The notes under the pieces: model-generated | Told to the model about the DNA's origin: nothing | Seen by the model: the letters and a program-made list of their open reading frames with translations, nothing else | Database searches by the model: none | Translations under genes and position numbers: made by a program | Source of the DNA: Bacilli bacterium | GTDB taxonomy: Bacteria > Bacillota_I > Bacilli_A > ML615J-28 > CAG-313 | Direction of reading: 5' to 3' | Assembly: GCA_900752975.1 (NCBI GenBank) | Contig: CAADXH010000098.1 | Span: 58 to 64,057 of the forward strand | Length of the DNA: 64,000 nt | In this document: piece after piece, positions 1-64,000 of the stretch | Layout: every line of letters starts with the position of its first letter | How positions within the stretch are numbered: position 1 is the stretch's first letter

Positions 1-56
1 TTCATAGGTTATTTAACAGCCCCTTTTTTGATTATATTTATGACTTTTTATCTATT

Positions 57-3000
57 TTACCATTCAATAATAGTATCTTTAATAGTTTTACCATTTACGA
101 TATACGTGAAAACTTTTTTGCCAGTGTTTTCTTCATATTCTAGTGTGAAAAATTCAACAGCCATGTACTTTCCTGCATCACCCGTTGCTACAAAGTTTGC
201 ATCAGTTTGATTAGTGGTAAAAAAGTAAAAGTATACAGTATATTGATATTTAGAAACGCCATTTTCAGTAGTGTGAGCAATAGAAATTGAAGTATTATCT
301 GAAACTGTAATTGTACTTATTTCATACCACTTTATATCAGAAGTATTGCTATAAACTTTTTCAATTCCTGAAGCATTATGGACGATTTTAACTTCATCAT
401 CGGTAATCGTTACAGTACATTCTTTAGTTAAGAAATCACGACATTCAGCTTTTGTTAATTGTTTTGAAGTACCATCATTATAATTTACCACTAATAAATG
501 CATATAATTAATTAAATCATCAAGTTTTTTAGTATCCTTGTAAAGCACGCCACTTATGAAAAGTTCTAAATCTAACACATTTTTTGCGGTTGCATTTGAA
601 TACCATGTTGCCGTCATTGTTGCTGATACACCTTTAAAACTAATTTGTAGTGGATGTTCGCCAACTTCAGTAGGAACATTTTCAAAGGTTATGTAGTTTA
701 GAATGCTATCAGTAATAGCTTTATTTTCAAGATATAAGTTAATAATCGTTGAACTCGTTTCAGCTCTAAAATTAACCCTAATTAATTGATTAATAATTGT
801 ACCATTTAAATCATCAATATTTAAACGTGCATCACTAGTTAAAGTGTAATTAAAATAAACGGTATAGTCACTGCTTTTAAGTATTGTGAATGCCTTAACT
901 TGTTCTCCACCAATACTAAATACAATTTGATCTTTTTCTCTAACGATATCAATATAATTATGATATTTTTGATACATATTTAATGAGCTAGAATTAACTA
1001 TTAGATTATTATTAAATCTAATATTCGCAACAATACCATTAAAAAGGTCTTCATCACTAAAATCATTAACAAATTCTGGAAGTGCACTATCATTATTATA
1101 AAATTCGAGTGTTGAATTATAGATACTTAAGCCGAAGAAAACATTATAAGCGGTATATTCGGCGCCATGTGCTCTAAAAATTATCGTATTTTCAGCAACA
1201 TTTCTAACTACTTCAACATTTTCCTTTGCCCATTTATAGGCTTCATCATCTACTAGATAGCCAGAATAATATGAGCCGTAAAAGGTAATTCTAGTGATTA
1301 ATCTAAGAATATCATCATCAGTTTCATCAGTTAATAGTAAATTATATTCACTAAGCGTAACGTCTATATTAGATAAAGCAAGAAATTCTTCTTTTTCAAT
1401 AATATTTACACTATTCTCAAATGTAAATGTTTCATTATTTAGGGTATCACGAACCATAAGTTTAAAAGTATTACTACCTAATTTAACTTCTCCAAGCGGT
1501 TCAAAAGTAATTTCAAATGGAAGTTCATATTCCTTAATTCTTTCTAAAGCTTTCTCGTAAGTTGATTGGATACTATATTCATCATCTACACAAGTAATGT
1601 ATATAATAAGTTGATCATTAAAATTTTTATTTTCTACATAGTTATATGACATTGAAAACGCAACACTCTTAATTTTTTTGGCATCACTTAGCGGATGCAC
1701 ATAAATTTCAGTCTCAAAGTTATAGCCATTCACTGTAATTGTAACATTTTGTGTTCCTTCTTTATTTTTATCAAGACCAGTAATGTTGGCTTCATCAAAT
1801 GATAAGTATTGATAATTATTATATTGCCAAACAAGTTTACCAGTTTCTTCTAGGGCTTCTACGTTAATATGGTAATTATATTCAACCGCAATTTGACCAG
1901 TCGCAGGAATATCTTTACCTACAAAAAGTTCATAGTTAAAATCTACTTTATAGTCTGTAACTACTGGATTTTCTAAATCAATTACGTAGTATTCAATTGG
2001 TAAATAGTAGATTCCATATTCATCTAAATCCATGGTTAGGATACCCATTTTTTTACCAACTGTTGAAATATCAGGATTTTCAATTTTTAGTTTAGCTGTG
2101 TCAAGTTCAACTGAATATGCATAACCTGTCATCATATCAACAATAGTTACAATATAATGGAACCATTTATTTGGATAAACATTATTATTAAGATCATAAA
2201 CAAACAAATCTGTTATTAAATTTAGTTCACCTGGTGATATTACATAATCGTGTTCTACACCTTCAACAAAATAAGCAATACTCATTGTCATATTATCAAT
2301 AGTAACTTCAAGTAATTTCGCACCAACCGTTGAAGTATCAAAAATTGTAAGTAAATTAACTGCTAATTCAATATCTTGTGAATCGTATTCGCCGTTTGTG
2401 TTAAGTATATACTTATAAAGTTTAATAATATCCTTAAATTGTTCAACAAATTCTTCTTTTGTGGTATTTTGTTTTACAATTATTTCGTCTTCTAAATTGT
2501 ATCCAAGTTTTTTGGTAGGTTTCATAATACCTTGAAGTTCATCTACATATGATATTAAATCTTCGTCTGTGGTTTTACTTAAATCAACATTTGCAAGTTT
2601 AGTAATTAATGCGAAAACTGCAGTTGAAGAAATGTTATTACCATCATTTTCACAAAGAATATTAAGTAAATTATTTAATTGTAATTTTTCAGCTGTTGAT
2701 AGTTTACTAATTTCCGTACTTAGTATTTTAGAGACAACAACTAAACTATGACCTAAATCTTCCTTTGTTTCATTTGTAAGTGATGAATTATCAAGATCAG
2801 TGATTAACATTATAGCATTTAATGTTTCCTCGATATCATCTTTATCTTCTAGTTTAATATTTTTTAAATAATTAGTTACAATTTTAACAGCTGGATCAAT
2901 ATTTTTAATTATTTCAATTATATTAAGCTTTTCAAAATATTCTTCGACATTTTCAAATTTTTTTCCCAACATAGTAGATACAATTGTCAAACATGTATTT

Positions 3001-3992
3001 AAAGTATTCTTACCTATTCTTTGGAATAATCCATCAATAATTTCACCAACATTATTAAGGTTTGTGATGAATTCTTCATTAATTTCAAGTGTACCACTTT
3101 CCATGTAACCATTAACTATTTCAATTACACCTGTAATTGTATTCATATCATTTTTAATAACTTTACTGATTTCTTTTAATTCTTGATATCCAGCAATACC
3201 AATATACATAATTTCATTACGGCTCATTAGAACTTGATCAGTATCTTGAATTGTTTTTATCATTGCTTCATATTTAGGATTTTCTTTTAATGATTCAATG
3301 ATAGGTTGAAGTCTTAAATACCATTGTTGATTGTTTTTATATGCGGTAAATATGATTTGACCTATTTGTTCTTCTGAAATAATTGTATCAATATCATAAA
3401 ATACACTTATAATTCTTGATATCATATCAACTATTGCATCGATAAAATTAGAATTTTCTGGATCATATCCATCAAAACAATTTAAAATATGATTTATTAA
3501 TTGGTCTACTTGAGTTTTTGTAAGGCCAGCCTCTTTAAAGACTCTACTTAAAACAAAGCAATAATTTTCTAAATCACTATCTTTTAAGACTTCCTTTATC
3601 AAGTCTTCTAATTTATCATCACTAACTTCACCATTATCAATCTTTACTATCATAATAGCTAATTCACGATAAATATCATCAACATTTAATTCACTTGGTG
3701 TAATTTCAGGATAATCTGGAATTAATAATTGGCCTTTTGGATAAACTGTGATTTCAATATTAAAAGTTTGACCTTCATATTTAATTATTACTTGATATTT
3801 ACCTTCTTTTGAAGTGGTAAATCCAGTTACCATATCCTCAGTAATTTCAATGTAAGTTTCATTACCATTTACAGTTTTTTTGATTCTTCCACCTTTAAAG
3901 GAATCACCAACATTATATAGTTTTTCAAATGAGTATAATTCATATTCTGTACCTTCAACTTTTTTTAATCTATTAATGTTTAATTCCCACAC
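57..3992 (-). CDS. Giant hypothetical surface protein (1311 aa from a GTG). Frame stays open upstream to 4127 and is the same frame as the lipoprotein ORF at 4128-4331.
   Basis: Long ORF with no N-terminal signal peptide and no usable RBS before the GTG. The upstream in-frame translation (KAKAIVYTDKDCSKEAEVPLK...) reads as a continuous protein. Big-like beta segments plus a helical middle region; no recognisable catalytic motif. Confidence 0.5.
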   Translation of the reverse strand: MWELNINRLKKVEGTEYELYSFEKLYNVGDSFKGGRIKKTVNGNETYIEITEDMVTGFTTSKEGKYQVIIKYEGQTFNIEITVYPKGQLLIPDYPEITPSELNVDDIYRELAIMIVKIDNGEVSDDKLEDLIKEVLKDSDLENYCFVLSRVFKEAGLTKTQVDQLINHILNCFDGYDPENSNFIDAIVDMISRIISVFYDIDTIISEEQIGQIIFTAYKNNQQWYLRLQPIIESLKENPKYEAMIKTIQDTDQVLMSRNEIMYIGIAGYQELKEISKVIKNDMNTITGVIEIVNGYMESGTLEINEEFITNLNNVGEIIDGLFQRIGKNTLNTCLTIVSTMLGKKFENVEEYFEKLNIIEIIKNIDPAVKIVTNYLKNIKLEDKDDIEETLNAIMLITDLDNSSLTNETKEDLGHSLVVVSKILSTEISKLSTAEKLQLNNLLNILCENDGNNISSTAVFALITKLANVDLSKTTDEDLISYVDELQGIMKPTKKLGYNLEDEIIVKQNTTKEEFVEQFKDIIKLYKYILNTNGEYDSQDIELAVNLLTIFDTSTVGAKLLEVTIDNMTMSIAYFVEGVEHDYVISPGELNLITDLFVYDLNNNVYPNKWFHYIVTIVDMMTGYAYSVELDTAKLKIENPDISTVGKKMGILTMDLDEYGIYYLPIEYYVIDLENPVVTDYKVDFNYELFVGKDIPATGQIAVEYNYHINVEALEETGKLVWQYNNYQYLSFDEANITGLDKNKEGTQNVTITVNGYNFETEIYVHPLSDAKKIKSVAFSMSYNYVENKNFNDQLIIYITCVDDEYSIQSTYEKALERIKEYELPFEITFEPLGEVKLGSNTFKLMVRDTLNNETFTFENSVNIIEKEEFLALSNIDVTLSEYNLLLTDETDDDILRLITRITFYGSYYSGYLVDDEAYKWAKENVEVVRNVAENTIIFRAHGAEYTAYNVFFGLSIYNSTLEFYNNDSALPEFVNDFSDEDLFNGIVANIRFNNNLIVNSSSLNMYQKYHNYIDIVREKDQIVFSIGGEQVKAFTILKSSDYTVYFNYTLTSDARLNIDDLNGTIINQLIRVNFRAETSSTIINLYLENKAITDSILNYITFENVPTEVGEHPLQISFKGVSATMTATWYSNATAKNVLDLELFISGVLYKDTKKLDDLINYMHLLVVNYNDGTSKQLTKAECRDFLTKECTVTITDDEVKIVHNASGIEKVYSNTSDIKWYEISTITVSDNTSISIAHTTENGVSKYQYTVYFYFFTTNQTDANFVATGDAGKYMAVEFFTLEYEENTGKKVFTYIVNGKTIKDTIIEW

Positions 3993-4331
3993 GGTTTTCT
4001 TTAAAAGTTTATTACCCTTATCTAAAATTACTCTAAAATAAAATTTGTTTTTCCCTTCTACAAGTTTTAGTGGTACTTCTGCTTCTTTAGAGCAATCTTT
4101 ATCTGTGTAAACAATAGCTTTAGCTTTTTATATAACAATATTAGAAGGATTAAATTCACTAACAATATTATCTACATCAAAACTAACTTTAGTTTCTTTT
4201 TTGTTAATAACGACATTTTTAGCGTTTTTTACTTCTTTAATGTCATATTTACTTGTTTCTTTACATCCTGTAAAAACAAGTGATAAACAAATAGCCAGCA
4301 AGAAAATTCTTAACACTCTAATCTTTTTCAT
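57..4331 (-). pseudogene. Large lipoprotein gene interrupted by one in-frame TAA at 4128-4130. Signal peptide plus lipobox ORF at 4128-4331, body at 57-4127.
   Basis: MKKIRVLRIFLLAICLSLVFTGC (lipobox LVFTGC) has a strong RBS (AAAGGAGaaacaaaATG). It continues 45 aa to ...NPSNIVI, then TAA, then the same frame runs 1355 more codons. 4128 and 57 are both congruent mod 3. Confidence 0.45.
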
Positions 4332-4490
4332 TTTGTTTCTCCTTTCATTGAACGAATGTTTATTTATTACATAAGTATTATACCATATTTTGTTCTTTAT
4401 GTCTAGCACTTACATGACTACAAAATTGTGGAGTTGTCGTATTATTATACATTTAAAGTGTTTTGTCTAAATAATTAAATTATGCAAACA

Positions 4491-5780
4491 TTAATTTTTT
4501 AAAGCCGTAATAGGGACAACAAATACACCATCTGATCGAATGTATGCGGCATTAGCTAAACCACAGATAACACACAGAATTTTAGGGGCTTTACCACCAT
4601 TTTCAATAATACTATTACGAGTTTTGATTAGGTTTTTCGCACCTTCATCAATTTTTTTCGCTCCAATTTTTATTTCAAATGCACACCATTCTCCATCCTC
4701 TAATTCAATTACAGCATCTATTTCATTGTTTTTATAATCTTGATAATGATAAAGAATACCACCAAAGGCTTGAGCATATATGGCTAAATCTCTTTCTACT
4801 AATGATTCAAACATAAAACCAAATGTATTCAAGTCACTTAATAGTTTATCAGCTGTAATATTTAATAAGGCACATGCCATAGCAGGATCACTAAAGTGAC
4901 GTTTTTCTTGTTGTTTAACGCGTAATGAAGAACGAAGGTTAGGCGAAAATGGTTTTTGATTATTTAATAAGAATAAACGTTCAAACGCATCTAAATATTT
5001 TTTGATAGTATTTCTGCTCATTGATTCATTATCTTGTTCAATCATATCATTAAGTAATGACATATCAGATACTGTTGTTGATTCATTTCTTGCAAGAGAT
5101 TTTAATAATAGTCTCATTTTATGTCTATCATACTCTATTTCGTTATCAAATCTATTTAAATCTTCCTCAATAATTGTTTCCATATAAGATCTTGGCATTA
5201 AGTGTGCATTATCTTTAGTCGTAGAAATATTTTCAGGCCAACCACCACGAACGATATAATAAGCCAAATCACATAGAGATGTTTCATCTAACATTTGTTC
5301 TTGAAGTGTACCATTACATAATTGTTCTAGACTTATTTTGCCTGATGAATCACCTGATTCAAATAATGACATTGTGTTCATTCTTAATTTAACAATTCTA
5401 CCCGAACCACTATGCATAATTCCTTTAGTTTTAGGCGTTGAAGAACCAGTCAAAATGATTTGTCCTTTTGCATGTCTTTTATCAACTTCTGCTCTTGTCG
5501 CATCCCAAATCGAAGGTACTTCTTGCCATTCATCTATCAATCTTGGGGTATCACCTTGTAAAATTAATAACGGATTTAATTCAGCTAGTTGACGATTAGA
5601 AAAATTATTAGTAGGATCACCAACTAAAAATTCACTATTTGCATGAAATGCTGATGTCCAAGTTTTTCCACACCACTTTGGTCCTTCAATACATATAGCA
5701 CCACTGACTTGCATATATTTATCTATCGTTTTATCGATAATTCGCTTTTTATAATCACTTTTATTTTTAATTACACTCAT
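4491..5780 (-). CDS. AAA+ ATPase, COG1373 family with C-terminal DUF4143-like domain
   Basis: Walker A-like GPKWCGKTW near the N-terminus. Length (429 aa) and layout are typical of the AAA plus DUF4143 family. Confidence 0.7.
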   Translation of the reverse strand: MSVIKNKSDYKKRIIDKTIDKYMQVSGAICIEGPKWCGKTWTSAFHANSEFLVGDPTNNFSNRQLAELNPLLILQGDTPRLIDEWQEVPSIWDATRAEVDKRHAKGQIILTGSSTPKTKGIMHSGSGRIVKLRMNTMSLFESGDSSGKISLEQLCNGTLQEQMLDETSLCDLAYYIVRGGWPENISTTKDNAHLMPRSYMETIIEEDLNRFDNEIEYDRHKMRLLLKSLARNESTTVSDMSLLNDMIEQDNESMSRNTIKKYLDAFERLFLLNNQKPFSPNLRSSLRVKQQEKRHFSDPAMACALLNITADKLLSDLNTFGFMFESLVERDLAIYAQAFGGILYHYQDYKNNEIDAVIELEDGEWCAFEIKIGAKKIDEGAKNLIKTRNSIIENGGKAPKILCVICGLANAAYIRSDGVFVVPITALKN

Positions 5781-5834
5781 ATTAAGCCTCCCTTATATGT
5801 ATATTATAATTAAATATATTTTTTTGTCAAGTCA

Positions 5835-5926
5835 AGTGAGCAATATTTCTTGTTTTGAGTGAGCGATTTTTATAATTTTTAGTGAGCAATATTTCTTACT
5901 TTGAGTGAGCAATATTTTCAAAATTA
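5835..5926. repeat. Four tandem 23-bp direct repeats (AGTGAGCAATATTTCTTGTTTTG-like) upstream of the DUF4143 ATPase gene
   Basis: AGTGAGC starts at 5835, 5858, 5881 and 5904, an exact 23-bp period. Units 1, 3 and 4 are near-identical; unit 2 is diverged. Confidence 0.85.
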
Positions 5927-5962
5927 AAAACGTTAATAGAATCTCTTCTATTAGCGTTTTAC
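5927..5962 (-). terminator. Rho-independent terminator after ntpD
   Basis: Hairpin acgttaataga / tctattagcgt with a U-run on the minus-strand RNA, directly downstream of the ntpD stop. Confidence 0.45.
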
Positions 5963-5972
5963 ACATACTATT

Positions 5973-6608
5973 TTAGTTTAGTTGTTTTTTCAATATTATT
6001 TCTTTACTCTTCATTAGACGAATAATGTTACTTCTTTCATTATCTTCTAGTTTCATTGTAATGAAATGAATATTTTCTTCTAAGTTAGGAATTAACACAT
6101 ATTCAATAGCATTAACACGTCTTCTTGTTTTTTCAATTTCAACCGCAAGCATATCACAGCTTTTTTCAATTTCAGCAAGTTTTACCATTTTATCTACTAA
6201 AGTTGAAAGTCTTAAGACAGATTCATCAAGTTCACATGGTGTAAAGGCAAAACTGTATGTTATGTCAGTACTATCAGATGATTCTACTTTTAGACTTGGA
6301 ACTTTAATGTTCATTATTGTTTTGTCAGAAATATCAAGTTTTAAGTTTTGTGAAGGAACAAGAAAGGCTTCCATCAATCCAGCATAGCTCATTTTAAGGC
6401 GAGCTGAGCCAAAGGTACCAGCTATAAGAGCAAGCTCTGATTCAACAGTTTCTCTTAATTCACGGTTTTGTTTAATTAGATTCATAAACTGTCTAACCAT
6501 TTCATCTTGTTTATCTTTTAGTAATTTATGGCCTCTTGTTGCGGTGGAAAGTTCTTTTTTTAGACGCATTAGTTCCATTCTTGTTGGATTTATTGTCGTC
6601 TGTGCCAT
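5973..6608 (-). CDS. ntpD: V-type ATP synthase subunit D
   Basis: N-terminus MAQTTINPTRMELMRLKKEL is typical of V/A-ATPase subunit D. Last gene of the ntp operon. Confidence 0.9.
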   Translation of the reverse strand: MAQTTINPTRMELMRLKKELSTATRGHKLLKDKQDEMVRQFMNLIKQNRELRETVESELALIAGTFGSARLKMSYAGLMEAFLVPSQNLKLDISDKTIMNIKVPSLKVESSDSTDITYSFAFTPCELDESVLRLSTLVDKMVKLAEIEKSCDMLAVEIEKTRRRVNAIEYVLIPNLEENIHFITMKLEDNERSNIIRLMKSKEIILKKQLN

Positions 6609-6611
6609 AGG

Positions 6612-7991
6612 CTATTCCTCATCTTTTGGTAAGTATTTATCAATGTATTCAAGACTAATACGTTTAAGTTCAGTCTTAGGTAAAATCTTTAATAGTTTCC
6701 AACCAAGATCAAGAGTTTCTTCAATTGAACGATTTGTCTCGTTTCCTTGAGAAACATATTCTTTTTCAAATTCATCAGCAAATTTTGCATATAGTTTATC
6801 AACATCTGATAATGCCGCATCACCCAAAATAACTGATAATTCTTTAGCTTCTTTACCTCTTGCATATGCTGAGAATAATTGGTTCATTGTTTGAGAGTGA
6901 TCTTCTCTAGTTTTACCCTTACCAATACCTTTATCTTTTAATCTACTAAGTGAAGGTAAAACATCAATTGGTGGAACTATACCTTTACGATATAAGTCTC
7001 TAGATAGAATAATTTGTCCTTCTGTAATGTAGCCAGTTAAGTCAGGAATTGGATGAGTTTTGTCATCTTCTGGCATTGTAAGGATTGGAATTTGGGTAAT
7101 TGAACCTTTTTTACCATGGATTCGACCAGCTCTTTCATAAAGTGAGGCAAGGTCTGTATACATGTAACCTGGATAACCACGTCTACCTGGAACTTCTTTA
7201 CGAGCAGCAGATACTTCACGTAAGGCTTCAGCATAATTGGTAATATCAGTAATAATTACTAGAACATGCATACCAAGTTCATAGGCTAAATACTCAGCAC
7301 AAGTTATGGCCATACGTGGTGTTGCGATTCTTTCAATAGCGGGGTCATTGGCAAGATTCATAAATAACACGGATCTTTCAATGGCACCTGACTTTTTAAA
7401 ATCTTCAATAAAGAAATTAGCTTCTTCAAATGTAATACCCACCGCCGCAAACACAACCGCAAAGTCATCATCGGTTCCTCTTACTCTTGCTTGTCTTGCG
7501 ATTTGAACAGCAAGTTTAGAGTGAGGTAATCCAGAACCTGAAAAGATTGGAAGTTTTTGACCACGAACAAGGGTATTTAATCCATCAATGGCACTAATAC
7601 CAGTTTGAATGAACTCAGATGGATAATCACGGGCTACGGGATTTAATGGTGTACCATTAATATCTAATGATGCGGTTGGGATTAATTCATCACCGCCATC
7701 AATAGGGTGACCCATTCCATCAAATACTCGACCTACGATATCTGGAGAAACTTTTAGTTCAATACCATGGCCTAAAAACATCGCTTTGGCTGTGCTAATT
7801 TTTAAACCTTGTGAACTACTATATAATTGAACTAATGCTTTATCTTCATTAATTTCAAGAACTTTACCAAAGCGGATTTCACCATTTGCTTGTCTTATTT
7901 GGACAAGTTCATCATATTTAACACCTTCAACATGATCAACTAACATTAAAGGTCCAACAACTTCCCTAATTGTCTTATATTCTTTAGGCAT
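6612..7991 (-). CDS. ntpB: V-type ATP synthase subunit B
   Basis: 459 aa with a non-catalytic nucleotide-binding fold. It sits immediately after subunit A. Confidence 0.93.
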
Positions 7992-9772
7992 TAAAATTGT
8001 TCTCCTTTCATTAATTCATCATATTCATTATCAATTTCATGGTATAAGGCTTGAATTTTTTCGTCAAATTCATTTTCAGGAATATATTTCATTCTACCAA
8101 TTGATACAAGAGCATTCATCTTAATTATTTTAAAGTATGAAACATTGTTCTTTAAGGCATTAACTCCTTCTTCATACCATTTAAGAATAGCTTTTAACAT
8201 TCCAAATTGTTTCTTTAAAGAAGTGTATGTATCAATTTCATGGAAAGCAATTTGATGTAAATAGTCTTCACGAATGCTGCGGGCCGCATCTAAAGTTAAA
8301 CGATCACTATATTCAAGTGAATCTACACCAACTAGTCGAACAATTTCTTCTAGTTTTGATTCTTCTTGTAAAAGGCCCATCGCTTTACTTACTTGTTTAC
8401 TCCAGTCTTGATCTAGATGTTCATTGAAATATTTGTTAATATCATATAATGAATAACTCTTTAACCAGTCAATAGCTGGGAAGTGACGGCGATATGCAAG
8501 TTGAGCACTTAAGCCCCAGAATACTTTAACAATACGTAAAGTTGCTTGAGATACTGGTTCTGAAGTATCGCCTCCTGGAGGAGATACCGCACCTATTGCG
8601 GTGATAGAACCTTCAGAATTATCACTACCTAAGCATTTAACAAGACCAGCTCTTTCATAGAACTCGGCAAGTCTACTTGAAAGATATGCTGGATATCCTT
8701 CTTCACCTGGCATTTCCTCTAAACGGCCTGACATTTCACGTAATGCTTCGGCCCATCTAGATGTTGAATCGGCCATTATCGCAACGTTATATCCCATATC
8801 ACGGTAATATTCCGCAATTGTAATACCCGTATAAATTGAAGCCTCACGGGCCGCAACTGGCATATTAGAAGTGTTTGCGATTAACACTGTTCTTTTCATT
8901 AGGCTTTCACCAGTTTTAGGGTCTTTTAATTCAGGGAACTCTTGTAATACATCAGTCATCTCATTACCACGTTCACCACAACCTACATAAACGATAATAT
9001 CAGCATTTGCCCATTTTGCAAGTTGATGTTGAACAACGGTTTTACCACTACCGAAAGGTCCAGGTATCGCCGCAATCCCACCAAGGGCGATTGGAAAGAA
9101 TGTGTCAATTACTCTTTGTCCAGTAATAAGGGGAGCCGTTGGCGCCATTTTTTGCTTATATGGACGGCCCTTTCGAACTGGCCATTTTTGAATCATATTT
9201 AATTCTTTAACCTCACCTGTTGGAGTTTGGATTTTCACAATTACATCAGTGATTTTTGCATCACCTTGATGAATCCAAGTAATACATCCACTAACACCAT
9301 TTGGTACCATTATTTTATGTAAAACAACACTTGTTTCTTGAACTGTTCCTAGTGTATCACCACTACTTACTTGATCACCAACTTTTAAGATTGGTTTAAA
9401 CTCCCATACTTTTTCACGATTTAGTTTAGGAACATCAACGCCAAGGGGAATACGATCACCATAAGCATCGCTAATTACTTTTAAGGGACGTTCAATTCCG
9501 TCGTAAATACCTTCAATTAAACCGGGACCAAGTTCAACAGATAGTGGTTCATTTGTAAAATAAACCGGTTCACCAGGACCAAGGCCAGCTGTTTCTTCAT
9601 ATACTTGAATAGAGGCAACATCTCCTCTTAATTCAATTATTTCCCCGATTAGTTTTTTATTACTAACCTTAACAACGTCAAACATTTGGACATCTTTCAT
9701 GCCTTTCGCAATAACTAGTGGGCCTGCTACCTTGGAGATGATACCAATTTGTTGGTTTTCTAATTCTATCAT
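7991..9772 (-). CDS. ntpA: V-type ATP synthase catalytic subunit A
   Basis: Walker [10 protein letters not shown]; 593 aa. Start overlaps the preceding gene by ATGA. Confidence 0.95.
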
Positions 9773-9785
9773 ATTTTACCCCTTT

Positions 9786-10112
9786 CTAAAATATATCAAT
9801 GCCAATAGCTTTTTCAACATTTTCTCTTACTTTTTTCATGCCAATTCCACTATTAACATTATCTAGGGGAAGTGGTAAGATAATAGGATAAGTCATTTGA
9901 CTATACTTTTCTCTAGTTTCTGTAATACTTTCGTATACTTGTTCCGTAACAAAAATAATTTTACAACCAGCTTTATAAAGCCTAAAAATTTCTTTATCAA
10001 TGTCTTCAACATTATTTGAAAAGTATGTTTTAAAACCTACTGCGTTATAAATAGTTATAGATTCATCATTTCCTATTGCGGCGAGGGTCACATTTTCACT
10101 CATCCTCTTCAC
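9786..10112 (-). CDS. ntpF: V-type ATP synthase subunit F
   Basis: 108 aa at the expected position between C and A, with a MSENVTLAAIGN...-type N-terminus. Confidence 0.8.
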   Translation of the reverse strand: MKRMSENVTLAAIGNDESITIYNAVGFKTYFSNNVEDIDKEIFRLYKAGCKIIFVTEQVYESITETREKYSQMTYPIILPLPLDNVNSGIGMKKVRENVEKAIGIDIF

Positions 10113-10119
10113 CTACTTT

Positions 10120-11040
10120 CTAGATTAAATTTTTTAATTCAATGTTTGTATTAGAATATATTAGTCTAACATTTTGTGCTTCTGAAAGTTTTAACAAATA
10201 ATAGTAAATCATTGGACCAATTGTAAATGGATCATCTTTATATTTAGCCATTTCACTAATAATGAAACGGTCAAATAAGATTTCAATATTTGCGATACTT
10301 TCAACTTCTTTTAATGTTTTTGCTAAATGTCCTTCATAATATGGTTCAAGTGTTTTTATTCTATTTTCACTATCTAAGCCATACATGTTTTTTAGTTTAT
10401 CTTTTGTAACAATACCACCATCAATAATCATACTTTCATATTCAGGATAATCCCAATTTAAGTTTTTTGATCTCATCATGGAAATAATGTTTGTTACATC
10501 AATTTTAATGGTAAGGTATTTTCTTAAAATATGATTTTTAGTTTTCTTTAATGCATAATTATAAATAGTATTATCGATTATTGCACTTAATATTTTAGGG
10601 TTATTTGTTTCTTCTACCTTTTCATCTAAAATATTAATTAAATCTTTTTCACTTTTAGTAAGATTATTATATTGATGATTGATTACCGCATCAATTAAAT
10701 CTTCTTTTTTTATTGTGCCATTATCATCAATTAAATCTAATCGGTTTAAATCATATTTTTTTATTTTGTATATTAGTTTTAAATTTTGAGCATCATTCAC
10801 TAAATAGAAAAGATTTGTATCTTCTTTACTTGGAGTGATACTATCAATTAGAGTTCTTACTCTGTGTTTTTCGGAGGCAATTACTTCTTCTAAAGTCGTG
10901 CCTTCACTTCCATAATTCATGGCAAGTAATACTTTCACAAATTCTGTCTTGTCATATTTGGCAAGTACAAGTAATTTATTTCGATCAAGAACTTTGGTTT
11001 CTAAAGCTTTTATCGTTCCGTTAGCATAAGGATAATTCAT
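10120..11040 (-). CDS. ntpC: V-type ATP synthase subunit C (start moved to MNYPYANG...)
   Basis: About 306 aa at the position between E and F. RBS AAAGGAGaataatATG supports the internal Met, which also avoids a 30-nt overlap with ntpE. Confidence 0.8.
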   Translation of the reverse strand: MNYPYANGTIKALETKVLDRNKLLVLAKYDKTEFVKVLLAMNYGSEGTTLEEVIASEKHRVRTLIDSITPSKEDTNLFYLVNDAQNLKLIYKIKKYDLNRLDLIDDNGTIKKEDLIDAVINHQYNNLTKSEKDLINILDEKVEETNNPKILSAIIDNTIYNYALKKTKNHILRKYLTIKIDVTNIISMMRSKNLNWDYPEYESMIIDGGIVTKDKLKNMYGLDSENRIKTLEPYYEGHLAKTLKEVESIANIEILFDRFIISEMAKYKDDPFTIGPMIYYYLLKLSEAQNVRLIYSNTNIELKNLI

Positions 11041-11041
11041 A

Positions 11042-11659
11042 TTATTCTCCTTTACTAAACAACTTTCCCGCAATCTCAGGTTCTAGTTTTGTTTTTAATT
11101 CATCTAATAAAACTTCATATGAATTGTCAATGTCATAGTATTTACTAGCAATAATAAAGCCACCTTTAATATTTGCTTTAGTAGTACTAAGAATTAGATT
11201 ATATTTGTTATCTAATAATTTATCTAACTTATTATCATGATTACTTGAAAATAATTGTTGATATTTTACATAATCATTTTCATTTACCATTATTTCTTCA
11301 TGACCTTCAAGTTTTACTTTCTTTAAACTAGTTGTTACAAACTTAACTAAGTCCTCATCATTCATTTTGCAAAGTCGGTTTAAAGCTTCCTTAAATGTAT
11401 CGTTGATAATTGATTTTTGACTTGCTAAAACACTTTGTTTTTTAGCTTGTTCAAGTTCTGCTTTTTTAGTTTTTATCGCATCATCACACTTTAACTTTGC
11501 ATCACTAATTACTTGTTTGATTTTTTCATTTGTTTCATTCATAACTTGTTCAGTTATATTACTTGCTTTAATGTTGCCTTCTTCTTTGATTCTTGATGCT
11601 TCATCTAAAGCATTGGCAATTATTTTATCATATACTGAACTATTACCCACGTTATTCAC
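11042..11659 (-). CDS. ntpE: V-type ATP synthase subunit E
   Basis: 205 aa, charged coiled-coil stator-type sequence, in operon position. Confidence 0.8.
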   Translation of the reverse strand: MNNVGNSSVYDKIIANALDEASRIKEEGNIKASNITEQVMNETNEKIKQVISDAKLKCDDAIKTKKAELEQAKKQSVLASQKSIINDTFKEALNRLCKMNDEDLVKFVTTSLKKVKLEGHEEIMVNENDYVKYQQLFSSNHDNKLDKLLDNKYNLILSTTKANIKGGFIIASKYYDIDNSYEVLLDELKTKLEPEIAGKLFSKGE

Positions 11660-12139
11660 CTATTTTAATGCGAAAATTAGCATTATACTTACAATTAGGG
11701 AAAGGATAGCGTAAGTTTCAACAAGTACTGCCATAGTAATACCTTTGCCTGATGCTTCAGGTTGTTTTGCAGTCATCATAATACCAGATGTTGCAACTTT
11801 ACCTTGGAATATTGCTGAAATTAAGCCATTAATAGCGATTGGCATAAATACTGCGAAATATGCCCAACCTTGAGTTGTTGTTAAGGCAAATGCTGTAGCG
11901 GCGTCTCCACCTAATAATCCAACTTGAATCATAAATAAGAAAGTTGTTAAGAATCCGTATAACCCTTGAGTACCAGGTAAAATTTGAAGTACTAATAATT
12001 TACCGAATAATTCAGGTTTTTCTGATGTAACACCAGCTGCGGCTTTACCACACATTTGTACACCTAATATTGAACCAATACCAGGTAAAATTGTTCCGAG
12101 TGCTGCTCCTATAAGAGCAATAATTGTTCCATTTGTCAT
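11660..12139 (-). CDS. ntpK: V-type ATP synthase proteolipid subunit K (c-ring)
   Basis: 159 aa, four hydrophobic helices, glycine-rich GxGxG segments typical of c/K subunits. Confidence 0.9.
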   Translation of the reverse strand: MTNGTIIALIGAALGTILPGIGSILGVQMCGKAAAGVTSEKPELFGKLLVLQILPGTQGLYGFLTTFLFMIQVGLLGGDAATAFALTTTQGWAYFAVFMPIAINGLISAIFQGKVATSGIMMTAKQPEASGKGITMAVLVETYAILSLIVSIMLIFALK

Positions 12140-12151
12140 TTTTTTCTTCTC

Positions 12152-14029
12152 CTATTCTTCTTTTATTTCTTTTATATATTTAGTTTCAATTGATAACGGT
12201 TTAAAGTCAACCCCGCCACCTTCATAGAATTTGCCATAAAACTCAATGTATTGAAGCCTACTATCATGTACATAGGCTGATAATAATCCTAAAACTAAGT
12301 TAAATACATGGCCTACTAAGAAGATAATCGCTGCGAAAATCATGCCAACAACACTACCACCAACCATCTGGGCTAGTGTGTTCATTACTACCGCAACCGC
12401 AGCACTTGACATCGCAAGAGCCATTATTCTTGAATATGATAGTAAATCTCCCATATAAGATGTCACATCATATAGACCTAGAATTCCACCAAGGGCTTTT
12501 CCAAGAATTGATTTTTTAGTATGTCCAGCAAAGAGGATGATTAGTAAAACTCCTATTCCTACCATTACGATGCCAACCATACTATTTAGGAAATACGCAC
12601 CTATTCCTAAAAGGATTAAAATCCAACTTACGTTTTTCGCAAGCATATCAATGATATTTCCGTCTTTAATGTTTTCAATCATTTTCACCACAAGTCCGGT
12701 AATTAAATGTAGTGCGCCAATCGCAACTGATACTAGTAGCATTTTGATTGGGTCTTCCATTGGATTAAACCAATACCAAACATTTAATCCAAAATCAGTT
12801 TGAGGATTAAAACCAAAGTAACTACCAAACATAATTCCCCAAAAAATCGTAGGAACCCCTGAATACATGATAATATTCATTAGTTTTAAAGTATTTCCTT
12901 TTGGTTTCATTAGTTTTTTAAGAATTAAGCAAAATACTATCATCATGATACCATATCCTGCATCACCCATCATCATTCCAAATAAGAACCAGTACCATAC
13001 TGACATAACGGGGTTAGGGTCTAACTCTTTACTATTAGGCTTAGAAAACATATCCGTGATTGTTTCAAATTGACTAACAAACTTTTTATTCTTAGTATAT
13101 GTTGGTACAACTTCATCATCAGTTGGATCAGTAAACTCAATATCGTAGTATTCTGTTTGTTCTTGAACTGCTTTTTCTACTTCTTCTAAAGTATCTATTC
13201 TAACCCAACCTTCAATCACGATTGTTTCAATTGTTTTTTCATATTTAACATTGTCTATTGCATCTTGAGTTAAAATCTGATCACTCAAAACTTTAAATTC
13301 TTCAATATTACCTGAAAGAGTTTTTAGTTTTTCTGCGATGTCTTCACACTCTTTTTCTTTACTTTCAATTTGCTTTTTTAATGTTTCAATATAAGTTTTA
13401 ATAGTAACATCAAGAACTGGTAATTTATAATCATTAAATTCATAACGACTTAATGCATCTTTTAGTTGTTTTTCATCATCAATATAACAAACTACAATTA
13501 CACCACTTATATTTTTATATGATGGAAGAATAATACTTTCAAAACTAGCAATTTCATCATCTTGTTTAAATTTCTCAACATACCTAGTTGGCATAGTTCC
13601 AATATGAAAAATTGCATTTTTAGTGTTTTTAATTTGATTTGGAATCATATCAAGTTCATTCCAAATCATTAATGATTCAATTTCATCAATAATTTCTTTA
13701 ATTTGTTGTTTTAATTCACTAAGATTATTTTGATAATTCTCAATTTCACTAACTTCATCAATAGTCTTTTGTGATACATTCGTAAAATCTTTATAATCAA
13801 TCGTTTGATAATCTCCAAATAAGCCTTTTTTCTTTTGGTATTTTCCCGCAAACTTAATGGTTTCTTCAACTTTATCATGTAACGCTCCATTTAGATGTGC
13901 CGATGTTGTTGATTCTCCATCTTCTTTATTGATTATCATGATTACACCATATTTTTGAAGTGACTTAATGACTTTCTCATAATCATCTTTTAAAATAACA
14001 ATCTTAGCTTTTTTCATTTTTACAATCAT
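12152..14029 (-). CDS. ntpI: V-type ATP synthase subunit I (membrane a-subunit)
   Basis: 625 aa with a soluble N-terminal half and a polytopic C-terminal half, in operon position. Confidence 0.9.
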   Translation of the reverse strand: MIVKMKKAKIVILKDDYEKVIKSLQKYGVIMIINKEDGESTTSAHLNGALHDKVEETIKFAGKYQKKKGLFGDYQTIDYKDFTNVSQKTIDEVSEIENYQNNLSELKQQIKEIIDEIESLMIWNELDMIPNQIKNTKNAIFHIGTMPTRYVEKFKQDDEIASFESIILPSYKNISGVIVVCYIDDEKQLKDALSRYEFNDYKLPVLDVTIKTYIETLKKQIESKEKECEDIAEKLKTLSGNIEEFKVLSDQILTQDAIDNVKYEKTIETIVIEGWVRIDTLEEVEKAVQEQTEYYDIEFTDPTDDEVVPTYTKNKKFVSQFETITDMFSKPNSKELDPNPVMSVWYWFLFGMMMGDAGYGIMMIVFCLILKKLMKPKGNTLKLMNIIMYSGVPTIFWGIMFGSYFGFNPQTDFGLNVWYWFNPMEDPIKMLLVSVAIGALHLITGLVVKMIENIKDGNIIDMLAKNVSWILILLGIGAYFLNSMVGIVMVGIGVLLIILFAGHTKKSILGKALGGILGLYDVTSYMGDLLSYSRIMALAMSSAAVAVVMNTLAQMVGGSVVGMIFAAIIFLVGHVFNLVLGLLSAYVHDSRLQYIEFYGKFYEGGGVDFKPLSIETKYIKEIKEE

Positions 14030-14334
14030 GAGTCTATCACCTTCTTCATAATGAAATCAACCGTTTCATTAAGGTGGATTTTTGCAAGATTTTGATTATT
14101 TGTGTTAATTTCATCGCTTTCTTTAACTGAAGTAGCTACTAGTTCTTTAATGATACTATCATTTTCTTCATACATTTTTTGAACTTGTCTTTTTGCTTCA
14201 TTCATCATTTCTTCAGTTTTTAAAAGATTATCTTTGTTAACTTTTTCAAGCATTTCACTGACTTCCTGTTTAGCTTCAAGTTTAATTGTCTCAGCCTTTT
14301 GTTCAGTTTCGTTAATCTTTTCTAATATTGTCAT
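14026..14334 (-). CDS. ntpG: V-type ATP synthase subunit G/H (small coiled-coil stator subunit)
   Basis: 102 aa, highly charged helical protein. First gene of the operon; its stop overlaps the ntpI start. Confidence 0.6.
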   Translation of the reverse strand: MTILEKINETEQKAETIKLEAKQEVSEMLEKVNKDNLLKTEEMMNEAKRQVQKMYEENDSIIKELVATSVKESDEINTNNQNLAKIHLNETVDFIMKKVIDS

Positions 14335-14370
14335 TATCTCACCACCTTTACATTTTCGCTATGCTTTATT

Positions 14371-14399
14371 ATTATACTAAATTTCAATCTTTTTTGCAA
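14371..14399 (-). promoter_or_regulatory. Sigma-A type promoter for the ntp operon (TTGCAA-17-TATAAT)
   Basis: -35 TTGCAA at 14394-14399 and -10 TATAAT at 14371-14376 on the minus strand, 17-bp spacer, about 35 nt upstream of ntpG. Confidence 0.45.
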
Positions 14400-14441
14400 G
14401 TCAAAAGTTGTTATCAAGACAGACTTCTTCAATTTGTCTAT

Positions 14442-15083
14442 TTAAAATATTTTATGAATATTTTTATTTTCACCAATAATGAACAACCGCATATTTTGAG
14501 TTAACTCAATATTAGGTGTAATTAATGCATTTAATTTATCATTAGTTTTAATAGCTACAATACTAATTTGGTGTTTTTTACGCACATCAATTTCACCAAT
14601 TGTTTTCCCTTGCCAATTGTTAGGAACCTCAACTTCATATATCGCGTGTTCGTTATCAAGTTCCGTATAATCTAAAATATAATTAGAACCATAACGAATA
14701 GCCGTCCACATAGCAACCTGCTTTTCAGGGTAAATTACTTCATCGGCTCCATTACGTAACAGTATTTTTTCTTGTAAATCTCGTTCGGCTCTTGATACTA
14801 CTTTTTTCGCGCCTAATTCCTTTAAAAGAGCTGTTGTTTCAACTGAGCTTTGAAAATCATTACCAATTGTCACTATGCAAACATCAAAATTTCTAATTCC
14901 AAGGGTCTTTAAAAATAATTCATTAGTTGTTTCTCCAATTAATGCATTAGTAACATATGGTAAGCATTCATTTACCTTATCTTCACATCTATCAACAAGC
15001 ATTACTTCATGTCCCATTTTTTGTAATTGCACCGCAATATTTTTTCCAAATCTTCCTGCTCCTATTAATAATATTGATTTCAT
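14442..15083 (-). CDS. ktrA: K+ uptake system NAD-binding peripheral subunit (TrkA/KtrA family)
   Basis: MKSILLIGAGRFGKNIAVQL Rossmann (TrkA-N) motif. Start placed at the internal Met, which has AGGAGG 9 nt upstream. Confidence 0.8.
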   Translation of the reverse strand: MKSILLIGAGRFGKNIAVQLQKMGHEVMLVDRCEDKVNECLPYVTNALIGETTNELFLKTLGIRNFDVCIVTIGNDFQSSVETTALLKELGAKKVVSRAERDLQEKILLRNGADEVIYPEKQVAMWTAIRYGSNYILDYTELDNEHAIYEVEVPNNWQGKTIGEIDVRKKHQISIVAIKTNDKLNALITPNIELTQNMRLFIIGENKNIHKIF

Positions 15084-15096
15084 ATAATTCATCCTC

Positions 15097-16437
15097 CTAT
15101 CCAATCGCTATTTTTTCTTGTGGCAACCTATATAAATTGTTACTATTATTATTTTTATATGTTGAAGCAAAAATAAAAGTCAAGGCTCCTACCCGGCCAA
15201 AGAACATCAAAACAATCAAAATTATATGCGATACTATGCATAAATTTGGCGTAACTCCTAACGATAATCCAACAGTACCAATTGCCGATGCGGTTTCAAA
15301 AAGAGCATAAGATAGTGATATACCATCTAACATATGAATCACAATACCACATCCTAAAAAAAGCACAAGATAAATGACTAAGATAGTGCAAGCATTGCGA
15401 ATAGTTTGATTATCAATTCTTCTTCTAAAAAAAGTTACATCATTATTTTGATTGAACACAGAAAAAGCATTTGCAAAAACCACAACAAATGTAGTTACTT
15501 TCATTCCTCCAGCTGTGGATCCTGGAGCACCTCCTATCAACATTAAACCAATCATTATCGCTCGTCCGCCATCTGACATTTCTGCTAAATCTTTTGTATT
15601 AAAACCAGCTGTACGAGCAGTCACTGATTGAAATAGTGACGCCAGGATTCTTTCTTTAATTTTACAATCTGCATACTCAAAGAAAAAATAATATATTGCA
15701 GGAAATATAATTAAACATATGCTTGTAATAATTATGACTTTACTTTGCATACTATATTTTCTAAAATTAAATTTTTTTTGTTTTATATCATGCCATGTAA
15801 AAAAACCTAGCCCACCAATTATTATCAAAAGCATTATAATAACATTAATAATGATATTATCACTAACGTTCGTTAATGAAGGATACAAATTACTCGTATC
15901 ACCAAGAAGGTCAAAACCAGCATTACAAAAAGCGGAAATAGAATGAAATATTGCGAATCCAATTCCTTTTATTCCATATTCTTGACAAAATGGAAATAAT
16001 AGACAAATTGCTCCAATAAATTCTATAAAAAAAGTTCCAAATACGATAAATTTTATCATTCTAATTACTCCACTTAGACTAGGTAAAGAAAGTGTCTCTT
16101 GAATAGTTGTTCTATTGCTTAATGATATTTTTTTACCAAAAACAATGAAAAATAACATAGTGAGTGTTATTACACCAAGTCCTCCGATTTGGATTAACAT
16201 GATAATTACGATATGTCCAAATATTGACCAATATGACCCAGTATCACGAACGACCAGTCCTGTAACACAAACACACGATGTAGAAGTAAATAATGCATCA
16301 ACAAACGGTGTAACTTTCCCCTCCTTACTAGCAAAAGGTAACATAAGTAGCAATGCCCCAACTAGAATTACTAGGAAGAAACCTAAAACAATAATTTGAA
16401 AGGTATTTAGTTTAAATAATTTTCTTTTTTCAAACAT
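15097..16437 (-). CDS. ktrB: K+ transporter membrane subunit (TrkH/KtrB family)
   Basis: Polytopic membrane protein with repeated pore-loop segments. Start placed at MFEKRKLFKLN, which has GGAGGAcattaaaATG. Confidence 0.8.
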   Translation of the reverse strand: MFEKRKLFKLNTFQIIVLGFFLVILVGALLLMLPFASKEGKVTPFVDALFTSTSCVCVTGLVVRDTGSYWSIFGHIVIIMLIQIGGLGVITLTMLFFIVFGKKISLSNRTTIQETLSLPSLSGVIRMIKFIVFGTFFIEFIGAICLLFPFCQEYGIKGIGFAIFHSISAFCNAGFDLLGDTSNLYPSLTNVSDNIIINVIIMLLIIIGGLGFFTWHDIKQKKFNFRKYSMQSKVIIITSICLIIFPAIYYFFFEYADCKIKERILASLFQSVTARTAGFNTKDLAEMSDGGRAIMIGLMLIGGAPGSTAGGMKVTTFVVVFANAFSVFNQNNDVTFFRRRIDNQTIRNACTILVIYLVLFLGCGIVIHMLDGISLSYALFETASAIGTVGLSLGVTPNLCIVSHIILIVLMFFGRVGALTFIFASTYKNNNSNNLYRLPQEKIAIG

Positions 16438-16537
16438 TTTAATGTCCTCCAACACCAATTTAGTTTTTATTTCACTATGTATTGTCAAATTACTTGTATC
16501 TAGTATACCACAACTAGTGACATTTTTCATTTAAAAT

Positions 16538-16568
16538 GAAAAAAAATCAGTTTACTAAAAACTGATCT
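16538..16568 (-). terminator. Rho-independent terminator after the 16597-18024 gene
   Basis: Hairpin atcagttt-actaa-aaactgat flanked by an A-run and a T-run (bidirectional shape). Confidence 0.5.
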
Positions 16569-16596
16569 TTATTTTCCCCTATTTTCCTATCAAGTT

Positions 16597-18024
16597 TTAC
16601 GCATAATTCGGTACATTATCTAATTGTACCTTTTTATTTTTTACTGATTGGAAAATACCAAATGGTAAAAATACTAAACTTACAATTAACAAGTAACCAA
16701 AATAAACAAATAACATCAAGAATGGATAAATTGTTACATCTTTTACTACTAAGGTTACATTTGTAAATGCCTTTAAGAATGGTAAGGTTCCACATGCGAC
16801 CTCAGGATCAAACATAAATAAATAATTTGCATTAAAATCATTATTATCTAATTTAACCGCAAGGTTATTAAAAATTATACCTAAGACTAAAATAACTACG
16901 AAGTAAGCACTAAAACCAATCACGGCATCTCGATATGATACCTTGTCAATTTTAGGGAAAATCCCAAGTAAAAGTGCAAGAATTGGTACTACTACAACAT
17001 TTGTATGTTCGTAAATAAAGTGAAGATTCCAAACTTCAAAAATGTTACGACCATTAACATCAGGAACGAGTAATGCGATTGATGCTCCTACCATATTAAC
17101 TAAAAAATTAAAGTTAAAGATAAAACGATTTTTAGTAATTAATGCAACAAGCATTAAGTATGATGCTAAATTACAAAGTTGTAGTGGTAAACGCTTAATG
17201 TTTATAGTTAGTGAAAACATTGAATTATATTGGAACAATACCGCAAGCGCTAAAACTACACATAAAAGGTATTTATCTTCAGCACTTTTATTCCTAAATA
17301 GTAACCATAGTACTACAATTTTTCCGACTAAATAAAATATCCAAACAATATGTAATGGACTAAATTTATCAAATAAGAATGGTCCAAAACCTTCAGCTAG
17401 GAGTTGTGGTATATAAATTGGCATCATTTGTAATAATAGTGAAATAAGTACTACTCCAAATCTTAAGGTTTCACGATAATCCTTAATTCTAAATACATGT
17501 TTATCAATCAAAAGAACCTTTAAACATATACTTACAACTAGTATCCACTGAATACAAAATATTATTCCCCTAAATGTTTCATTCATCATTAAAGCCTTAA
17601 ACGCTTCTGATACTCCCCTTGTTTGATATAAGCCTCTTCCATTTGGACTTAAAAAACATTCCATATAATCATTGTAAAAGAAAATGGAGATAAACGTCCA
17701 AGGTAGGGTCCAGTAAACTGCAATGTTTTTGAAAGTTCTACTCTTAAAAAAACTTACAGCTACGATTACAATTGGATTAATTGAAAGCATTATTCTAAGA
17801 ATACAGTGCCATTTATTCGCACCAACTAATTCAGAAGGTTCTGAAACGCTTTTAATTAAACCATCCGGAAGTAAAATTGTAAAAAAGGTAAGAACCACAT
17901 AAGTAACTGCTAAGCCTTTAACAAGTTTATTTACAATGTTATTTTTATACTTATTATTAATTAATAATAAAGTTATGATTATTATCGTCACAATAATTGT
18001 TGATAAAGTAATTGCGGTATACAT
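16597..18024 (-). CDS. Polytopic membrane protein. The C-terminal half resembles the YwaF/TIGR02206 intramembrane family; the N-terminal domain is unknown.
   Basis: Motif RLPLQLCNLASYL (the LPLxLC signature of the YwaF family) lies in the second half. Many TM helices throughout. Confidence 0.45.
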   Translation of the reverse strand: MYTAITLSTIIVTIIIITLLLINNKYKNNIVNKLVKGLAVTYVVLTFFTILLPDGLIKSVSEPSELVGANKWHCILRIMLSINPIVIVAVSFFKSRTFKNIAVYWTLPWTFISIFFYNDYMECFLSPNGRGLYQTRGVSEAFKALMMNETFRGIIFCIQWILVVSICLKVLLIDKHVFRIKDYRETLRFGVVLISLLLQMMPIYIPQLLAEGFGPFLFDKFSPLHIVWIFYLVGKIVVLWLLFRNKSAEDKYLLCVVLALAVLFQYNSMFSLTINIKRLPLQLCNLASYLMLVALITKNRFIFNFNFLVNMVGASIALLVPDVNGRNIFEVWNLHFIYEHTNVVVVPILALLLGIFPKIDKVSYRDAVIGFSAYFVVILVLGIIFNNLAVKLDNNDFNANYLFMFDPEVACGTLPFLKAFTNVTLVVKDVTIYPFLMLFVYFGYLLIVSLVFLPFGIFQSVKNKKVQLDNVPNYA

Positions 18025-18154
18025 AAGATAACCTCCTTTGATTACACAACAATTATATCAAATAGCTAAAGCTTTAACAACCCCAAATTAAGTAAATGGC
18101 ATTTTTTGGTAGCTAGGAAGCACAAAAGCAATATTTAATATACATATTTTTAAC

Positions 18155-18194
18155 AAAGAAAAAAGAAAAAAGACACAAAATTATTTGTGTCTTT
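18155..18194 (-). terminator. Rho-independent terminator after the S8 peptidase gene
   Basis: Perfect 10-bp stem aagacacaaa / tttgtgtctt followed by a long U-run on the minus-strand RNA. Confidence 0.6.
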
Positions 18195-18235
18195 TCAAAT
18201 GAATAAAAAACTACTAACTATCAAAAAAATTTATT

Positions 18236-19906
18236 TTAATTATAACGGTATGCGAAAGCAATTCGATCTGCATTAGATGAACTAATACTTCCACATTTTT
18301 GATATATACGCATTTCATAGAAATCCTCTTTATCTACAACATAGCGCATAAATTGAATATTATCTGCATTTGAATTTGCGATAGCACATACTTTTCCATC
18401 GCTACGACGTACTATTTTTGCTTCATAATTATTAAAATCAACTTGATGATTTGCTACTGTGGCTTTAGCCAACCAAGCAAAAGAAGCTTGTAAAACGTCC
18501 CCAATCATCATATAAGCTGAAAAATGATATACTAATTCACCATCACTTCCGCCCGAATGATTAAAGCTCAATATACGGTTGTAATTCATAATTGTTTTGT
18601 CTAAATCAATACGACCAGCACCAATCTGATCATTGTATCCATTATCTTTAGCTCTAGGATAGCCTTCAAATGGCTGTGCATTTGCGGTTAACATTGCAAG
18701 TACCATTTCTGGTTTTGTTTTTAAATCAGGATGTGCTTCTAACATTGTTGCGATCATGCCTGAAGTAAAAGCACAGGCATAACTTGTACCGCTATTTTCA
18801 CGTCCAAAATTTGTTATTGTTAAATTATCACCAGGAGCTACAATTGTAGGTTTTGTAGGTCCGTCAACAACAACTATAGATGAATAACTAGCGATGTTTT
18901 TTGAATGTGTTGATGATCCTACTCCAACAACATTATAGCCTAAAGCCGGGTTACCAATTTTTCCGGTGTGACAACCACCATTTCCAACTGCAGCTACGCA
19001 TATAACATTGTATAATTTTACCGCGTTATCAACGAAAGCAGAATTACTATTGTATCTTCCTGTTGGATTTTCTTCACCAAATGACATATTTATAATATCT
19101 GCCCCATTATTAATCATCCATTCTACTTCACCATATATTGTTGAAGTTTTTATAGCAGATGATAATAGTGTAGCATCAGGTGCAATGCCAGTATTACCCC
19201 CTATTAAACTGGCACAAATGGTTGCATGATCAGTTACTGTTTCATTAAATCTTGGTTGATCATATATTGTAATAGAATGACCTGCCATATTAGCATTTGT
19301 GACATCTACAAGCCCTATATCAAGAACGCCAACTGTTACACCATCCCCTGTGTATCCATTACTACTATGCGTATCATGAGCATTAGCTTCCAAAATAGCT
19401 ATTTGAAATTTTTCTTGTTGATCTACTATAGCACTCTTAATTACGACATTAGAAACATCACGATGCGAAGTTATTTTGGCAAGTACTTCTTCTTTATGTT
19501 CAGCATATTCATTTTTATCATATGTATACTCTATGAATGGAAATAATGAACATACATAAACAGATTCATAGTTCTTCAAATTCAATGAGGATGCAATTTG
19601 AATGTTACGACGAGTATGATAAGCCCTACCTGCTGCTCTTTTAGCGTCTCGATACGCATTTACTTCTTCCATTGTTGGATTTTCAGGAAGAGTATCTGGA
19701 TATGTAAATTCATCATAATTGCATTCAGCTATTACGGATACTTTTTCTAAACTAGAACTAATCTCTAATCCTTCTTTTAATGATTGTGGTTCATAATCTC
19801 CACCTAATTCGTATACAATTTTGGCTTCATTTATTTTTAAATTATTTAAAGCAATTATACTTATTGTTAAAATACTTATTAATAGTATATTCCATAATTT
19901 TTTCAT
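18236..19906 (-). CDS. Secreted subtilisin-like serine peptidase (S8 family)
   Basis: Signal peptide; Asp motif VGVLDIGLVD; His motif DHATICASLIGG; oxyanion VAAVGNGGC; Ser motif GTSYACAFTSG. Confidence 0.75.
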   Translation of the reverse strand: MKKLWNILLISILTISIIALNNLKINEAKIVYELGGDYEPQSLKEGLEISSSLEKVSVIAECNYDEFTYPDTLPENPTMEEVNAYRDAKRAAGRAYHTRRNIQIASSLNLKNYESVYVCSLFPFIEYTYDKNEYAEHKEEVLAKITSHRDVSNVVIKSAIVDQQEKFQIAILEANAHDTHSSNGYTGDGVTVGVLDIGLVDVTNANMAGHSITIYDQPRFNETVTDHATICASLIGGNTGIAPDATLLSSAIKTSTIYGEVEWMINNGADIINMSFGEENPTGRYNSNSAFVDNAVKLYNVICVAAVGNGGCHTGKIGNPALGYNVVGVGSSTHSKNIASYSSIVVVDGPTKPTIVAPGDNLTITNFGRENSGTSYACAFTSGMIATMLEAHPDLKTKPEMVLAMLTANAQPFEGYPRAKDNGYNDQIGAGRIDLDKTIMNYNRILSFNHSGGSDGELVYHFSAYMMIGDVLQASFAWLAKATVANHQVDFNNYEAKIVRRSDGKVCAIANSNADNIQFMRYVVDKEDFYEMRIYQKCGSISSSNADRIAFAYRYN

Positions 19907-19952
19907 ATTATCATTACTAATATTTTAAATGTCCTTAATCCCCATTAGAACA

Positions 19953-20771
19953 TTATAAACCGTTTGGTACACTTATTAAATAGTTTTTTATGGTACCATT
20001 GTCATTAATCGTTATTGCAAAATCATCAAATGGTTTGTCGATTTCTTGTGTTATTAATGTTAAAATTCCTACTAAATTATCATTTGTTACATTAATTGTG
20101 TTATTATTACACTTTATTTCTAAATTTTCAAGTGATGTTGAATTAAACTCAATCTTATAAAAATAAACATTTACTTCTTCAGCATCATTTATAATATTGT
20201 AACCTTTATACAGTAATATTTTGGTGCGATTATTAATATAAGTTTCAAAAACACTTAATTTATACATTCGAGTTGAATTTTTTTTCATAAATTCTTTTTC
20301 AGATTCTGTTAATATGGTATGAATCTCTTGATTTTCGTCAGCATATTGGATTAAGTTATTTTTTTCTTCATTCAGCGTTATAAGGCTAATTGTTAATATT
20401 GAAATTACAAGTATTAGTGTTGCTGCAACAACTGCAGTTGAGTGAAAAGCTTTCAAATTAAACAAAAATTTATTATTTATTTTCCCTTTCTCACATTGCT
20501 TAGTTTCTACTTCTTCAGAAACTGCAATAGGTTGCAATTTCTCAGAAGTCACAGTTTCTGGATTTATTGAGTTTTCTTCTTGAAGAGACATTTCTACATT
20601 GAAAGAATTTCCTACATTTTCGAAATTATCGCTACAAAGGATTACTTCATTTTCAACTACTACTGGTTTAATGAAGAAATCAGTTCTTGCGATAATGTCT
20701 TCGGCATTTACATTACATTTATAATTTTTATCAAAATCTTCTCGTAAAAATTGTTGTAGTGTCTTTTTCAT
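19953..20771 (-). CDS. Putative anti-sigma factor (single-pass membrane protein)
   Basis: One central TM segment (AVVAATLILVISILTISLITL). The gene overlaps the 3' end of the sigma-factor gene by 41 nt. Confidence 0.45.
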   Translation of the reverse strand: MKKTLQQFLREDFDKNYKCNVNAEDIIARTDFFIKPVVVENEVILCSDNFENVGNSFNVEMSLQEENSINPETVTSEKLQPIAVSEEVETKQCEKGKINNKFLFNLKAFHSTAVVAATLILVISILTISLITLNEEKNNLIQYADENQEIHTILTESEKEFMKKNSTRMYKLSVFETYINNRTKILLYKGYNIINDAEEVNVYFYKIEFNSTSLENLEIKCNNNTINVTNDNLVGILTLITQEIDKPFDDFAITINDNGTIKNYLISVPNGL

Positions 20772-21318
20772 CTTCGACTTCGTATCCTCTTTCTCTTACA
20801 TAATTCTTTGCTGCATCATATGCATTGTAATAAAATCTTTTTGCTTTGCTTGGTGATATTCCTAATAATCTTGCGATTTCCATAAACGTCATATCAAAGC
20901 CTATTTTGAATAATAATATTTGATAATCGTATTCTCCAATTACGTTCTCTACCTCCGACAATAATACTACACGTTCAAAATTATTATCTACACATTTACA
21001 ATAAACAATAGCTGAGTTTATAAAGCACTTCCCTTCGTGTATTCTTTTAAGTCTTACGTAATCCAAAACATAATTCTTTGATAAAGTAACTAACCATGTA
21101 GTAAAACTACTTACATTTGGATCATATTGAGCTAGACTTTCTAACATTTTCAAGAATATCTCTTGAACGCAGTCCTCCGCATCAAATTTGCTTCCTGTCA
21201 TTTTATAGGCTATATAAAATATCCTATTTCTGTAAACGTAAAACAAGGTCTTAAAAGCTTCTTCATCTCGTTCTAGGACTCGTTTAACTAAAGAATAATT
21301 TCCCGTAACCATGGACAT
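20731..21318 (-). CDS. ECF-type sigma-70 family RNA polymerase sigma factor
   Basis: Region 2 (DAEDCVQEIFLKM...FTTWLVTLSKNYVLDYVR) and region 4 HTH (MTFMEIARLLGISPSKAKR). Confidence 0.8.
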   Translation of the reverse strand: MSMVTGNYSLVKRVLERDEEAFKTLFYVYRNRIFYIAYKMTGSKFDAEDCVQEIFLKMLESLAQYDPNVSSFTTWLVTLSKNYVLDYVRLKRIHEGKCFINSAIVYCKCVDNNFERVVLLSEVENVIGEYDYQILLFKIGFDMTFMEIARLLGISPSKAKRFYYNAYDAAKNYVRERGYEVEDEKDTTTIFTRRF

Positions 21319-21431
21319 TTACTTTTTTTCTCCTTTTCTTATTATTTTTGTGTATCCGTTGTGATTAGTTTTTATTATTATACTTTACCCTTATAAAAAC
21401 TTTAAAATTAGATAAAGTGAAACTTGAATCA

Positions 21432-21610
21432 TATGCACACTATACTGCTTAAATACTCACTACTATAATTGCTACTTTTAACATACAATATAAAGAAGAG
21501 ATTTAAAATTGTTTTATAATTTAGGATAAATTTATTTGAAGGGTATATAGATGATATCTTATTATTAACAATTAAGTAATTTGCATTTAAGCACTATAGT
21601 ATGCACATAA
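21432..21610. repeat. Inverted-repeat pair (about 22 bp, 16 of 18 core matches) flanking about 135 bp in the sigma-factor leader
   Basis: ATGCACACTATACTGCTTAAATAC at 21432-21455 pairs with the reverse complement of TTAAGCACTATAGTATGCACAT at about 21587-21610. Confidence 0.4.
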
Positions 21611-21775
21611 CCAAGATTAAAGCAATATAGCTTTAGCCAGATCCTACCATTTTAGTTTATTTTCTCCTTTCACAATTAATAACCACTATACATAGTAACA
21701 GCAGTTGTAGTTGAAGGAAATATATTTTCAGATTTATGAAATTTTCCCCTTTTCACATCTAAAATATATTTTGCA

Positions 21776-21958
21776 TTTTGCCCCTTCAATAATTATATAC
21801 GAATAACTTTTCATTTTTGTCCGAAATTTCTCAAACTTTTTTTATTTTTTTGTTATTTTTTGTAATTATTAAAGAAAGCAGTTTTTGCCACTTCAATAAT
21901 TATATACGAATAACTCTTCATTTTTGTCCGAAATTTCTTGAATTTTTTATTTTTTTTA
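21776..21958. repeat. Two tandem copies of an about 75-bp element, about 95% identical, 106-bp period
   Basis: Copy A 21776-21852 and copy B 21882-21958 share TTTTGCCxCTTCAATAATTATATACGAATAACTxTTCATTTTTGTCCGAAATTTCTxxAAxTTTTTTATTTTTTT. Confidence 0.8.
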
Positions 21959-21960
21959 CA

Positions 21961-21992
21961 AAAGAGACACATTTTACTGTGTCTCACTCTTT
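21961..21992 (-). terminator. Terminator hairpin after the 22020-22739 gene
   Basis: Stem gagacac / gtgtctc with a 7-nt loop and a T-run on the minus strand. Confidence 0.5.
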
Positions 21993-22019
21993 AATATTAA
22001 ATTAATTTACTAAATTGTT

Positions 22020-22739
22020 TTATTGCTTTTTTAACTTTATTATACTTTTAATCTCAATAAAAAGATTGTATGCCATAAATAACAAATATGTTATAAATAG
22101 GAAAATTTCATTAACTTTATTTTTGTAGTTTAGTATTAGATTAAATGTCATGATTAATATCGCAATAATGAAACATACATAAATAATTCTTTCAATAATT
22201 GATGTTGAATAATATAAGCTTTTTTCTTTAATTATATCATTTATAATGTTACTCTTTTTAGTCAAATATGATCTTCTAATTATACGATAGTATATACAAG
22301 TCGAAATTGACAAACCAGCTACAGCAACACCAACTGATGCAATTTCTATACCAAAATCATCTCTTATTGCTATTCCACCTAATATTATTAGTATTCCTAT
22401 TAACAAAGCATTACTATAAATTATTTGGGTTTTACGAAAGATATGAATGAATTTTAGTTTTTCTTCTTCATTAAAATATTCTACTTTCTTTGTGTATTTA
22501 TTTCGGTATCTAATTGTTAAAGCAATTCCTACTATTAATGATATAATCGTTAGTATTGTAAATACAAAAACAATTATTGGGCCTATTTCATTTTCAACCG
22601 TATTTGATGTTATAACAAAACCAGATATAACCCAAAGAAATGAAAAAAATGTATTAGTTAGAAAAAATGCTTTTCCTAGAATGTTATTATCAAAAATAAA
22701 TTCACTTTTTCTCTTATTGAATAATTCCTCTTTTTCCAT
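22020..22739 (-). CDS. Hypothetical polytopic membrane protein
   Basis: 239 aa with at least 5 hydrophobic helices and no recognisable motif. Confidence 0.5.
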   Translation of the reverse strand: MEKEELFNKRKSEFIFDNNILGKAFFLTNTFFSFLWVISGFVITSNTVENEIGPIIVFVFTILTIISLIVGIALTIRYRNKYTKKVEYFNEEEKLKFIHIFRKTQIIYSNALLIGILIILGGIAIRDDFGIEIASVGVAVAGLSISTCIYYRIIRRSYLTKKSNIINDIIKEKSLYYSTSIIERIIYVCFIIAILIMTFNLILNYKNKVNEIFLFITYLLFMAYNLFIEIKSIIKLKKQ

Positions 22740-22750
22740 TACATCACCTA

Positions 22751-25519
22751 CTAATATAATCTATCTATGAATTCTATTACCAGATCTCTCAATATATAAT
22801 TTGTATATTGAGGAATTGTATTTTTAAATTCTGAATACCTTGGACTTACATAAACATAATCGATTACCGCAACATTATAATTCTTATTGTTATCTAAATA
22901 TGCTACATCAAATTCTTGATTAAAGTATAAATAATCACCATTAGTATTGTACAATGACTTTAAAGCGGATCCTTTCATTGTTGTAATTATAACAGCATTG
23001 TTAAATGGAAATACTTCAAATACATCTGCTACTTTTATTGATCCACTTGCAATAGTTGCTCTAACGCCACCTGTATTCATTATTGCGACATCAACATTAA
23101 ATTCTTCTTTCATGGCGGTGACAGCGTACATTCCAAGTGTACTCCTTGATAGATAATTATTGACTGTGCCTAATTCGCGGTTGCCTTCATTAATAACTTC
23201 TTGATACTTTTTTAAGATTGAAGCCATCTTAGGATCAAGGTCACAATTTGAAGGATAATATCTTTGAAATTCATAACTTTCGTAATTAAATTGATTATCA
23301 AGTTTTAAAATAAGTGATGTTGAACTTTGATTTTTGTCTCTATTTTCAACAGCTACAATATTTAAACCATCACTTCTTCTAATTGTATCATATTCATTTT
23401 GATGAGTATGTCCACATAAAATGGCATCTATTTTCGCATCACCTGTTAATTTTGCTATTTCCCCATTTAGTTCCGTATCGTAATCATGATTAGATACAAT
23501 TACCACATCACAATCAAGTTCAGTTCTTAATTCTTTGGCATACTGTTTGATTAATTCTAATGGATACACAAAATCATAATCTTTAACATTATCATAAAGA
23601 ATACTTGATTCTAAATCATAACCAATTATTCCAATAATTCCTACTTTTACATCATTGATTTCAACAACAGTATACGGGTCTAGCCATGGCACTCTTTCAT
23701 TTGTCTTTTTATCATAAATATTTGCACCAAGGAATGGAAAATCGGCTTCACCATTACTATAATCACCATCTTTATATATTTTAATTTTATCTAATCCCCA
23801 GTCAAATTCGTGATTTCCCAATACAAAAGCATCAAATTTCATATAATTAAGTGCATCAATAAATGGTAAGCCATATAGAATGCTTGAAACATATGACCCT
23901 TGAAAAATATCACCATTAGCTATTTTAACATAGTTACCATTCATTTGTGTTAGATAGTTAATTAATGAACTCAATCTTTCAACTCCAGGAGTATTACCAT
24001 CTGCAAAAGAACCATGCGTATCGTTTATCATAAATATGTTAACTTGATTAAGTTGGGCATTTTTAGTATATACAATAGTATTACTTAAAATGCTATCTTC
24101 ATATTCGTCACTATTGGAAATGGCCTGAACTTGCAATTTAAAATTACCATCACCAAGTTCTTCTAAATCAAAATATGCATTAGTTGTTGTTGCGTAGTAT
24201 GTACCATTAACAAATATTTTATATTCTTTGTAATTAATATCTGTATCCCATACTAGTTGATTATCGACAATTGATATTATTGGAGTGTTAACTCTTGTTG
24301 ACAATACTTGAACTTCATTTTCAAGACCGATACATTGAATTGTCCAAATGTTCTCTTTTTCATATAGACGATATATAACACCTGTTAAGGTAACTTTTTT
24401 ATTATTTAAAGTTAAAAAGATATTCTTGTTAGTATCATTAATATCATTATTAAAGTTAGTTGAATAATGGTGGATCATAGCTATATGCTTACCATTGTCA
24501 TCATTTAAATAAAATGTATAACGGGTGCTACCACATTCTACAGTGCCTGTAACTGTTACCGGGTTACCATGAAAATTTGCCTCAATATCCAAATTGTTTA
24601 AATCATCATTTGTAAGATTAACAGGTTTAATAACATTTGATATTTCTCCATCATATTTTGTTACAATAATATTATTTGAAGCAATTTGTCTAGTATATTC
24701 AGGATAAGTGATACTACCACGATAAACATATGCTGTCCCACTAATTCTCACATTTTGGCCTAAAGTTAGTTCATCACAAATGTGACGAACATAAATGTAA
24801 CCAGTTTCATCAGCTACATGAGCATATCCAAGGGAATCAAATCCCACAACTTTTCCTACAAAATCTACATCGATTTGACCAGATGTACTGTGATCAAGTT
24901 TTTGCTTTATTTCGTCAACTTTCATTAAAAAGTTAATAGAATTATATGTTACAGCATTACTGAAAGGGCTATTTATATATCTACTATTACCACAAGCAAT
25001 AACTTTGATGGTATAATTTTGTCCATCATCATAACCAATTAATTGATAATATGGAGTAGTAATACTGGTGATAAACTTATCATTAATATAAATCTTGTAC
25101 TCATTGGCATTTTCAATAGCTTCCCATAAAACTGTTAATTTGCTCACCCTAATGTCAGGAGCTGTCAATTGTATTCTATCGGTAATTTCACAAGTATATG
25201 TTACAATATTGCTATACCCACTATCATCATAGTTTTTTCCATCACCAAGTGCTCTCATTTTAATTTTATAAATACCAACTTGGTCAAAAGATAGCTCATA
25301 GCTTGTTTCTGTACTATCCATATTAATTTCATCTATTCCATTTATGTAAATGATGTAACCATTTGCATTTTCAATTGGTTCCCAACTAACAATATTATCT
25401 GACAATGTTATTACAGGGGTATTTAATTTTTGTAGTTTTGAATCAGTAAGTATACATCCCGTTATGAATAAAACTATTGATAATGCGAATATACTAAGTA
25501 ATTTTTTTATTTTAATCAT
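22751..25519 (-). CDS. Surface lipoprotein: FN3-like repeats plus a 5'-nucleotidase/2',3'-cyclic phosphodiesterase metallophosphatase (UshA family)
   Basis: Lipobox LFITGC. Calcineurin-like motifs DTHG, GDxxxG and GNHEFD. About 922 aa with a C-terminal 5'-nucleotidase-type domain. Confidence 0.8.
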   Translation of the reverse strand: MIKIKKLLSIFALSIVLFITGCILTDSKLQKLNTPVITLSDNIVSWEPIENANGYIIYINGIDEINMDSTETSYELSFDQVGIYKIKMRALGDGKNYDDSGYSNIVTYTCEITDRIQLTAPDIRVSKLTVLWEAIENANEYKIYINDKFITSITTPYYQLIGYDDGQNYTIKVIACGNSRYINSPFSNAVTYNSINFLMKVDEIKQKLDHSTSGQIDVDFVGKVVGFDSLGYAHVADETGYIYVRHICDELTLGQNVRISGTAYVYRGSITYPEYTRQIASNNIIVTKYDGEISNVIKPVNLTNDDLNNLDIEANFHGNPVTVTGTVECGSTRYTFYLNDDNGKHIAMIHHYSTNFNNDINDTNKNIFLTLNNKKVTLTGVIYRLYEKENIWTIQCIGLENEVQVLSTRVNTPIISIVDNQLVWDTDINYKEYKIFVNGTYYATTTNAYFDLEELGDGNFKLQVQAISNSDEYEDSILSNTIVYTKNAQLNQVNIFMINDTHGSFADGNTPGVERLSSLINYLTQMNGNYVKIANGDIFQGSYVSSILYGLPFIDALNYMKFDAFVLGNHEFDWGLDKIKIYKDGDYSNGEADFPFLGANIYDKKTNERVPWLDPYTVVEINDVKVGIIGIIGYDLESSILYDNVKDYDFVYPLELIKQYAKELRTELDCDVVIVSNHDYDTELNGEIAKLTGDAKIDAILCGHTHQNEYDTIRRSDGLNIVAVENRDKNQSSTSLILKLDNQFNYESYEFQRYYPSNCDLDPKMASILKKYQEVINEGNRELGTVNNYLSRSTLGMYAVTAMKEEFNVDVAIMNTGGVRATIASGSIKVADVFEVFPFNNAVIITTMKGSALKSLYNTNGDYLYFNQEFDVAYLDNNKNYNVAVIDYVYVSPRYSEFKNTIPQYTNYILRDLVIEFIDRLY

Positions 25520-25615
25520 AAAATTTAGCTCCTTCTTTATTTTTAATTATGCTAAATAATTAAACCTTATCATAAATATTATAGCACTTTTTTTCAAAAA
25601 AGTCTATCTTTTAAG

Positions 25616-25660
25616 CTAAAAAGCACTAAGATAGTCAGTTGGTTCAACTATCTTAATGCT
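25616..25660 (-). terminator. Strong hairpin (16-bp stem, 1 mismatch) overlapping the cupin stop and followed by a U-run
   Basis: aaagcactaagatagt - 11-nt loop - actatcttaatgcttt, then TTTTT on the minus-strand RNA. Confidence 0.5.
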
Positions 25661-25994
25661 TTACTTCATGATTAGGCACGACTGCAAGAAAACATAAGTT
25701 TTCATTACCTGTATTAATAAGCGTATGATTACTTCCCCTTTGGCAATAATGGCAATCCCCAACTGATAATAATTCAGTAATTCCATCACATATAGCTTTA
25801 CCACTGCCACTTGTAATAAAAATTATTTCGGAAGAATCATCATGTGAATGAAGTCCTATCGATGCACCAGGCACAAGGTAAGCTTTCATAATTTTATTAT
25901 TGTCATCAACATACATATGTGAATTTAAACTCTTTTCTCCACCTTTAAAGTTGGGGAATTCTTTAAGTGGAATATTTTCAAAAATTATTTTCAT
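25653..25994 (-). CDS. Cupin-domain protein
   Basis: Cupin motifs GxxxxxHxHxxxxE (LHSHDDSSEII) and the second motif GDCHYCQRGSNHTLINTG. Confidence 0.7.
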   Translation of the reverse strand: MKIIFENIPLKEFPNFKGGEKSLNSHMYVDDNNKIMKAYLVPGASIGLHSHDDSSEIIFITSGSGKAICDGITELLSVGDCHYCQRGSNHTLINTGNENLCFLAVVPNHEVKH

Positions 25995-26065
25995 ATCAAT
26001 ATCTTAACATTTATAAAAAAATATAATTGTTTCTCCTTGCTTTTTTATTTTTAAACTAAGTTATT

Positions 26066-26497
26066 TTATATTTGCTTAATGATTATTTCCTTATTTATTT
26101 CTGATAAATACTGAAGAATTTTGTCGGCATTTCTAATTCCGCGATCAATTTTACAAAATTTTTGATTGTTTTGATCTACTATTACAAATTCCGTACTATA
26201 CACTAAAACTTTTGAAATACTAGTGATTACTAATCTTTTTTCTTTTTTAAATCTTGTAAATACAAGTTCATCGTTAGTTAGTTCATAATGTGTAAAATAT
26301 TGAAGAAGAGAACTTAAGATTCCTAGTATAAGCCAACAAAGTCCAACTAATAAAAATATTATAGTGATAATGATTGGTTTCATAAATAACGATGCAACTG
26401 ATAATCCAAAGCCTAAAATTGCTATTGAAACACTAATTCTAAAATTCAAAATATGATATTCTGCTTTTATATTTACATTGCTTACATTTTCATTCAT
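26066..26497 (-). CDS. Small membrane protein (2 TM plus a cytoplasmic PH-like domain)
   Basis: Two N-terminal hydrophobic helices followed by a soluble domain. No motif recognised. Confidence 0.4.
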   Translation of the reverse strand: MNENVSNVNIKAEYHILNFRISVSIAILGFGLSVASLFMKPIIITIIFLLVGLCWLILGILSSLLQYFTHYELTNDELVFTRFKKEKRLVITSISKVLVYSTEFVIVDQNNQKFCKIDRGIRNADKILQYLSEINKEIIIKQI

Positions 26498-26647
26498 AAT
26501 TTACCTCATTTATTTTTTGCATTTTATTACTTGATTATTTTACCACACTATTGTCATTTATGCAATTCTTTTACTAAATTAATACTTTTATACGTTAATT
26601 TGGCAGTAAGAAAATGCCTACCAAGAGGTAGGCATTAGATTGATTCT

Positions 26648-28417
26648 CTATTTTTCTGGGAATCTTTCTCTTGATACATATGTTGTATGCAATAATTCAT
26701 GAGCTTTATGAGAATTAGGTTCACCTAAGAATTCTTTATAAAGTTGTTGAACTTGCTTATTATTGTGTGATTGACGAACATTTTGTCTTTCATCTTCACT
26801 ATATAATGCGGCTGCACGTTTTTCACAATATGTATCTAAAATATTATTTTCTTCATTTGGCAAGAAGCATGGTTTAACATATGGTTGACCACCACCATTG
26901 ATACATCCACCAGGGCAACCCATGATTTCAATAAATGTATAAGGACTCTTGCCAGCACGTATATCATCCATTAATACTTTAGCATTTCTCATACCTGATG
27001 CTACAGCAACTTTTAGTTCTGCACCATTAATTTCAATTGTAGCTTCTTTTAAGCCTTTCATACCACGAACAGCTGTAAATTCAATTGGCTTATGTTCTTT
27101 ATTTGTTAAAACATAATATGCTGTACGTAATGCGGCTTCCATAACACCACCGGTAGTACCGAAGATAACACCAGCACCAGTGTATTCACCCATAATATCT
27201 TGGTCGTATTCTTCATCTGGAAGTTTGCTGAAGTTAATACCACTACGTTTAATTAACTTAGCTAATTCTCTAGTTGTTAAAACAGCATCAACGTCTTTAA
27301 TTCCATCTTTTTGAAGTTGAGGACGTTCCTTTTCATATTTTTTAGCTGTACAAGGCATAATTGAAACAACATAAATATCATGTGGATCAAGTCCCATTTT
27401 TTCCGCAAAGTAACTCTTAATAATAGCACCTTGCATTTCATGAGGTGATTTACAGCTTGATAAATGATCAAGTTGATCTCCATAATAATATTCTGCATAG
27501 TTAACCCAACCAGGTGAACATGAAGTAATCATAGGTAATACACCTTTAGAGTTAATTCTTGATAATAATTCTGTTGCTTCTTCCATAATTGTTAAGTCAG
27601 CACCAAAATCTGTATCATATACTTTATTGAATCCTAATCTACGTAATGCGGCTACCATTTTACCAGTAACTGGAGTACCAATTGGATAACCAAATTCTTC
27701 ACCTAATGTTGCGCGAATTGCAGGAGCAGTTTGAACAACTAAATATTTACCAGCTCTTCTTGCATCATCAACTTTATCAATTTCTGATTTTTCCATTAAT
27801 GCGCCAGTAGGACAAACGTTAACACATTGTCCACATAAAATACATGGGCTTTCAGCAAAACTTCTATTTGCAGCTGGAGAAACGATAGTAGCGAAACCAC
27901 GTTTTTCGAATCCTAAAATACCAGTACCATGTGCAGCAACGCAACGGCTTACACAACGACCGCATAGAATACATTTAGAAGTATCACGGATGATTGATGG
28001 AGATAATTCATCAATTGTAACAGGAGTTTTACTGCCAATAAATTTATTTTCTCTTGCACCTACAAGTGATGCTACATGTAATAATTCACATTTACCATTT
28101 TTATCACATTGTTGACAATTAAATGAATGGTTAGAAAGAATTAATTCAACACTTGCACGTCTTGCAGCAACAGCTTTAGGGGTTGAAATTTTAATTTCCA
28201 TACCTTCAGAAATAGGATAAACACAAGATGCAACTAATCCTCTTGCTCCTGTTGCTTCTACTAAACAAACACGACAAGAAGCTAAACTACATTCACCATG
28301 ATTATAAGCACAAAGTGATGGGATTTCGTATCCACATTCTTTAGCTGCTTCTAATATTGTTAAGCCTTCTTCTACTTGATAAGCTTGACCTTCAATTTTA
28401 ATATTAATTTTTGCCAT
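26648..28417 (-). CDS. hydA: [FeFe] hydrogenase catalytic subunit, trimeric/bifurcating type. L1 motif is TSCSP rather than TSCCP.
   Basis: N-terminal 2Fe-2S plus 4Fe-4S domains. H-cluster L2 MPCTAKKYE; L3 EIMGCPGGCINGGGQP; L1 ITSCSPGWV. Partner genes hydB and hydC lie adjacent. Confidence 0.88.
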   Translation of the reverse strand: MAKINIKIEGQAYQVEEGLTILEAAKECGYEIPSLCAYNHGECSLASCRVCLVEATGARGLVASCVYPISEGMEIKISTPKAVAARRASVELILSNHSFNCQQCDKNGKCELLHVASLVGARENKFIGSKTPVTIDELSPSIIRDTSKCILCGRCVSRCVAAHGTGILGFEKRGFATIVSPAANRSFAESPCILCGQCVNVCPTGALMEKSEIDKVDDARRAGKYLVVQTAPAIRATLGEEFGYPIGTPVTGKMVAALRRLGFNKVYDTDFGADLTIMEEATELLSRINSKGVLPMITSCSPGWVNYAEYYYGDQLDHLSSCKSPHEMQGAIIKSYFAEKMGLDPHDIYVVSIMPCTAKKYEKERPQLQKDGIKDVDAVLTTRELAKLIKRSGINFSKLPDEEYDQDIMGEYTGAGVIFGTTGGVMEAALRTAYYVLTNKEHKPIEFTAVRGMKGLKEATIEINGAELKVAVASGMRNAKVLMDDIRAGKSPYTFIEIMGCPGGCINGGGQPYVKPCFLPNEENNILDTYCEKRAAALYSEDERQNVRQSHNNKQVQQLYKEFLGEPNSHKAHELLHTTYVSRERFPEK

Positions 28418-28429
28418 ACATCTACACTC

Positions 28430-30295
28430 CTATTTCTTAATTATTGCTTTAAATGGACATGATGCTAAGCATAATCCACATTTAATACATTTAGCTTGAT
28501 CAATAACATATGGTTCTTTACCAGGAACACCAGAGATTGCATTAACTGGACAATTTCTAGCACATTTAGAACATTTCTTACATGATTCTGGAATGATATG
28601 ATATTGAGTTAATTTCTTACAAATGTGAGCAGGACACTTCTTATCAACAATATGAGCAAGATACTCATCTCTAAATTGTCTCATTGTAGATACGATTGGG
28701 TTAGCAGCTGTTTGACCTAAACCACATAATGAGTTAGAAGCAACTGTAGTAGCAAGTTCTTCTAATTCGTGTAAATCATTCATTGTGCCTTTGCCTTCAG
28801 TAATCTTTGTTAAGATTTCAAGCATACGTTTTGTACCAATACGACATGGAGAACATTTACCACATGATTCATCACAAATAAATTCCATATAGAATTTAGC
28901 AACGTCAACCATACAGTTATCTTCATCCATAACGATTGCACCACCAGAACCCATCATAGAGCCTAATGCTACTAAGTTATCATAGTCAATAGGAGTATCA
29001 AGATCTTTGGCAGTTAAACATCCACCAGAAGGTCCACCTGTTTGAATAGCCTTAAATGCTTTATTGTGAGGAATACCACCACCGATATCGTAAATTAATT
29101 CACGAAGTGTAGTACCCATAGGAATTTCAACTAGACCAACATTATTAACTTTTCCACCTAAAGCAAACACTTTAGTACCTTTAGATTTTTCAGTACCATA
29201 TTGTGCAAACTTATCTGCACCTTCTCTTAAGATAAATGGTACACATGCTAATGTTTCAACGTTATTGATAATTGTTGGTTTGCCCCATAAACCTTTTACA
29301 GCTGGGAATGGAGGTCTTGGACGTGGCATACCACGTTTACCTTCAATTGAGTTTAGTAATGCAGTTTCTTCACCACAAACGAATGCACCTGCACCTAAAC
29401 GAATATGAACACGGAAGTTAAATCCACTTCCTAAAATATTATCACCTAATAAGCCAATTTCTTCAGCTTCTTCAATTGCTTTACGAAGTCTTTCAACAGC
29501 AATTGGATATTCGGCACGTACATAGAAATAACCATTTGATGCACCAATAGCATAACCAGCAATTACCATACCTTCGATAACCGCAAGTGGGTTACCTTCT
29601 AAGATTGAACGGTCCATGAAAGCACCTGGGTCACCTTCATCACCATTACATACAACATATTTTTCATCATGTTGTTGATTATATGCAAATTGCCATTTTC
29701 TACCTGTAGGGAAGCCACCGCCACCACGACCACGTAGACCTGATCTTAAGATTTCATCGATAACTTCTTGTCTAGACATATGAAGAGCTTTTTGTAAGCC
29801 TTGATATGCTCCGTATCCTAATGCTTCTTCTATACATTCAGGGTTAATAACGCCACATCCATGTAAAGCTAAACGAACTTGCTTTTTGTAGAAATTGATT
29901 TCGTCTTGTTTTTGAATTCTTGCTTGAGTTACTGGATCAACATAAAGTAATCTTTCAACTACTTGATGGTTGATAATATCAGAAGTCATAATTTCTTCAA
30001 CATCTTCTACTTTTACACCACGATATAATGTATCTTCTGGGAAGATTTTAACGAATGGGCCTTGAGAACAGAATCCAAAACATCCAACTTTGTTTGCAGT
30101 TACTTTATCACTTAAACCACGAGCTACAATTTCTTCTTGGAATTTTGCAAGAATTTCAGCAGAGTTACTTGATAAACATCCTGTACCACCACAAATAACG
30201 ATTGCACGTTTGCCGTTAGTACCAGCAAATTTTTCATCTAAACTAGTTGTGCACTTTTTAATTGTCGCATTTAATTCTTTTTCATTTTGAATCAT
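28430..30295 (-). CDS. hydB: NADH-binding FMN/Fe-S subunit (NuoF-like) of the bifurcating hydrogenase
   Basis: FMN site GGGGFPTGRKW; C-terminal 4Fe-4S cysteine clusters; 621 aa. Confidence 0.9.
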   Translation of the reverse strand: MIQNEKELNATIKKCTTSLDEKFAGTNGKRAIVICGGTGCLSSNSAEILAKFQEEIVARGLSDKVTANKVGCFGFCSQGPFVKIFPEDTLYRGVKVEDVEEIMTSDIINHQVVERLLYVDPVTQARIQKQDEINFYKKQVRLALHGCGVINPECIEEALGYGAYQGLQKALHMSRQEVIDEILRSGLRGRGGGGFPTGRKWQFAYNQQHDEKYVVCNGDEGDPGAFMDRSILEGNPLAVIEGMVIAGYAIGASNGYFYVRAEYPIAVERLRKAIEEAEEIGLLGDNILGSGFNFRVHIRLGAGAFVCGEETALLNSIEGKRGMPRPRPPFPAVKGLWGKPTIINNVETLACVPFILREGADKFAQYGTEKSKGTKVFALGGKVNNVGLVEIPMGTTLRELIYDIGGGIPHNKAFKAIQTGGPSGGCLTAKDLDTPIDYDNLVALGSMMGSGGAIVMDEDNCMVDVAKFYMEFICDESCGKCSPCRIGTKRMLEILTKITEGKGTMNDLHELEELATTVASNSLCGLGQTAANPIVSTMRQFRDEYLAHIVDKKCPAHICKKLTQYHIIPESCKKCSKCARNCPVNAISGVPGKEPYVIDQAKCIKCGLCLASCPFKAIIKK

Positions 30296-30795
30296 TAGTT
30301 TGCACCTCCTAATTTACGGTATTCTTCAATAATGCCAGCAACTTGGTTAACAGCTACTTTTGGATATACTTTGCCATTGATTGAAAGGGCAGGAGCGATA
30401 CCACATGCACCAATACAACGAAGAGCATCAAGTGTGAATAAACCATCAGCTGATGTTTCACCTGGCTTAATGTTTAGAAGTTCAGCGAACTTGTCAATAA
30501 CTTGTTGAGAACCTTTAACATAACATGCAGTTCCTAAACATACACCAATAACATATTTTCCTTTTGGATTTAAAGAAAAGAATGAATAGAATGTTACAAC
30601 ACCATAAATTTCAGCAACAGGAATTCCAGTTTTTTCTGAAATTAATTCTTGAACTTCAAGTGGAATGTAACCATACTCACGTTGTATATCACTTAAGATC
30701 ATCATAAGTGGAGTATTTTCATTTTCGTATCTTGCGATAATACTTTCGATTTGCTTTACAGCATTTGCGCTTAAATGAGCCATATTAACCTCCAT
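30295..30795 (-). CDS. hydC: NuoE-like thioredoxin-fold [2Fe-2S] subunit of the hydrogenase
   Basis: 166 aa NuoE/HndA-like with a Cys pattern in the C-terminal half. Translationally coupled to hydB. Confidence 0.85.
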   Translation of the reverse strand: MEVNMAHLSANAVKQIESIIARYENENTPLMMILSDIQREYGYIPLEVQELISEKTGIPVAEIYGVVTFYSFFSLNPKGKYVIGVCLGTACYVKGSQQVIDKFAELLNIKPGETSADGLFTLDALRCIGACGIAPALSINGKVYPKVAVNQVAGIIEEYRKLGGAN

Positions 30796-30830
30796 ATTTT
30801 AATACAAATTTTATAAATTCGCTCTTACGT

Positions 30831-30859
30831 ATTATATCAAAAAAATGCATTTTTTGCAA
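30831..30859 (-). promoter_or_regulatory. Promoter of the hydCBA operon (TTGCAA-17-TATAAT)
   Basis: -35 TTGCAA at 30854-30859, 17-bp spacer, -10 TATAAT at 30831-30836 on the minus strand. RBS GGAGG lies before the hydC ATG. Confidence 0.5.
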
Positions 30860-31033
30860 GTTAAATAATTAGTAGTTTTTACCAATTAGTTTTTTTTATT
30901 TAAATTTCTTATTTTTACTTAATATTTTTTCCTCTTTAAATCTTCAAATTAAATACTTATTGACATCAATAATTCAAGTCAAAAAATCAAACTTAAAATT
31001 TTTGATTCTAAGTTTGACTTAAAAATTATTTAA

Positions 31034-31660
31034 TTATAGTTTTTCATTTTCTTTGTAAAAAATCAAAGTACCTTTAATATATGCTTCGATATCTTTATCA
31101 ACTAATATAATAAGCCCTTGAGAACTAATATAACTTCCGTTAACACTTCTCATATTGTCATTTATATTATATGGCAAAACAACTACAATATCAGAGTTTA
31201 AATCTATTAGTTTGTTGCATTCAACACAATTAGCATATCTTCAACCTAAATCTTTTTAATGAAAACTACCTATAATATGAAAATCATCAGTTTTATAAGT
31301 GACTAGTACATTTGATTTACTTGGATAAAGCATATGACCATCTTCATCCAACCAAAAATAATTTTTGAACGTAATTTTTCTCATTTCTTCTACTTATAAA
31401 TTTTTAAAATCTAAATATACTTTTTCTTCGGTATCTTGAAATATTACATATAAAGAAACTGAATAATATTGATATCCTCTACCATAATCTATTTTAAAAA
31501 CATTTAAATCATTTGAATTTACAAATTCTTTTTCTGATATTCTATGTAATTCTAGTTCACCATAAAATTCTTCTTTATCACAAACAAATTTTCCTTCTAC
31601 AACTTCAAATGATTTTGTTTTGCAAGAAAAAATTAAAGAACTAAAGAGAATCACACCCAA
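31034..31660 (-). pseudogene. Decayed lipoprotein gene: about 205 codons in one frame broken by three in-frame stops (TAA, TAA, TGA)
   Basis: MGVILFSSLIFSCKTK... (lipobox) 88 aa, then TAA at 31394-96. Next 45 sense codons (VEEMRKITFKNYFWLDEDGH...), then TAA at 31256-58. Then KDLG, TGA at 31241-43, then 68 sense codons (RYANCVECNKLIDL...KENEKL). Confidence 0.55.
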
Positions 31661-31779
31661 TACTAAAAATAGTTTTATAGTTATTTTACCACCCTATTAA
31701 AAATTATCTTTCATATAATAAGACAAAAAATTTATATATTTTATTGCATGGAATTTATATTTAATTATCGTTATGCCAA

Positions 31780-31822
31780 TTATGTTTAAAAAATACGTTG
31801 AAGCATTATCAACGTATTTTTT
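31780..31822 (-). terminator. Rho-independent terminator after the 31828-33282 permease gene
   Basis: Perfect 14-bp stem aaaaaatacgttga / tcaacgtatttttt with a 7-nt loop and a U-run. Confidence 0.6.
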
Positions 31823-31827
31823 CATTT

Positions 31828-33282
31828 TTATAGTGCAACAAAAGCAAATCTTAAAATACCAAGTAGTGCAATGATTGTTACAACGATATCTTTTTTACCA
31901 TATTTACCAGTTAATAAAGTTATTAATACATAGGTGATAGCACCAATCATAATACCATTACAAATAGAATATGTTGCGATTGTCATTATGAGTGTCATAA
32001 ATCCAGTTGCAGCTGAAGTGATATCAGTGAAATCTACTTTTACGATATTTTTACACATTAAAATACCAACATAAATTAGGGCAGGAGCCGTTGCACATTG
32101 TGGAACGTACTTAACTACTGGAGCCGCAAATAAGCAAGCAATGAATAAAACAGCTGTAACTAGTGATGCAAGACCTGTTCTTCCTCCGGCCGCAACACCT
32201 GCACTTGATTCAACAAATGTGGTAATTGTTGATGTACCAGTACCAGCACCAGCGGCTGTACCAATAGCATCACATAACATTATTTCACCTAAACCAGTTG
32301 GATCACCATTTTCATCTAGCATATTAGCTTCTGAAGATGTGCCATAAACAGTACCTAATGTTTCAAACATATCAACAAGAGAGTAAGTAAGTACTAGCAT
32401 AATCAAACTAAGTACACTACTAACTACCTTCCAATCAAATACATATTTAAAGCCTTTAAAGCATCCACCAAAACCAACTTCAAACCAATCTTTAAATGAA
32501 CGACCTACAGATATATTTTCCATTTGTACTTTATCTACATTAAAGATTAAACATAAAATATAATATAGAATAGTTGAACATATAATTCCCAAAATAATTG
32601 CCAATTGTTTTACTACCTTAGACTTACATTTTGTAAGAACTATTATTATAATTACACCAATAAAAGCTACTAGGGCAGGAATTATAATATTAGGATCATG
32701 ACTAGCAAAGTTTACTAATGAAACTGCAGTATATTTATTAGGTACTACAATTCCGCTATTTTGTAAGCCAACAAAAGCGATAAATAAACCAATACCAGCA
32801 GACATAGCTGTTTTAAGACAACTTGGTAGAGCTTTCGCAATATATTTTCTAAGACCAGTAAGTGATAAAATTAAGAAAAAAACTCCTGATAATAGAATTA
32901 CAACTAAACCAATTTGATAACCTTCAACTACTGATATTTTTTCTCCAACTGGTACACCATTTTCATTAAAGATTAAACATGGTGCAATAAAAGAAACAAA
33001 GAAAAATGAGTTAAGTCCCATACCAGCTGCAAGAGCAAATGGTTTGTTTGCGATAAACGCCATACATACAGTCGCAATAACTGCCGCTATGATACCACCA
33101 ATAAAACAAGCATTCCAAACTTTTGTCATTTCTGGAATTGCTGTTCCTCCAGTCATTTCATTAGGGTTTACAATTACAATATAACACATTGCAAAAAAAG
33201 TTGTGATACCGGCAATTATTTCGGTTTTAATTGTCGTTTGGTTTTCATCAATTTTAAAAACCTTGTTCAAAAAATTTTTCAT
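31828..33282 (-). CDS. NCS2 family purine permease (AzgA/PbuG-like guanine-hypoxanthine permease), paralog 1
   Basis: 484 aa polytopic protein. N-terminus MKNFLNKVFKIDENQTTIKTEIIAGITTFFAMCYI is typical of the COG2252 family. About 80% identical to the 35046-36500 paralog. Confidence 0.8.
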   Translation of the reverse strand: MKNFLNKVFKIDENQTTIKTEIIAGITTFFAMCYIVIVNPNEMTGGTAIPEMTKVWNACFIGGIIAAVIATVCMAFIANKPFALAAGMGLNSFFFVSFIAPCLIFNENGVPVGEKISVVEGYQIGLVVILLSGVFFLILSLTGLRKYIAKALPSCLKTAMSAGIGLFIAFVGLQNSGIVVPNKYTAVSLVNFASHDPNIIIPALVAFIGVIIIIVLTKCKSKVVKQLAIILGIICSTILYYILCLIFNVDKVQMENISVGRSFKDWFEVGFGGCFKGFKYVFDWKVVSSVLSLIMLVLTYSLVDMFETLGTVYGTSSEANMLDENGDPTGLGEIMLCDAIGTAAGAGTGTSTITTFVESSAGVAAGGRTGLASLVTAVLFIACLFAAPVVKYVPQCATAPALIYVGILMCKNIVKVDFTDITSAATGFMTLIMTIATYSICNGIMIGAITYVLITLLTGKYGKKDIVVTIIALLGILRFAFVAL

Positions 33283-33348
33283 ATTCTCCTCCTATTGTGA
33301 AGCCAACAAAATATGAATATACAAAAAGAAAGATATTATCTTACTAAT

Positions 33349-33418
33349 CTTAATCGTAGTCGTTTGCTTTTTGTTAAGAAATGGACGTTGCAAATCATAT
33401 TCTCGAATTTATACGATC
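33349..33418 (-). ncRNA. Degenerate purine-riboswitch-like element (decayed copy of the riboswitch at 36602-36675)
   Basis: Retains P1 (AUCGUA/UACGAU), UAUAAAUUCGAGAAUAUGAUU and ACUACGAUUAAG identical to the intact copy. The P2/P3 core (UUUCUACC, CCUUAAAU) is lost. Confidence 0.3.
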
Positions 33419-33489
33419 AATTAACTTCACTTAATTTTATCATATAAATTTTTTATTGCAATGAATTTACTTTTTTTAAATTGAAATTA

Positions 33490-33521
33490 AAAGAACTCTA
33501 TTAGTATCAATAAAGTTCTTT
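33490..33521 (-). terminator. Hairpin downstream of the 33547-34914 gene
   Basis: Stem aaagaact / agttcttt (8 bp) with a 16-nt loop. Weak U-tract. Confidence 0.35.
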
Positions 33522-33546
33522 GTAATGTAAACTATAAATAGCACAA

Positions 33547-34914
33547 TCAATTATCACTTTTTTTGCTTTCTTTATTTTTTGGTAATATTAAATTTAAGAC
33601 TATTCCCACAATAGTTGACAAGGCTACACTTGTAAATAATTTCATTCCCGTCTTACTATAAATAGCTGCTCCACCAATACCAATTATAAGAATAGTTGAA
33701 ATGATGATTAAATTTCTAATGTTGTTCAAGTCAACTTTAGCATCTAGTAAAGTTTTAAGACCATTAGCAGCGATAAAACCATATAATATTAAGCATACTC
33801 CTCCCATCACAGCAGGTGGAATAGTTGAAATTAATATAGTAAAAACATTACAAAAAGAAAGTAATATTGCAAAAATTGCAGCAAGACCTGTCACCCATAC
33901 TGATCCAACTTTAGTAAGACCAACAACAGAAGTATTTTCACCATATGATGTGTTTGCAGGACCACCTATCACTCCAGCGAATGCTGTAGCAATACCATCA
34001 CCAAGTAATGTTCGATGTAATCCAGGATCTGATAAATAATCTTTTTTAGTAATTTGTCCAAGTACTTCATGATCACCTATGTGTTCACAAATGGTAGCAA
34101 ACGCAAGAGGAATTACCGTGATAATTGCTCCAAAACTAACTTTATACATGGAAATGCCTAATCCTAATTCTTGGTCTTTCCATCCCATAATTATAAATTT
34201 AGGAACGGCAAACCATTGACTTGGGTTTTTAATTACTGTAGCTAAACTAGTAAAATCAATTAATTTAGCATCACCGTTCGGAATAAAGTTAAAAATGATC
34301 GCAATCACATATCCACCAATAATACCTACTAAGAAGGGAACAACTTTCAAGAATTTTTTTGATAAGATGGCAGTAAATGCAATAATTAATAGTGTTGCAA
34401 GTGCCACTACTATAGCTCTCCAATCGCCATTTTGCACCATACCTGTGTTAGAAATTGCACTGTTTGATAGACCAAGTCCTATTACCATAATCATCGGACC
34501 AATTACAACAGGAGGTAAAATCTTTTTGAGCCAATTTGTGCCAAATATCTTTATAAAGCCAGCCACAATCACATAAATTAATCCAACCACAACAAGTCCC
34601 GTAAGAGCAGGCCCATATGAAGTTATTACATTATTTCCTTTAATATTTGTAGTTACACTTACCGCAAGTATATATTCAATATAAGCAAAACTAGATCCTA
34701 AATAAATGGGAACTTTAGCTTTAGTACATAAAATATAAATTAACGTACCAAATCCAGATGCGAATAACGCAACTGAAATTGGAAGTCCTGTTAAAATAGG
34801 TACTAAAACAGTAGCACTAAACATCGCAAATACATGTTGAAAACTTAATAAAATCCATTTATGAACAGGGGGACGATAGTTTGGTTTTAATGTTTGAAGT
34901 TCGTTTGTTTCCAT
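33547..34914 (-). CDS. NCS2 family nucleobase:cation symporter (uracil/xanthine permease-like)
   Basis: 455 aa. N-terminal region HKWILLSFQHVFAMFSATVLVPILTG matches the UraA/PbuX family signature. Confidence 0.75.
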   Translation of the reverse strand: METNELQTLKPNYRPPVHKWILLSFQHVFAMFSATVLVPILTGLPISVALFASGFGTLIYILCTKAKVPIYLGSSFAYIEYILAVSVTTNIKGNNVITSYGPALTGLVVVGLIYVIVAGFIKIFGTNWLKKILPPVVIGPMIMVIGLGLSNSAISNTGMVQNGDWRAIVVALATLLIIAFTAILSKKFLKVVPFLVGIIGGYVIAIIFNFIPNGDAKLIDFTSLATVIKNPSQWFAVPKFIIMGWKDQELGLGISMYKVSFGAIITVIPLAFATICEHIGDHEVLGQITKKDYLSDPGLHRTLLGDGIATAFAGVIGGPANTSYGENTSVVGLTKVGSVWVTGLAAIFAILLSFCNVFTILISTIPPAVMGGVCLILYGFIAANGLKTLLDAKVDLNNIRNLIIISTILIIGIGGAAIYSKTGMKLFTSVALSTIVGIVLNLILPKNKESKKSDN

Positions 34915-34929
34915 TATTTTCTCCTTTTC

Positions 34930-34960
34930 TTAAAAAAATAAGAGTTTTAAAACTCTTATT
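34930..34960 (-). terminator. Terminator (perfect palindrome aataagagttt/aaactcttatt plus U-run)
   Basis: 11-bp stem followed by TTTTTTT on the minus strand. Confidence 0.55.
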
Positions 34961-34968
34961 CTAAAATA

Positions 34969-35037
34969 TTAAAAAACAAATGTTAAACATTTCAGTATTA
35001 CTATTTAAATTGATATTAACTATATTTAACATTTGTC
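34969..35037 (-). terminator. Terminator after the 35046-36500 permease gene
   Basis: 12-bp stem acaaatgttaaa / tttaacatttgt with a large loop, followed by a U6 run. Confidence 0.5.
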
Positions 35038-35045
35038 TTTCCTCC

Positions 35046-36500
35046 TTACATTGCCACAAAAGCAAATCTCAAAATTCCAAGTATCGCAATAATAGTTACA
35101 ACTATATCTTTTTTGCCATACTTACCAGTTAATAAGGTTATAATTACATAAGTAATTGCACCTATCATAATGCCATTACTAATTGAGTATGTTGCAATCA
35201 TCATTATAAAGGTAATAAATGCAGTCGCAGCAGAAGCAATATCACTAAAATCTACCTTCACAATATTTTTACACATCAAGATACCAACATAAATTAAAGC
35301 AGGAGCAGTTGCACATTGTGGAACATATTTAACTATTGGTGAGGCAAATAAACAAATTATAAATAAAATAGCAGTTACAAAAGCTGTTAAACCGGTTCTT
35401 CCTCCCGCCACAACGCCAGCACTTGATTCTACAAATGTTGTAATTGTTGAAGTACCAGTACTAGCACCAACAACAGTACCGATTGCATCACATAGCATTT
35501 CTTTTCCTAAATCAATTGGATCACCATTTTCATCTAGCATACCAGCTTCTGCTGATGCCCCATAAACAGTGCCAAGAGTATCAAACATGTCGACAAGTGC
35601 ATATGTAATAGCTAACATAACTACACTTATCACACCACCTAATAGTTTTCCTTCAAACACAGTTTTAAACCCTTTAAAGCAACCGCCAAACCCAACTTCA
35701 AACCAATCCTTAAATGTTTTGCCAATTGAAATATTGGAAACCTTTGGAATTTCAACTTTAAAAATTAAACAACAAATATAATATAAAACAGTTGAACATA
35801 AAATTCCAAAAATAATTGATGTTTTGTTTAGTAATTTCACTTTTGATTTTGAAAATACAACAATTAAAATTAATCCGATAAAAGCTACAATAGCAGGGAT
35901 TGCTGTTGCTGCACCTTTTGTAAAATTAGTTAATGCAACACCTGTATATTGATTAGGTACAACAATACCACTATTCTGTAAGCCAATAAAAGCTATAAAC
36001 AAACCAATACCTGCAGGAATAGCTGTTTTAAGAGAGCTTGGTAATGCTTTTGCAATATATTTTCTAAGACCTGTAAGTGATAAAATCAGGAAAATGGCAC
36101 CTGATATTAAAATAATTACAAGACCTGCTTGATAGCCATCTACAAGCGGAGTTTCAGTTCCTATTATTTTGCCAGTTTCCGTATCAAATAATAAACAAGG
36201 AATAATGAATGAAACATAGAAGAATGAATTTAATCCCATCCCGGCAGCAAGAGCAAAAGGCTTGTTCGCAATAAATGCCATACAAAGGGTTGCGATAACC
36301 GCTGCGATAATTCCACCAATAAAACAAGCATTCCAGATTTGTGATGCACCATCAATGTCTAAGAAACCTGTCATTTGATTAGGATTTACAATTACAATAT
36401 AGCACATTGCAAAAAAAGTAGTTAAACCAGCAATTATTTCAGTTTTAATTGTGGTTTGGTTTTCGTCAAGTTTAAAAACTCGATTTAAAAATTTTTTCAT
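35046..36500 (-). CDS. NCS2 family purine permease (AzgA/PbuG-like), paralog 2
   Basis: 484 aa, same family as 31828-33282. Preceded by an intact guanine riboswitch. Confidence 0.8.
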   Translation of the reverse strand: MKKFLNRVFKLDENQTTIKTEIIAGLTTFFAMCYIVIVNPNQMTGFLDIDGASQIWNACFIGGIIAAVIATLCMAFIANKPFALAAGMGLNSFFYVSFIIPCLLFDTETGKIIGTETPLVDGYQAGLVIILISGAIFLILSLTGLRKYIAKALPSSLKTAIPAGIGLFIAFIGLQNSGIVVPNQYTGVALTNFTKGAATAIPAIVAFIGLILIVVFSKSKVKLLNKTSIIFGILCSTVLYYICCLIFKVEIPKVSNISIGKTFKDWFEVGFGGCFKGFKTVFEGKLLGGVISVVMLAITYALVDMFDTLGTVYGASAEAGMLDENGDPIDLGKEMLCDAIGTVVGASTGTSTITTFVESSAGVVAGGRTGLTAFVTAILFIICLFASPIVKYVPQCATAPALIYVGILMCKNIVKVDFSDIASAATAFITFIMMIATYSISNGIMIGAITYVIITLLTGKYGKKDIVVTIIAILGILRFAFVAM

Positions 36501-36542
36501 GTTTTCCTCCTATTTATATTTGAAGCCAATAAAACATGAATA

Positions 36543-36572
36543 AACAAAAAAGAGAGACTTCTATGTCTCTCG
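36543..36572 (-). terminator. Riboswitch expression-platform terminator
   Basis: Stem gagagac / gtctctc with a 6-nt loop followed by U6 on the minus-strand RNA, between the aptamer and the RBS. Confidence 0.6.
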
Positions 36573-36601
36573 CAACGGAAAAAGAGTAACTTAGTTACTT
36601 T

Positions 36602-36675
36602 CTTTAATCGTAGTCCTATCATTTAAGGCGATAGGGTAGAGACTTTCGAACCATATTATCGAATTTATACGATTT
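36602..36675 (-). ncRNA. Purine riboswitch aptamer, guanine-type
   Basis: Minus-strand RNA: AAUCGUA (P1) UAAAU UUCGA-UAAUAUGG-UUCGAA (P2/L2) AGUCUCUACC (J2/3) CUAUCG-CCUUAAAU-GAUAGG (P3/L3) AC UACGAUU (P1). C is at the specificity position. Confidence 0.7.
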
Positions 36676-36785
36676 ATTAGCTTCATCTATATTTTATCAT
36701 ATAACTTTTAAATTGCAATTCTTTACACATTGAAAACGTTTTAATGCCTAATTGTAAATCAATGTCGTAACTTGTATTTTTGTAA

Positions 36786-36807
36786 AGTAAAAAGCGCCGA
36801 AGCGCTT
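36786..36807 (-). terminator. GC-rich tetraloop terminator after the 36813-37226 gene
   Basis: agcgc-cgaa-gcgct on the plus strand, with a U5 run on the minus-strand RNA. Confidence 0.55.
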
Positions 36808-36812
36808 ATTTA

Positions 36813-37226
36813 CTATTCGATTGCTCTAGATCTTACAAAACTAATTGCTAATGAGCCAACTAGTCCTACAGATATTAAAACCCATTTTAATACAGTTACT
36901 GCAGATCCTGCACATCCAGGTTCAAAACAGAACATAATCAACATGGCTAATGCTAATACTGAAACCATTTCTAAGCATAAATCAACAACTGTTACTTCTG
37001 AGCTTTTTACTTTTACAACTACTAATACTGCACATACTAATACTGCTAAAACGCCAATAATTGCTAATACAATAAAGCCTGCCTTAGTACTATTTAATAG
37101 TGAAGTAAAGACGTCATTTTTGTCCATAAAAAGTAGTGCAACAAATAATAAAGTCACGATAACAAGTGGGATTAAAACACCATACTTTTTGAAAAGATTT
37201 TTGTAATATTGACAAAACTTTTTCAT
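36813..37226 (-). CDS. Hypothetical small membrane protein (137 aa, about 4 TM)
   Basis: Hydrophobic ORF with a consistent terminator downstream. No motif recognised. Confidence 0.4.
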   Translation of the reverse strand: MKKFCQYYKNLFKKYGVLIPLVIVTLLFVALLFMDKNDVFTSLLNSTKAGFIVLAIIGVLAVLVCAVLVVVKVKSSEVTVVDLCLEMVSVLALAMLIMFCFEPGCAGSAVTVLKWVLISVGLVGSLAISFVRSRAIE

Positions 37227-37416
37227 ATAAATCTTCCTTTCATAAAATTAGCATCAATAGATACGCTAACATTATACTACAATTTATGCATTTTGTCAAG
37301 GTTTACAGCTTTTTATGTCGAAAGAGAGCATTTTTTGTCCTAGTTTTTTCATAATTTTAAGCGTTAAATTGAGGCTATATCTAATTTTATGCTTTATATT
37401 CTTTAAATATACTATA

Positions 37417-38004
37417 TTAAGCGTATAATGAAATCATTCCACTAATAAATATTTCAAGCCCAATACAAATCAAAATAATTCCACCAATTAATTCAGCTTT
37501 ACTTGAAAATTTTGTACCAAATTTTTTACCTAATATTACACCAACCAAACATATACAAAAAGTTATGGTTGCAATTATTAAAGCACTAGTGATAGCTAAT
37601 GATAGTTTATATTCAGCAATCGTAAAGCCCACTGATAGCGCATCAATTGACGTCGCAATTCCTTGGACTAGTAATGCATATAAACTCATTTTTTCTGCTT
37701 CTTCTTCCTCTTCACCCTTTTTGAAATAACCAAATACCATTTTCACGCCAATATAAAGTAGAAGAATTAAAGCTATCCAGGGAATAAAGTATTCAAACAC
37801 TTTAAACTTTTCCACTATGGTATGAACACAAATCCAACCAATCATTGGCATAATACCTTGAAATATGCCAAATACTCCCGCAATACCTAAAACTTTAATT
37901 TTTCTCATTTTAGGTTCATTAAATCCATTAGCAAGTGAAACGGAGAAAGCATCCATTGATAGGCCAACTCCCAATAATAGATTATTCAATATAAATGTAA
38001 ACAT
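37417..38004 (-). CDS. mntP: Manganese efflux pump MntP (DUF204)
   Basis: Duplicated DUF204 halves with motifs LSMDAFSVSL and SIDALSVGF, and an acidic loop EEEEEAE between them. Confidence 0.8.
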   Translation of the reverse strand: MFTFILNNLLLGVGLSMDAFSVSLANGFNEPKMRKIKVLGIAGVFGIFQGIMPMIGWICVHTIVEKFKVFEYFIPWIALILLLYIGVKMVFGYFKKGEEEEEAEKMSLYALLVQGIATSIDALSVGFTIAEYKLSLAITSALIIATITFCICLVGVILGKKFGTKFSSKAELIGGIILICIGLEIFISGMISLYA

Positions 38005-38057
38005 AATTGCTCCTTATTATATAATAGTTTTTTTTAATTATTTTATAACTATTTTTT

Positions 38058-38705
38058 TTAATCTTCATCTTTTTTATTAGTTATAAATTTATATAAAACT
38101 TCTAGAATAATCGCACCAATACTATTTCCAATCATCATTAAAATAATATATAAGACTACTGTAAAATCAAATACTTGAGCATAAGCATAGTAACTAGCAT
38201 TAGCAATAACATGCTCAAAACCAGACATTATAAATGCACTTACCGCTAGAAATATGATTAATGTTTTACCAATATTGGTTTTACATACATTCTGACCTTT
38301 AACCGCTATGTAAATTAACATTCCACATAATATGCTTAAAATTAAAATTGAATACCATTCATCACTTTGTTTGGTTTCAATAAGTGAAAGTGCTGTTTGT
38401 TTTAACGTTTCTTTATATCTTGTTAAGCCATTAATAAGGGGAAGAATAATCGCACCAATAATGTTTCCAATAAAGCAAATTACTAGTTTTAATAGATAAT
38501 TTGTTTTTTCATTTACCACAAAGCCAATTTTTCCTGTATATAGCCAAAGGCCAAAGGAAATAATTGTAAAAAGTCCAACTCCAAAAAGAAGTGAACCAAT
38601 AAACTTTTGATTAATTGCTAACATACTAAGGTACACAGTTGCCCCTAAGGCAATACAAAGTCCCGCAAAAATAGAACTGACAAAAATTTTTAAATACTGT
38701 TTCAT
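38058..38705 (-). CDS. Membrane protein, formate/nitrite transporter (FNT) family-like
   Basis: Motif GFEHVIANASYY resembles the FNT GFEHSIANM signature. 215 aa and 6 TM is short for a full FNT. Confidence 0.4.
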   Translation of the reverse strand: MKQYLKIFVSSIFAGLCIALGATVYLSMLAINQKFIGSLLFGVGLFTIISFGLWLYTGKIGFVVNEKTNYLLKLVICFIGNIIGAIILPLINGLTRYKETLKQTALSLIETKQSDEWYSILILSILCGMLIYIAVKGQNVCKTNIGKTLIIFLAVSAFIMSGFEHVIANASYYAYAQVFDFTVVLYIILMMIGNSIGAIILEVLYKFITNKKDED

Positions 38706-38765
38706 ATATTACCTCATTGCCGTACATTATACCACATTTCAACAAAAAAAGGACTTTATAAGCCC

Positions 38766-39548
38766 TTATTTTTCACTTGTCATCTGTTTTTTAAATGTAA
38801 TAATTGAAAGAATAACACTAATAAGTAAATAAATTAAAATAACAATTATTCCAATTATCATATTATTATCAAATTTATATAATTCAAGATTAGTATGCAT
38901 GGCACCTGTTACCATTCTACCTAACGATACTGATGGATAAAATGGTAAAAAACGACAAATTGTTTCAAAATTACCCATAACATCAAGGGGCATCCAACAA
39001 CCTCCTAAAATACCTGATGCACTAATAAAAACTGAAACAATACCAGGAGCACTTTTATCATTTAATAACGTACCAAATAATAAGCCTAAAAATATGCAAA
39101 TTATTAAATTTGGTAAAGCTGTAAGCATTAATAAACATGCACTACCAAATGAAAAGTAATCATTTTTACAAATAAGACTAATAACAAAACCACTGCCAAT
39201 ACATATTATCATTTGTATGATTCCAAGAATAATACCGGGAATGGCATATCCTAAAATATAATTACTTGCTTTAAGGGGAGAAGTATATAAACGTTTAAGT
39301 AAAGAAGTCGAACGATCCTTTGATATCATCAAAGCCATTACCATCATAATAAACGTGGCAGAAAAAATGAGAATTCCTGGAATTAGTGATTTAGGCCTAA
39401 ATACTGGATTTTCTTCTCCGGTATAATTGTTAATTATTTGAAATAATAATAGCATTACAAGAGGGAATCCAATTCCAAAAATATAAATAATAGGATCACG
39501 AAGAATTTCTTTTATTACTCTTTTTGTAAATATTAAGGTATTTCTCAT
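38766..39548 (-). CDS. ABC-2 type exporter permease
   Basis: 260 aa with 6 TM and ABC-2 family topology. Overlaps the start of its ATPase partner. Confidence 0.75.
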   Translation of the reverse strand: MRNTLIFTKRVIKEILRDPIIYIFGIGFPLVMLLLFQIINNYTGEENPVFRPKSLIPGILIFSATFIMMVMALMISKDRSTSLLKRLYTSPLKASNYILGYAIPGIILGIIQMIICIGSGFVISLICKNDYFSFGSACLLMLTALPNLIICIFLGLLFGTLLNDKSAPGIVSVFISASGILGGCWMPLDVMGNFETICRFLPFYPSVSLGRMVTGAMHTNLELYKFDNNMIIGIIVILIYLLISVILSIITFKKQMTSEK

Positions 39549-40264
39549 TATTTGGCTCCTTCCACAATTTTTACAAAAGCATCTTCAAATGAAGTTGTAT
39601 TTGCTTGTTTCTTTATTTCTTCAATTGTACCAGTTGTTATTAGTGTTCCTTTCGATAAAATAGCAACTCTATCACATAATTCTTCAATTTCTTCTAAATA
39701 ATGTGAAGTAAGAACAATTGTAATTTTCTTTTTTAGTTTTAAAATAACTCGCCATAACTCTCTTCTTGCAAGAACATCAAGACCTAAGGTTGGCTCATCT
39801 AAAAATAACACTTTTGGCTTTGACACCATTCCTACCGCAATAGATAAACGGCGTTGCCATCCACCTGAAAGAGTTTTTGCTTTTTGATTTAAAACTTCTT
39901 CTAACTGAAACATTTCAACAATATTATTAATTTCATTTTCATCTACGGTACCATAAATTTCACTAAAGAATTTTAAGTTTTCAATGACTGTGAGATTTCC
40001 CGCAATTGACACTTCTTGAGGTGATACATCAACTATTTGTTTTATTTTTTCCATTTCTGCATCTATATCATAACCAAGTACAAAAGCTTTACCTGAAGTT
40101 TTTTTGATTAATCCCGTTAGTATTTTTATTAGAGTTGTTTTTCCTGCTCCATTTACACCTAGTAAGCCATAAAGTTCATTCTCTTTAACTTCTAAGTTAA
40201 CATTTTTTAAAGCTTTTACAGTTTTATAATTCTTACAAAGATTTTCAACTTTAATTGCTTCCAT
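39548..40264 (-). CDS. ABC transporter ATP-binding protein
   Basis: Walker A GVNGAGKTT, signature LSGGWQRRLSIA, Walker B VLFLDEPT. Confidence 0.88.
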   Translation of the reverse strand: MEAIKVENLCKNYKTVKALKNVNLEVKENELYGLLGVNGAGKTTLIKILTGLIKKTSGKAFVLGYDIDAEMEKIKQIVDVSPQEVSIAGNLTVIENLKFFSEIYGTVDENEINNIVEMFQLEEVLNQKAKTLSGGWQRRLSIAVGMVSKPKVLFLDEPTLGLDVLARRELWRVILKLKKKITIVLTSHYLEEIEELCDRVAILSKGTLITTGTIEEIKKQANTTSFEDAFVKIVEGAK

Positions 40265-40842
40265 TATTTAGCCTCCACATAATACAATCTTAGTGCCTTA
40301 AATTCTTCCATTAAGAAGTGTCTAATTGTGTTTTGATCCCATTTTACATACCCCGTTACAATTTGCGTAGCGATACCATGAGCGAAAATCCAACTAGATA
40401 AAAAGAAAGATTCTGCTTTTTCTCTAGAAATATTACTTACTTCCATTATTTTATTAATAACAATTTCATTTAAATTATTATCATATTCCGCATCACTCGT
40501 AATTTTTTGCATGTATAAATACTCAAATAAATGAGGATTTTCACTAGCAAAATTAATATAACTCATTAAATATTGCATATAAACGGTTGTTTCACTTTTT
40601 ATTCCAGATTCAATATATGAATGATATGTTTCTTGGCATTTTATCTTTAATTCATTTTTTAATTCATCCATATTTTTAAATGATGCATATAAAGGTTGAG
40701 TTGAACAGTTTAAATTTTCCGCAATACATCTTGCATTAATTGCTTCTATTCCTCTTTCTTTTAATAATTTAAGAGCTGTATCTAAAATCATTTGTTTAGT
40801 TATTGATTTCTTCGCTGGCATAAATCCTCCTAAAAATAACAT
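40264..40842 (-). CDS. TetR/AcrR family transcriptional regulator
   Basis: N-terminal HTH ITKQMILDTALKLLKERGIEAINARCIAENLNCSTQPLYASF. First gene of the regulator-ABC operon. Confidence 0.85.
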   Translation of the reverse strand: MLFLGGFMPAKKSITKQMILDTALKLLKERGIEAINARCIAENLNCSTQPLYASFKNMDELKNELKIKCQETYHSYIESGIKSETTVYMQYLMSYINFASENPHLFEYLYMQKITSDAEYDNNLNEIVINKIMEVSNISREKAESFFLSSWIFAHGIATQIVTGYVKWDQNTIRHFLMEEFKALRLYYVEAK

Positions 40843-40944
40843 ATGTTATTATATCATTTTTTATACACTAAGTAAAGAAAAAAGCATAAAGAAAAAGAGA
40901 TAAGGATTAGACCTTATCTCAATATAGATTGCCATAATTATTAG

Positions 40945-41955
40945 TTATCTTCTGCTTTTATCGTATGGTTGTCCTTCGGCCTTTGGTGCACGTGAAGACT
41001 TAGATGTAAAGGCTAAAACAACTAAAGTAATTACATATGGTAAAACGTTATAAACGTATCTACTAATACCTAGTGTTGCAAGCCAGTATACCTTATCACC
41101 ATTAATATCGATGGCAGTATAACCTGCAGATATCGCTTTCAATGAACCAAATAGTAACGCACCTAAAGTAATATATAGAGGTTTCCAGTTACCAAAGATC
41201 ATAACCGCAAGAGCTAAGAATCCCATACCAGCTACTTCGCCGGTTGCTGAACAGTTAGCTGAAGTAAGAGCATAGATAAATCCACCAAATGCTGCAAGAG
41301 CACCTGAAATCGCAACCCCAATATAACGCATTAAATAAACATTTATACCAAGTGATGCGGCTGCTTGAGGATTTTCACCACAAGCACGTAATCTTAAACC
41401 AAACTTAGTTTTGTAAAGAACTATTGATAAGATTACTACAATGCCAATTGCATAATATGTTGTTGTGTAAATTTTGTCACAAAAGATTTCTTGAAACAAA
41501 TTTAACTTTTGACCTTGAGGAATACCAAAATCCGTATATTTTAACATAAATAGAGAAACATATGATGGATTGCTTGGAGCTGATAAATAGTTTTGGTGAC
41601 AAATAATTGAAACTAAGAACAAAACTAGAGCAGGAGCAAGTAAATTAAGAGCAGTTCCACCAATTGTTTGATCAGCTTTTAAGTGCACTGACGCAAATGC
41701 TAGTAGTAATGCAAATAAGGCGCCAAAAACCGCAACTAGTAAAATAATTATCGGAAGAATTATTTGTCCCATATCGACTGTAATACCTGCTTCAACAAAT
41801 ATTTTTACAAAAAATACACCAATAAAAGCGCCAAATATCATTATACCATCTAAGGCAATATTAATGATACCACTTCGTTCGGAAAAAACACCAGCAAGAG
41901 CCACTAGTAAAAGTGGAATAGCATAAGTAATTGTAGATTGAATCAAATATCCCAT
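40945..41955 (-). CDS. Nucleoside (BMP-family) ABC transporter permease (NupQ/YufQ-like)
   Basis: 336 aa polytopic permease, last gene of the operon. Confidence 0.8.
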   Translation of the reverse strand: MGYLIQSTITYAIPLLLVALAGVFSERSGIINIALDGIMIFGAFIGVFFVKIFVEAGITVDMGQIILPIIILLVAVFGALFALLLAFASVHLKADQTIGGTALNLLAPALVLFLVSIICHQNYLSAPSNPSYVSLFMLKYTDFGIPQGQKLNLFQEIFCDKIYTTTYYAIGIVVILSIVLYKTKFGLRLRACGENPQAAASLGINVYLMRYIGVAISGALAAFGGFIYALTSANCSATGEVAGMGFLALAVMIFGNWKPLYITLGALLFGSLKAISAGYTAIDINGDKVYWLATLGISRYVYNVLPYVITLVVLAFTSKSSRAPKAEGQPYDKSRR

Positions 41956-43577
41956 TACGCATTGTCCTCCTCTTCTGTTTTAGATTCATCATATGAGTTA
42001 TCTTTTATAGTATTTGTCTCAATTAGAATAGTAGTATTCATTGTACCTTTTTTACGACCAAATAATTTAATTTTTCCATTTAAAATTTCTTTAATTAAAA
42101 GTGAGAAAGCACTGAAGTATACAATAATCGCAGAAATAATTGATGCAATATATTCATTATATGTTGTCATAAATTTGATGTTTGATCCAGCAATATCAAG
42201 ATATGCCATAAAGAGGGCAGAAATACAAACACCTAATGGATTATTTGAAGCGAGTATAGATACTGGTATACCATTAAAGCCGATTGCAGGTAAAGACTGG
42301 TATGTTTGCCATGCAAATTCAGTATTACCAGCTAAATAATATAGTGCCGCACCACCACCAGCAAGACCTCCGGCAATCATCATTGAAAAAATGATTGAAC
42401 GCTTAGCTTTAATACCTGCATATTGTGATGCATGGCGATTAGAGCCACATGCCCTTAGTTCGAATCCAAAAGTTGTTTTGTTAAGCACAACGTAAACTAT
42501 TATTGCAATAACAATGGCAATAATAATACCACCATTAACTTGGGATCCTGCAAATATTTTATCTAATCCCATTTTTGCGGTCGCAACCCCATTATGGGTA
42601 GTTTTATAAATGTATCCATTACTCTTTAATGGATCTGTCAAAAAACCGAAAAGTCCACCATCTTCATCAAATAACCATGTAACAAAGTTGGCTGCTATCC
42701 AGTTTGTCATAATACAGGTAATTACTTCATTAACATTTAATAAAGATTTAAATATTCCCGGAATAAATCCCCAAATTGCCCCAACTAAAATTGCAGCAAC
42801 AAATGCTAAAATCCAAATTAGGAAAGGAGGTACTACACTGCTTGGGATAGTTAAAGCAATTATTAAGGAAGCAGCAGTACCCATAAGATATTGCCCTGGT
42901 GTACCAATGTTAAATAAACCAGTTTTAAACGCAAGTGCCACGGATAAGCCGACCATAATAAGGGGAGTAGCACCGAATAGCATATCACCAATATCACGGC
43001 CGTTCCAGCCGAAGATAAGGTGATTAGATGAATCACGACCAACATTAAGAGCACCTAAGAATATTAATTGAATTGCTTCTTTTGCAGATTTAAAGGATAC
43101 TATCGTACCTCCACAAGTTCTACCCGCAAATAGTAGTAAAATAATACATCCAATAAGTAAACCAATTATAATAGATATCAAAGATGAAAGAATTGATTTT
43201 GTTTTTTCATTTTCATACATGTCTTTAGCCCAATTTTTTGTGCTATATTTATTTGAATGTTTTTTTAATAAAATAAGATATCCAACAAACATTCCAACTA
43301 AAATAACAAAGAATCCAAAAATCCATATAAAAGTTAATGAATTTCTAATGATCCAAAAAGCTAAAAACTCAAGTAAATATGTAACAAAAATAAAGCCAAA
43401 TATATAATAAAAATAATTATCTATAAAAGACACAAATCCATTATTTTGTTTTGCTTTTACACTTTGACATAGTTCTAGACTTGCTTTTTTGGAAGAAACC
43501 TTACGTGTTAAATAACATAAAAGGACAAATAAGCCAGCTACAACTATTGGAATAATAATCAATGCTAAATATTTCAT
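41955..43577 (-). CDS. Nucleoside (BMP-family) ABC transporter permease (NupP/YufP-like) with an about 190-aa extra N-terminal membrane domain
   Basis: The C-terminal 350 aa is a typical permease (RACGSNRHASQYAGI). Start placed at MKYLALIII to abut the ATPase stop. The N-terminal extension has 4-5 TM. Confidence 0.75.
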   Translation of the reverse strand: MKYLALIIIPIVVAGLFVLLCYLTRKVSSKKASLELCQSVKAKQNNGFVSFIDNYFYYIFGFIFVTYLLEFLAFWIIRNSLTFIWIFGFFVILVGMFVGYLILLKKHSNKYSTKNWAKDMYENEKTKSILSSLISIIIGLLIGCIILLLFAGRTCGGTIVSFKSAKEAIQLIFLGALNVGRDSSNHLIFGWNGRDIGDMLFGATPLIMVGLSVALAFKTGLFNIGTPGQYLMGTAASLIIALTIPSSVVPPFLIWILAFVAAILVGAIWGFIPGIFKSLLNVNEVITCIMTNWIAANFVTWLFDEDGGLFGFLTDPLKSNGYIYKTTHNGVATAKMGLDKIFAGSQVNGGIIIAIVIAIIVYVVLNKTTFGFELRACGSNRHASQYAGIKAKRSIIFSMMIAGGLAGGGAALYYLAGNTEFAWQTYQSLPAIGFNGIPVSILASNNPLGVCISALFMAYLDIAGSNIKFMTTYNEYIASIISAIIVYFSAFSLLIKEILNGKIKLFGRKKGTMNTTILIETNTIKDNSYDESKTEEEDNA

Positions 43578-43578
43578 T

Positions 43579-45123
43579 TTATTCAGCTCCTTTTTGACTA
43601 AACATATTTTTCGCACCAGACATATACAAGCCAAGCTCTTTTGTTGTTACATTTTTAGGATCAAATTCACCTACAATTTTTCCTTCATAGATTACTAAAA
43701 TGCGATCACTCAAGCTCATTACTTCGTCTAGTTCAAGTGATATTAAGAGAATGCCCTTACCTGCATCTCTTTCTTTTATTATTTGTTTATGAACAAATTC
43801 AATGGCTCCAACATCTAGTCCTCTTGTAGGTTGTACCGCAATTAAAACTTCATGTTCTCTACTTAGTTCTCTACCTATTATGGCTTTTTGTTGATTACCA
43901 CCTGACATAGATCTAACAATAGTTACCGGACCTTGTCCACTTCTTACATCGTATTTGGCAATTATTTCTTCACAATTTTTTCTAATTTTATCTTTTTTTA
44001 AGAAACCACCCTTTTGGAATGTAGGTTCAAAATAACGTTGAAGTACCATATTATCTTCAAGTGTAAAATCAAGAATTAAGCCATGTTTGTGACGGTCCTC
44101 AGGAATGTGCGATAAGCCAAGGTTACGTCTACGCGGAATATCTTTATATGCATTTTCGTTAATAACATATGTTACCTTACCATGACGTGGTTTTTGAAGT
44201 CCCGTGATACCATATACAAGTTCAGTTTGTCCATTACCTTCAATGCCGGCGATACAAACAATTTCTCCCGCCCTAACTTTAAAACTGACATCATTAACAA
44301 CTAGTTTTCTTTTTGTTTTAGACCACATTGAAAGGTTTTTTACTTCTAAAACAGTATTACCAGGTTTACATGGAGTCTTTTCAATATTTAAATCTACTTT
44401 ACGACCAACCATTAATTCTGATAGTTGTTCTTTTGTAACTGAAGCCACATCGTATGTTCCCATGTACTTACCCTTACGAAGGATTGTACAACGATCTGCT
44501 ACTTGTTTTATTTCATTAAGTTTATGTGTTATGAAAAGAATTGATTTACCACTATTAGCCATTTCTCTCATGATAAATAGTAATTCATCTATTTCTTGAG
44601 GGGTTAGTACTGCTGTTGGTTCATCAAAAATTAAAATATCATTATCACGATATAACATCTTTAGGATTTCAACTCTTTGTTGCATTCCAACACTAATGTC
44701 TTCAACTTTCGCATCAAGGTCAACCGCAAGTTTATAGTCTTTTGACAATTGTTCTATTTTTTGACGCGCTTTCTTCTTTAAAAGAAATCCACATTTCGTG
44801 GTTTCAGCACCTAATATAATATTATCTAAAACAGTAAAAACATCTATAAGTTGAAAATGTTGATGGACCATTCCAATACCTAATGCATTAGCATCGTTAG
44901 GATTATTGATTTTGACAGGTTTTCCATCTTTTAATATTGTTCCACCATCAGGAGTATTAAGACCAAATAGTACTCCCATAAGAGTTGATTTACCCGCTCC
45001 ATTTTCACCAAGTAGAGCATGAATTTCCCCTTTTTTTAGTTGTAAAGTAACATTATCATTAGCTATTATACCAGGAAATTCTTTTGTTATGTTTAACATT
45101 TCTATTATATAATTGTCACTCAT
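43579..45123 (-). CDS. Nucleoside ABC transporter ATP-binding protein (tandem ATPase domains)
   Basis: Two Walker A motifs (GENGAGKST, GIEGNGQTE) and two signature motifs. 514 aa. Confidence 0.9.
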   Translation of the reverse strand: MSDNYIIEMLNITKEFPGIIANDNVTLQLKKGEIHALLGENGAGKSTLMGVLFGLNTPDGGTILKDGKPVKINNPNDANALGIGMVHQHFQLIDVFTVLDNIILGAETTKCGFLLKKKARQKIEQLSKDYKLAVDLDAKVEDISVGMQQRVEILKMLYRDNDILIFDEPTAVLTPQEIDELLFIMREMANSGKSILFITHKLNEIKQVADRCTILRKGKYMGTYDVASVTKEQLSELMVGRKVDLNIEKTPCKPGNTVLEVKNLSMWSKTKRKLVVNDVSFKVRAGEIVCIAGIEGNGQTELVYGITGLQKPRHGKVTYVINENAYKDIPRRRNLGLSHIPEDRHKHGLILDFTLEDNMVLQRYFEPTFQKGGFLKKDKIRKNCEEIIAKYDVRSGQGPVTIVRSMSGGNQQKAIIGRELSREHEVLIAVQPTRGLDVGAIEFVHKQIIKERDAGKGILLISLELDEVMSLSDRILVIYEGKIVGEFDPKNVTTKELGLYMSGAKNMFSQKGAE

Positions 45124-45188
45124 ATATTCTCCTTTTTTGAAAAAATGGCTACTAAATTACTAGTAGCCATTTAATTTTGCTTTATAAA

Positions 45189-46343
45189 CTATTTAATGTA
45201 TTCTACTTTAACGTTAGAATAAGTTTTAGTTTCTGCACCTTCAGGATTGTCATCAATAGATACTTTACCAGTCTTTATTTTTTCGAATAGTTCATTGTAT
45301 TGTTCTACTGAGAAATTCTTTAATGACCATGTATCAGTAGGAAGACTAACTGCATCTTTGTCAGCACCTAATGATGTAGTTGTTCCACCAATTGTACTCC
45401 ATTTGTCAGTGAAGAATGCATCTAGGGCATCCATTGCACCTTCTCTTAAGCCTTTTGTTGCTGATGTAATTACAGTTTCAGATTGAGAAGATTGGTCAAC
45501 GTCTACACCGATAACTTTTTTATCATTTTCAAGAGCAGCAGTGAATGCACTATTACACATTGAACCACCACAAGCGAAAACAACTTCTGTACCAGTTGAA
45601 TACCAGCCTTTTAGTAATGTTACAAGTTCAGGACTTGCTGAGAAGCTTGCACCATATAACCAACTATATTTCATATTAACAGTAATTCCTTTTTCTTTTG
45701 CTGCATCATTTGCACCTTGAATATAACCATATCCAAATTTTTGACAAGCAGGGTTACTACCACCGCCGCCGCCTGAGAAGCCAAGTTTAGTATAGCCTTC
45801 CATAACTGCAGCATATCCAGCTAAATACCCAGATTGTTCTTCTTTAAATACGATTCCAGCAACATTTGCAAGAGGAGTTCCTACTTCTTCACCTTTTTCA
45901 TTAACTTTGTCAGTTAATGTCCAACCATCAATAAATACAAATTTAACTTCAGGAAGTTCCATAGCAGCTTTTCTTAATGATGATGCTTGCATAAAGCCAG
46001 CAGCAACAATGATCTTAGCGCCACTGTCAGCAGCTAGTTTCATTGCATTATATCTATCGTCATCAGTTGCACTATCACCATGTTGAGGTTGATAATATTT
46101 GTAAGACTTATTATTTTCTTTTGCGTATCTCTTGATACCTTCCCAAGTTCCTTGGTTAAATGATTTGTCTTTTAATTGACCGATATCAGTTACAAAACCA
46201 ATTTCGTATTTTCCATCTGCAGTTTCCTTAATATCAGGAATTGCATCATAATCGTAGCCTTTAGTATTACCTTTATCAGGTTTACAAGAAGCTACACTGA
46301 ATAAGAACATCACAGCTAAAATAGTTAAAATTACTCTTTTCAT
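45189..46343 (-). CDS. BMP-family (PnrA/Med-like) nucleoside-binding lipoprotein, ABC substrate-binding protein
   Basis: Signal peptide plus lipobox (LFSVASC). BMP-family size and position at the head of the ABC operon. Confidence 0.85.
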   Translation of the reverse strand: MKRVILTILAVMFLFSVASCKPDKGNTKGYDYDAIPDIKETADGKYEIGFVTDIGQLKDKSFNQGTWEGIKRYAKENNKSYKYYQPQHGDSATDDDRYNAMKLAADSGAKIIVAAGFMQASSLRKAAMELPEVKFVFIDGWTLTDKVNEKGEEVGTPLANVAGIVFKEEQSGYLAGYAAVMEGYTKLGFSGGGGGSNPACQKFGYGYIQGANDAAKEKGITVNMKYSWLYGASFSASPELVTLLKGWYSTGTEVVFACGGSMCNSAFTAALENDKKVIGVDVDQSSQSETVITSATKGLREGAMDALDAFFTDKWSTIGGTTTSLGADKDAVSLPTDTWSLKNFSVEQYNELFEKIKTGKVSIDDNPEGAETKTYSNVKVEYIK

Positions 46344-46386
46344 ATTTTCCTCCATATTTTTTTGTTGGATTTTTCACCAACACAAA

Positions 46387-46415
46387 GATTATAACAAATC
46401 TATTTTTATTTTGCA
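46387..46415 (-). promoter_or_regulatory. Promoter of the BMP nucleoside ABC operon (TTGCAA-17-TATAAT)
   Basis: -35 at 46410-46415 and -10 at 46387-46392 on the minus strand, followed by a 5'-UTR hairpin and the RBS GGAGG. Confidence 0.45.
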
Positions 46416-46424
46416 AGCATTTTA

Positions 46425-47081
46425 TTACTTTTCTAGTATTTTTTTTACATTTGCACTATTTTCTTTAATTAAATTAAAGACTTTCGCAAGAGGTTCACCA
46501 TCAACTAGAGCATGTGAAACTGTAATATTAAGGGTTAAAGTGTATCTACCCTCTTTTTCGGTAAACTTACTCCAACAAATACGAGGAACAGATAGTGATT
46601 CGATATTACCACTTGGAATTGGATGTGTGAATGCATCAAATTCAAGCCATGGTAAGCATGTCAAATAAAACACATTGTATTCAGTAGTATTATATGCATC
46701 AACAACTGTTAGCTGTGGTTTTTTTCTTTCAATTTCTTCATGAGCATCATCATAAAACTTATAGTAGTCGAAATTCATCTCGTTACTACCATTTTCAAAA
46801 CTACCACCAGCTGTTTTAATTGTATAAGTTGGATGCACAATATCATATAAGCGAACTTCACCATCTACCACGCGTAATCGCATTTCTTCTACTTCATTTA
46901 AGCTTTTTGATACTACGTATAAAAAATTAATAAAAAATGAAGTTTTGGTCATTTTTGAAAATTTTACTACTTCTGTTACATCAATAGTTGCATCTATTCC
47001 ATAACATGGATTTGAAAATGAAGAAAACCAGTTATATTGTTTGCTTCTTTTCCAATTTTTTACATCAATTACACTATACAT
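46425..47081 (-). CDS. Chloramphenicol acetyltransferase (CAT) family protein
   Basis: IDVKNWKRSKQYNWFSSFSNPCYGIDATIDVT matches the CAT N-terminal signature. Also HPTYTI, and the catalytic-His region VSHALVDG. Confidence 0.78.
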   Translation of the reverse strand: MYSVIDVKNWKRSKQYNWFSSFSNPCYGIDATIDVTEVVKFSKMTKTSFFINFLYVVSKSLNEVEEMRLRVVDGEVRLYDIVHPTYTIKTAGGSFENGSNEMNFDYYKFYDDAHEEIERKKPQLTVVDAYNTTEYNVFYLTCLPWLEFDAFTHPIPSGNIESLSVPRICWSKFTEKEGRYTLTLNITVSHALVDGEPLAKVFNLIKENSANVKKILEK

Positions 47082-47183
47082 AAATTACCTCCCACTTTTC
47101 TATAATTATTTTATCAAATTTTAAAGGTATTGTAAAGAAAAACATACCATTCTTTGAAATGATATGTTTTTAAGGATGTTTAT

Positions 47184-48620
47184 TTATTCTTTATTAATAT
47201 TTAAGATTGATACGGCATCTGTAATTGTCTTTTCAAATGCCTCCATGCCATATTTATCGACTTCTGTTTTATTTTTTTCGCCATGAGTTAAGCAACCGGC
47301 ACCACCGATACAGCCACCAATACAAGCCATACCTTCAATAAAGTTTGCATCTAAGACATTCTTATTCTTTCTAAGTAATGCCATTTTACATTCTTCAATA
47401 CCATCACATGGAATTGCTTTTAAAACAAAGTCATTTATGTTAGCTTCTTTTAGTCCTTCTGCCATAGCATCTGATAACCCACCAGAACGTGCGAAGATTC
47501 TTCCATAATATGATGCATTATCTAATATATCTTCTTCAAGGGTTGTAATATCAAGGTCCTTACTGTCAAATAAAGCTTGTAATTCTTCAAATGTTAAAAC
47601 TTCATCAACATAAGGTTTTACTTCTTCTTGTTGGATTTCCATCTTTTTAGCTGTACAAGGACCGATAAAAACAATTTTACTATTTGGATCGTTTTGTTTA
47701 ATATATTTAGAAATAGTTGCCATAGGTGATAAATTATGTGATAAATATTGTTTTAGGTTAGGAAATTCTTTTTTCAAGTAAGCCACAAAGGCTGGACAAC
47801 AACTACTTGTTAAAAATCCTTTTTCAGCAAGTTCTTTAGCCTCAGACATCGCTACCATATCAGCACCAAGAGCTGCTTCAATAACGGTATAAAAGCCTAA
47901 GTTTTTAAGACCCGTTATAACTTGACCTAATTTTGCATAATTAAACTGACTTGAAATGGAAGGAGCTACTACCGCATATACTTTATATTTTGTATTGTTT
48001 TGACTCTTCTTAATAATATCAATAACATCAATTATAAATGATTTATCAGTGATTGCTCCAAAAGGACATTGATATACACAAGCACCACATGCAATACACT
48101 TATCATTATTAACTTTTGCTTCTTTATTTTCACCCATAGTTATAGCTTTTACTTTACATGCTACTTCACAAGGGCGTTTATAATTATGGATGGCACTATA
48201 TGGACAAACTTTCGCACACGCACCGCACTCTACACATTTTGTTTTATCAATTCTTGCGACATGGTTATTATCAAATGAAATAGCACCACGCTTACATGCG
48301 GCTTCGCATCTATGAGCTAAACAACCACGACAAGCATTTGTTACATCATATCCACCCATTGGGCATTCATCACAAGCAATGTCTATTACCTCAATTACGT
48401 TTGGATTATTGCGATCCCCACCCATTGCTATTTTCACTCTTTCAGCAATAATAGCACGTTCTTTATATACGCAGCAACGCATTGTTGGAACATTACCAGA
48501 AATTATTTCTTTCGGAATATCTAAGATATGATCATATAGAGTTTCATTCCAAGCATATCTTGCGACTTCACGCAATACTTCATATTTTATATATTGGACT
48601 TTTGTGTCAAACTTTCTCAT
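47184..48620 (-). CDS. [FeFe] hydrogenase-like protein with N-terminal 4Fe-4S ferredoxin domains
   Basis: Several CxxCxxCxxxCP clusters. H-cluster motifs TSSCCPAFV (L1), GPCTAKKME (L2, Gly in place of Met) and EGMACIGGCIGGAGC (L3). Confidence 0.8.
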   Translation of the reverse strand: MRKFDTKVQYIKYEVLREVARYAWNETLYDHILDIPKEIISGNVPTMRCCVYKERAIIAERVKIAMGGDRNNPNVIEVIDIACDECPMGGYDVTNACRGCLAHRCEAACKRGAISFDNNHVARIDKTKCVECGACAKVCPYSAIHNYKRPCEVACKVKAITMGENKEAKVNNDKCIACGACVYQCPFGAITDKSFIIDVIDIIKKSQNNTKYKVYAVVAPSISSQFNYAKLGQVITGLKNLGFYTVIEAALGADMVAMSEAKELAEKGFLTSSCCPAFVAYLKKEFPNLKQYLSHNLSPMATISKYIKQNDPNSKIVFIGPCTAKKMEIQQEEVKPYVDEVLTFEELQALFDSKDLDITTLEEDILDNASYYGRIFARSGGLSDAMAEGLKEANINDFVLKAIPCDGIEECKMALLRKNKNVLDANFIEGMACIGGCIGGAGCLTHGEKNKTEVDKYGMEAFEKTITDAVSILNINKE

Positions 48621-48631
48621 ATATTCACCAA

Positions 48632-49804
48632 TTAAAAGTAACTTACTTTTATCCTTTTACCCATTTGTTTTAAATACTTTGATAATTCCTCAACTAAATT
48701 CATTTTTATACTAAAGTTGATTGGTAAGTCTGGATTTTGGTGAGCAGGGTTAATTGCTCTACCTACATAAAAGTTAATGTCCGTAGCTTCTTCAAATAAC
48801 ATTCTACTAATTAAAGAAGCACCATCTTTTTTAAAGCACCAATCATCATATAATTTATTCTCACCAACATAGTCTTTAGCATATTCCACAACCTTATTAA
48901 TTGTGATAACTCCTTCTGTTACTAAGTCAACGCCTTCAATTGTTGCAGTAGGAGGAATATTTGAATTTTCGAAATTAAGAGATGCAACTAGTGGCTTACC
49001 TAAATACTTGGAAACAATTGATGAAGTAGTGCCACCACAAACAATGTGCTTACCTTCTTTTGCGAAGAAAAGGGCCATCATTCTATTGCAGTCATTACGA
49101 TCAGATGGAGGACCAAACAAAATATTAACCGGTTCTCTTTTTCTAATTTTTACTACACATGCAGTAGCATCATCACCAGGTGCACCACCATATAGTTTAT
49201 CGCATTCATCAATTAACATTGTTGACATTGTTTTAGCGGTATAACCACCACAATTAATGTCTTTCATATACTCAGCAATATCACTAAGTTTCCAACCAAA
49301 ATTATAAGCAATACCAATTCCAGCATGAGGACATCCATCACTCATTGCAATTATTACATCATTTTCTTCTAATTTAATTTGTGTTTTATAAATCTTTTTA
49401 CCACCAATAATTAATTCAGATTTAGGATAGTCATAAATTTCATTATTTCTTAAAAAAATCATCTGAGGATTATCATATTGAATTAATTCAGCACTTTCAT
49501 TATTTTTGATATGAATGATTGAAAATGTTGAGTAAGCAACACCTCTAACTGAACAAATTGGAAGAGTCGCTGCAATCGTGTCAACACATGACTCAAGTGA
49601 TAAACCAGCAGAAATCATTGTGGAAATGATTTTAGAAGTAAGGGTTGATAGAATGCTTGCTTTTACGCCACTACCAAGTCCATCAGCAAGAACTATAATC
49701 GTCGAACCATCTTCTTGTTCGATGACATCCATATGGTCTCCGCATAACTCTTCTCCTGCGTGATTAATACTTTTATAACCAATATCTGCACATAGATTAT
49801 TCAT
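48632..49804 (-). CDS. PP2C-family (SpoIIE/RsbU-like) serine phosphatase
   Basis: Motifs ADGLGSG and GDDATA, with metal-binding Asp residues. 390 aa. Overlaps the hydS stop. Confidence 0.85.
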   Translation of the reverse strand: MNNLCADIGYKSINHAGEELCGDHMDVIEQEDGSTIIVLADGLGSGVKASILSTLTSKIISTMISAGLSLESCVDTIAATLPICSVRGVAYSTFSIIHIKNNESAELIQYDNPQMIFLRNNEIYDYPKSELIIGGKKIYKTQIKLEENDVIIAMSDGCPHAGIGIAYNFGWKLSDIAEYMKDINCGGYTAKTMSTMLIDECDKLYGGAPGDDATACVVKIRKREPVNILFGPPSDRNDCNRMMALFFAKEGKHIVCGGTTSSIVSKYLGKPLVASLNFENSNIPPTATIEGVDLVTEGVITINKVVEYAKDYVGENKLYDDWCFKKDGASLISRMLFEEATDINFYVGRAINPAHQNPDLPINFSIKMNLVEELSKYLKQMGKRIKVSYF

Positions 49805-51488
49805 TCGTAATTGACTCCTTTAATTTAGTAAGAGCAATTTTGGTTTCTGCTGCTGTTTCACCTAGAAGTGAAGCAATTTCTTGAACAATTCGCATTTGCT
49901 TGTCAACCACTTTATCGGCAATTTCTACAGTTTGTTTGCTTATTGATTCTTTCTTACTCTTTTCTAGAGTTGCTTCAGTCACATCACGCATGATGCAAAT
50001 CAATAGGTGATAATTTATATCATAAATAATTGATTGTTCAACATATTTATCATATTCAGCAAGATAAATTTTTTCATTTTTAATATTTTGTTTAGTATCT
50101 AAAACTTTAATGAAAGGCACTGGGTCAAGAATTCTTACAACCTGATCACCTAATATATCAGAATCACTTCTAATATTTAAAATCTTTTTAGCTGCTGAAT
50201 TAATTTGTTGAACTTCAAATTTTTCATTTAAGACGATTAAACCATTTGGTGTATTACTAACAATACAATCTGAAAAACTTTCAGCCTTTTCCTTTAAATA
50301 AGGTAGACACATTGATATTTCAGCTTTACCTTGATAAATAGCAATGGCTTTATCATGACAAGTATTGTATCCACATGAACCACAGTTCAATTCATCACTT
50401 TTTTTAGTTTTTCCCATTTGTTTCATTATTTGGGTTATTTCATATTCAGTAGGAATAGCACTTGTAACTTTAATTGGCGCAAAGTTCTTTTGATAGAATA
50501 AGCTATTTTCTTGAGCTACTTCAAAGTCTTTAGAACCTGCGTACTTATTAACAAGTAAATAATCCTTTAAATGTGAATTATGATGTTTTTCAATTATTGG
50601 ACCAGCAATACAGCTACCATGACATGCGGACATTTCAATAAAACATTTAGTTATTTTACCTGCTTCAATATCTTTTAAAGCTGCAATACAATTTTCAGTA
50701 CCATCAACAGACATATAGGCATAACCTGGAGCATCACAAGCCATTGTCTTTAGGATACCACCGGTTGTTGGGAATAATCTAGTTTTGCTATGTTCATTTT
50801 GTTCTTGGTCTAGTTCTTTTTCAAGTTCAATATGTTCTTCTTTTAACCAGTTTGATAGTTCCTCAAAAGTTAAAACACAATCCACAATCCCTTCATATCG
50901 GTCGGCTTCATCTTTTTTCGCAACACATGGTCCAATAAATATTGTTTTAGCATCAGGATGACGTTTTTTAATATCGGTACAATGTGCTTGCATAGGACTC
51001 ATAACATTAGCAAGATACTTTAATTCATTTGGAAAGTACTTTTGAATTAATAAGTTTACAGAATGACAACATGAAGAAATCAAAATGTCATTGAACCCTT
51101 CTCTTAAAATTTTATCATACTCATTCTTAACAAAGGTTGCTCCTATTGCCGTTTCCTCTACATCATAAAAGCCTAATTTCTTTAAAGCTTTACGAATAGA
51201 TTCAATTCCTATACCATCATAATTTGCAATAAATGATGGGGCAATACTAGCAATAACTGGAACATTTAAATTTAAAAGCATCTTTGCTTTTTCAATTCCA
51301 TCAACTATTTGTTTTGCATCTTGTGGACAAACTACAAAGCATTGACCACATAAAATACATTCATTATCAACAATATGAGCTTGGTTAGCTGAGAATCTAA
51401 TTGACTTTACTGGACAATGTCTAATACATTTATAACAATTCTTACAATTAGATTTTTTTAAAGTTAAATAACTCGCCATTTTATTCAC
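49797..51488 (-). CDS. hydS: Sensory-type [FeFe] hydrogenase (HydS/HfsB-like): H-cluster domain plus Cys-rich linker plus C-terminal PAS domain
   Basis: L1 ISSCCHSV; L2 GPCVAKKDE (Gly in place of Met); L3 EMSACHGSCIAG (Ser in place of Met), as reported for sensory HydS. CGSCGYNTCHDKAIAIYQGKAEISMC, then a PAS-like domain. Confidence 0.85.
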   Translation of the reverse strand: MNKMASYLTLKKSNCKNCYKCIRHCPVKSIRFSANQAHIVDNECILCGQCFVVCPQDAKQIVDGIEKAKMLLNLNVPVIASIAPSFIANYDGIGIESIRKALKKLGFYDVEETAIGATFVKNEYDKILREGFNDILISSCCHSVNLLIQKYFPNELKYLANVMSPMQAHCTDIKKRHPDAKTIFIGPCVAKKDEADRYEGIVDCVLTFEELSNWLKEEHIELEKELDQEQNEHSKTRLFPTTGGILKTMACDAPGYAYMSVDGTENCIAALKDIEAGKITKCFIEMSACHGSCIAGPIIEKHHNSHLKDYLLVNKYAGSKDFEVAQENSLFYQKNFAPIKVTSAIPTEYEITQIMKQMGKTKKSDELNCGSCGYNTCHDKAIAIYQGKAEISMCLPYLKEKAESFSDCIVSNTPNGLIVLNEKFEVQQINSAAKKILNIRSDSDILGDQVVRILDPVPFIKVLDTKQNIKNEKIYLAEYDKYVEQSIIYDINYHLLICIMRDVTEATLEKSKKESISKQTVEIADKVVDKQMRIVQEIASLLGETAAETKIALTKLKESITNE

Positions 51489-51494
51489 CTCTTG

Positions 51495-51746
51495 TTATTT
51501 GATAAGGGGAGCGACCTTTTCATTCCATAATTTTTGAATAGTATCTACAGTAATGCCCGTATAGATATCATCGTTAATAAAGATTGTCACACCTATACGG
51601 TTACATTTACCTGCACAAAAGCTACCTGATAGTAAGATCTTATCACTTAAATTTTCACTTTCAATTTTTTTTGACAAAAATTCAACAATCTCTGGTGCTT
51701 TTTTAAGAAAACAAGAACTTCCTATACATACTTTTATTTCAATCAT
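51495..51746 (-). CDS. Thioredoxin-like [2Fe-2S] ferredoxin (NuoE-like small protein), copy 2
   Basis: 83 aa with the Cys pattern CIGSSC...CAGKC. Paralog of the upstream gene. Confidence 0.7.
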   Translation of the reverse strand: MIEIKVCIGSSCFLKKAPEIVEFLSKKIESENLSDKILLSGSFCAGKCNRIGVTIFINDDIYTGITVDTIQKLWNEKVAPLIK

Positions 51747-51991
51747 TTCTTTAATCTTCCTAATACTTCTTTTTCAAAAAACTCATTTACAGTTTCAGGA
51801 GATACAGAATATAATTCATCATTTACAGTTACACATACTCCACATTGACACTTCCCCATACAGAAAGTACCATTCAATTCTACTTCATCGCCTAAGTTAT
51901 TTTTTGCAATTAAATATTGTAATTGTTCAACTACTTGTCTTGATCCTTTAATATGGCATGAACTACCGATACATACAGTTACTTTAATCAT
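51743..51991 (-). CDS. Thioredoxin-like [2Fe-2S] ferredoxin (NuoE-like small protein), copy 1
   Basis: 82 aa with the Cys pattern CIGSSCHIKG...CMGKCQCGVC. A 4-nt ATGA overlap with the next copy. Confidence 0.7.
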   Translation of the reverse strand: MIKVTVCIGSSCHIKGSRQVVEQLQYLIAKNNLGDEVELNGTFCMGKCQCGVCVTVNDELYSVSPETVNEFFEKEVLGRLKK

Positions 51992-52009
51992 TTTAATTTC
52001 CTCCTAATA

Positions 52010-52759
52010 TTATTCGTAATCTACTACATTAACCCAAGAAAGTAAGAATTCTCTTTCTTTCTCGTTACCTTTAACTGATTGTGAAGCCGCAACAATTGGA
52101 AGCCATCTTTGGATATCTTTCTTTGATACATTGCTCTTGTTGCAGTAAACTTCTAAATATTTTTCAGCACCAGTTAAATCACCTGATAACCAGAATAAAA
52201 GATATGTTCTTGCGGCATCGGCACAAGGATTTCCTTGTGTTGCATGTGACCAGTCAATGATGTAAGCTTCACCATCATCTGCGATAATAACATTAGATGG
52301 GTTGAAATCACCATGACATAAAGCATTACCTTTAGGCATACTTTCTAGACGTGTGTGTAAATCATATTTAGTAGTAGCGTTAATATCAGCTAAATTAATT
52401 TTGCGATTCATTTTATCTTTAAGTTTAGTAAGAAGTGGGCAAGTATTAGCTTGAACCATTAGTTGTAATTCAACAAATTTAGCCATATACTCATCTTTTT
52501 TCTTAGGGAATTTTTCCATTAATTGTGCTAATGTATTACCTTTTATGAATTCAGTAACGATAGCCCATTTACCATCAACCATAGATATTTCTTCGATTTT
52601 TGGAACGTTAATATCTAATTCTTCAACTCTTGCTTGGTTTAAAGCTTCGTTTAAAATATCAGCTTTTGAGTAGTTTTCATTGAACACTTTAACACATTTA
52701 TCGCCATCTTTATAGATAGTTTTTGCATTTCTAACAGCTATAATTTTTTCTAGATTCAT
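52010..52759 (-). CDS. Phosphotransferase-family (APH/ChoK-fold) kinase
   Basis: Catalytic loop HGDFNPSNVII and IDWSHA, the Brenner/APH motif. 249 aa. RBS GAGGAAG lies 17 nt after the adhE stop. Confidence 0.7.
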   Translation of the reverse strand: MNLEKIIAVRNAKTIYKDGDKCVKVFNENYSKADILNEALNQARVEELDINVPKIEEISMVDGKWAIVTEFIKGNTLAQLMEKFPKKKDEYMAKFVELQLMVQANTCPLLTKLKDKMNRKINLADINATTKYDLHTRLESMPKGNALCHGDFNPSNVIIADDGEAYIIDWSHATQGNPCADAARTYLLFWLSGDLTGAEKYLEVYCNKSNVSKKDIQRWLPIVAASQSVKGNEKEREFLLSWVNVVDYE

Positions 52760-52776
52760 ACTTTCTTCCTCGCTTT

Positions 52777-55485
52777 CTATTTAACTATTCTCTTATCTTT
52801 TTTATAAAGTTTTTTAAAATCGTTTTTATCTTCTGGGATAAAATCATTCTCATCTTGAGTTGGAACAGCTTTTTCAACAAATGTTTTACCATAATATGCA
52901 TTTAGATACATTTGTTTAATTTCACTCATTAGAGGATATCGAGGGTTAGCACCTGTGCATTGGTCATCAAATGCTTGTTCAACCATTGCATCTAGACGGT
53001 CTAAGAAATCTTTTTCATCAGGTACATAATCTTTGATTGTTGGTTTGATACCAATTTTAACTTTTAATTCATCAATAGCTTTAATTAAATTTTCAACTTT
53101 TTCTTGATCAGTTTTTCCACCGAAGCCTAAAGCTTCACTAACTTCGGCATAACGCCTTAATGTATGTGGATGATCATATTGAGGGAAAGTACCCATCTTA
53201 GCAGGAACTTCGGCTGAATTAAATCTAATTACTTCATCAATCATTAGTGCATTTGCAATACCGTGAGGTAAATGATGGAAGGCACCAAGTTTATGAGCCA
53301 TAGAGTGACAAACCCCTAGAAATGCATTTGCGAAAGCCATACCTGCCATTGTTGCAGCATTAGCCATTTTTTCACGTGCTTCAGGATCATGTGGACCATC
53401 ATTGTATGCTCTAGGTAGATATTCAAATATTACTTTTAATGATTGAATAGCTAAACCATCAGTATAGTCAGTTGCCATAAGTGATGCATAAGCTTCAAGA
53501 CAGTGTGTAACAGCATCAATACCAGATGCAGATGTCAAACCTTTAGGAGCTGTCATATGGAAGTCAGCATCAACGATTGCCATCTTAGGTAATAATTCAT
53601 AATCAGCAAGTGGATATTTAACACCTGTTGCCTCATCAGTAATAACCGCAAATGGAGTTACTTCTGAGCCAGTACCAGCTGATGTTGGGATAGCGATAAA
53701 GTATGCTTTTTCACCCATCTTAGGGAATGTATAAATACGTTTACGAATATCCATGAAACGCATTGCCATATCTAAGAAGTCTACTTCTGGATGTTCATAT
53801 AATACCCACATAATCTTTGCAGCATCCATAGCAGAACCGCCACCTAAAGCAATAATGCAGTCAGGCTTGAATGATGTCATTTGTTCAGCACCACGTTTTG
53901 CACATGCAAGTGTTGGGTCAGGTTCTACATCAAAGAATACAGCATATTCCATATCCATTTCTTTTAATTTTTCAATAATTGGGTTTGCATTACCATTAGT
54001 ATATAGGAATTTATCAGTTACGATAAATGCACGTTTTTTATTCATTACATGTTTTAATTCATCTAAGGCAACTGGTAAGCAGCCTTTCTTAATATAGACT
54101 TTTTCTGGAGCTCTAAACCAAAGCATATTTTCCCTTCTTTCGGCAATAGTTTTAATATTGATTAAGTGTTTTACACCAACGTTTTCTGAAACACTGTTTC
54201 CACCCCATGAACCACAACCTAAAGTTAGTGATGGTGCAAGTTTAAAGTTATAAATGTCACCAATACCGCCTTGAGATGAAGGAGTATTAACAAGAATACG
54301 ACAAGTTTTCATTCTTTCTGAGAATTCTTTAAGTTTTTCTTGTTCAGTTATTGTATTTAAATAAATTGAAGAAGTGTGACCATATCCACCATCAGCAATT
54401 AATCTTTCAGCTTTTTGGAAGGCATCTTCAATGTCTTTCGCATGATACATTGCTAGAACTGGTGATAGTTTTTCATGAGCAAATTCTTCTGATAAATCAA
54501 CTGATTCAACTTCACCAATTAAAATCTTAGTACCTTCTGGAACATTAACATGAGCCAAACTAGCAATTGTTGCGGCTGATTGACCTACGATTTTAGCATT
54601 TAAAGCACCATTAATAATAATTGTCTTACGTACTTTATTTAGTTCTTCTTCATTTAAGAAATAGCAACCACGATTCATAAATTCATCTTTAACAGCTTCG
54701 TAAACGCCATCTAAAACGATTACTGATTGTTCAGATGCACAAATCATACCATTATCAAAAGTTTTTGAATGAATGATTGAGTTAACTGCAAGTACGATGT
54801 CTGCACTGTCATCAATGATAGCAGGAGTGTTACCTGCACCAACACCAACGGCAGGTTTACCAGATGAATAAGCAGCTCTAACCATACCAGGTCCACCAGT
54901 AGCAAGAATAATATCGGCTTCTTTCATAACTGTATTTGTAAGTTCAAGACTTGGAACATCAATCCATCCAATGATTCCTTCAGGGGCACCAGCAGCAACA
55001 GCAGCTTCTAGAACTATCTTTGCGGCAGCAATTGTTGATTTTTTAGCTCTTGGATGTGGGCTAATAATAATACCATTTCTAGTCTTTAATGCAAGTAATG
55101 ATTTGAAGATTGCAGTTGAAGTTGGATTTGTTGTTGGAATAACTGCAGCAATAACTCCGATTGGTTCTGCTACTTTTTTAATACCATAAGCTTTGTCTTC
55201 TTCAATAACACCACAAGTTTTTTCATAGCGATATTTATTGTAAATATACTCTGAAGCATAATGGTTTTTAATAACTTTATCCTCTACAACACCCATCCCT
55301 GTTTCCTCTACTGCCATTTTAGCAAGTTCAATACGTGCCTTATTTGCAGCAAGAGAAGCTGCTAAAAAGATTTTATCAACTTGTTCTTGTGTGTAAGTTG
55401 CATACTTCTTTTGAGCATTTCTAATTTCAGCAAGTCTTTGTGATAGTGTTTCTAAACTATCAACTACTAAATAATCTTTTTTCAT
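52777..55485 (-). CDS. adhE: Bifunctional aldehyde/alcohol dehydrogenase
   Basis: 902 aa with an N-terminal ALDH domain and a C-terminal Fe-ADH domain. N-terminus MKKDYLVVDSLETLSQRLAEIRNAQKKYA is typical. Confidence 0.95.
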   Translation of the reverse strand: MKKDYLVVDSLETLSQRLAEIRNAQKKYATYTQEQVDKIFLAASLAANKARIELAKMAVEETGMGVVEDKVIKNHYASEYIYNKYRYEKTCGVIEEDKAYGIKKVAEPIGVIAAVIPTTNPTSTAIFKSLLALKTRNGIIISPHPRAKKSTIAAAKIVLEAAVAAGAPEGIIGWIDVPSLELTNTVMKEADIILATGGPGMVRAAYSSGKPAVGVGAGNTPAIIDDSADIVLAVNSIIHSKTFDNGMICASEQSVIVLDGVYEAVKDEFMNRGCYFLNEEELNKVRKTIIINGALNAKIVGQSAATIASLAHVNVPEGTKILIGEVESVDLSEEFAHEKLSPVLAMYHAKDIEDAFQKAERLIADGGYGHTSSIYLNTITEQEKLKEFSERMKTCRILVNTPSSQGGIGDIYNFKLAPSLTLGCGSWGGNSVSENVGVKHLINIKTIAERRENMLWFRAPEKVYIKKGCLPVALDELKHVMNKKRAFIVTDKFLYTNGNANPIIEKLKEMDMEYAVFFDVEPDPTLACAKRGAEQMTSFKPDCIIALGGGSAMDAAKIMWVLYEHPEVDFLDMAMRFMDIRKRIYTFPKMGEKAYFIAIPTSAGTGSEVTPFAVITDEATGVKYPLADYELLPKMAIVDADFHMTAPKGLTSASGIDAVTHCLEAYASLMATDYTDGLAIQSLKVIFEYLPRAYNDGPHDPEAREKMANAATMAGMAFANAFLGVCHSMAHKLGAFHHLPHGIANALMIDEVIRFNSAEVPAKMGTFPQYDHPHTLRRYAEVSEALGFGGKTDQEKVENLIKAIDELKVKIGIKPTIKDYVPDEKDFLDRLDAMVEQAFDDQCTGANPRYPLMSEIKQMYLNAYYGKTFVEKAVPTQDENDFIPEDKNDFKKLYKKDKRIVK

Positions 55486-55502
55486 AACCTTTGTTCTCCT
55501 TT

Positions 55503-56129
55503 TTAATTATTATTTATTTCAACTGCAAGCATTGTTAATAACGATGTTATATCAACATTTTTCACATTTATTTTTTCATCTACATCTAATTTTTGATTTG
55601 TAAAATTTAGAATGCCTTTAATTCCACTACCAGCAATTAATTGGCATACTTCTTTTGCACTATCTGATGAAACAGCTAGTACTCCAATTTTGACATTATT
55701 TTCCATACAAAATTTTTGAACATTGCCGATGGACTGTACTTGAAGATCCCCAAAAGCTTTGCCAATTTTATTTTTATCATTATCAAAGATACCTATTATC
55801 TTAAAGCCTTGGTCTTTAAAGCCTTGATACTTGACTAATGCTTCGCCAATTTTTCCTGCTCCAACTACAATCACATTTGTTACGTCGTCAGTTCGAACCA
55901 AGCGTTCTAAATCGGTTTTTAATTCTTCAGTTACATACCCTATTTTAGGTTTGCCATTACCGGAAATTAAGTTTAAGTCTTTTCTAACTTGTACTTCACC
56001 AAGATTTAAATCGGTTGCCATCATTTTGGAAGATACCATTTTTACATCAAGGTTTACAAGTTGATTTAAATAATTAAGATATAGTGGAATTCTTTCAACC
56101 ACTGACCTTGGTATTTTCTTATTACACAT
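55503..56129 (-). CDS. rex: Redox-sensing transcriptional repressor Rex
   Basis: N-terminal winged helix (IPRSVVERIPLYLNYL) plus Rossmann GAGKIG. 208 aa. Only 17 nt upstream of adhE. Confidence 0.9.
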   Translation of the reverse strand: MCNKKIPRSVVERIPLYLNYLNQLVNLDVKMVSSKMMATDLNLGEVQVRKDLNLISGNGKPKIGYVTEELKTDLERLVRTDDVTNVIVVGAGKIGEALVKYQGFKDQGFKIIGIFDNDKNKIGKAFGDLQVQSIGNVQKFCMENNVKIGVLAVSSDSAKEVCQLIAGSGIKGILNFTNQKLDVDEKINVKNVDITSLLTMLAVEINNN

Positions 56130-56153
56130 ATAAAAAGCATCCTTTCTACAAAT

Positions 56154-56182
56154 ATTATACCAAAAAACATAACATTTGTAAA
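56154..56182 (-). promoter_or_regulatory. Promoter upstream of rex (TTTACA-17-TGgTATAAT)
   Basis: -35 at 56177-56182, extended -10 at 56154-56159 on the minus strand, and an RBS AAAGGA. Confidence 0.45.
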
Positions 56183-56192
56183 ATACTAAAAA

Positions 56193-56225
56193 AGTATATC
56201 GATATATCGTTATCGATATATTAGT
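56193..56225 (-). terminator. AT-rich palindrome cluster between lysR and rex (weak terminator or operator)
   Basis: gtATATCGATATATCGttATCGATATATtag contains the perfect palindromes CGATATATCG and TATCGATA, with U6 following on the minus strand. Confidence 0.3.
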
Positions 56226-56227
56226 AT

Positions 56228-57154
56228 TTATTTATAACTGTTTTTACGTTTACTCTCACAAAGTTTGGTTATAAATTCATTATCTAGGCTACTTAACACA
56301 TATGATTTTCGGTATATTAAAACATCTTTATATTTTTTAACATTATCAGCACATGCTTTTTGAATTAATCCATATCGTTTAAGTGTAATTTCTGGTATTG
56401 GTGATACCCACATAAAAGTATTAGCATTATTTGCTAGAAGTTCAAACTGGCTAGCTCGTTCAAAAACAAAGATTCTTTTATTAATACCTTCACTAAAGGC
56501 ACTCTTAGATACTTCAGTAACAGGAAGAGAAGGAACATATGGATCGCCATGAGCAATTTCCATCAAGTCTTTTAAGTCTTGTTGCGTAATCTCAGTTAGT
56601 TTTGCTAAAGGGCTATTATTATTGAATACTAAAACATAATTAAATTCATTAATTAGTTCATAATTTAATTCTTTTTTATCAAATAATTCCTTAAAATATT
56701 TATCGTGTTCAGCATAGTACCTAACTATACCTAATTTATAATTCTCTTCCATAATATTATGAATTACCCGATAAGCATTTGTTTCTTTATAAAAAGCTTC
56801 AATATTATCAATATTATTTAACGTTTTAGAAAATTCCATAAAAGCATCAGAAACATAACTGGCTCTTGGTACGGCAATTGAAAAAACGTTTTTCTTTTGT
56901 TGACCTTTAAATATTTTTTCCATTTCATCAAACTGATTTAATAGTCTTTTACTATATTCAACTAAACGTTCACCATCAGGGGTTAGGGCAATTCCTTTTT
57001 TTGTACGTTCAAAAATTGTAATACCAAGATCACTTTCCAAGTCTTTTATGGCTCTAGAAACATTGGGTTGAGCAACATAAAGTCGCTCGGCAGCTTTACT
57101 GATTGAACCTGTTTCTGAAACAGCAATTGCATACTTTAAGTGTAAAATATTCAT
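56228..57154 (-). CDS. LysR-family transcriptional regulator
   Basis: N-terminal HTH ISKAAERLYVAQPNVSRAIKDLE. 308 aa. Confidence 0.85.
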   Translation of the reverse strand: MNILHLKYAIAVSETGSISKAAERLYVAQPNVSRAIKDLESDLGITIFERTKKGIALTPDGERLVEYSKRLLNQFDEMEKIFKGQQKKNVFSIAVPRASYVSDAFMEFSKTLNNIDNIEAFYKETNAYRVIHNIMEENYKLGIVRYYAEHDKYFKELFDKKELNYELINEFNYVLVFNNNSPLAKLTEITQQDLKDLMEIAHGDPYVPSLPVTEVSKSAFSEGINKRIFVFERASQFELLANNANTFMWVSPIPEITLKRYGLIQKACADNVKKYKDVLIYRKSYVLSSLDNEFITKLCESKRKNSYK

Positions 57155-57166
57155 ATGTGTAATCTC

Positions 57167-57706
57167 CTAACATTCAAATTTATTGATAATATTTCCTTCT
57201 AAATCCTTCCAATAAAAGACTTTATCAACAGCTACCATGTAACCATGATAACTATTCTCTTTAGGAATTGAGACAGAACCTGGATTCATGTGTACATAAT
57301 TATCATACTTATCACATTTTTGAACATGCGTATGACCTGAAAGTACAACATCAATTCCTTTAAAAGGAATGTTTTCTACATCATATAAGTGTCCGTGTGT
57401 GGCAAAAATCGTTAAATCGTTAATTGTTAAAATCATATAATCTGCCATTATTGGAAATTCTAAAACCATTTGGTCTACTTCACTGTCACAGTTTCCTCTT
57501 ACACTAATAATTTTATCTTTATATTCATTAAGTAATTTAATTAATTCTTTTGGGTTATAATCATTCGGTAAATCATTACGAGGGCCATGATATAGGATAT
57601 CCCCTAAAAAAATAACCTTATCTGGTTCTTCTTTTTTTATTTGTTCTATTAATTTTTTTCCATAATAAAGGGATCCGTGAATATCTGATGCAATTAACCA
57701 TTTCAT
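57167..57706 (-). CDS. YfcE-like metallophosphoesterase (phosphodiesterase)
   Basis: Motifs DIHG, GDILYHG and GHTH of the MJ0936/YfcE family. 179 aa. Confidence 0.8.
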   Translation of the reverse strand: MKWLIASDIHGSLYYGKKLIEQIKKEEPDKVIFLGDILYHGPRNDLPNDYNPKELIKLLNEYKDKIISVRGNCDSEVDQMVLEFPIMADYMILTINDLTIFATHGHLYDVENIPFKGIDVVLSGHTHVQKCDKYDNYVHMNPGSVSIPKENSYHGYMVAVDKVFYWKDLEGNIINKFEC

Positions 57707-57767
57707 ATTTTTGCTTTATCTCCTAACTTATATATTTTACCATATTATTAAATGAATTGCAATTATT

Positions 57768-57800
57768 AAGAAAAAATAACCTCCATATCAAATGGAGGCT
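57768..57800 (-). terminator. Terminator after the LRR-protein gene
   Basis: Stem acctccat / atggaggc (8 bp, GC-containing) followed by UAUUUUUUCUU on the minus-strand RNA. Confidence 0.55.
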
Positions 57801-57813
57801 ATTTTCAAAGTTA

Positions 57814-60342
57814 TTATTTATATTTTTCTATTATGGTTTTTTCACTAAAAGTATCAGTTTCATATTCCGTTTTTTCATAAACATATACTTTTAAATTTTC
57901 TGGTTTTTTTACCATAAAAGCTTGTGAACCAATGCATTTAAGCGATTTAGGCAAAACAATTTCGCCACATAAACCTGACTGTTGAAAAGCAGCGTATCTA
58001 ATTTCTTCTAATCCTTCCACAAATTTTACGGTTTTTAAACTTTCTTTAAAGACAAATGTACCAAACTCAATTACTTTTAAGTTTTTGCCTAAAGTTATTT
58101 GTTCTAAATTTTCATACCAAGTAAACATTGCATCATTGATCTCATCGATATCATCATCTACAATAACATTTTCTGCACATTCTATTAAGTTTTTAGCTAT
58201 GCGTTTTCCATTTTTCTCGATGACTTCTGTAATTTGTGATAGTTTAACTGGTGCTTTTTTACTTTCAAAATTATTGGTTTTAGAAACATTTTTATCTTTT
58301 TCTTTTCTTAGAGCTCGTTGTTTTCCGGTTTCACCATTTACTTCAATTAGACTATGAAAACTATCATCATAGTATATCGTATCTTTTGAAACAGTAACTT
58401 TCAATAAAGTCGGAAGTTTCACATCAAAAGCGTGAGGTTTTATCTCTTTTAAAGAATTAGGTAATGTAATGTTTCCTGTAATACCAGTTTCATAAAAAGC
58501 ATTAGTTTCAATTACCTCAAGCCCTTCTACAAAATTAACTACTTCAAGATTTCTTAACATATTAAATAATTCTTTAGGTATCACTTTTAAGTTTTTACCT
58601 AAGGTTATTTCTTTTAATTTACTACAGTTCATTAAAGCATTAGGACTAATTTCAATTACTTTATCATCTATTAAAAGTTTAGTACAAACATCAGGAACTT
58701 TAGTAACTAAATAGCCCTTGCCAAGCTTATTTTTTTCACATATATCAAGAATGTTATACACTTTATTAGGGTCTTCTTTTTGATCTTTTGGTTCTTCTAC
58801 TTTGGTTTTGACGGTATTTTTTGTTTTAGTTTCTGTTTTTGTAACTTTTGATGGTGTACTTTCATTTGGCACCTCAACATAAACAAATTGTTTAAATTTA
58901 TGTGTGCGAGTAGGTAAATCTAATTTTTTCCATAGTAAATCTAAATCTTTTTCGGTAAGATCTTCTTCATATTCTTTCATCGCATTATCCATAATTAGAT
59001 TAAATTCACTATTCCAACCATTTCGATTAAACTTTTCATATCTTGAAACAAAGTAATCGTTTACTAAAAATATACAAAAATTAGCGATAGTATATAGTCT
59101 ATCATCAAACGGCTTACGATATCTATCATTATTTATAGTACGATTAACTTCAATTTGTTTACTATATTCATGCAATTCTAAATCTTTATCATTATATGTA
59201 TTTTTAATAAACTCCTCATTATTTATCAAAAAAGTAGTTAACATATCTCTTTTGATATTTAATTGTTCATTAACAATATAAGATGTGCGTATACTTTTTA
59301 CATCATTTTCGATAAGATATGAGTAATAGTATAAACTAAAATCAATTGCTTTATTATAATTGTCATGTATTTTTTTGAAGTTTTCTAAATGCTCTTTTAA
59401 TTTAGGGTATTTTTCAGGTCGTATATATGATTTATTTTGAGGTGGGTTAATACTACCTGTCATCATGTTAGTCATTTTACAAGCAGTTCCATAATCTAAT
59501 CCCGTAGAGCAAAATTCATGAAGAAGATATTCATTAAGTGTACTTTCATAACTTAAATATTTATTATAATAGTTTTGTTTTTTATTATAATAATTCAAGG
59601 CATTCTCATGTCTTCTAATGATTGTACCATATGAAGTAATGAAGCCTTGGATTTGTTTCATTGTTAAACTACTACTATCCCATAGTAATTTTTTCTTTGG
59701 TTCGTTTTTAAATTTAGTAACATCATCATTCAATTCTAGTTTAGTGAATTTATTATATCTTGCATCCATATCCAAATAATACCATAAAGAGGTAATCTTA
59801 GATTCTAGGGTTGAACCAGTTGCATTTATTCCTTCACTATCTAAATACATCTTACAAGCATTATCTATAGCTATATTAAAATCACTTGTGTTACTTTCTT
59901 TAGCAATATATTTTTTTATTATTTTACAATAGCAACCAGATATTTTTTTGCATAAATCACAAGTTTTTTTGACATTCTCTCTACTTGAAAAATACCATTT
60001 CCGATTTCTGTCGGTATCTTCTTCAGGATTTTTTGTCCAATCTAACATAAAATTAATTTCAATTTCTATGTCGTCTATTGCTTTTGCTAAATCATCAAAT
60101 TCATGACTTTGCATATTGATATCTTTTAGTGTCCATTTAAGTAGGGGAATTGTTATATGTAAATATGTGTGTAATGCTTCTCCCAGTTCTAGAGTTGCTT
60201 TCTTAAATGAATTACTAGTGTAATTAATATAGGCCTTTGTTTCATTTAAAGCAAGTTCGTCAACATGTTTTGCGGATGCAAGAGCAAAATACATAGTTTT
60301 AGTATAATACTCTAATCTTTTTTTATCAATACTCATAAGCAT
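57814..60342 (-). CDS. Large protein with C-terminal BspA-type leucine-rich repeats (LRR_5). N-terminal 500 aa unknown. No signal peptide.
   Basis: Repeated units such as ITLGKNLKVIPKELF...EGLEVIETNAF...NITLPNSLKEI (two cassettes). Confidence 0.65.
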   Translation of the reverse strand: MLMSIDKKRLEYYTKTMYFALASAKHVDELALNETKAYINYTSNSFKKATLELGEALHTYLHITIPLLKWTLKDINMQSHEFDDLAKAIDDIEIEINFMLDWTKNPEEDTDRNRKWYFSSRENVKKTCDLCKKISGCYCKIIKKYIAKESNTSDFNIAIDNACKMYLDSEGINATGSTLESKITSLWYYLDMDARYNKFTKLELNDDVTKFKNEPKKKLLWDSSSLTMKQIQGFITSYGTIIRRHENALNYYNKKQNYYNKYLSYESTLNEYLLHEFCSTGLDYGTACKMTNMMTGSINPPQNKSYIRPEKYPKLKEHLENFKKIHDNYNKAIDFSLYYYSYLIENDVKSIRTSYIVNEQLNIKRDMLTTFLINNEEFIKNTYNDKDLELHEYSKQIEVNRTINNDRYRKPFDDRLYTIANFCIFLVNDYFVSRYEKFNRNGWNSEFNLIMDNAMKEYEEDLTEKDLDLLWKKLDLPTRTHKFKQFVYVEVPNESTPSKVTKTETKTKNTVKTKVEEPKDQKEDPNKVYNILDICEKNKLGKGYLVTKVPDVCTKLLIDDKVIEISPNALMNCSKLKEITLGKNLKVIPKELFNMLRNLEVVNFVEGLEVIETNAFYETGITGNITLPNSLKEIKPHAFDVKLPTLLKVTVSKDTIYYDDSFHSLIEVNGETGKQRALRKEKDKNVSKTNNFESKKAPVKLSQITEVIEKNGKRIAKNLIECAENVIVDDDIDEINDAMFTWYENLEQITLGKNLKVIEFGTFVFKESLKTVKFVEGLEEIRYAAFQQSGLCGEIVLPKSLKCIGSQAFMVKKPENLKVYVYEKTEYETDTFSEKTIIEKYK

Positions 60343-60429
60343 CTCCTTAAGTTAATATTTATAGTATTACCATTTTACAATATTATTAGAAATTCAGCAA
60401 CAAATATGAATAATATTATTAATACTTAT

Positions 60430-60649
60430 TTAGTTTGTTGATTGTAATAATTTATTAGCCCTTAAATTCATAAGGATTGCTCCCATAGGTGCGAACATTA
60501 TAATAGCAATTACTGATATTGTAAGTACTAAACTTGCATAATCTTGATTAATATTACTAATCCCAATTAATGATGGAATTCTTATCCTTTTTAAACAAAT
60601 AATTTATAATAATGCATGATAACATTGTTACCACAATACTAAGTAACAT
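60430..60649 (-). pseudogene. Small 2-TM membrane protein ORF with an apparent +1 frameshift (32 aa plus 57 aa in the adjacent frame)
   Basis: AGGAGGttttATG then MLLSIVVTMLSCIIINYLFKKDKNSIINWD*. The +1 frame continues LIGISNINQDYASLVLTISVIAIIMFAPMGAILMNLRANKLLQSTN*. The shift lies within an AAAAA/TTT-rich patch. Confidence 0.25.
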
Positions 60650-60660
60650 AAAACCTCCTA

Positions 60661-60712
60661 AAAGTTGAAAAAGCTAATGACACCACTAGCTTATTCACCA
60701 GATGTCATTAGC
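60661..60712 (-). terminator. Terminator after pckA
   Basis: Perfect 10-bp stem gctaatgaca / tgtcattagc with a 20-nt loop, followed by UUUUUCAACUUUU on the minus-strand RNA. Confidence 0.55.
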
Positions 60713-60782
60713 ATTATTATGCGGTTTTGTATTTAACTATAAATACAAGGAAGCACATCATTTCCTATAATATTAAATTTTA

Positions 60783-62390
60783 TTATTTAACAGTTGGACC
60801 TGCTTTAACTAAAGCTTTACCAGCTGGGTTACCTTCATATTTAGCGAAATTCTTAACGAATCTGCTTGCTAAATCTTGAGCTTTTTCTTCCCATTTAGAT
60901 GGATCAGCATAAGTATCACGTGGATCCAAAATCTTAGGATCAACACCTGGAAGAGCTGTAGGTACTTCAAAATTGAAATGAGGAATCATCTTAGTAGGAG
61001 CATTTAGAATGTCACCATTAAGGATTGCATCAATAATTCCACGAGTATCACGAATAGAAATACGTTTGCCAGTTCCATTCCAACCAGTGTTAACAAGATA
61101 TGCTTTCGCTCCACTCATTTGCATCTTCTTTACTAATTCTTCTGCATATTTAGTAGGATGTAATTCTAGGAATGCTTGTCCGAAACATGCTGAGAAAGTT
61201 GGAGTAGGTTCAGTAATACCACGTTCAGTACCAGCAAGTTTTGCAGTAAAACCAGATAAGAAATAATATTGAGTTTGTTCAGGTGTTAAAATTGATACTG
61301 GAGGAAGTACTCCAAATGCATCAGCAGAAAGGAAGATAACGTTCTTTGCTGCTGGAGCTGATGATATTGGACGAACGATATTCTTAATGTGATCAATTGG
61401 ATATGATACGCGTGTATTTTCAGTTACGCTCTTATCAGCGAAATCAATTTTTCCGTCTTTATCTAATGTAACATTTTCAAGTAATGCATTACGTTTAATT
61501 GCATTGTAGATATCAGGTTCAGATTCTTTGTCAAGGTTAATAACTTTCGCATAGCATCCACCTTCAAAATTGAAGACACCATTGTCATCCCATCCGTGTT
61601 CATCATCGCCGATTAATAAACGTTTAGGATCAGTTGATAAAGTTGTTTTACCAGTTCCTGATAGACCGAAGAAAATAGCAGTATTTTTACCTTCCATATC
61701 AGTATTAGCTGAACAATGCATTGATGCAATACCTTTTAGTGGTAAATAGTAGTTCATCATTGAGAACATGCCTTTTTTCATTTCGCCACCATACCAAGTA
61801 TTGATAATAACTTGTTCACGACTAGTAATATTAAACATTACACAAGTTTCTGAATTTAAACCTAATTCTTTATAATTTTCAACTCTTGCTTTAGATGCAT
61901 TATAAACGATGAAGTCAGGCTCAAAGTTTTCTAATTCTTCATCAGTTGGTTTAATAAACATATTTCTAATAAAATGAGCTTGCCAAGCAACTTCAACGAT
62001 AAAACGTACAGCCATACGAGTGTCTTTATTAGCACCACAGAAAGCATCAACTACAAATAAACGTTTATTTGAAAGTTCCCTTAAAGCTAATTTTTTAACT
62101 TCTGCCCAAGTAGCCTCACTTGCAGGATGGTTATCATTTTTGTATTCATCTGAAGTCCACCAAACTGTGCCTTTAGAGTTTTCATCCACTACAATGTATT
62201 TGTCCTTAGGAGAACGACCAGTATAAATGCCTGTCATTACATTTACAGCACCAAGTTCACTTACTTGACCTTTTTCATAACCTTCAAGAGTTGGTTTAGT
62301 TTCTTCTTCAAAAAGCATTTCATAAGATGGATTATAGACGATTTCTTTTACGCCATTAATACCATATTTTGATAAATCTATATTTTTCAT
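60783..62390 (-). CDS. pckA: Phosphoenolpyruvate carboxykinase (ATP)
   Basis: Kinase-1a loop [11 protein letters not shown]. 535 aa with a typical N-terminus. Confidence 0.95.
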
Positions 62391-62438
62391 GTATTCCTCC
62401 TATTAAGTTACAAAAATTGCAACTTTTCTTCCAATTAT

Positions 62439-62467
62439 ATTATATCATCATTTTTCTTTTTTTTCAA
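62439..62467 (-). promoter_or_regulatory. pckA promoter (TTGAAA-17-TATAAT)
   Basis: -35 at 62462-62467 and -10 at 62439-62444 on the minus strand. RBS AGGAGG lies 6 nt before the ATG. Confidence 0.45.
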
Positions 62468-62489
62468 ATATTGTAATTATTTTTTTAAA

Positions 62490-62503
62490 TGATAACGTTT
62501 TCA
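62490..62503 (-). promoter_or_regulatory. Catabolite-responsive element (cre) upstream of the pckA promoter
   Basis: Minus-strand TGAAAACGTTATCA matches the cre consensus TGWAANCGNTNWCA at all constrained positions. Confidence 0.55.
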
Positions 62504-62572
62504 CGAAATACGCACTAAATTTTATTAACAAAAGAAAAGACTAGTCTCCTAGCCTTGTTAAATCAGACAAAA

Positions 62573-63418
62573 TTAATTTCTTGTTAATTTTGAACCACCC
62601 GATAATTTTTTGTTCTCAATAGTAGGATTACCTGAATAATACATATTACTTGAGCCAGATAATTCGACACTTAATTTATTATTAACAGTAATTTCTAAAT
62701 ATGATGCACCACTCGCGTCTACTTTTGCTTCATTTATAATAAATAAATGATCCATTAATTTAGATGCACCCGATAAATTAGCACTTAATCTTTCTGCCTT
62801 ACCTGTTACTTCCAATCTTGAGGCACCTAAAAGTGTCACATTCATAGTTTCGCCTTCAACATCTTTAAATACTCCATTTGAGGCTTCTGATAAAACTAAC
62901 TTAAAGTTTTCCATCTTTGCATTATTTCCTTCAATCGTTGAGGCACCTGAAAGGGTAGCATCTAAACTATTAATTTTTCCATTTCCTAATATAGCAACAT
63001 TACTTGCATCATGCATATCTATTGTTAATGTTTCGATATCCTCTTCTACATTAATTATTGCATTAATATAATATAAGAAATAACTTTCAAGATTATATCC
63101 ATACACATTAATTGTGACTTCGTTTGTTGCATATTTTTCAGTTTTTCCACCAATTATTTCAATTTTATCATTATCACTTGTAACATTTACGTAATCAAAT
63201 AATCTTTCTTGAGCAGTGATTGTGATAAGTTCTTTTTCTGATGGAATAATATTTAAAGTAGTTTTTATTGAATTATCATTCTTTAAATATACATCTTTTA
63301 TTTTTAAAATAGTTCCTTTTATATCTTTATATTCTTTAGTTATAACATCTCCTGTTATTTTAACTTCATGTTTAGTTAAAGTAATATTACATGATGTTAA
63401 AACAAAAAGAGCACACAT
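62573..63418 (-). CDS. DUF2807/DUF4097-like beta-solenoid lipoprotein (putative adhesin head-domain fold)
   Basis: Lipobox LTSC after the internal Met MCALFVL. Repeated xLSGASxL / VxxSGAS motifs (LLGASRLEV, LSGASKL, ASGASYLEI, LSGSSNM). Confidence 0.6.
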   Translation of the reverse strand: MCALFVLTSCNITLTKHEVKITGDVITKEYKDIKGTILKIKDVYLKNDNSIKTTLNIIPSEKELITITAQERLFDYVNVTSDNDKIEIIGGKTEKYATNEVTINVYGYNLESYFLYYINAIINVEEDIETLTIDMHDASNVAILGNGKINSLDATLSGASTIEGNNAKMENFKLVLSEASNGVFKDVEGETMNVTLLGASRLEVTGKAERLSANLSGASKLMDHLFIINEAKVDASGASYLEITVNNKLSVELSGSSNMYYSGNPTIENKKLSGGSKLTRN

Positions 63419-63544
63419 AAACTTATTAAAGTCATTAATTTTTTCATTTTCATACCTCAAAACAATAATTTGCGCTATGATTATACCAAATTATGGGAAA
63501 AAGAGCAAGGAAAAAAGTCAGTTTAAAACTGACTTATACTCTTA

Positions 63545-63934
63545 TTACTTAAAATCTTTAACTGCTTGATCAGAACCGTAAATTACCCACTTACCAGCTA
63601 CTACAACACCTGATTCGTAACCATTATTTTTGACATATTCTTCCACCTTAGAACTTGCTTTTTTTGCTTGTGATTTTTCAGCAAATAATATAGCTACTAG
63701 TGATTCAACAGTTTTGTCATCTTTAGATTTTGAACATGTTAAAAATGTTTCAACACCTTCTACTCTTAGTATTTTCAAAGCAGCAGGAATACCAGTGCCA
63801 TCTGTAGCAACAGTATAGCCTTTACCTTCCATTTTTTTTCTTCCAGCTGCAGCATCTTTAGGTGCACATGAAACTAATGTAAATAAAAATGCCACAACTA
63901 ATAAAATTGATGATAATCTAAATACTTTTTTCAT
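63545..63934 (-). CDS. Small hypothetical lipoprotein
   Basis: Signal peptide with lipobox LVSC. 129 aa. No motif recognised. Confidence 0.5.
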   Translation of the reverse strand: MKKVFRLSSILLVVAFLFTLVSCAPKDAAAGRKKMEGKGYTVATDGTGIPAALKILRVEGVETFLTCSKSKDDKTVESLVAILFAEKSQAKKASSKVEEYVKNNGYESGVVVAGKWVIYGSDQAVKDFK

Positions 63935-64000
63935 TTTAATAATCTCCTTCCTCTTTTTTATAATATAATTATACTCTTTTTATTCACAAAAATCAATACT

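Follow-up and report, generated by a model that had tools for sequence, protein, structure and literature searches.

Does a long minus-strand frame that is broken by one in-frame stop codon represent a single disrupted gene, two separate genes, one state of a switch, or a fault in the assembly? This question is raised by a 64,000-nt stretch of contig CAADXH010000098.1 (Bacilli bacterium, assembly GCA_900752975.1), referred to here as the window. In the sequence and its translation the frame extends from ATG 4331 to TAA 57-59 and is interrupted solely by TAA 4128-4130, which is codon 68. The open part behind this stop, for which 1355 codons had been given in a sequence-only reading, in fact counts 1356. 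With the base composition of this strand a stop is expected approximately every 11 codons and a run of 1356 open ones has a probability of ~1e-58, while the other two frames across the same stretch contain 129 and 270 stops, indicating that the open frame did not arise by chance. No paralogue of the gene was present within the 64-kb window, and a check for a plasmid origin gave no match. The features of the locus are listed in Table 1.

Table 1. Features of the interrupted lipoprotein gene (coordinates are positions in the window).
Feature	Position	Strand	Remarks
Promoter-like TAGACA-17 nt-TATAAT with TG (extended -10)	4377..4405	minus	predicted, by consensus match alone
Shine-Dalgarno sequence AAAGGAG	4339..4345	minus	7-nt spacer to ATG; also conserved in related loci
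Start codon ATG	4331-4329	minus	direct reading
Lipoprotein signal peptide MKKIRVLRIFLLAICLSLVFTG and predicted lipidated Cys23	4263..4331	minus	Cys23 codon 4265-4263
5' fragment, 67 codons and premature TAA	4128..4331	minus	signal peptide, lipobox Cys23, first half of Ig-like domain 1
Premature TAA, codon 68	4128..4130	minus	mutated base 4129 (coding-strand A, plus-strand T); ancestral TCA (Ser)
3' remainder, 1356 sense codons and natural stop TAA 59-57	57..4127	minus	same frame as ATG 4331
Annotated 1311-aa ORF, GTG start	57..3992	minus	gene-calling artefact downstream of the nonsense codon
Two tandem Ig-like β-sandwich domains	3741..4241	minus	residues ~31-121 and ~129-197; second is Pfam Big_3
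All-α region, family-specific	2517..3686	minus	residues ~216-605; helical in AlphaFold
β-rich Ig-like domains in series, ~800 residues	60..2516	minus	AlphaFold pLDDT mostly 70-90
k-mers around codon 68 for the species (UMGS75-like; flanks ~98-99% identical)			...GTTATATAAAAAGCTAAAG... / ...GTTATATCAAAAGCTAAAG...

The short ORF had been credited with a ribosome-binding site, a signal peptide and a lipobox, and all three, including AAAGGAG and Cys23, can be read directly from the sequence. Bacterial lipoproteins, the substrates of Lgt and Lsp, begin with an n-region that carries positive charge, followed by a hydrophobic h-region and by a lipobox whose Cys falls within roughly the first 35 residues. 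The N-terminus MKKIR-VLRIFLLAICLSLVF-TG-C23 has a charged n-region, a hydrophobic h-region and the lipobox Cys, fitting the PROSITE PS51257-type rule as applied by eye, and Cys23 is invariant throughout the family members. Lipoboxes of a like kind (FITGC, LVSC, VASC) occur on further ORFs in the window. The promoter-like site agrees with the consensus at 11 of 12 positions, making it the top match within positions 1-4600, and no aligned strain differs from the others in the -10 element or the TG. Gene callers report the 5' fragment as a product of its own, 67 aa in length with 44 residues beyond Cys23, which aligns to residues 1-67 of the uninterrupted relative P0001. A length of 45 aa, as had been stated for this ORF, is correct if counted from the lipobox Cys, but from the ATG there are 67 codons.

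The annotated 1311-aa ORF begins with GTG 3992, the first in-frame start after the TAA, located 46 codons on and corresponding to Val114 of the intact protein. Direct reading revealed no Shine-Dalgarno sequence before this GTG, and the N-terminus of the ORF (VWELNINR...) is not a signal peptide, confirming what the sequence-only reading had said about both. The 46 codons separating the TAA from GTG 3992 are conserved coding sequence in the orthologues.

A comparison with orthologues, suggested earlier as a way of checking the split, yielded uninterrupted ORFs of 1424-1448 aa and one of 1252 aa. A stop at codon 68 occurs in 0 of 20 N-terminally complete relatives, which have Ser, Thr or Asn at this position, and the codon is TCA in 7 of the 7 related DNA loci that were read (L002, L003, L004, L005, L007, L009 and L011). 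P0001 is 98% identical and uninterrupted with 1424 aa; P0002 (93%, belonging to a 42-member cluster spread over 15 contigs) and P0003 (92%) are uninterrupted as well (1424-1425 aa), as are P0006-P0008 (41-34% identity), and all six have the same signal peptide. Their alignments (proteins of 1424-1448 aa) span 98-100% of the joined sequence and are collinear across the stop. The idea of a single lipoprotein gene broken by one in-frame TAA was thus borne out, as the orthologues run through the stop position and share the signal peptide and lipobox. The shorter P0005 (1252 aa, with a shorter C-terminus) covers 87% of the joined sequence and also spans the stop position. We considered P0005 as a second nonsense allele and rejected this, as in locus L006 it is ended by a double stop with no C-terminal remnant downstream; P0005 is a naturally shorter orthologue.

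Over 441 nt, comprising the promoter, the ribosome-binding site and codons 1-90, the lone difference between the window and L002, its closest relative, is the C>A exchange at codon 68. The 1356 downstream codons contain no further stop or frameshift, and their dN/dS versus L002 is 0.29. Only this dN/dS value was used; ungapped values for L003-L007 were discarded, since compensating indels render them meaningless. The window-specific codon changes (n=13) comprise 8 non-synonymous, 4 synonymous and 1 nonsense change, too few to distinguish relaxed from purifying selection. Differences between strains cluster as a mosaic at residues 297-311 and 587-745. The flanking genes are common to all close-strain loci (L002-L005 and L009), and the lengths of the upstream genes match between the window's own contig and these loci. 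One scan of JGI metagenomes that accepted either allele returned a single contig, which carries TCA.

The intact product is predicted, from sequence and structural modelling, to be a lipid-anchored surface protein of 1424 residues. Its tandem Ig-like region was modelled by AlphaFold with a mean pLDDT of 79.8, and residues 137-196 match Pfam Big_3 (PF07523) with 39.7 bits versus a gathering threshold of 21.2; a Foldseek search with the N-terminal tandem domains returned tandem-Ig surface proteins. In the helical region AlphaFold confidence is low at residues 285-481, and a profile search with residues 216-700 against 1.84 billion representative proteins found only 4-5 clusters (50% identity). 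The C-terminal ~800 residues gave Foldseek matches to the S-layer proteins SbsC and SbsB, to cadherins and to invasin, with low TM-scores. NCBI labels the relatives as 'bacterial Ig-like domain-containing protein'; a sequence and profile search of the PDB and an NCBIfam search with this protein gave no match, and a search of the literature on RF39/Mollicutes lipoproteins found nothing relevant. The AlphaFold model places the TAA after strand 43-45 and before strand 48-53, midway through Ig-like domain 1, and GTG 3992 within the last β-strand of that domain. The sequence-only reading had put the stop directly behind the signal-peptide module; it in fact follows the Cys at a distance of 45 codons and bisects the domain.

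These observations are best explained by a recent, strain-specific nonsense mutation, Ser68 TCA to TAA, in a lipoprotein gene that is intact elsewhere, giving a null allele and nascent pseudogene; we put the probability of this reading at roughly 0.8. A recent nonsense mutation had been one of three causes offered for the split, and a single changed base together with intact relatives makes it the best fit among them. In molecular terms, one coding-strand C>A transversion (G>T at plus-strand position 4129) would have turned Ser68 (TCA) into TAA. Ribosomes starting at ATG 4331 would then stop after 67 codons and release a prolipoprotein with a mature part of 45 residues, which is probably unstable because it represents only about half of a seven-strand β-sandwich. 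The remaining 1356 codons would stay untranslated except for trace readthrough or weak internal initiation, and any product of the 1311-aa type should remain cytoplasmic, as it lacks an export signal. From the sequence, the allele appears to be functionally null and a very young pseudogene. The absence of any further lesion downstream, together with the dN/dS of 0.29, points to a recent event. As the gene is monocistronic and the next one is convergent with it, neighbouring genes should be unaffected. This is ordinary gene inactivation and involves no new genetic mechanism.

The TAA could instead stem from an error in sequencing or consensus calling, or from a minority variant picked up in assembly, the gene being really intact, which we regard as unlikely. 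The allele is known solely from assemblies of one study, probably of one sample, the C>A substitution forms an A5 run in very AT-rich surroundings, and oxidative damage during Illumina library preparation is a known source of artefactual G>T/C>A changes; such artefacts, however, occur at a low fraction and seldom win the consensus. The identical TAA is present in two ENA assemblies that were built separately, with contigs of 64,309 and 64,104 bp, and a 2204-nt stretch fetched from the second is 100% identical to the window, TAA included. NCBI and Logan both list the split products of 67 aa and 1311 aa, and this agreement between sources argues against a sequencing error. The TAA-bearing assemblies probably all trace to a single study, and very likely to a single sample (ERR414264; LIJU14-1_SAMEA2338651), so that they are independent assemblies but not independent observations. 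Furthermore, no other gene split by an in-frame stop was seen within the 64-kb window, suggesting that the contig is not generally error-prone. A same-frame open pair at 51495 was considered as a second split gene and dismissed, being two normal genes of which the second has its own ribosome-binding site and ATG.

Two other readings take the stop as one state of a reversible ON/OFF switch, or as a stop that is tolerated or used. Phase variation of a surface antigen, which the sequence-only reading had also proposed, would suit a protein that is large, surface-exposed and strain-variable with mosaic differences, a type of target that is often phase-variable. The change is nevertheless a base substitution rather than an indel, leaving the length unaltered and requiring an exact back-mutation for reversal. 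Tandem Repeats Finder detected no simple-sequence repeat near 4128, neither a homopolymer nor a short tandem repeat lies at the site, and a search for an invertible element at the stop gave merely short, weak AT-rich inverted repeats, none of which convincingly brackets the promoter. The remaining strains are all ON with the same TCA. We consider a switch very improbable and do not retain this proposal. Programmed readthrough, a suppressor tRNA or the use of two separate products (a short lipopeptide and a cytoplasmic 1311-aa protein) would agree with the fully open downstream frame and with the two products given by gene callers. Programmed recoding should leave a conserved stop, yet this one is absent from all 20 relatives. 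Among the long ORFs on the minus strand of the window, 34 of 50 end in TAA, the organism's main stop codon; the window contains no tRNA gene, and a reassignment of TAA was rejected because it ends most ORFs in the window. The downstream piece has neither a ribosome-binding site nor a signal peptide and begins inside a β-strand, and the codons between the stop and its GTG are conserved as coding sequence in orthologues. A tolerated or used stop is therefore hardly credible.

A further possibility accepts the nonsense mutation: the allele might be real and selected in the human host, where losing a large, exposed and strain-variable surface lipoprotein would allow this bacterium to evade antibody (IgA) or a phage that has the protein as its receptor. 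We hold this to be doubtful. If it were true, the locus would be a natural knock-out marking a determinant of host or phage interaction in a lineage without genetics.

Returning to the nonsense mutation as such, premature stop codons in inlA of Listeria monocytogenes are a close parallel; they have arisen independently more than once, are common in certain lineages and cause a measured reduction of invasion (reviewed in PMC13297112). In both cases a single nonsense substitution truncates a large surface protein of which other strains of the species have an intact version, resulting in a strain-level loss-of-function polymorphism. In contrast to inlA, there is one allele here, probably from one sample, in an uncultured organism, and since the stop comes so early (codon 68 of 1424) essentially nothing functional should be made. 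Naturally occurring nonsense alleles are thus already known from bacterial surface proteins, and the mechanism is not new.

With respect to its overall build, the intact protein resembles SGBP-B (6e9b), SbsB (4aq1), SbsC (5ftx), EA1 (8opr) and invasin (1cwv) in being, by prediction, a surface chain of Ig-like β-sandwiches. TM-scores to SbsB, SbsC, EA1, cadherins and invasin are 0.1-0.3 and denote a resemblance only, that is, generic Ig-domain similarity. Like Bacteroides SGBP-B, the protein would be anchored by an N-terminal lipidated Cys (predicted here). Unlike SGBP-B and the S-layer proteins, with which the PDB profile search found no sequence homology, it contains a helical region of ~390 residues without a counterpart. 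The match of residues 137-196 links it to Pfam Big_3 proteins, yet Big_3 accounts for <5% of the protein and the rest forms a very small family.

For annotation, the deposited 67-aa and 1311-aa proteins should be treated as pieces of one disrupted gene, a pseudogene, and not as two protein families. A large surface lipoprotein conserved among its relatives is probably missing from this strain. Members of the family are confined to a small group of uncultured, Mollicutes-like Bacilli of the human gut, in which a natural null allele is at best of modest help in judging whether the protein is dispensable.

Translation bore out the coordinates at which the sequence-only reading had placed a split lipoprotein gene; the interrupted frame, its signals and the upstream genes are listed in the table. 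The short ORF, described there as 45 aa, has this length if counted from the Cys but comprises 67 codons from the ATG, and the open frame downstream is 1356 rather than 1355 codons long. This length is far beyond chance because local composition would give one stop per ~11 codons, and with it a probability of ~1e-58 for 1356 open codons; the remaining two frames of the stretch contain 129 and 270 stops. The 1311-aa ORF indeed has neither a ribosome-binding site nor a signal peptide of its own, its GTG lacking a Shine-Dalgarno sequence and an export signal.

Features of the lipoprotein gene and of the genes upstream of it (window coordinates)
Feature	Position	Strand	Remarks
Promoter-like site TAGACA-17 nt-TATAAT, TG before TATAAT	4405-4377	-	best consensus match in region
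Shine-Dalgarno AAAGGAG	4345-4339	-	7 nt before ATG 4331
Lipoprotein-type signal MKKIRVLRIFLLAICLSLVFTG, then Cys23	N-terminus from ATG 4331	-	translation
Premature TAA, codon 68	4130-4128	-	44 residues past Cys23, then stop
Open frame, 1356 codons, same frame after TAA	to TAA 59-57	-	translation
1311-aa ORF, listed mechanically	GTG 3992 start	-	46 codons past TAA; without Shine-Dalgarno
AAA_14/DUF4143 ATPase gene	4491-5780	-	just upstream of lipoprotein gene
V-type ATPase D subunit gene	5973-6608	-	domain hit
V-type ATPase B subunit gene	6612-7991	-	domain hit

A search of 5.8 billion proteins returned eight clusters. Six are uninterrupted (1424-1448 aa; identities of 98, 93, 92, 41, 34 and 34%) and span 98-100% of the joined sequence, one (P0004) is the 1311-aa piece from the window's own contig, and one (P0005, 1252 aa, 70% identity) is an orthologue that is shorter by nature. 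The same signal peptide is found in all clustered relatives, Cys23 being invariant, and position 68 is Ser, Thr or Asn in all 20 N-terminally complete relatives compared and a stop in none. Codon 68 is TCA in seven DNA loci: L002, L003, L004, L005 and L009, which represent five different sequencing runs, L007, the locus of the species representative (UMGS75, contig UQAI01000007.1), and L011, on a JGI metagenome contig. The relatives are MAGs entered as 'uncultured Mollicutes bacterium' or 'Bacilli bacterium'. With orthologues uninterrupted across the stop and TCA in these loci, the claim of one gene split by a single TAA is supported.

The C>A exchange that makes the TAA is the sole difference between the window and L002, its closest relative, in a 441-nt stretch comprising promoter, ribosome-binding site and codons 1-90. 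Identity to L002 is 99.4% in the flanking DNA and 98.7% in the lipoprotein gene, where dN/dS is 0.29 and neither another stop nor a frameshift occurs; the gene appears to have been under purifying selection until very recently. Differences between the two alleles are clustered at residues 297-311 and 587-745 (~3398-3442 and 2097-2572, minus strand). At 15 codons one of the two agrees with L003 and the other with L009, both more distant strains; such a mosaic suggests that alleles of the gene have recombined. The P0005 orthologue of a related species (L006, CAVJDT010000001.1, 4001-7756) is without the last ~170 residues: two stops in a row terminate it and no remnant lies downstream, which means that in this species the C-terminal domain was cleanly deleted or can be dispensed with.

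The AlphaFold model of residues 23-215 (mean pLDDT 79.8) shows two tandem Ig-like beta-sandwiches. Position 68 (model residue 46) falls halfway through domain 1, in the turn that joins strands 43-45 and 48-53, and the GTG of the 1311-aa ORF is residue 114, part of the last strand of this domain (model residues 87-99). All relatives have conserved coding sequence in the 46 codons that separate TAA from GTG; this and the place of both codons within one domain make two separate genes untenable. On this model the 67-aa product would consist of the signal peptide and half a domain, and the 1311-aa product would start mid-strand without an export signal.

The window (30.5% GC) matches, without a difference, a 64,309-bp contig from an assembly of a human-gut metagenome (ENA ERZ919537, run ERR414264, project PRJEB5224). 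The same TAA is present in a second ENA assembly (ERZ28595720, 'LIJU14-1_SAMEA2338651' scaffold_256, 64,104 bp), which is 100% identical over the 2204 nt compared, and NCBI and Logan sources likewise list products of 67 and 1311 aa. An assembler artefact is excluded, as independent assemblies carry the identical TAA. These assemblies very probably derive from one sample, however, which leaves some room for an error or minority variant, be it a read-level issue or within-sample heterogeneity; against an error stand the second assembly and the NCBI and Logan records, and we consider this explanation rather unlikely. Phase switching and functional recoding of the TAA are less probable still, at a few per cent together. 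The phase variant offered by the sequence-only reading finds no footing, since neither a tandem repeat nor a homopolymer-length change is involved at the TAA, and the inverted repeats that surround it and the promoter are short AT-rich sequences with imperfectly matching arms. Programmed readthrough would have to rely on a stop conserved in none of the 20 relatives, the 64-kb window contains no tRNA gene, and no other gene across it is split by an in-frame stop, which also speaks against a switch or recoding; neither phase variation nor programmed readthrough thus finds support. A second candidate split gene at 51495 was rejected as a normal gene pair. Of 50 long minus-strand ORFs in the window 34 end in TAA, 13 in TAG and 3 in TGA, and stop-codon usage therefore looks standard, with TAA as main terminator.

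We thus put the probability that the TAA is a real nonsense allele at about 0.8; as a null allele it is young, strain-specific and of an ordinary kind, comparable to the premature stops known in genes for surface proteins of other bacteria, for example inlA of Listeria (PMC13297112). Ser68 (TCA) became TAA through one C>A transversion in an otherwise intact gene. Translation from the conserved start would end after 67 codons, the protein body would not be made, or only in traces without export signal, and neighbouring genes would be unaffected. What was deposited as 67-aa and 1311-aa 'proteins' is a by-product of annotating the null allele.

Upstream, the genes for the V-type ATPase B (459 aa) and D (211 aa) subunits and the AAA_14/DUF4143 ATPase (429 aa) recur with the same lengths in the window's contig and all close-strain loci, and in related loci a convergent M20 peptidase gene follows, of which the window's contig stops short; the lipoprotein gene thus appears to stand alone between its own promoter-like site and a terminator-like hairpin located 3' of it, just past the window edge. 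Further same-strand ORFs beyond the V-type ATPase genes (region 4491-16530, minus strand) may belong to the operon.

Pfam detected a single Big_3 Ig-like domain (residues 137-196, 39.7 bits), and NCBIfam and PDB sequence-profile searches gave no match, so that no relatives beyond this domain were found in the three databases. In the model of residues 216-1415 (mean pLDDT 71) an all-helical region of ~390 residues, poorly predicted at 285-481, precedes ~800 residues of consecutive beta-rich domains (pLDDT 70-90). Foldseek matched chains of Ig or cadherin domains, with low TM-scores: S-layer proteins SbsB, SbsC and EA1, the Bacteroides surface glycan-binding lipoprotein SGBP-B, cadherins and invasin; no enzyme fold was among the matches. 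The most reasonable reading, from predicted architecture only, is a lipid-anchored elongated surface protein, an adhesin or surface-coat protein. Among 1.84 billion representatives, a profile of residues 216-700 (helical region and C-terminal flank) picked up only 4-5 clusters (50% identity), and all four strong matches are 1424-1444 aa long. The lipoprotein is most reasonably read as restricted to a small clade of uncultured, Mollicutes-like gut Bacilli. The family (window 57-4331 with P0002, P0006, P0008 and P0027) is extremely narrow.

Every window ORF checked, and nearly all long ORFs, lie on the minus strand. Other likely surface-protein ORFs there are 57814-60342, 22751-25519, 45189-46355 and 63545-63934; one encodes an 842-aa BspA-type leucine-rich-repeat protein and three have lipoprotein-type N-termini (FITGC, VASC, LVSC), including a 922-aa 5'-nucleotidase/metallophosphoesterase. 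A purine riboswitch (RF00167, 83 bits; 36591-36692, minus strand) lies immediately upstream of a xanthine/uracil-family permease gene, and three paralogous ORFs of this family follow one another (35046-36500, 33547-34914 and 31828-33282, minus strand). An [FeFe]-hydrogenase-like gene (ATG 51479, within 49797-51990, minus strand) encodes Fe_hyd_lg_C and 4Fe-4S domains and is preceded by two mutually similar small Cys-rich ORFs of ~80 aa each, both starting MI.(.)KVC.GSSC.

Follow-up and report, generated by a model that had tools for sequence, protein, structure and literature searches.

The hydC-hydB-hydA operon of the window (the whole stretch of 64,000 nucleotides that was analysed) very probably encodes, as judged from its sequence, a HydABC-type flavin-based electron-bifurcating/confurcating [FeFe] hydrogenase of a low-GC gut bacterium, and this enzyme would belong to a subclass that carries a serine at one of the ligand positions of the H-cluster: the L1 motif of the catalytic subunit reads TSCSP, with Ser301 in the place of the second cysteine of the canonical TSCCP. 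The variant is already known, at the sequence level and then, in 2023, structurally; it is widespread, natural and functional. The finding is ordinary in so far as the same variant is found in many other hydrogenases and is present in the solved, active enzyme of Acetobacterium woodii.

The three genes are located on a single strand in the order hydC-hydB-hydA (Table 1), hydC and hydB overlapping by 1 nt and hydB and hydA being separated by 12 nt. The Pfam domains of HydA are Fer2_4, NADH-G_4Fe-4S_3, two Fer4, Fe_hyd_lg_C and Fe_hyd_SSU; its H-domain is that of the group A enzymes (PF02906, Fe_hyd_lg_C, E 2.9e-99; PF02256, E 7e-25), and the protein scores 532 bits against TIGR02512 (cutoff 406). 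[quoted passage not shown] The assignment of the gene to the catalytic subunit of a HydABC-type complex in the preliminary description is borne out by the immediate neighborhood of hydB and hydC and by the score of HydA against NCBIfam NF040763 ('NADH-dependent [FeFe] hydrogenase, group A6'), which at 839.1 bits lies above the cutoff of 765. The A6 of the NCBI naming is the group of HydABC enzymes that HydDB lists as A3.

For each of the three subunits, the top match among PDB entries was the corresponding chain of the A. woodii HydABC complex: HydA1 for HydA (7Q4V/7Q4W/8A5E, E 2.6e-190), 7q4v_B for HydB (E 3.9e-248, residues 30-620 covered) and 7q4v_C for HydC (E 7.9e-49). The AlphaFold model of HydA (mean pLDDT 85, pTM 0.86) had its best structural match in 7q4w_A (TM 0.83); the structure modelling that had been proposed as a check thus supports the HydABC-type fold, and, being calculated without cofactors, the model informs on the fold and not on the ligation by Ser301.

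Matches to a Rex operator were at chance level over the window, and none was located in the promoter region upstream of hydC. Genes for the maturases HydE, HydF and HydG were not found within the 64-kb window; as the latter contains three [FeFe]-hydrogenase paralogues, maturase genes are likely to be present elsewhere in the genome. The GC content of the window is 30.5%, and the closest genome among the matches listed was that of 'uncultured Mollicutes bacterium UMGS75' (99% identity), with relatives in the Acholeplasmatales. Upstream of the operon, a purine riboswitch (RF00167, 83.4 bits) precedes a gene for a xanthine/uracil-family permease; this gene opens a tandem row of three permease paralogues, all of them positioned between the riboswitch and hydCBA. 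The further surroundings appear fermentative, with a V/A-type ATPase operon, a bifunctional AdhE, a Rex-like redox regulator and a PEP carboxykinase.

Table 1. Positions of the hydrogenase genes, motifs and neighboring features in the window.
Feature	Position	Strand	Remarks
hydA	26648..28417	-	ORF, 589 aa; catalytic [FeFe]-hydrogenase subunit, M3 architecture
hydB	28430..30295	-	621 aa; NuoF-like FMN/NAD(H)-binding subunit
hydC	30295..30795	-	166 aa; NuoE-like thioredoxin-like [2Fe-2S] subunit
Promoter-like site TTGCAA-17-TATAAT, extended -10 TG	30831..30859	-	~35 nt upstream of the hydC start; consensus scan match only
Terminator-like hairpin	26613..26636	-	10-bp stem followed by T-rich tail, 12 nt past the hydA stop; consensus scan, hairpin visible in the sequence
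L1 motif TSCSPGW	27506..27526	-	residues 298-304; direct translation
Cys300 codon TGT	27518..27520	-	CpI Cys299, proton relay to the adt amine
Ser301 codon TCA	27515..27517	-	CpI Cys300 / Cys299Tk / Ser301Aw, [4Fe-4S]H ligand position
L2 motif MPCTAKKYE	27332..27358	-	Met354, Cys356, Lys359; direct translation; canonical MPCxxKxxE
L3 motif EIMGCPGGCINGGGQP	26882..26929	-	Met499, Cys501, Cys505; direct translation; canonical ExMxCxxGCxxGGGQP
Purine riboswitch RF00167	36591..36692	-	upstream of the xanthine/uracil-family permease
Xanthine/uracil-family permease	35046..36500		first of the three tandem paralogues
Three tandem permease paralogues	31828..36500		
V/A-type ATPase operon, AdhE, Rex-like regulator, PEP carboxykinase	5973..14029, 52777..56129, 60783..62390	-	fermentative surroundings
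Second three-gene hydrogenase module	47184..51488	-	
HydS-like protein	49797..51488	-	563 aa; Fe_hyd_lg_C, PF04060 FeS domain and long C-terminal extension
SpoIIE/PP2C phosphatase	48632..49804	-	start overlapped by 8 nt by the end of the HydS-like gene
Monomeric group B hydrogenase	47184..48620	-	478 aa; downstream; TIGR04105 563 bits, cutoff 450; L1 TSSCCPAF

Translation of the exact coordinates gave the motifs as they had initially been described, i.e. a TSCSP in L1 that is encoded with TGT TCA, next to canonical L2 and L3 motifs; by a strict L1 rule of two cysteines (TSCCPxW), HydA fails at the second of them. In HMMER and BLASTP alignments that were ungapped around L1, Ser301 was placed opposite Cys300 of CpI, Cys299 of T. 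kivui and Ser301 of A. woodii, and Cys300 opposite Cys299 of CpI. The latter residue is the proton relay beside the adt bridge (PMC11376134), and the second L1 cysteine counts among the four residues that ligate the [4Fe-4S]H cluster (PMC5855289, PMC10021017); the substituted position is indeed, as had been claimed, that of the cubane ligand Cys300 of CpI. A register shift that would restore two cysteines was ruled out: the alignments were free of gaps over approximately 60 residues both before and after L1, no register yielded a second cysteine, and the substitution stands.

The other catalytic residues of HydA are conserved (E280, E283, R287, C300, S320, P325, M354, C356, K359, F419, M499, C501 and C505). 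They include the complete proton pathway (CpI C299, E279, S319, E282 and R286, corresponding to HydA C300, E280, S320, E283 and R287) and the residues of the [2Fe] pocket (CpI K358, M353, M497, P231 and F417, corresponding to K359, M354, M499, P232 and F419). Besides Ser301, the sole difference in the active site was His326, which substitutes Gln325 of CpI in the [2Fe] pocket; among 122 aligned sequences, this position is occupied by His in 16 and by Met in 18. With regard to the cysteine that bridges to the di-iron site, we take C366 of the C. reinhardtii enzyme CrHydA1 to be Cys503 of CpI according to the published numbering. Katsyv et al. (PMC10021017) named Cys354Tk/Cys356Aw as the bridging residue, which is the L2 cysteine (CpI Cys355) in the present alignment, whereas for Kertess et al. 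(PMC5855289) it is the second L3 cysteine, CrHydA1 C366, that forms the bridge; this conflict between the two texts has no bearing on the window.

Of the structurally known enzymes, A. woodii HydA1 is the closest counterpart: its L1 region (MITSCSPGWI) contains the Cys300-Ser301 pair at identical residue numbers, and the protein is 52% identical to the HydA of the window without a gap near L1, with the domain architecture, all catalytic residues and the fold (TM 0.83) in common. The two differ in their hosts (an acetogen versus a gut Mollicutes/Acholeplasmatales-like MAG), in the subunit composition of the complex, which is HydABC(D) in A. woodii whereas no hydD-like gene was evident beside the operon of the window, and in residue 326, which is His in the window HydA and Gln in A. 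woodii HydA1 as well as in CpI. Thermoanaerobacter kivui HydA1 (8A6T) and Thermotoga maritima HydA (7P5H) agree with the window HydA in complex type and architecture, with high similarity in sequence and fold; however, both possess the canonical TSCCP and have thus kept the ligand cysteine (Cys299Tk) that is Ser301 here. CpI of Clostridium pasteurianum (group A1) shares the M3 fold (TM 0.84, approximately 43% identity), the L2 and L3 motifs and the proton pathway, but is a monomeric, ferredoxin-dependent enzyme with TSCCPGW and Cys300 as ligand; in addition, it has Ser232 at a position where the HydABC enzymes have Ala.

The A. woodii enzyme provides the experimental precedent. According to Katsyv et al. 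(JACS 2023, PMC10021017), Ser301Aw replaces the cysteine ligand, no effect of this serine on the infrared signature of the H-cluster was apparent, the FTIR states being typical, and the HydABC complex is active in both directions. Of the consequences that had been considered in the preliminary description, ligation by serine is the reading adopted for this solved homologue and by analogy would apply to the window HydA. An altered H-cluster, by contrast, finds no counterpart in the typical FTIR states of an enzyme with the same TSCSPGW (PMC10021017), and the suggestion that the protein is not a conventional hydrogenase disagrees with the bidirectional activity of the A. woodii homologue and with the conservation of the other catalytic residues in HydA. 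Nor is the variant new, as had been implied: with reference to Winkler et al. 2013, Kertess et al. (Chem Sci 2017, PMC5855289) state that about 20% of the putative hydrogenase sequences analysed have a serine at the L1 ligand position, and TSCSPGW had been noted by Di Rienzi et al. 2013 in trimeric hydrogenases of Melainabacteria. A literature search on 'TSCSP' returned the Melainabacteria paper as its single hydrogenase match; the papers of Katsyv et al. and Kertess et al. were reached via the PDB match.

By homology to A. woodii HydA1, Ser301 would occupy the ligand position of the cubane and probably bind the iron through its serinate oxygen, and Cys300 would continue to act as proton relay. 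The H-cluster would then assemble and turn over H2 normally, with the electrons being transferred via the F-clusters of HydA to the FMN of HydB, where H2 would be coupled to NAD(H) and ferredoxin. Both the O-ligation and the activity of the window HydA are probable on the grounds of the 52% identity and the identical active-site inventory. The complex as a whole is most likely an ordinary HydABC hydrogenase, coupled to NADH and ferredoxin, and its host a gut bacterium of the Mollicutes. The O-ligation of Ser301 in A. woodii itself is suggested by a cryo-EM model of moderate resolution, as opposed to a measured Fe-O distance.

Such coordination could also be envisaged differently, with Ser301 as a non-ligand: Cys300 would swing to the cubane, or a three-coordinate site would be completed by water or hydroxide, and the relay function would pass to Ser301 or to a water molecule. 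Precedent for a mobile cysteine comes from CrHydA1 C115A, for which Kertess et al. proposed Cys114 as a possible substitute ligand (PMC5855289), and the A. woodii cryo-EM maps, which are below atomic resolution (PMC10021017), leave room for arrangements of this kind. However, Cys300 is invariant across Ser-type and Cys-type sequences (120/122), as is expected if the relay role has been retained in both classes, and a Cys-to-Ser mutant of the relay residue is completely inactive (PMC11376134). The normal HoxH/Hhyd chemistry and the activity of A. woodii HydABC (PMC10021017) likewise argue against a displaced relay, and the depositors of this structure built Ser301 as a ligand; we consequently regard a non-ligand Ser301 as improbable.

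Still less probable, and in our estimation very unlikely, is a degenerate or non-catalytic HydA, i.e. a sensory or pseudo-hydrogenase with a compromised H-cluster site. One canonical ligand is admittedly absent, and a paralogue of clearly sensory type, the HydS-like protein, is encoded in the same window. But the remaining residues of the H-cluster, of the cyanide anchoring and of the proton pathway are intact in HydA, the protein is devoid of sensory domains (Pfam), its motif is identical to that of the active, characterised A. woodii enzyme (PMC10021017), and the hydCBA operon to which it belongs is conserved over many taxa and under purifying selection; the selection on Ser301 (see below) speaks against such a role as well.

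The conservation of Ser301 was evident at all levels of relatedness covered. A protein identical to HydA is encoded on eight public contigs, and all of the 120 homologues with at least 89% identity among the matches listed contain TSCSP; one homologue cluster at this identity level (at least 89%) occurs on at least 1000 contigs and carries the NCBI name 'NADH-dependent [FeFe] hydrogenase, group A6 [Acholeplasmatales bacterium]'. Genomes representing individual species were scanned as well, with the TSCSPGW peptide as part of the seed, so that the at least 600 stretches obtained gauge the breadth of the variant and not its frequency; the best 80 of these stretches all showed TSCSP. The same holds for 82 of 82 related loci (best-match loci, for which TSCSPGW was also partly the seed), in which hydB adjoins hydA in 73 cases, most of the others being situated on truncated contigs. 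The hosts of the Ser-type loci include Oscillospiraceae, Lachnospiraceae, Erysipelotrichaceae (among them Holdemania massiliensis), Acholeplasmatales, Anaeroplasmataceae, Faecalicatena contorta, a Coriobacteriales MAG and others. Over the 82 loci, Ser301 is encoded by TCA (27), TCT (24), TCG (12), TCC (9), AGC (8) and AGT (2); the use of all six codons, from both serine codon families, shows that selection acts on the serine itself.

That TCA is a misread or misassembled cysteine codon, a reading that had nothing in its favor but the rarity presumed at the outset, is excluded, as TGT TCA is present in independent assemblies from the human gut (scaffold L001) and the pig gut (contig L002), which differ by a synonymous exchange in the Pro295 codon (CCT versus CCA, reported as three codons upstream), and as the exact protein recurs on other contigs and the serine in all homologues and loci mentioned above. 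The earlier argument that two nucleotide changes separate the codon from one for cysteine is correct in that TCA differs from TGT/TGC at two positions and is no sequencing error; as an evolutionary statement it does not hold, because a single step leads from TGT to TCT, from which TCA is reached by a synonymous change.

The frequency of the variant was estimated in an unbiased sample of the 150 best cluster representatives at 50% identity. Here, L1 read TSCCP in 100 sequences, TSCSP in 18 and SSCSP in one, so that 19 of the 150 were Ser-type; wherever the H-domain of the latter was complete, L2 and L3 were canonical. According to a neighbor-joining tree of the H-domains and the nearest-neighbor identities, one main Ser clade comprises the window HydA, A. 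woodii HydA1 and several of the representatives. Further Ser-type sequences are scattered in the tree (e.g. P0133 and P0234 near CpI, and P0219), the deep branches of which are unsupported. Whether TSCSP is lineage-specific, as had been asked of an alignment, can be answered in the affirmative from these representative counts, the clade and the related loci. One representative outside the window (P0121) is a predicted protein of 4122 aa, in which seven tandem copies of the H-domain each carry L2 and L3 motifs. Misassembly could account for it, as could an artefact in a eukaryotic gene model, or the protein may truly have multiple H-domains.

No compensating conserved cysteine was found elsewhere in the H-domains of the Ser-type sequences, Cys322 being common in both classes; the lack of a cysteine specific to the Ser-type argues that the serine itself occupies the ligand site. 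An extra cysteine that immediately precedes the first one of L3 (E[VI]MCC[EP]GGC) was observed in 3 of 16 Ser-type sequences (P0126, P0142, P0219) versus 1 of 104 of the Cys-type, and in some lineages the fourth thiolate could be supplied in this alternative way; the window HydA has a Gly at this position. Two residues, one within L1 and one adjoining it, were enriched together with the serine, namely Gly303 (15/16 Ser-type versus 37/104 Cys-type) and Ile297 (8/16 versus 11/104), and this enrichment is confounded by shared ancestry and therefore taken as a lead only.

The tolerance of the serine appears to depend on its context. In CrHydA1 C115S, an engineered variant of the C. reinhardtii enzyme with the Cys-to-Ser exchange at the position of Ser301, the [4Fe-4S] cluster and the activity (less than 1 umol H2 per min per mg) are lost (PMC5855289), whereas natural Ser-type enzymes are functional. 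The ligation by serine may be enabled by co-evolved residues of the second sphere, with Gly303 (TSCSPGW) in contrast to Ala (TSCCPAW) and Ile297 in contrast to Phe; if this is true, the failure of C115S in the algal enzyme would be explained. That the serine ligand is an adaptive trait of the very large gut/rumen HydABC clade and not a neutral one, by tuning the potential of [4Fe-4S]H, the catalytic bias or the robustness of the H-cluster, is conceivable but rather doubtful; should it be correct, the window HydA would offer a natural and convenient starting point for the transplantation of the Ser ligation. Which advantage the O-ligation might confer and why the Cys-to-Ser exchange fails in the algal enzyme are questions of hydrogenase chemistry that have already been raised in the literature, to which the window adds one more Ser-type example and a modest hint of covariation.

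With regard to annotation, TSCSP in L1 is no sign of a broken or non-canonical hydrogenase; it rather marks a common functional HydABC subclass with abundant members among the Bacillota and Mollicutes of gut and rumen. A rule that demands TSCCPxW is too strict, considering that the same deviation is found in a solved, active group A enzyme and in 19 of the 150 nearest representatives.

A second hydrogenase module of three genes is present in the same window (Table 1). Its first gene encodes a HydS-like protein, the motifs of which are degenerate (ISSCCHS, GPCVAKKDE and EMSACHGSCIAGP), followed by a SpoIIE/PP2C phosphatase gene and a monomeric group B hydrogenase. From gene content and motifs, this module looks like a phosphatase-linked H2-sensing unit beside a group B enzyme.

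Follow-up and report, generated by a model that had tools for sequence, protein, structure and literature searches.

Gene content and organization of the locus

Within the window (the whole 64-kb stretch of DNA that was analysed), ORF listing together with Pfam and NCBIfam scans reveals a minus-strand, co-directional array that runs from 56129 to 47184 and consists of eight genes, encoding in order Rex, AdhE, an APH-fold kinase, two ferredoxins, HydS, a PP2C phosphatase and a group B [FeFe] hydrogenase (Table 1). A preliminary description of this DNA had the array, its co-direction and its order right, but counted nine genes. The intergenic gaps that it listed (17, 17, 18, −4, 6, −8 and 11 nt) are all exact. 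ATG 51479 is the more likely start of HydS (560 aa), because it has an AGAGGTG Shine–Dalgarno sequence and is chosen by gene callers, whereas GTG 51488 has no Shine–Dalgarno sequence; with this start the gap between ferredoxin 2 and hydS is 15 nt.

Table 1. Features of the operon and its upstream region, in the direction of the minus strand
Feature	Coordinates	Strand	Details
LysR-family transcriptional regulator	56228..57154	−	PF00126 HTH_1, 76 bits
Imperfect palindrome ATCGATAACGATATATCGAT	56198..56217	−	LysR-type T-N11-A-like box
Sigma-70-type promoter-like site	56154..56182	−	TTTACA-17-TATAAT, extended −10 TG
Degenerate Rex-operator remnant TTGGTATAATATTTGTAG	56146..56163	−	8/14 specified positions
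rex	55503-56129	−	208 aa; NF003995, 206 bits (cutoff 126)
adhE (bifunctional acetaldehyde-CoA/alcohol dehydrogenase)	52777-55485	−	902 aa; NF010378, 1399 bits
APH-fold kinase	52010-52759	−	249 aa; PF01636, 49.5 bits
Thioredoxin-like [2Fe-2S] ferredoxin 1	51743-51991	−	82 aa; PF01257, 33.1 bits
Thioredoxin-like [2Fe-2S] ferredoxin 2	51495-51746	−	83 aa; PF01257, 28.3 bits; four Cys
hydS	49797..51479 (ORF from 51488, 563 aa)	−	Fe_hyd_lg_C, FeS PF04060, weak PAS_9 (Pfam)
PP2C/SpoIIE-family Ser/Thr phosphatase	48632-49804	−	390 aa; PF07228
Group B monomeric [FeFe] hydrogenase	47184-48620	−	478 aa; TIGR04105, 562.6 bits (cutoff 450)
Intrinsic-terminator-like hairpin	47130..47171	−	15 bp, −13.2 kcal/mol (ViennaRNA fold)

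For comparison, 80 species-level genomes were fetched from at least 593 species with a relative of the kinase, which served as bait. The start of the PP2C gene overlaps the stop of hydS by 8 nt, an overlap kept in 63 of 65 loci, and ribosome-binding sites are good across the operon. A scan of the operon region gave no convincing internal terminators. Just past the group B hydrogenase gene lies a terminator-like hairpin in which a U-run closes the 3′ arm and is followed by CUUU; being AT-rich, it was missed by a consensus scan that required three G–C pairs. The promoter-like site upstream of rex has 11/12 matches, shares the top score of an 11.7-kb region and is the best on the operon strand, in agreement with the earlier statement that a single strong promoter is found there. 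Judged from these sequence features, the gaps, the ribosome-binding sites, the lone strong promoter-like site and the terminator-like hairpin behind the last gene fit a single operon.

HydS is a putative group C-type sensory [FeFe] hydrogenase. From N- to C-terminus it comprises two [4Fe-4S] motifs, the H-domain, a Cx2Cx4Cx16C motif, a PAS domain, whose fold is seen in an AF2 model and its Foldseek hits, and a terminal helix of 58 residues that is nearly invariant. Alignment to solved hydrogenases bears out the Met-to-Gly and Met-to-Ser substitutions reported earlier: GPC replaces MPC at L2 (M353G) and EMSAC replaces E-x-MAC at L3 (M497S), in addition to which S319 is replaced by Ala and the E279 equivalent is missing. 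Since the catalytic group B enzyme of this locus has Gly at L2 as well, this residue alone is no sensory mark. Among 70 HydS orthologues there is strict conservation of the four cysteines that ligate the H-cluster and of the pocket residues, as there is of the Cx2Cx4Cx16C motif (70/70); the lack of a functional H-cluster and PAS domain, against which the preliminary description had wished HydS to be checked, is not what we find, since H-cluster ligands, Cx2Cx4Cx16C motif and PAS fold are all present. The Cys equivalent to C299 of CpI is kept here and in 68 of the 70 orthologues, that is, in every readable L1 motif, unlike in Thermotoga HydS (TmHydS), which has Ala131 at this position; HydS may thus be better at H2 turnover than is supposed in the sensory model (PMC10055695).

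The phosphatase has a PP2C fold with the metal-binding Asp residues retained and carries an extra C-terminal Rossmann-like α/β domain (about residues 225–390). The kinase, of the eukaryotic-like kinase superfamily, also gives partial RIO1/Bud32 matches; across 14 homologues, no variation is seen at its Lys24, in the HGDFNPSN catalytic loop or at IDW. Ferredoxin 1 has four cysteines (C7, C12, C44 and C48). The last gene, previously termed merely hydrogenase-like, encodes a group B [FeFe] hydrogenase, as indicated by its TIGR04105 score and a full set of H-cluster motifs (TSSCCP, GPCTAKK and EGMACIGGC); equivalents of E279, E282 and S319 are kept, amounting to an intact proton pathway. The hydrogenase homologues therefore number two, not three.

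Conserved elements upstream of the operon

A LysR-family gene adjoins the operon upstream. Both it and the LysR-type box were overlooked in the preliminary description, the gene lying outside its coordinates. Among NCBIfam models, CidR, GltC and AlsR-type regulators come nearest, each under cutoff. A same-strand upstream LysR homologue is present in 46 of 56 informative loci (46–59% identity); this regulator is a conserved member of the module. The centre of the palindrome ATCGATAACGATATATCGAT lies ∼60 nt upstream of the inferred transcription start. The window has a single match to ATCGATA-N5/6-ATAYCGAT, against 0.00 expected; the pattern also occurs at the equivalent position in 26 fetched loci, R. 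albus among them, while near-matches to the box are found in most of 41 aligned intergenic regions. The placement of the −35 and −10 relative to the box is the same here as in other loci.

Rex is a redox-sensing (NADH/NAD+) repressor, and the protein encoded here has a Rossmann motif, GAGKIG, and the acidic residue of IFD. The preliminary description presented the module as fused to this NADH sensor. However, rex is found in just 30 of 56 loci, identity of Rex among loci is only 30–42%, and a search near the promoter for TTGTKAA-N4-TTMACAA with up to two mismatches revealed no canonical Rex operator. In loci without a cis rex, a near-consensus Rex operator, TTGTTAAAATATTAACAA, lies over the −10 at the position occupied here by TTGGTATAATATTTGTAG; such an operator is absent here and in R. 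albus. We conclude that rex is a facultative member, missing from about half of related loci, rather than the module anchor.

Relationship to known systems

The locus is not new: in Ruminococcus albus 7 its orthologue is the H2-responsive ‘high-hydrogen fermentation’ operon. On pRUMAL01, Rumal_3400–3407 (Rex, Aad/AdhE, Ser/Thr kinase, two small Fe-S proteins, HydS, phosphatase and HydA2) are eight genes whose order, strand and sizes are as here; the 8-nt hydS/PP2C overlap and the LysR-type box are shared, as is the LysR gene, which lies directly upstream of Rex/Rumal_3400 and whose product is 54% identical to that found here. Six proteins are 66–78% identical to their R. albus counterparts: AdhE (Rumal_3401, 73%), the kinase (Rumal_3402, 66%), ferredoxin 1 (Rumal_3403, 78%), HydS (67%), PP2C (75%) and the group B hydrogenase (Rumal_3407, 72%, which likewise scores as TIGR04105). 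Identity is ∼48% for ferredoxin 2 (Rumal_3404) and 35% for Rex. The last gene is the orthologue of R. albus HydA2, and the counterpart of HfsD of the hfs operon (PMC11837493). The kinase, duplicated ferredoxins and extra hydrogenase, all put forward earlier as novel, occur in this order in the cluster already described from R. albus. In contrast to R. albus, where the two ferredoxin genes are 5 nt apart and the cluster sits on a mobilizable megaplasmid, the genes here overlap by 4 nt, in the flanks of the locus we noticed no mobility genes, and the host is an uncultured low-GC human-gut bacterium, whose MAGs carry the label Bacilli or Coprobacillus-like, not a Ruminococcus.

The R. albus cluster has a literature of its own (Zheng et al., 2014; Greening et al., 2019). 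RNA-seq showed each of Rumal_3400–3407 to be 90–130-fold lower in co-culture with H2-consuming Wolinella, the kinase gene being co-regulated ∼114-fold with the rest (PMC6776011 Table S7); the LysR gene is absent from the differentially expressed genes, which argues neither for nor against a LysR role. PMC6776011 speaks of an eight-gene cluster and proposes H2 sensing, and on pRUMAL01 hydS shares a transcriptional unit with hydA2 (PMC10838669). A passage in PMC5707799 gives the proposal of Zheng et al. (2014) that HydS senses H2 and signals via its PAS domain to the adjacent Ser/Thr kinase. The earlier suggestion of one unit in which H2 or redox sensing controls AdhE matches this published hypothesis and survives, shorn of its novelty and with Rex as no anchor of the module. 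An order both common and fully characterised in relatives had been named as counting against it; the operon order is indeed common, being seen in nearly all of the 80 fetched loci, but the pathway is not fully characterised. Since essentially every related locus long enough to show order has the same one, the array is more than chance.

In Thermoanaerobacterium saccharolyticum and T. thermosaccharolyticum, hfsABCD encodes a small HfsA, the PAS-containing hydrogenase HfsB, the PP2C HfsC and the ferredoxin-linked hydrogenase HfsD, and the HfsB–HfsC–HfsD core order matches HydS–PP2C–group B hydrogenase here (PMC5707799, PMC11837493); adhE and rex, however, are elsewhere on the chromosome, and a kinase is not described in the operon. 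Genetic evidence ties this operon to the regulation of adhE (PMC5707799, PMC11837493). When hfsB, which corresponds to hydS, is deleted, adhE expression and ethanol go up, hfsC and hfsD being required (PMC5707799). The logic is also that of HoxBC–HoxJ–HoxA of Ralstonia eutropha, in which, as a passage in PMC5707799 has it, a low-activity hydrogenase acts with a PAS-type partner through phosphorylation on hydrogenase-gene transcription; that system uses an [NiFe] sensor, a histidine kinase and a response regulator, without sequence relationship to the one here.

HydS of Thermotoga maritima (group C, M2f) shares the two N-terminal [4Fe-4S] motifs, H-domain, Cx2Cx4Cx16C motif and PAS domain, as well as Gly at M353, Ser at M497 and a non-canonical proton pathway. 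The hydrogenase with which TmHydS is associated is a bifurcating group A enzyme, whereas the partners of HydS here are a group B enzyme and AdhE. The combination of SpoIIE-family PP2C, kinase and sensory input domain recalls RsbU/RsbV/RsbW and SpoIIE/SpoIIAA/SpoIIAB, and the PP2C fold is closest to the SpoIIE subfamily; in contrast to those modules, the locus has neither a STAS-domain substrate nor a GHKL anti-sigma kinase, its kinase is APH-fold, and its PP2C bears the C-terminal Rossmann-like domain instead.

Probable hydrogen sensing and its alternatives

We consider it probable that this H2-responsive operon orthologue works by HydS–PP2C–kinase signalling to the promoter upstream of rex. 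H2 would be bound or oxidised by HydS at a sensing-tuned H-cluster, the redox state of HydS possibly being poised via the two small 2Fe-2S ferredoxins. The signal may then pass from the C-terminal [4Fe-4S] site to the PAS domain, on to the invariant terminal helix and so to the PP2C phosphatase, which would be made by translational coupling with HydS. Phosphatase and APH-fold kinase would together set the phosphorylation state of a target, and the output would be more transcription from the sole promoter, which bears the conserved LysR-type box and to which many relatives add a Rex operator over the −10. We infer these signalling steps, as we do a kinase substrate and a role for LysR. Counting against this reading, small molecules are the commoner phosphorylation substrates of the APH fold, no STAS-type partner-switch substrate is encoded at the locus, and the promoter is without a canonical Rex operator nearby.

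The kinase itself suggests a possible, if doubtful, alternative, namely that it is tied to AdhE rather than to HydS and PP2C, as a small-molecule kinase or AdhE-specific modifier, and that an adhE–kinase pair has been joined to an hfs-type hydS–PP2C–hydrogenase module. Its best matches among solved structures are choline kinase and aminoglycoside kinases, and the Thermoanaerobacterium hfs operons are described as four genes, the kinase being absent (PMC5707799, PMC11837493). Four loci (L042, L045, L051 and L060) consist of LysR–adhE–kinase without downstream hydS, PP2C or hydrogenase genes, and in Collinsella aerofaciens the gene after adhE encodes a kinase with 47% identity, hydrogenase genes being absent from the neighbourhood; the kinase may therefore not be the antagonist of the phosphatase. 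Conversely, L029, L065 and L086 keep the kinase with ferredoxin–HydS–PP2C–hydrogenase in the absence of adhE, and in R. albus its gene changes with the rest of the cluster; on this side we also set the fact that the centrality of the kinase arises partly by construction, because the loci were found with it as bait.

It is unlikely that HydS, the two ferredoxins and the group B hydrogenase are subunits of a single catalytic hydrogenase, as the original ‘Hfs, main hydrogenase’ view had it, with phosphatase and kinase acting post-translationally, for example on AdhE or hydrogenase, rather than on transcription. All the genes are tightly coupled, the small ferredoxins resemble NuoE/HydC electron-transfer modules, the C299-equivalent Cys is retained as described above, removing the entire hfs operon reduces hydrogenase activity and H2 production, and shifts in adhE transcript leave some ADH/ALDH activity changes unexplained (PMC5707799). 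Nevertheless, HydS lacks the E279 and S319 proton-relay residues, has M353G and M497S as in low-activity sensory enzymes, and possesses a PAS domain and signalling helix; deletion of hfsB alone increases hydrogenase activity (PMC5707799), and the ∼100-fold change in R. albus is at the transcript level (PMC6776011).

Sensing of the reductant pool, with H2 acting indirectly, the small ferredoxins and the HydS C-terminal [4Fe-4S] reporting ferredoxin reduction and Rex reporting NADH, is the least probable reading: two dedicated 2Fe-2S ferredoxin genes lie directly upstream of hydS, in 57/61 and 50/61 loci, a redox-type cluster adjoins the PAS domain, most loci have a rex gene or Rex operator, and the R. 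albus co-culture confounds H2 level with the reductant pool, but strict conservation of H-cluster cysteines and pocket in 70 orthologues is hard to explain if H2 chemistry is irrelevant, and in vitro related sensory enzymes both bind H2 and react with it (PMC8163306, PMC10055695).

On the H2-responsive reading, the operon carries, together with a sensor and signalling set, both enzymes needed on H2 accumulation: AdhE for getting rid of NADH as ethanol, and a group B [FeFe] hydrogenase that depends on ferredoxin.

Anatomy of the array and its counterpart in Ruminococcus albus

Eight tightly packed ORFs make up the array, all on one strand. The preliminary description had announced nine genes while listing eight; its intergenic distances (17, 17, 18, −4, 6, −8 and 11 nt) agree exactly with the ORF listing. 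The ATG is probably the start of HydS, being favoured by an AGAGGTG Shine–Dalgarno sequence, by the choice of the gene callers and by the verbatim presence of the resulting protein in the protein collection; the alternative GTG is without a Shine–Dalgarno sequence.

The top promoter-like site on the operon strand in an 11.7-kb scan, TTTACA-17-TATAAT with an extended TG, lies before rex, in AT-rich DNA in which promoter-like sites overall are not enriched. No convincing terminator was found inside the array; past its final gene comes a hairpin of 15 bp (−13.2 kcal/mol), its 3′ arm running out into a U-run. A lone strong promoter-like site, spacings no greater than 18 nt, ribosome-binding sites and a terminator confined to the end of the array are compatible with a single unit. 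An Rfam scan gave no family match in the cluster; the sole match in the 64-kb window is a purine riboswitch aptamer (RF00167, 83.4 bits against a gathering score of 37). Directly past the operon terminator lies a gene for a CatA-like O-acetyltransferase (chloramphenicol acetyltransferase family, below equivalog cutoffs) with its own promoter-like site; its product is 91–92% identical between strains, as against 97–100% for the cluster proteins. Upstream, an LRR_5-repeat protein varies in length within the species (559, 596 or 840–842 aa in the window and loci L001–L004), while its neighbours are 97–100% identical between strains.

Members of the cluster, with products assigned by Pfam and NCBIfam, and their R. 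albus 7 counterparts; genes from rex onwards lie on the minus strand, annotations are from Table S7 of PMC6776011, and identity is R. albus versus the window
Gene	Product	R. albus 7 locus	Table S7 annotation	Identity
lysR	LysR-family regulator			54%
rex	Rex	Rumal_3400	CoA-binding/Rex	only 35%
adhE	AdhE (bifunctional aldehyde/alcohol dehydrogenase)	Rumal_3401	iron alcohol dehydrogenase	73%
kinase	APH-fold kinase, 249 aa	Rumal_3402	aminoglycoside phosphotransferase	66%
ferredoxin 1	thioredoxin-like [2Fe-2S] ferredoxin, 82 aa	Rumal_3403	hypothetical	78%
ferredoxin 2	thioredoxin-like [2Fe-2S] ferredoxin, 83 aa	Rumal_3404	hypothetical	48%
hydS	[FeFe] hydrogenase homologue, 560/563 aa, extra Fe-S motif and weak PAS match	Rumal_3405	PAS/PAC sensor	67%
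PP2C	SpoIIE/PP2C phosphatase, 390 aa	Rumal_3406	SpoIIE	75%
last gene	group B hydrogenase, 478 aa	Rumal_3407 (HydA2)	hydrogenase	72%

The same arrangement has been described in R. albus 7. In NC_014824.1 the order is LysR, Rex, AdhE, phosphotransferase, two (2Fe-2S) ferredoxin-domain proteins, a HydS-type hydrogenase, a SpoIIE phosphatase and a 478-aa hydrogenase, matching the window in gene content, order and use of a single strand, with an identical 8-nt overlap of hydS and the PP2C gene. Greening et al. (2019) reported a ‘putative eight-gene cluster’ that is 111-fold down in co-culture with an H2 consumer (PMC6776011), each of Rumal_3400–3407 falling 90–130-fold in Table S7 of that work; transcription of the operon is strong when H2 is high and falls ∼100-fold when it is low, a behaviour known for R. 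albus 7 only (PMC6776011). PMC10838669, citing Zheng et al. (2014), gives hydS and hydA2 as a transcriptional unit on the plasmid pRUMAL01. In Thermoanaerobacterium, HydS, the phosphatase and HydA2 have recognised counterparts in HfsB, HfsC and HfsD, respectively (PMC11837493), and where the counterpart of HydS is lost, adhE expression and ethanol go up as long as the phosphatase and hydrogenase genes are intact (PMC5707799).

Since Rumal_3400–3407 hold the same members, the kinase, the duplicated ferredoxins and the second hydrogenase, earlier taken to lie outside described clusters, are part of one, and the claim of novelty fails. The observation itself stands with small corrections, and the interpretation attached to it coincides with a hypothesis already published.

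In order to gauge the spread of the module, one genome per species was scanned with the kinase alignment, which confirmed at least 593 relatives; 80 loci were kept and their synteny read by tblastn. Among 56 upstream-informative loci, adhE was present in 53, LysR in 46 and Rex in 30; the 61 that were informative downstream carried ferredoxin 1 (57), ferredoxin 2 (50), HydS (56), PP2C (56) and the group B hydrogenase (53). The identical cluster recurs in many human-gut metagenomes, within the window's organism, whose proteins carry NCBI labels of Bacilli, Mollicutes or Coprobacillus-like MAGs. The genes flanking the cluster in the window are not conserved beyond its own species. Unrelated flanks across species, together with the location on a mobilizable megaplasmid in R. 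albus, suggest a self-contained module moving between lineages. We conclude that this architecture had been described before and occurs very commonly, and that the window adds nothing new to it.

Coordinates of the features discussed; L-numbers are fetched homologous loci
Feature	Sequence	Position	Strand
Array, rex to group B hydrogenase	window	56129-47184	minus
LysR-family gene	window	56228-57154	
Palindromic box	window	56198-56217	
Promoter-like site	window	56182-56154	minus
HydS start, ATG	window	51479	minus
Alternative HydS start, GTG	window	51488	minus
HydS terminal helix, residues ~505-560	window	49800-49970	minus
AdhE tail, residues ~870-902	window	52777-52880	minus
CatA-like O-acetyltransferase	window	46425-47081	minus
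LRR_5-repeat protein	window	57814-60342	minus
Purine riboswitch aptamer	window	36591-36692	minus
Box, first and second copies	L031	1609-1629; 5547-5567	
Box, first and second copies	L078	1200-1220; 5170-5190	
Rex-like fragment	L042	~6000-6290	
HydA2 gene	L087 (R. albus 7)	13130-14566	
adhE and APH-fold kinase genes	L088 (Collinsella aerofaciens, NZ_OY725717.1)	81062-84563	

LysR, Rex and their candidate operators

A LysR-family gene before the array had been overlooked; it is conserved as part of the module, and the stretch separating it from the promoter contains a palindromic box, ATCGATAACGATATATCGAT. The candidate LysR binding site reads ATCGATA-N5-ATATCGAT in the window. The pattern ATCGATA-N5/6-ATAYCGAT has a single match in the window, where 0.00 would be expected, and 26 loci, R. 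albus included, carry it in the equivalent position; near-matches are found in most of 41 aligned intergenic regions. The box is centred ∼60 nt upstream of the inferred transcription start, and LysR-type activators usually bind ∼60 nt upstream of the start. A hairpin past the LysR gene (−10.5 kcal/mol) was considered as a terminator and set aside; as it is the conserved palindromic box itself, we take it mainly as an operator. None of the papers searched links a LysR regulator to this cluster. In loci L031 and L078 the LysR gene lies ∼4 kb from the operon and the box occurs twice, the first copy just past the LysR gene and the second just before rex (L031) or ∼0.5 kb before it (L078).

The Rex protein scores 206 bits on NF003995 (cutoff 126), matches PF06971 and PF02629, and has the NAD(H)-binding Rossmann motif GAGKIG. 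No canonical Rex operator (TTGTKAA-N4-TTMACAA) with two or fewer mismatches was found in 56130–56230, where the best local match is 8/14, nor was another palindrome common to the rex-containing loci seen by eye. In most loci the box is followed by AATTCCCAAA, beyond which TTGTTAAAATATTAACAA forms a consensus Rex operator that overlaps the −10 element. The score of this operator averages 12.1/14 in loci without rex (18 of 20 score 12–14) and 10.2/14 in loci with rex (3 of 21), so that the presence of rex in cis and the quality of the operator are inversely related (Mann–Whitney p = 8e-5 over 41 loci, uncorrected for relatedness). The window and R. albus both belong to the group with rex and the poorer operator.

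Judged by gene content, Rex is a facultative member of the module. The Rex proteins of the clusters are only 30–42% identical to each other, as compared with 70–80% for their neighbours. In locus L042, the 321-nt ‘intergenic’ stretch between the LysR box and promoter and adhE encodes a fragment similar to the DNA-binding region at the Rex N-terminus; this looks like a decayed rex gene and would indicate loss of rex from some clusters.

The kinase, HydS and its phosphatase, and the group B hydrogenase

The kinase matches PF01636 above cutoff. Across 14 homologues there is no variation in its catalytic lysine (K24), in the H149-G-D151-x4-N156 motif (HGDFNPSN loop) or in the metal-binding D169. 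The solved structures nearest to the kinase are choline kinase and aminoglycoside kinases, at marginal E-values, with a weak match to StkP. The LysR gene, adhE and the kinase gene occur alone, with no HydS, PP2C or hydrogenase gene nearby, in four loci (L042, L045, L051 and L060), their kinases being 68–71% identical, and in C. aerofaciens adhE is followed by a 47%-identical APH-fold kinase, again with none of the three nearby. Because such pairs exist apart from the sensor genes, AdhE may be the closest functional partner of the kinase. Conversely, LysR, kinase, ferredoxin, HydS, PP2C and hydrogenase genes occur without adhE in L029, L065 and L086. That the kinase is tied to AdhE and not to the phosphatase we regard as a somewhat unlikely alternative.

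Of the more distant, plasmid-borne kinase homologues, those in Clostridium estertheticum (30% identical) lie in an unrelated gene context, and the record of one in Niallia (36%) carries no annotation there; what has been shown of the association of kinase and cluster is therefore confined to the subfamily with at least 47% identity. Tsac_0415, beside adhE in T. saccharolyticum, was rejected as a counterpart: it is described as a protein of unknown function and is transcribed in the opposite direction to adhE. Most AdhE proteins of the clusters end in a poorly conserved tail of ∼30 aa with a basic, YRKGKKA-like terminus; a comparable basic tail is present in AdhE of E. coli. The tail was dismissed as a feature specific to the kinase, since several full clusters (L009, L036, L053 and L057) have a tail-less AdhE; it is probably a general feature of AdhE.

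HydS was aligned to solved [FeFe] hydrogenases and compared with the putative sensory enzymes of group C (M2f), the features expected of a sensory enzyme being taken from PMC8163306 and PMC10055695. Its SSCCH, GPCVAKK and EMSACHGSC align to TSCCP (L1), MPCxxK (L2) and ExMxCxxGC (L3), so that all cysteines ligating the cluster are kept. Every one of 70 orthologues has recognisable L2 and L3 motifs, and 68 have L1; L3 reads EMS in 68. The substitutions ascribed to HydS, Gly at M353 and Ser at M497 (CpI-type positions), were borne out by the alignment; the corresponding counts among the orthologues are 70 of 70 at M353 and 68 of 70 at M497. Gly at L2 is nevertheless not in itself a sensory signature, since it is normal at M353 for group B (CpIII; PMC10055695), and the group B hydrogenase of the array also has it. 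In the proton pathway the E279 region is deleted, S319 is Ala and a Glu aligns at E282. The C299-equivalent cysteine is retained in HydS and in all 68 orthologues with L1 read, whereas Thermotoga TmHydS has Ala there (PMC10055695), a departure that stands out.

The additional cluster motif of HydS is an exact, C-terminal Cx2Cx4Cx16C (C369-x2-C372-x4-C377-x16-C394; PF04060, 39.8 bits), present in 70 of 70 orthologues. Sequence comparison gives weak evidence of the PAS domain (PAS_9 E 8.6e-4, below cutoff; profile match to CitA PASc, E 0.003). Structure predictions were run with database homologues. An AF2 model of the C-terminal 207 residues has PAS topology at pLDDT 85–92 followed by a 58-residue helix, and in a Foldseek search of the PDB the top 50 matches were all PAS or LOV domains (best E 5e-7). 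In the predicted structure, then, a PAS domain follows the C-terminal cluster. No other stretch of HydS is as conserved as the terminal helix beyond it, which is nearly invariant over 20 species at ∼70% overall identity and is likely to be a protein–protein interface.

The phosphatase has a PPM fold with the metal-binding aspartates kept. Its 8-nt overlap with hydS is conserved in 63 of 65 loci, an arrangement compatible with translational coupling and with the two proteins being made as a stoichiometric pair. A partner-switching module of the Rsb/SpoII type was rejected: the ten proteins scanned with Pfam and NCBIfam contained no STAS or HATPase_c domain, leaving no STAS substrate or GHKL-type kinase, and the C-terminal domain of the PP2C protein is Rossmann-like, not STAS.

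The last gene, previously called merely hydrogenase-like, encodes a real enzyme, as indicated by its score on the group B model TIGR04105 (562.6 bits, cutoff 450; group A model 158, cutoff 406) and its intact H-cluster motifs (TSSCCP, GPCTAKK and EGMACIGGC); equivalents of E279, E282 and S319 are present. For R. albus HydA2 the group B model TIGR04105 gives 577 bits (cutoff 450) and the group A model only 158 (cutoff 406); its label in Greening et al. (2019; PMC6776011) is group A1 hydrogenase.

A possible signalling route

The sequences establish gene anatomy and orthology, the state of the motifs, the folds, the cis-elements and synteny; the signalling route that follows is inferred, and we take it as the probable one. 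HydS would report H2, possibly poised via the two small ferredoxins, and the signal would run from its C-terminal cluster through the PAS domain and the invariant helix to PP2C. The phosphatase and the kinase would then set the phosphorylation of a putative target. The outcome would be activation of the LysR-box promoter, with NADH control added by Rex where rex or its operator is present, raising the levels of AdhE, which takes NADH to ethanol, and of the ferredoxin-dependent hydrogenase once the bifurcating H2 route becomes unfavourable.

Alternatively, HydS, the ferredoxins and the hydrogenase could form a catalytic complex under post-translational control, which we consider unlikely. Sensing of a reductant pool, not of H2, seems less likely still.

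A further reading, which we hold to be rather improbable, is a nine-gene module whose output passes through LysR and the box, in which Rex is interchangeable (a gene in cis, or an operator served by a Rex encoded elsewhere) and the APH-fold protein is a true protein kinase that, opposed by HydS-controlled PP2C, phosphorylates LysR or AdhE.

The interest that remains, in the signalling chemistry and the comparative leads, belongs to the whole family and not to the window. The leads on HydS signalling are the LysR regulator with its box, the complementarity of cis rex and Rex operator, and the coupling of HydS to PP2C; further leads are the invariant terminal helix of HydS and the sensor-less adhE–kinase pairs. 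If the nine-gene reading is true, it would constitute an H2-responsive Ser/Thr phospho-switch with an APH-fold kinase, an architecture undescribed for any hydrogen sensor. The cluster governs the split of electrons among H2, acetate and ethanol in fermenting gut and rumen bacteria, with consequences for methane output, for hydrogen transfer between species and for bioprocessing to ethanol.
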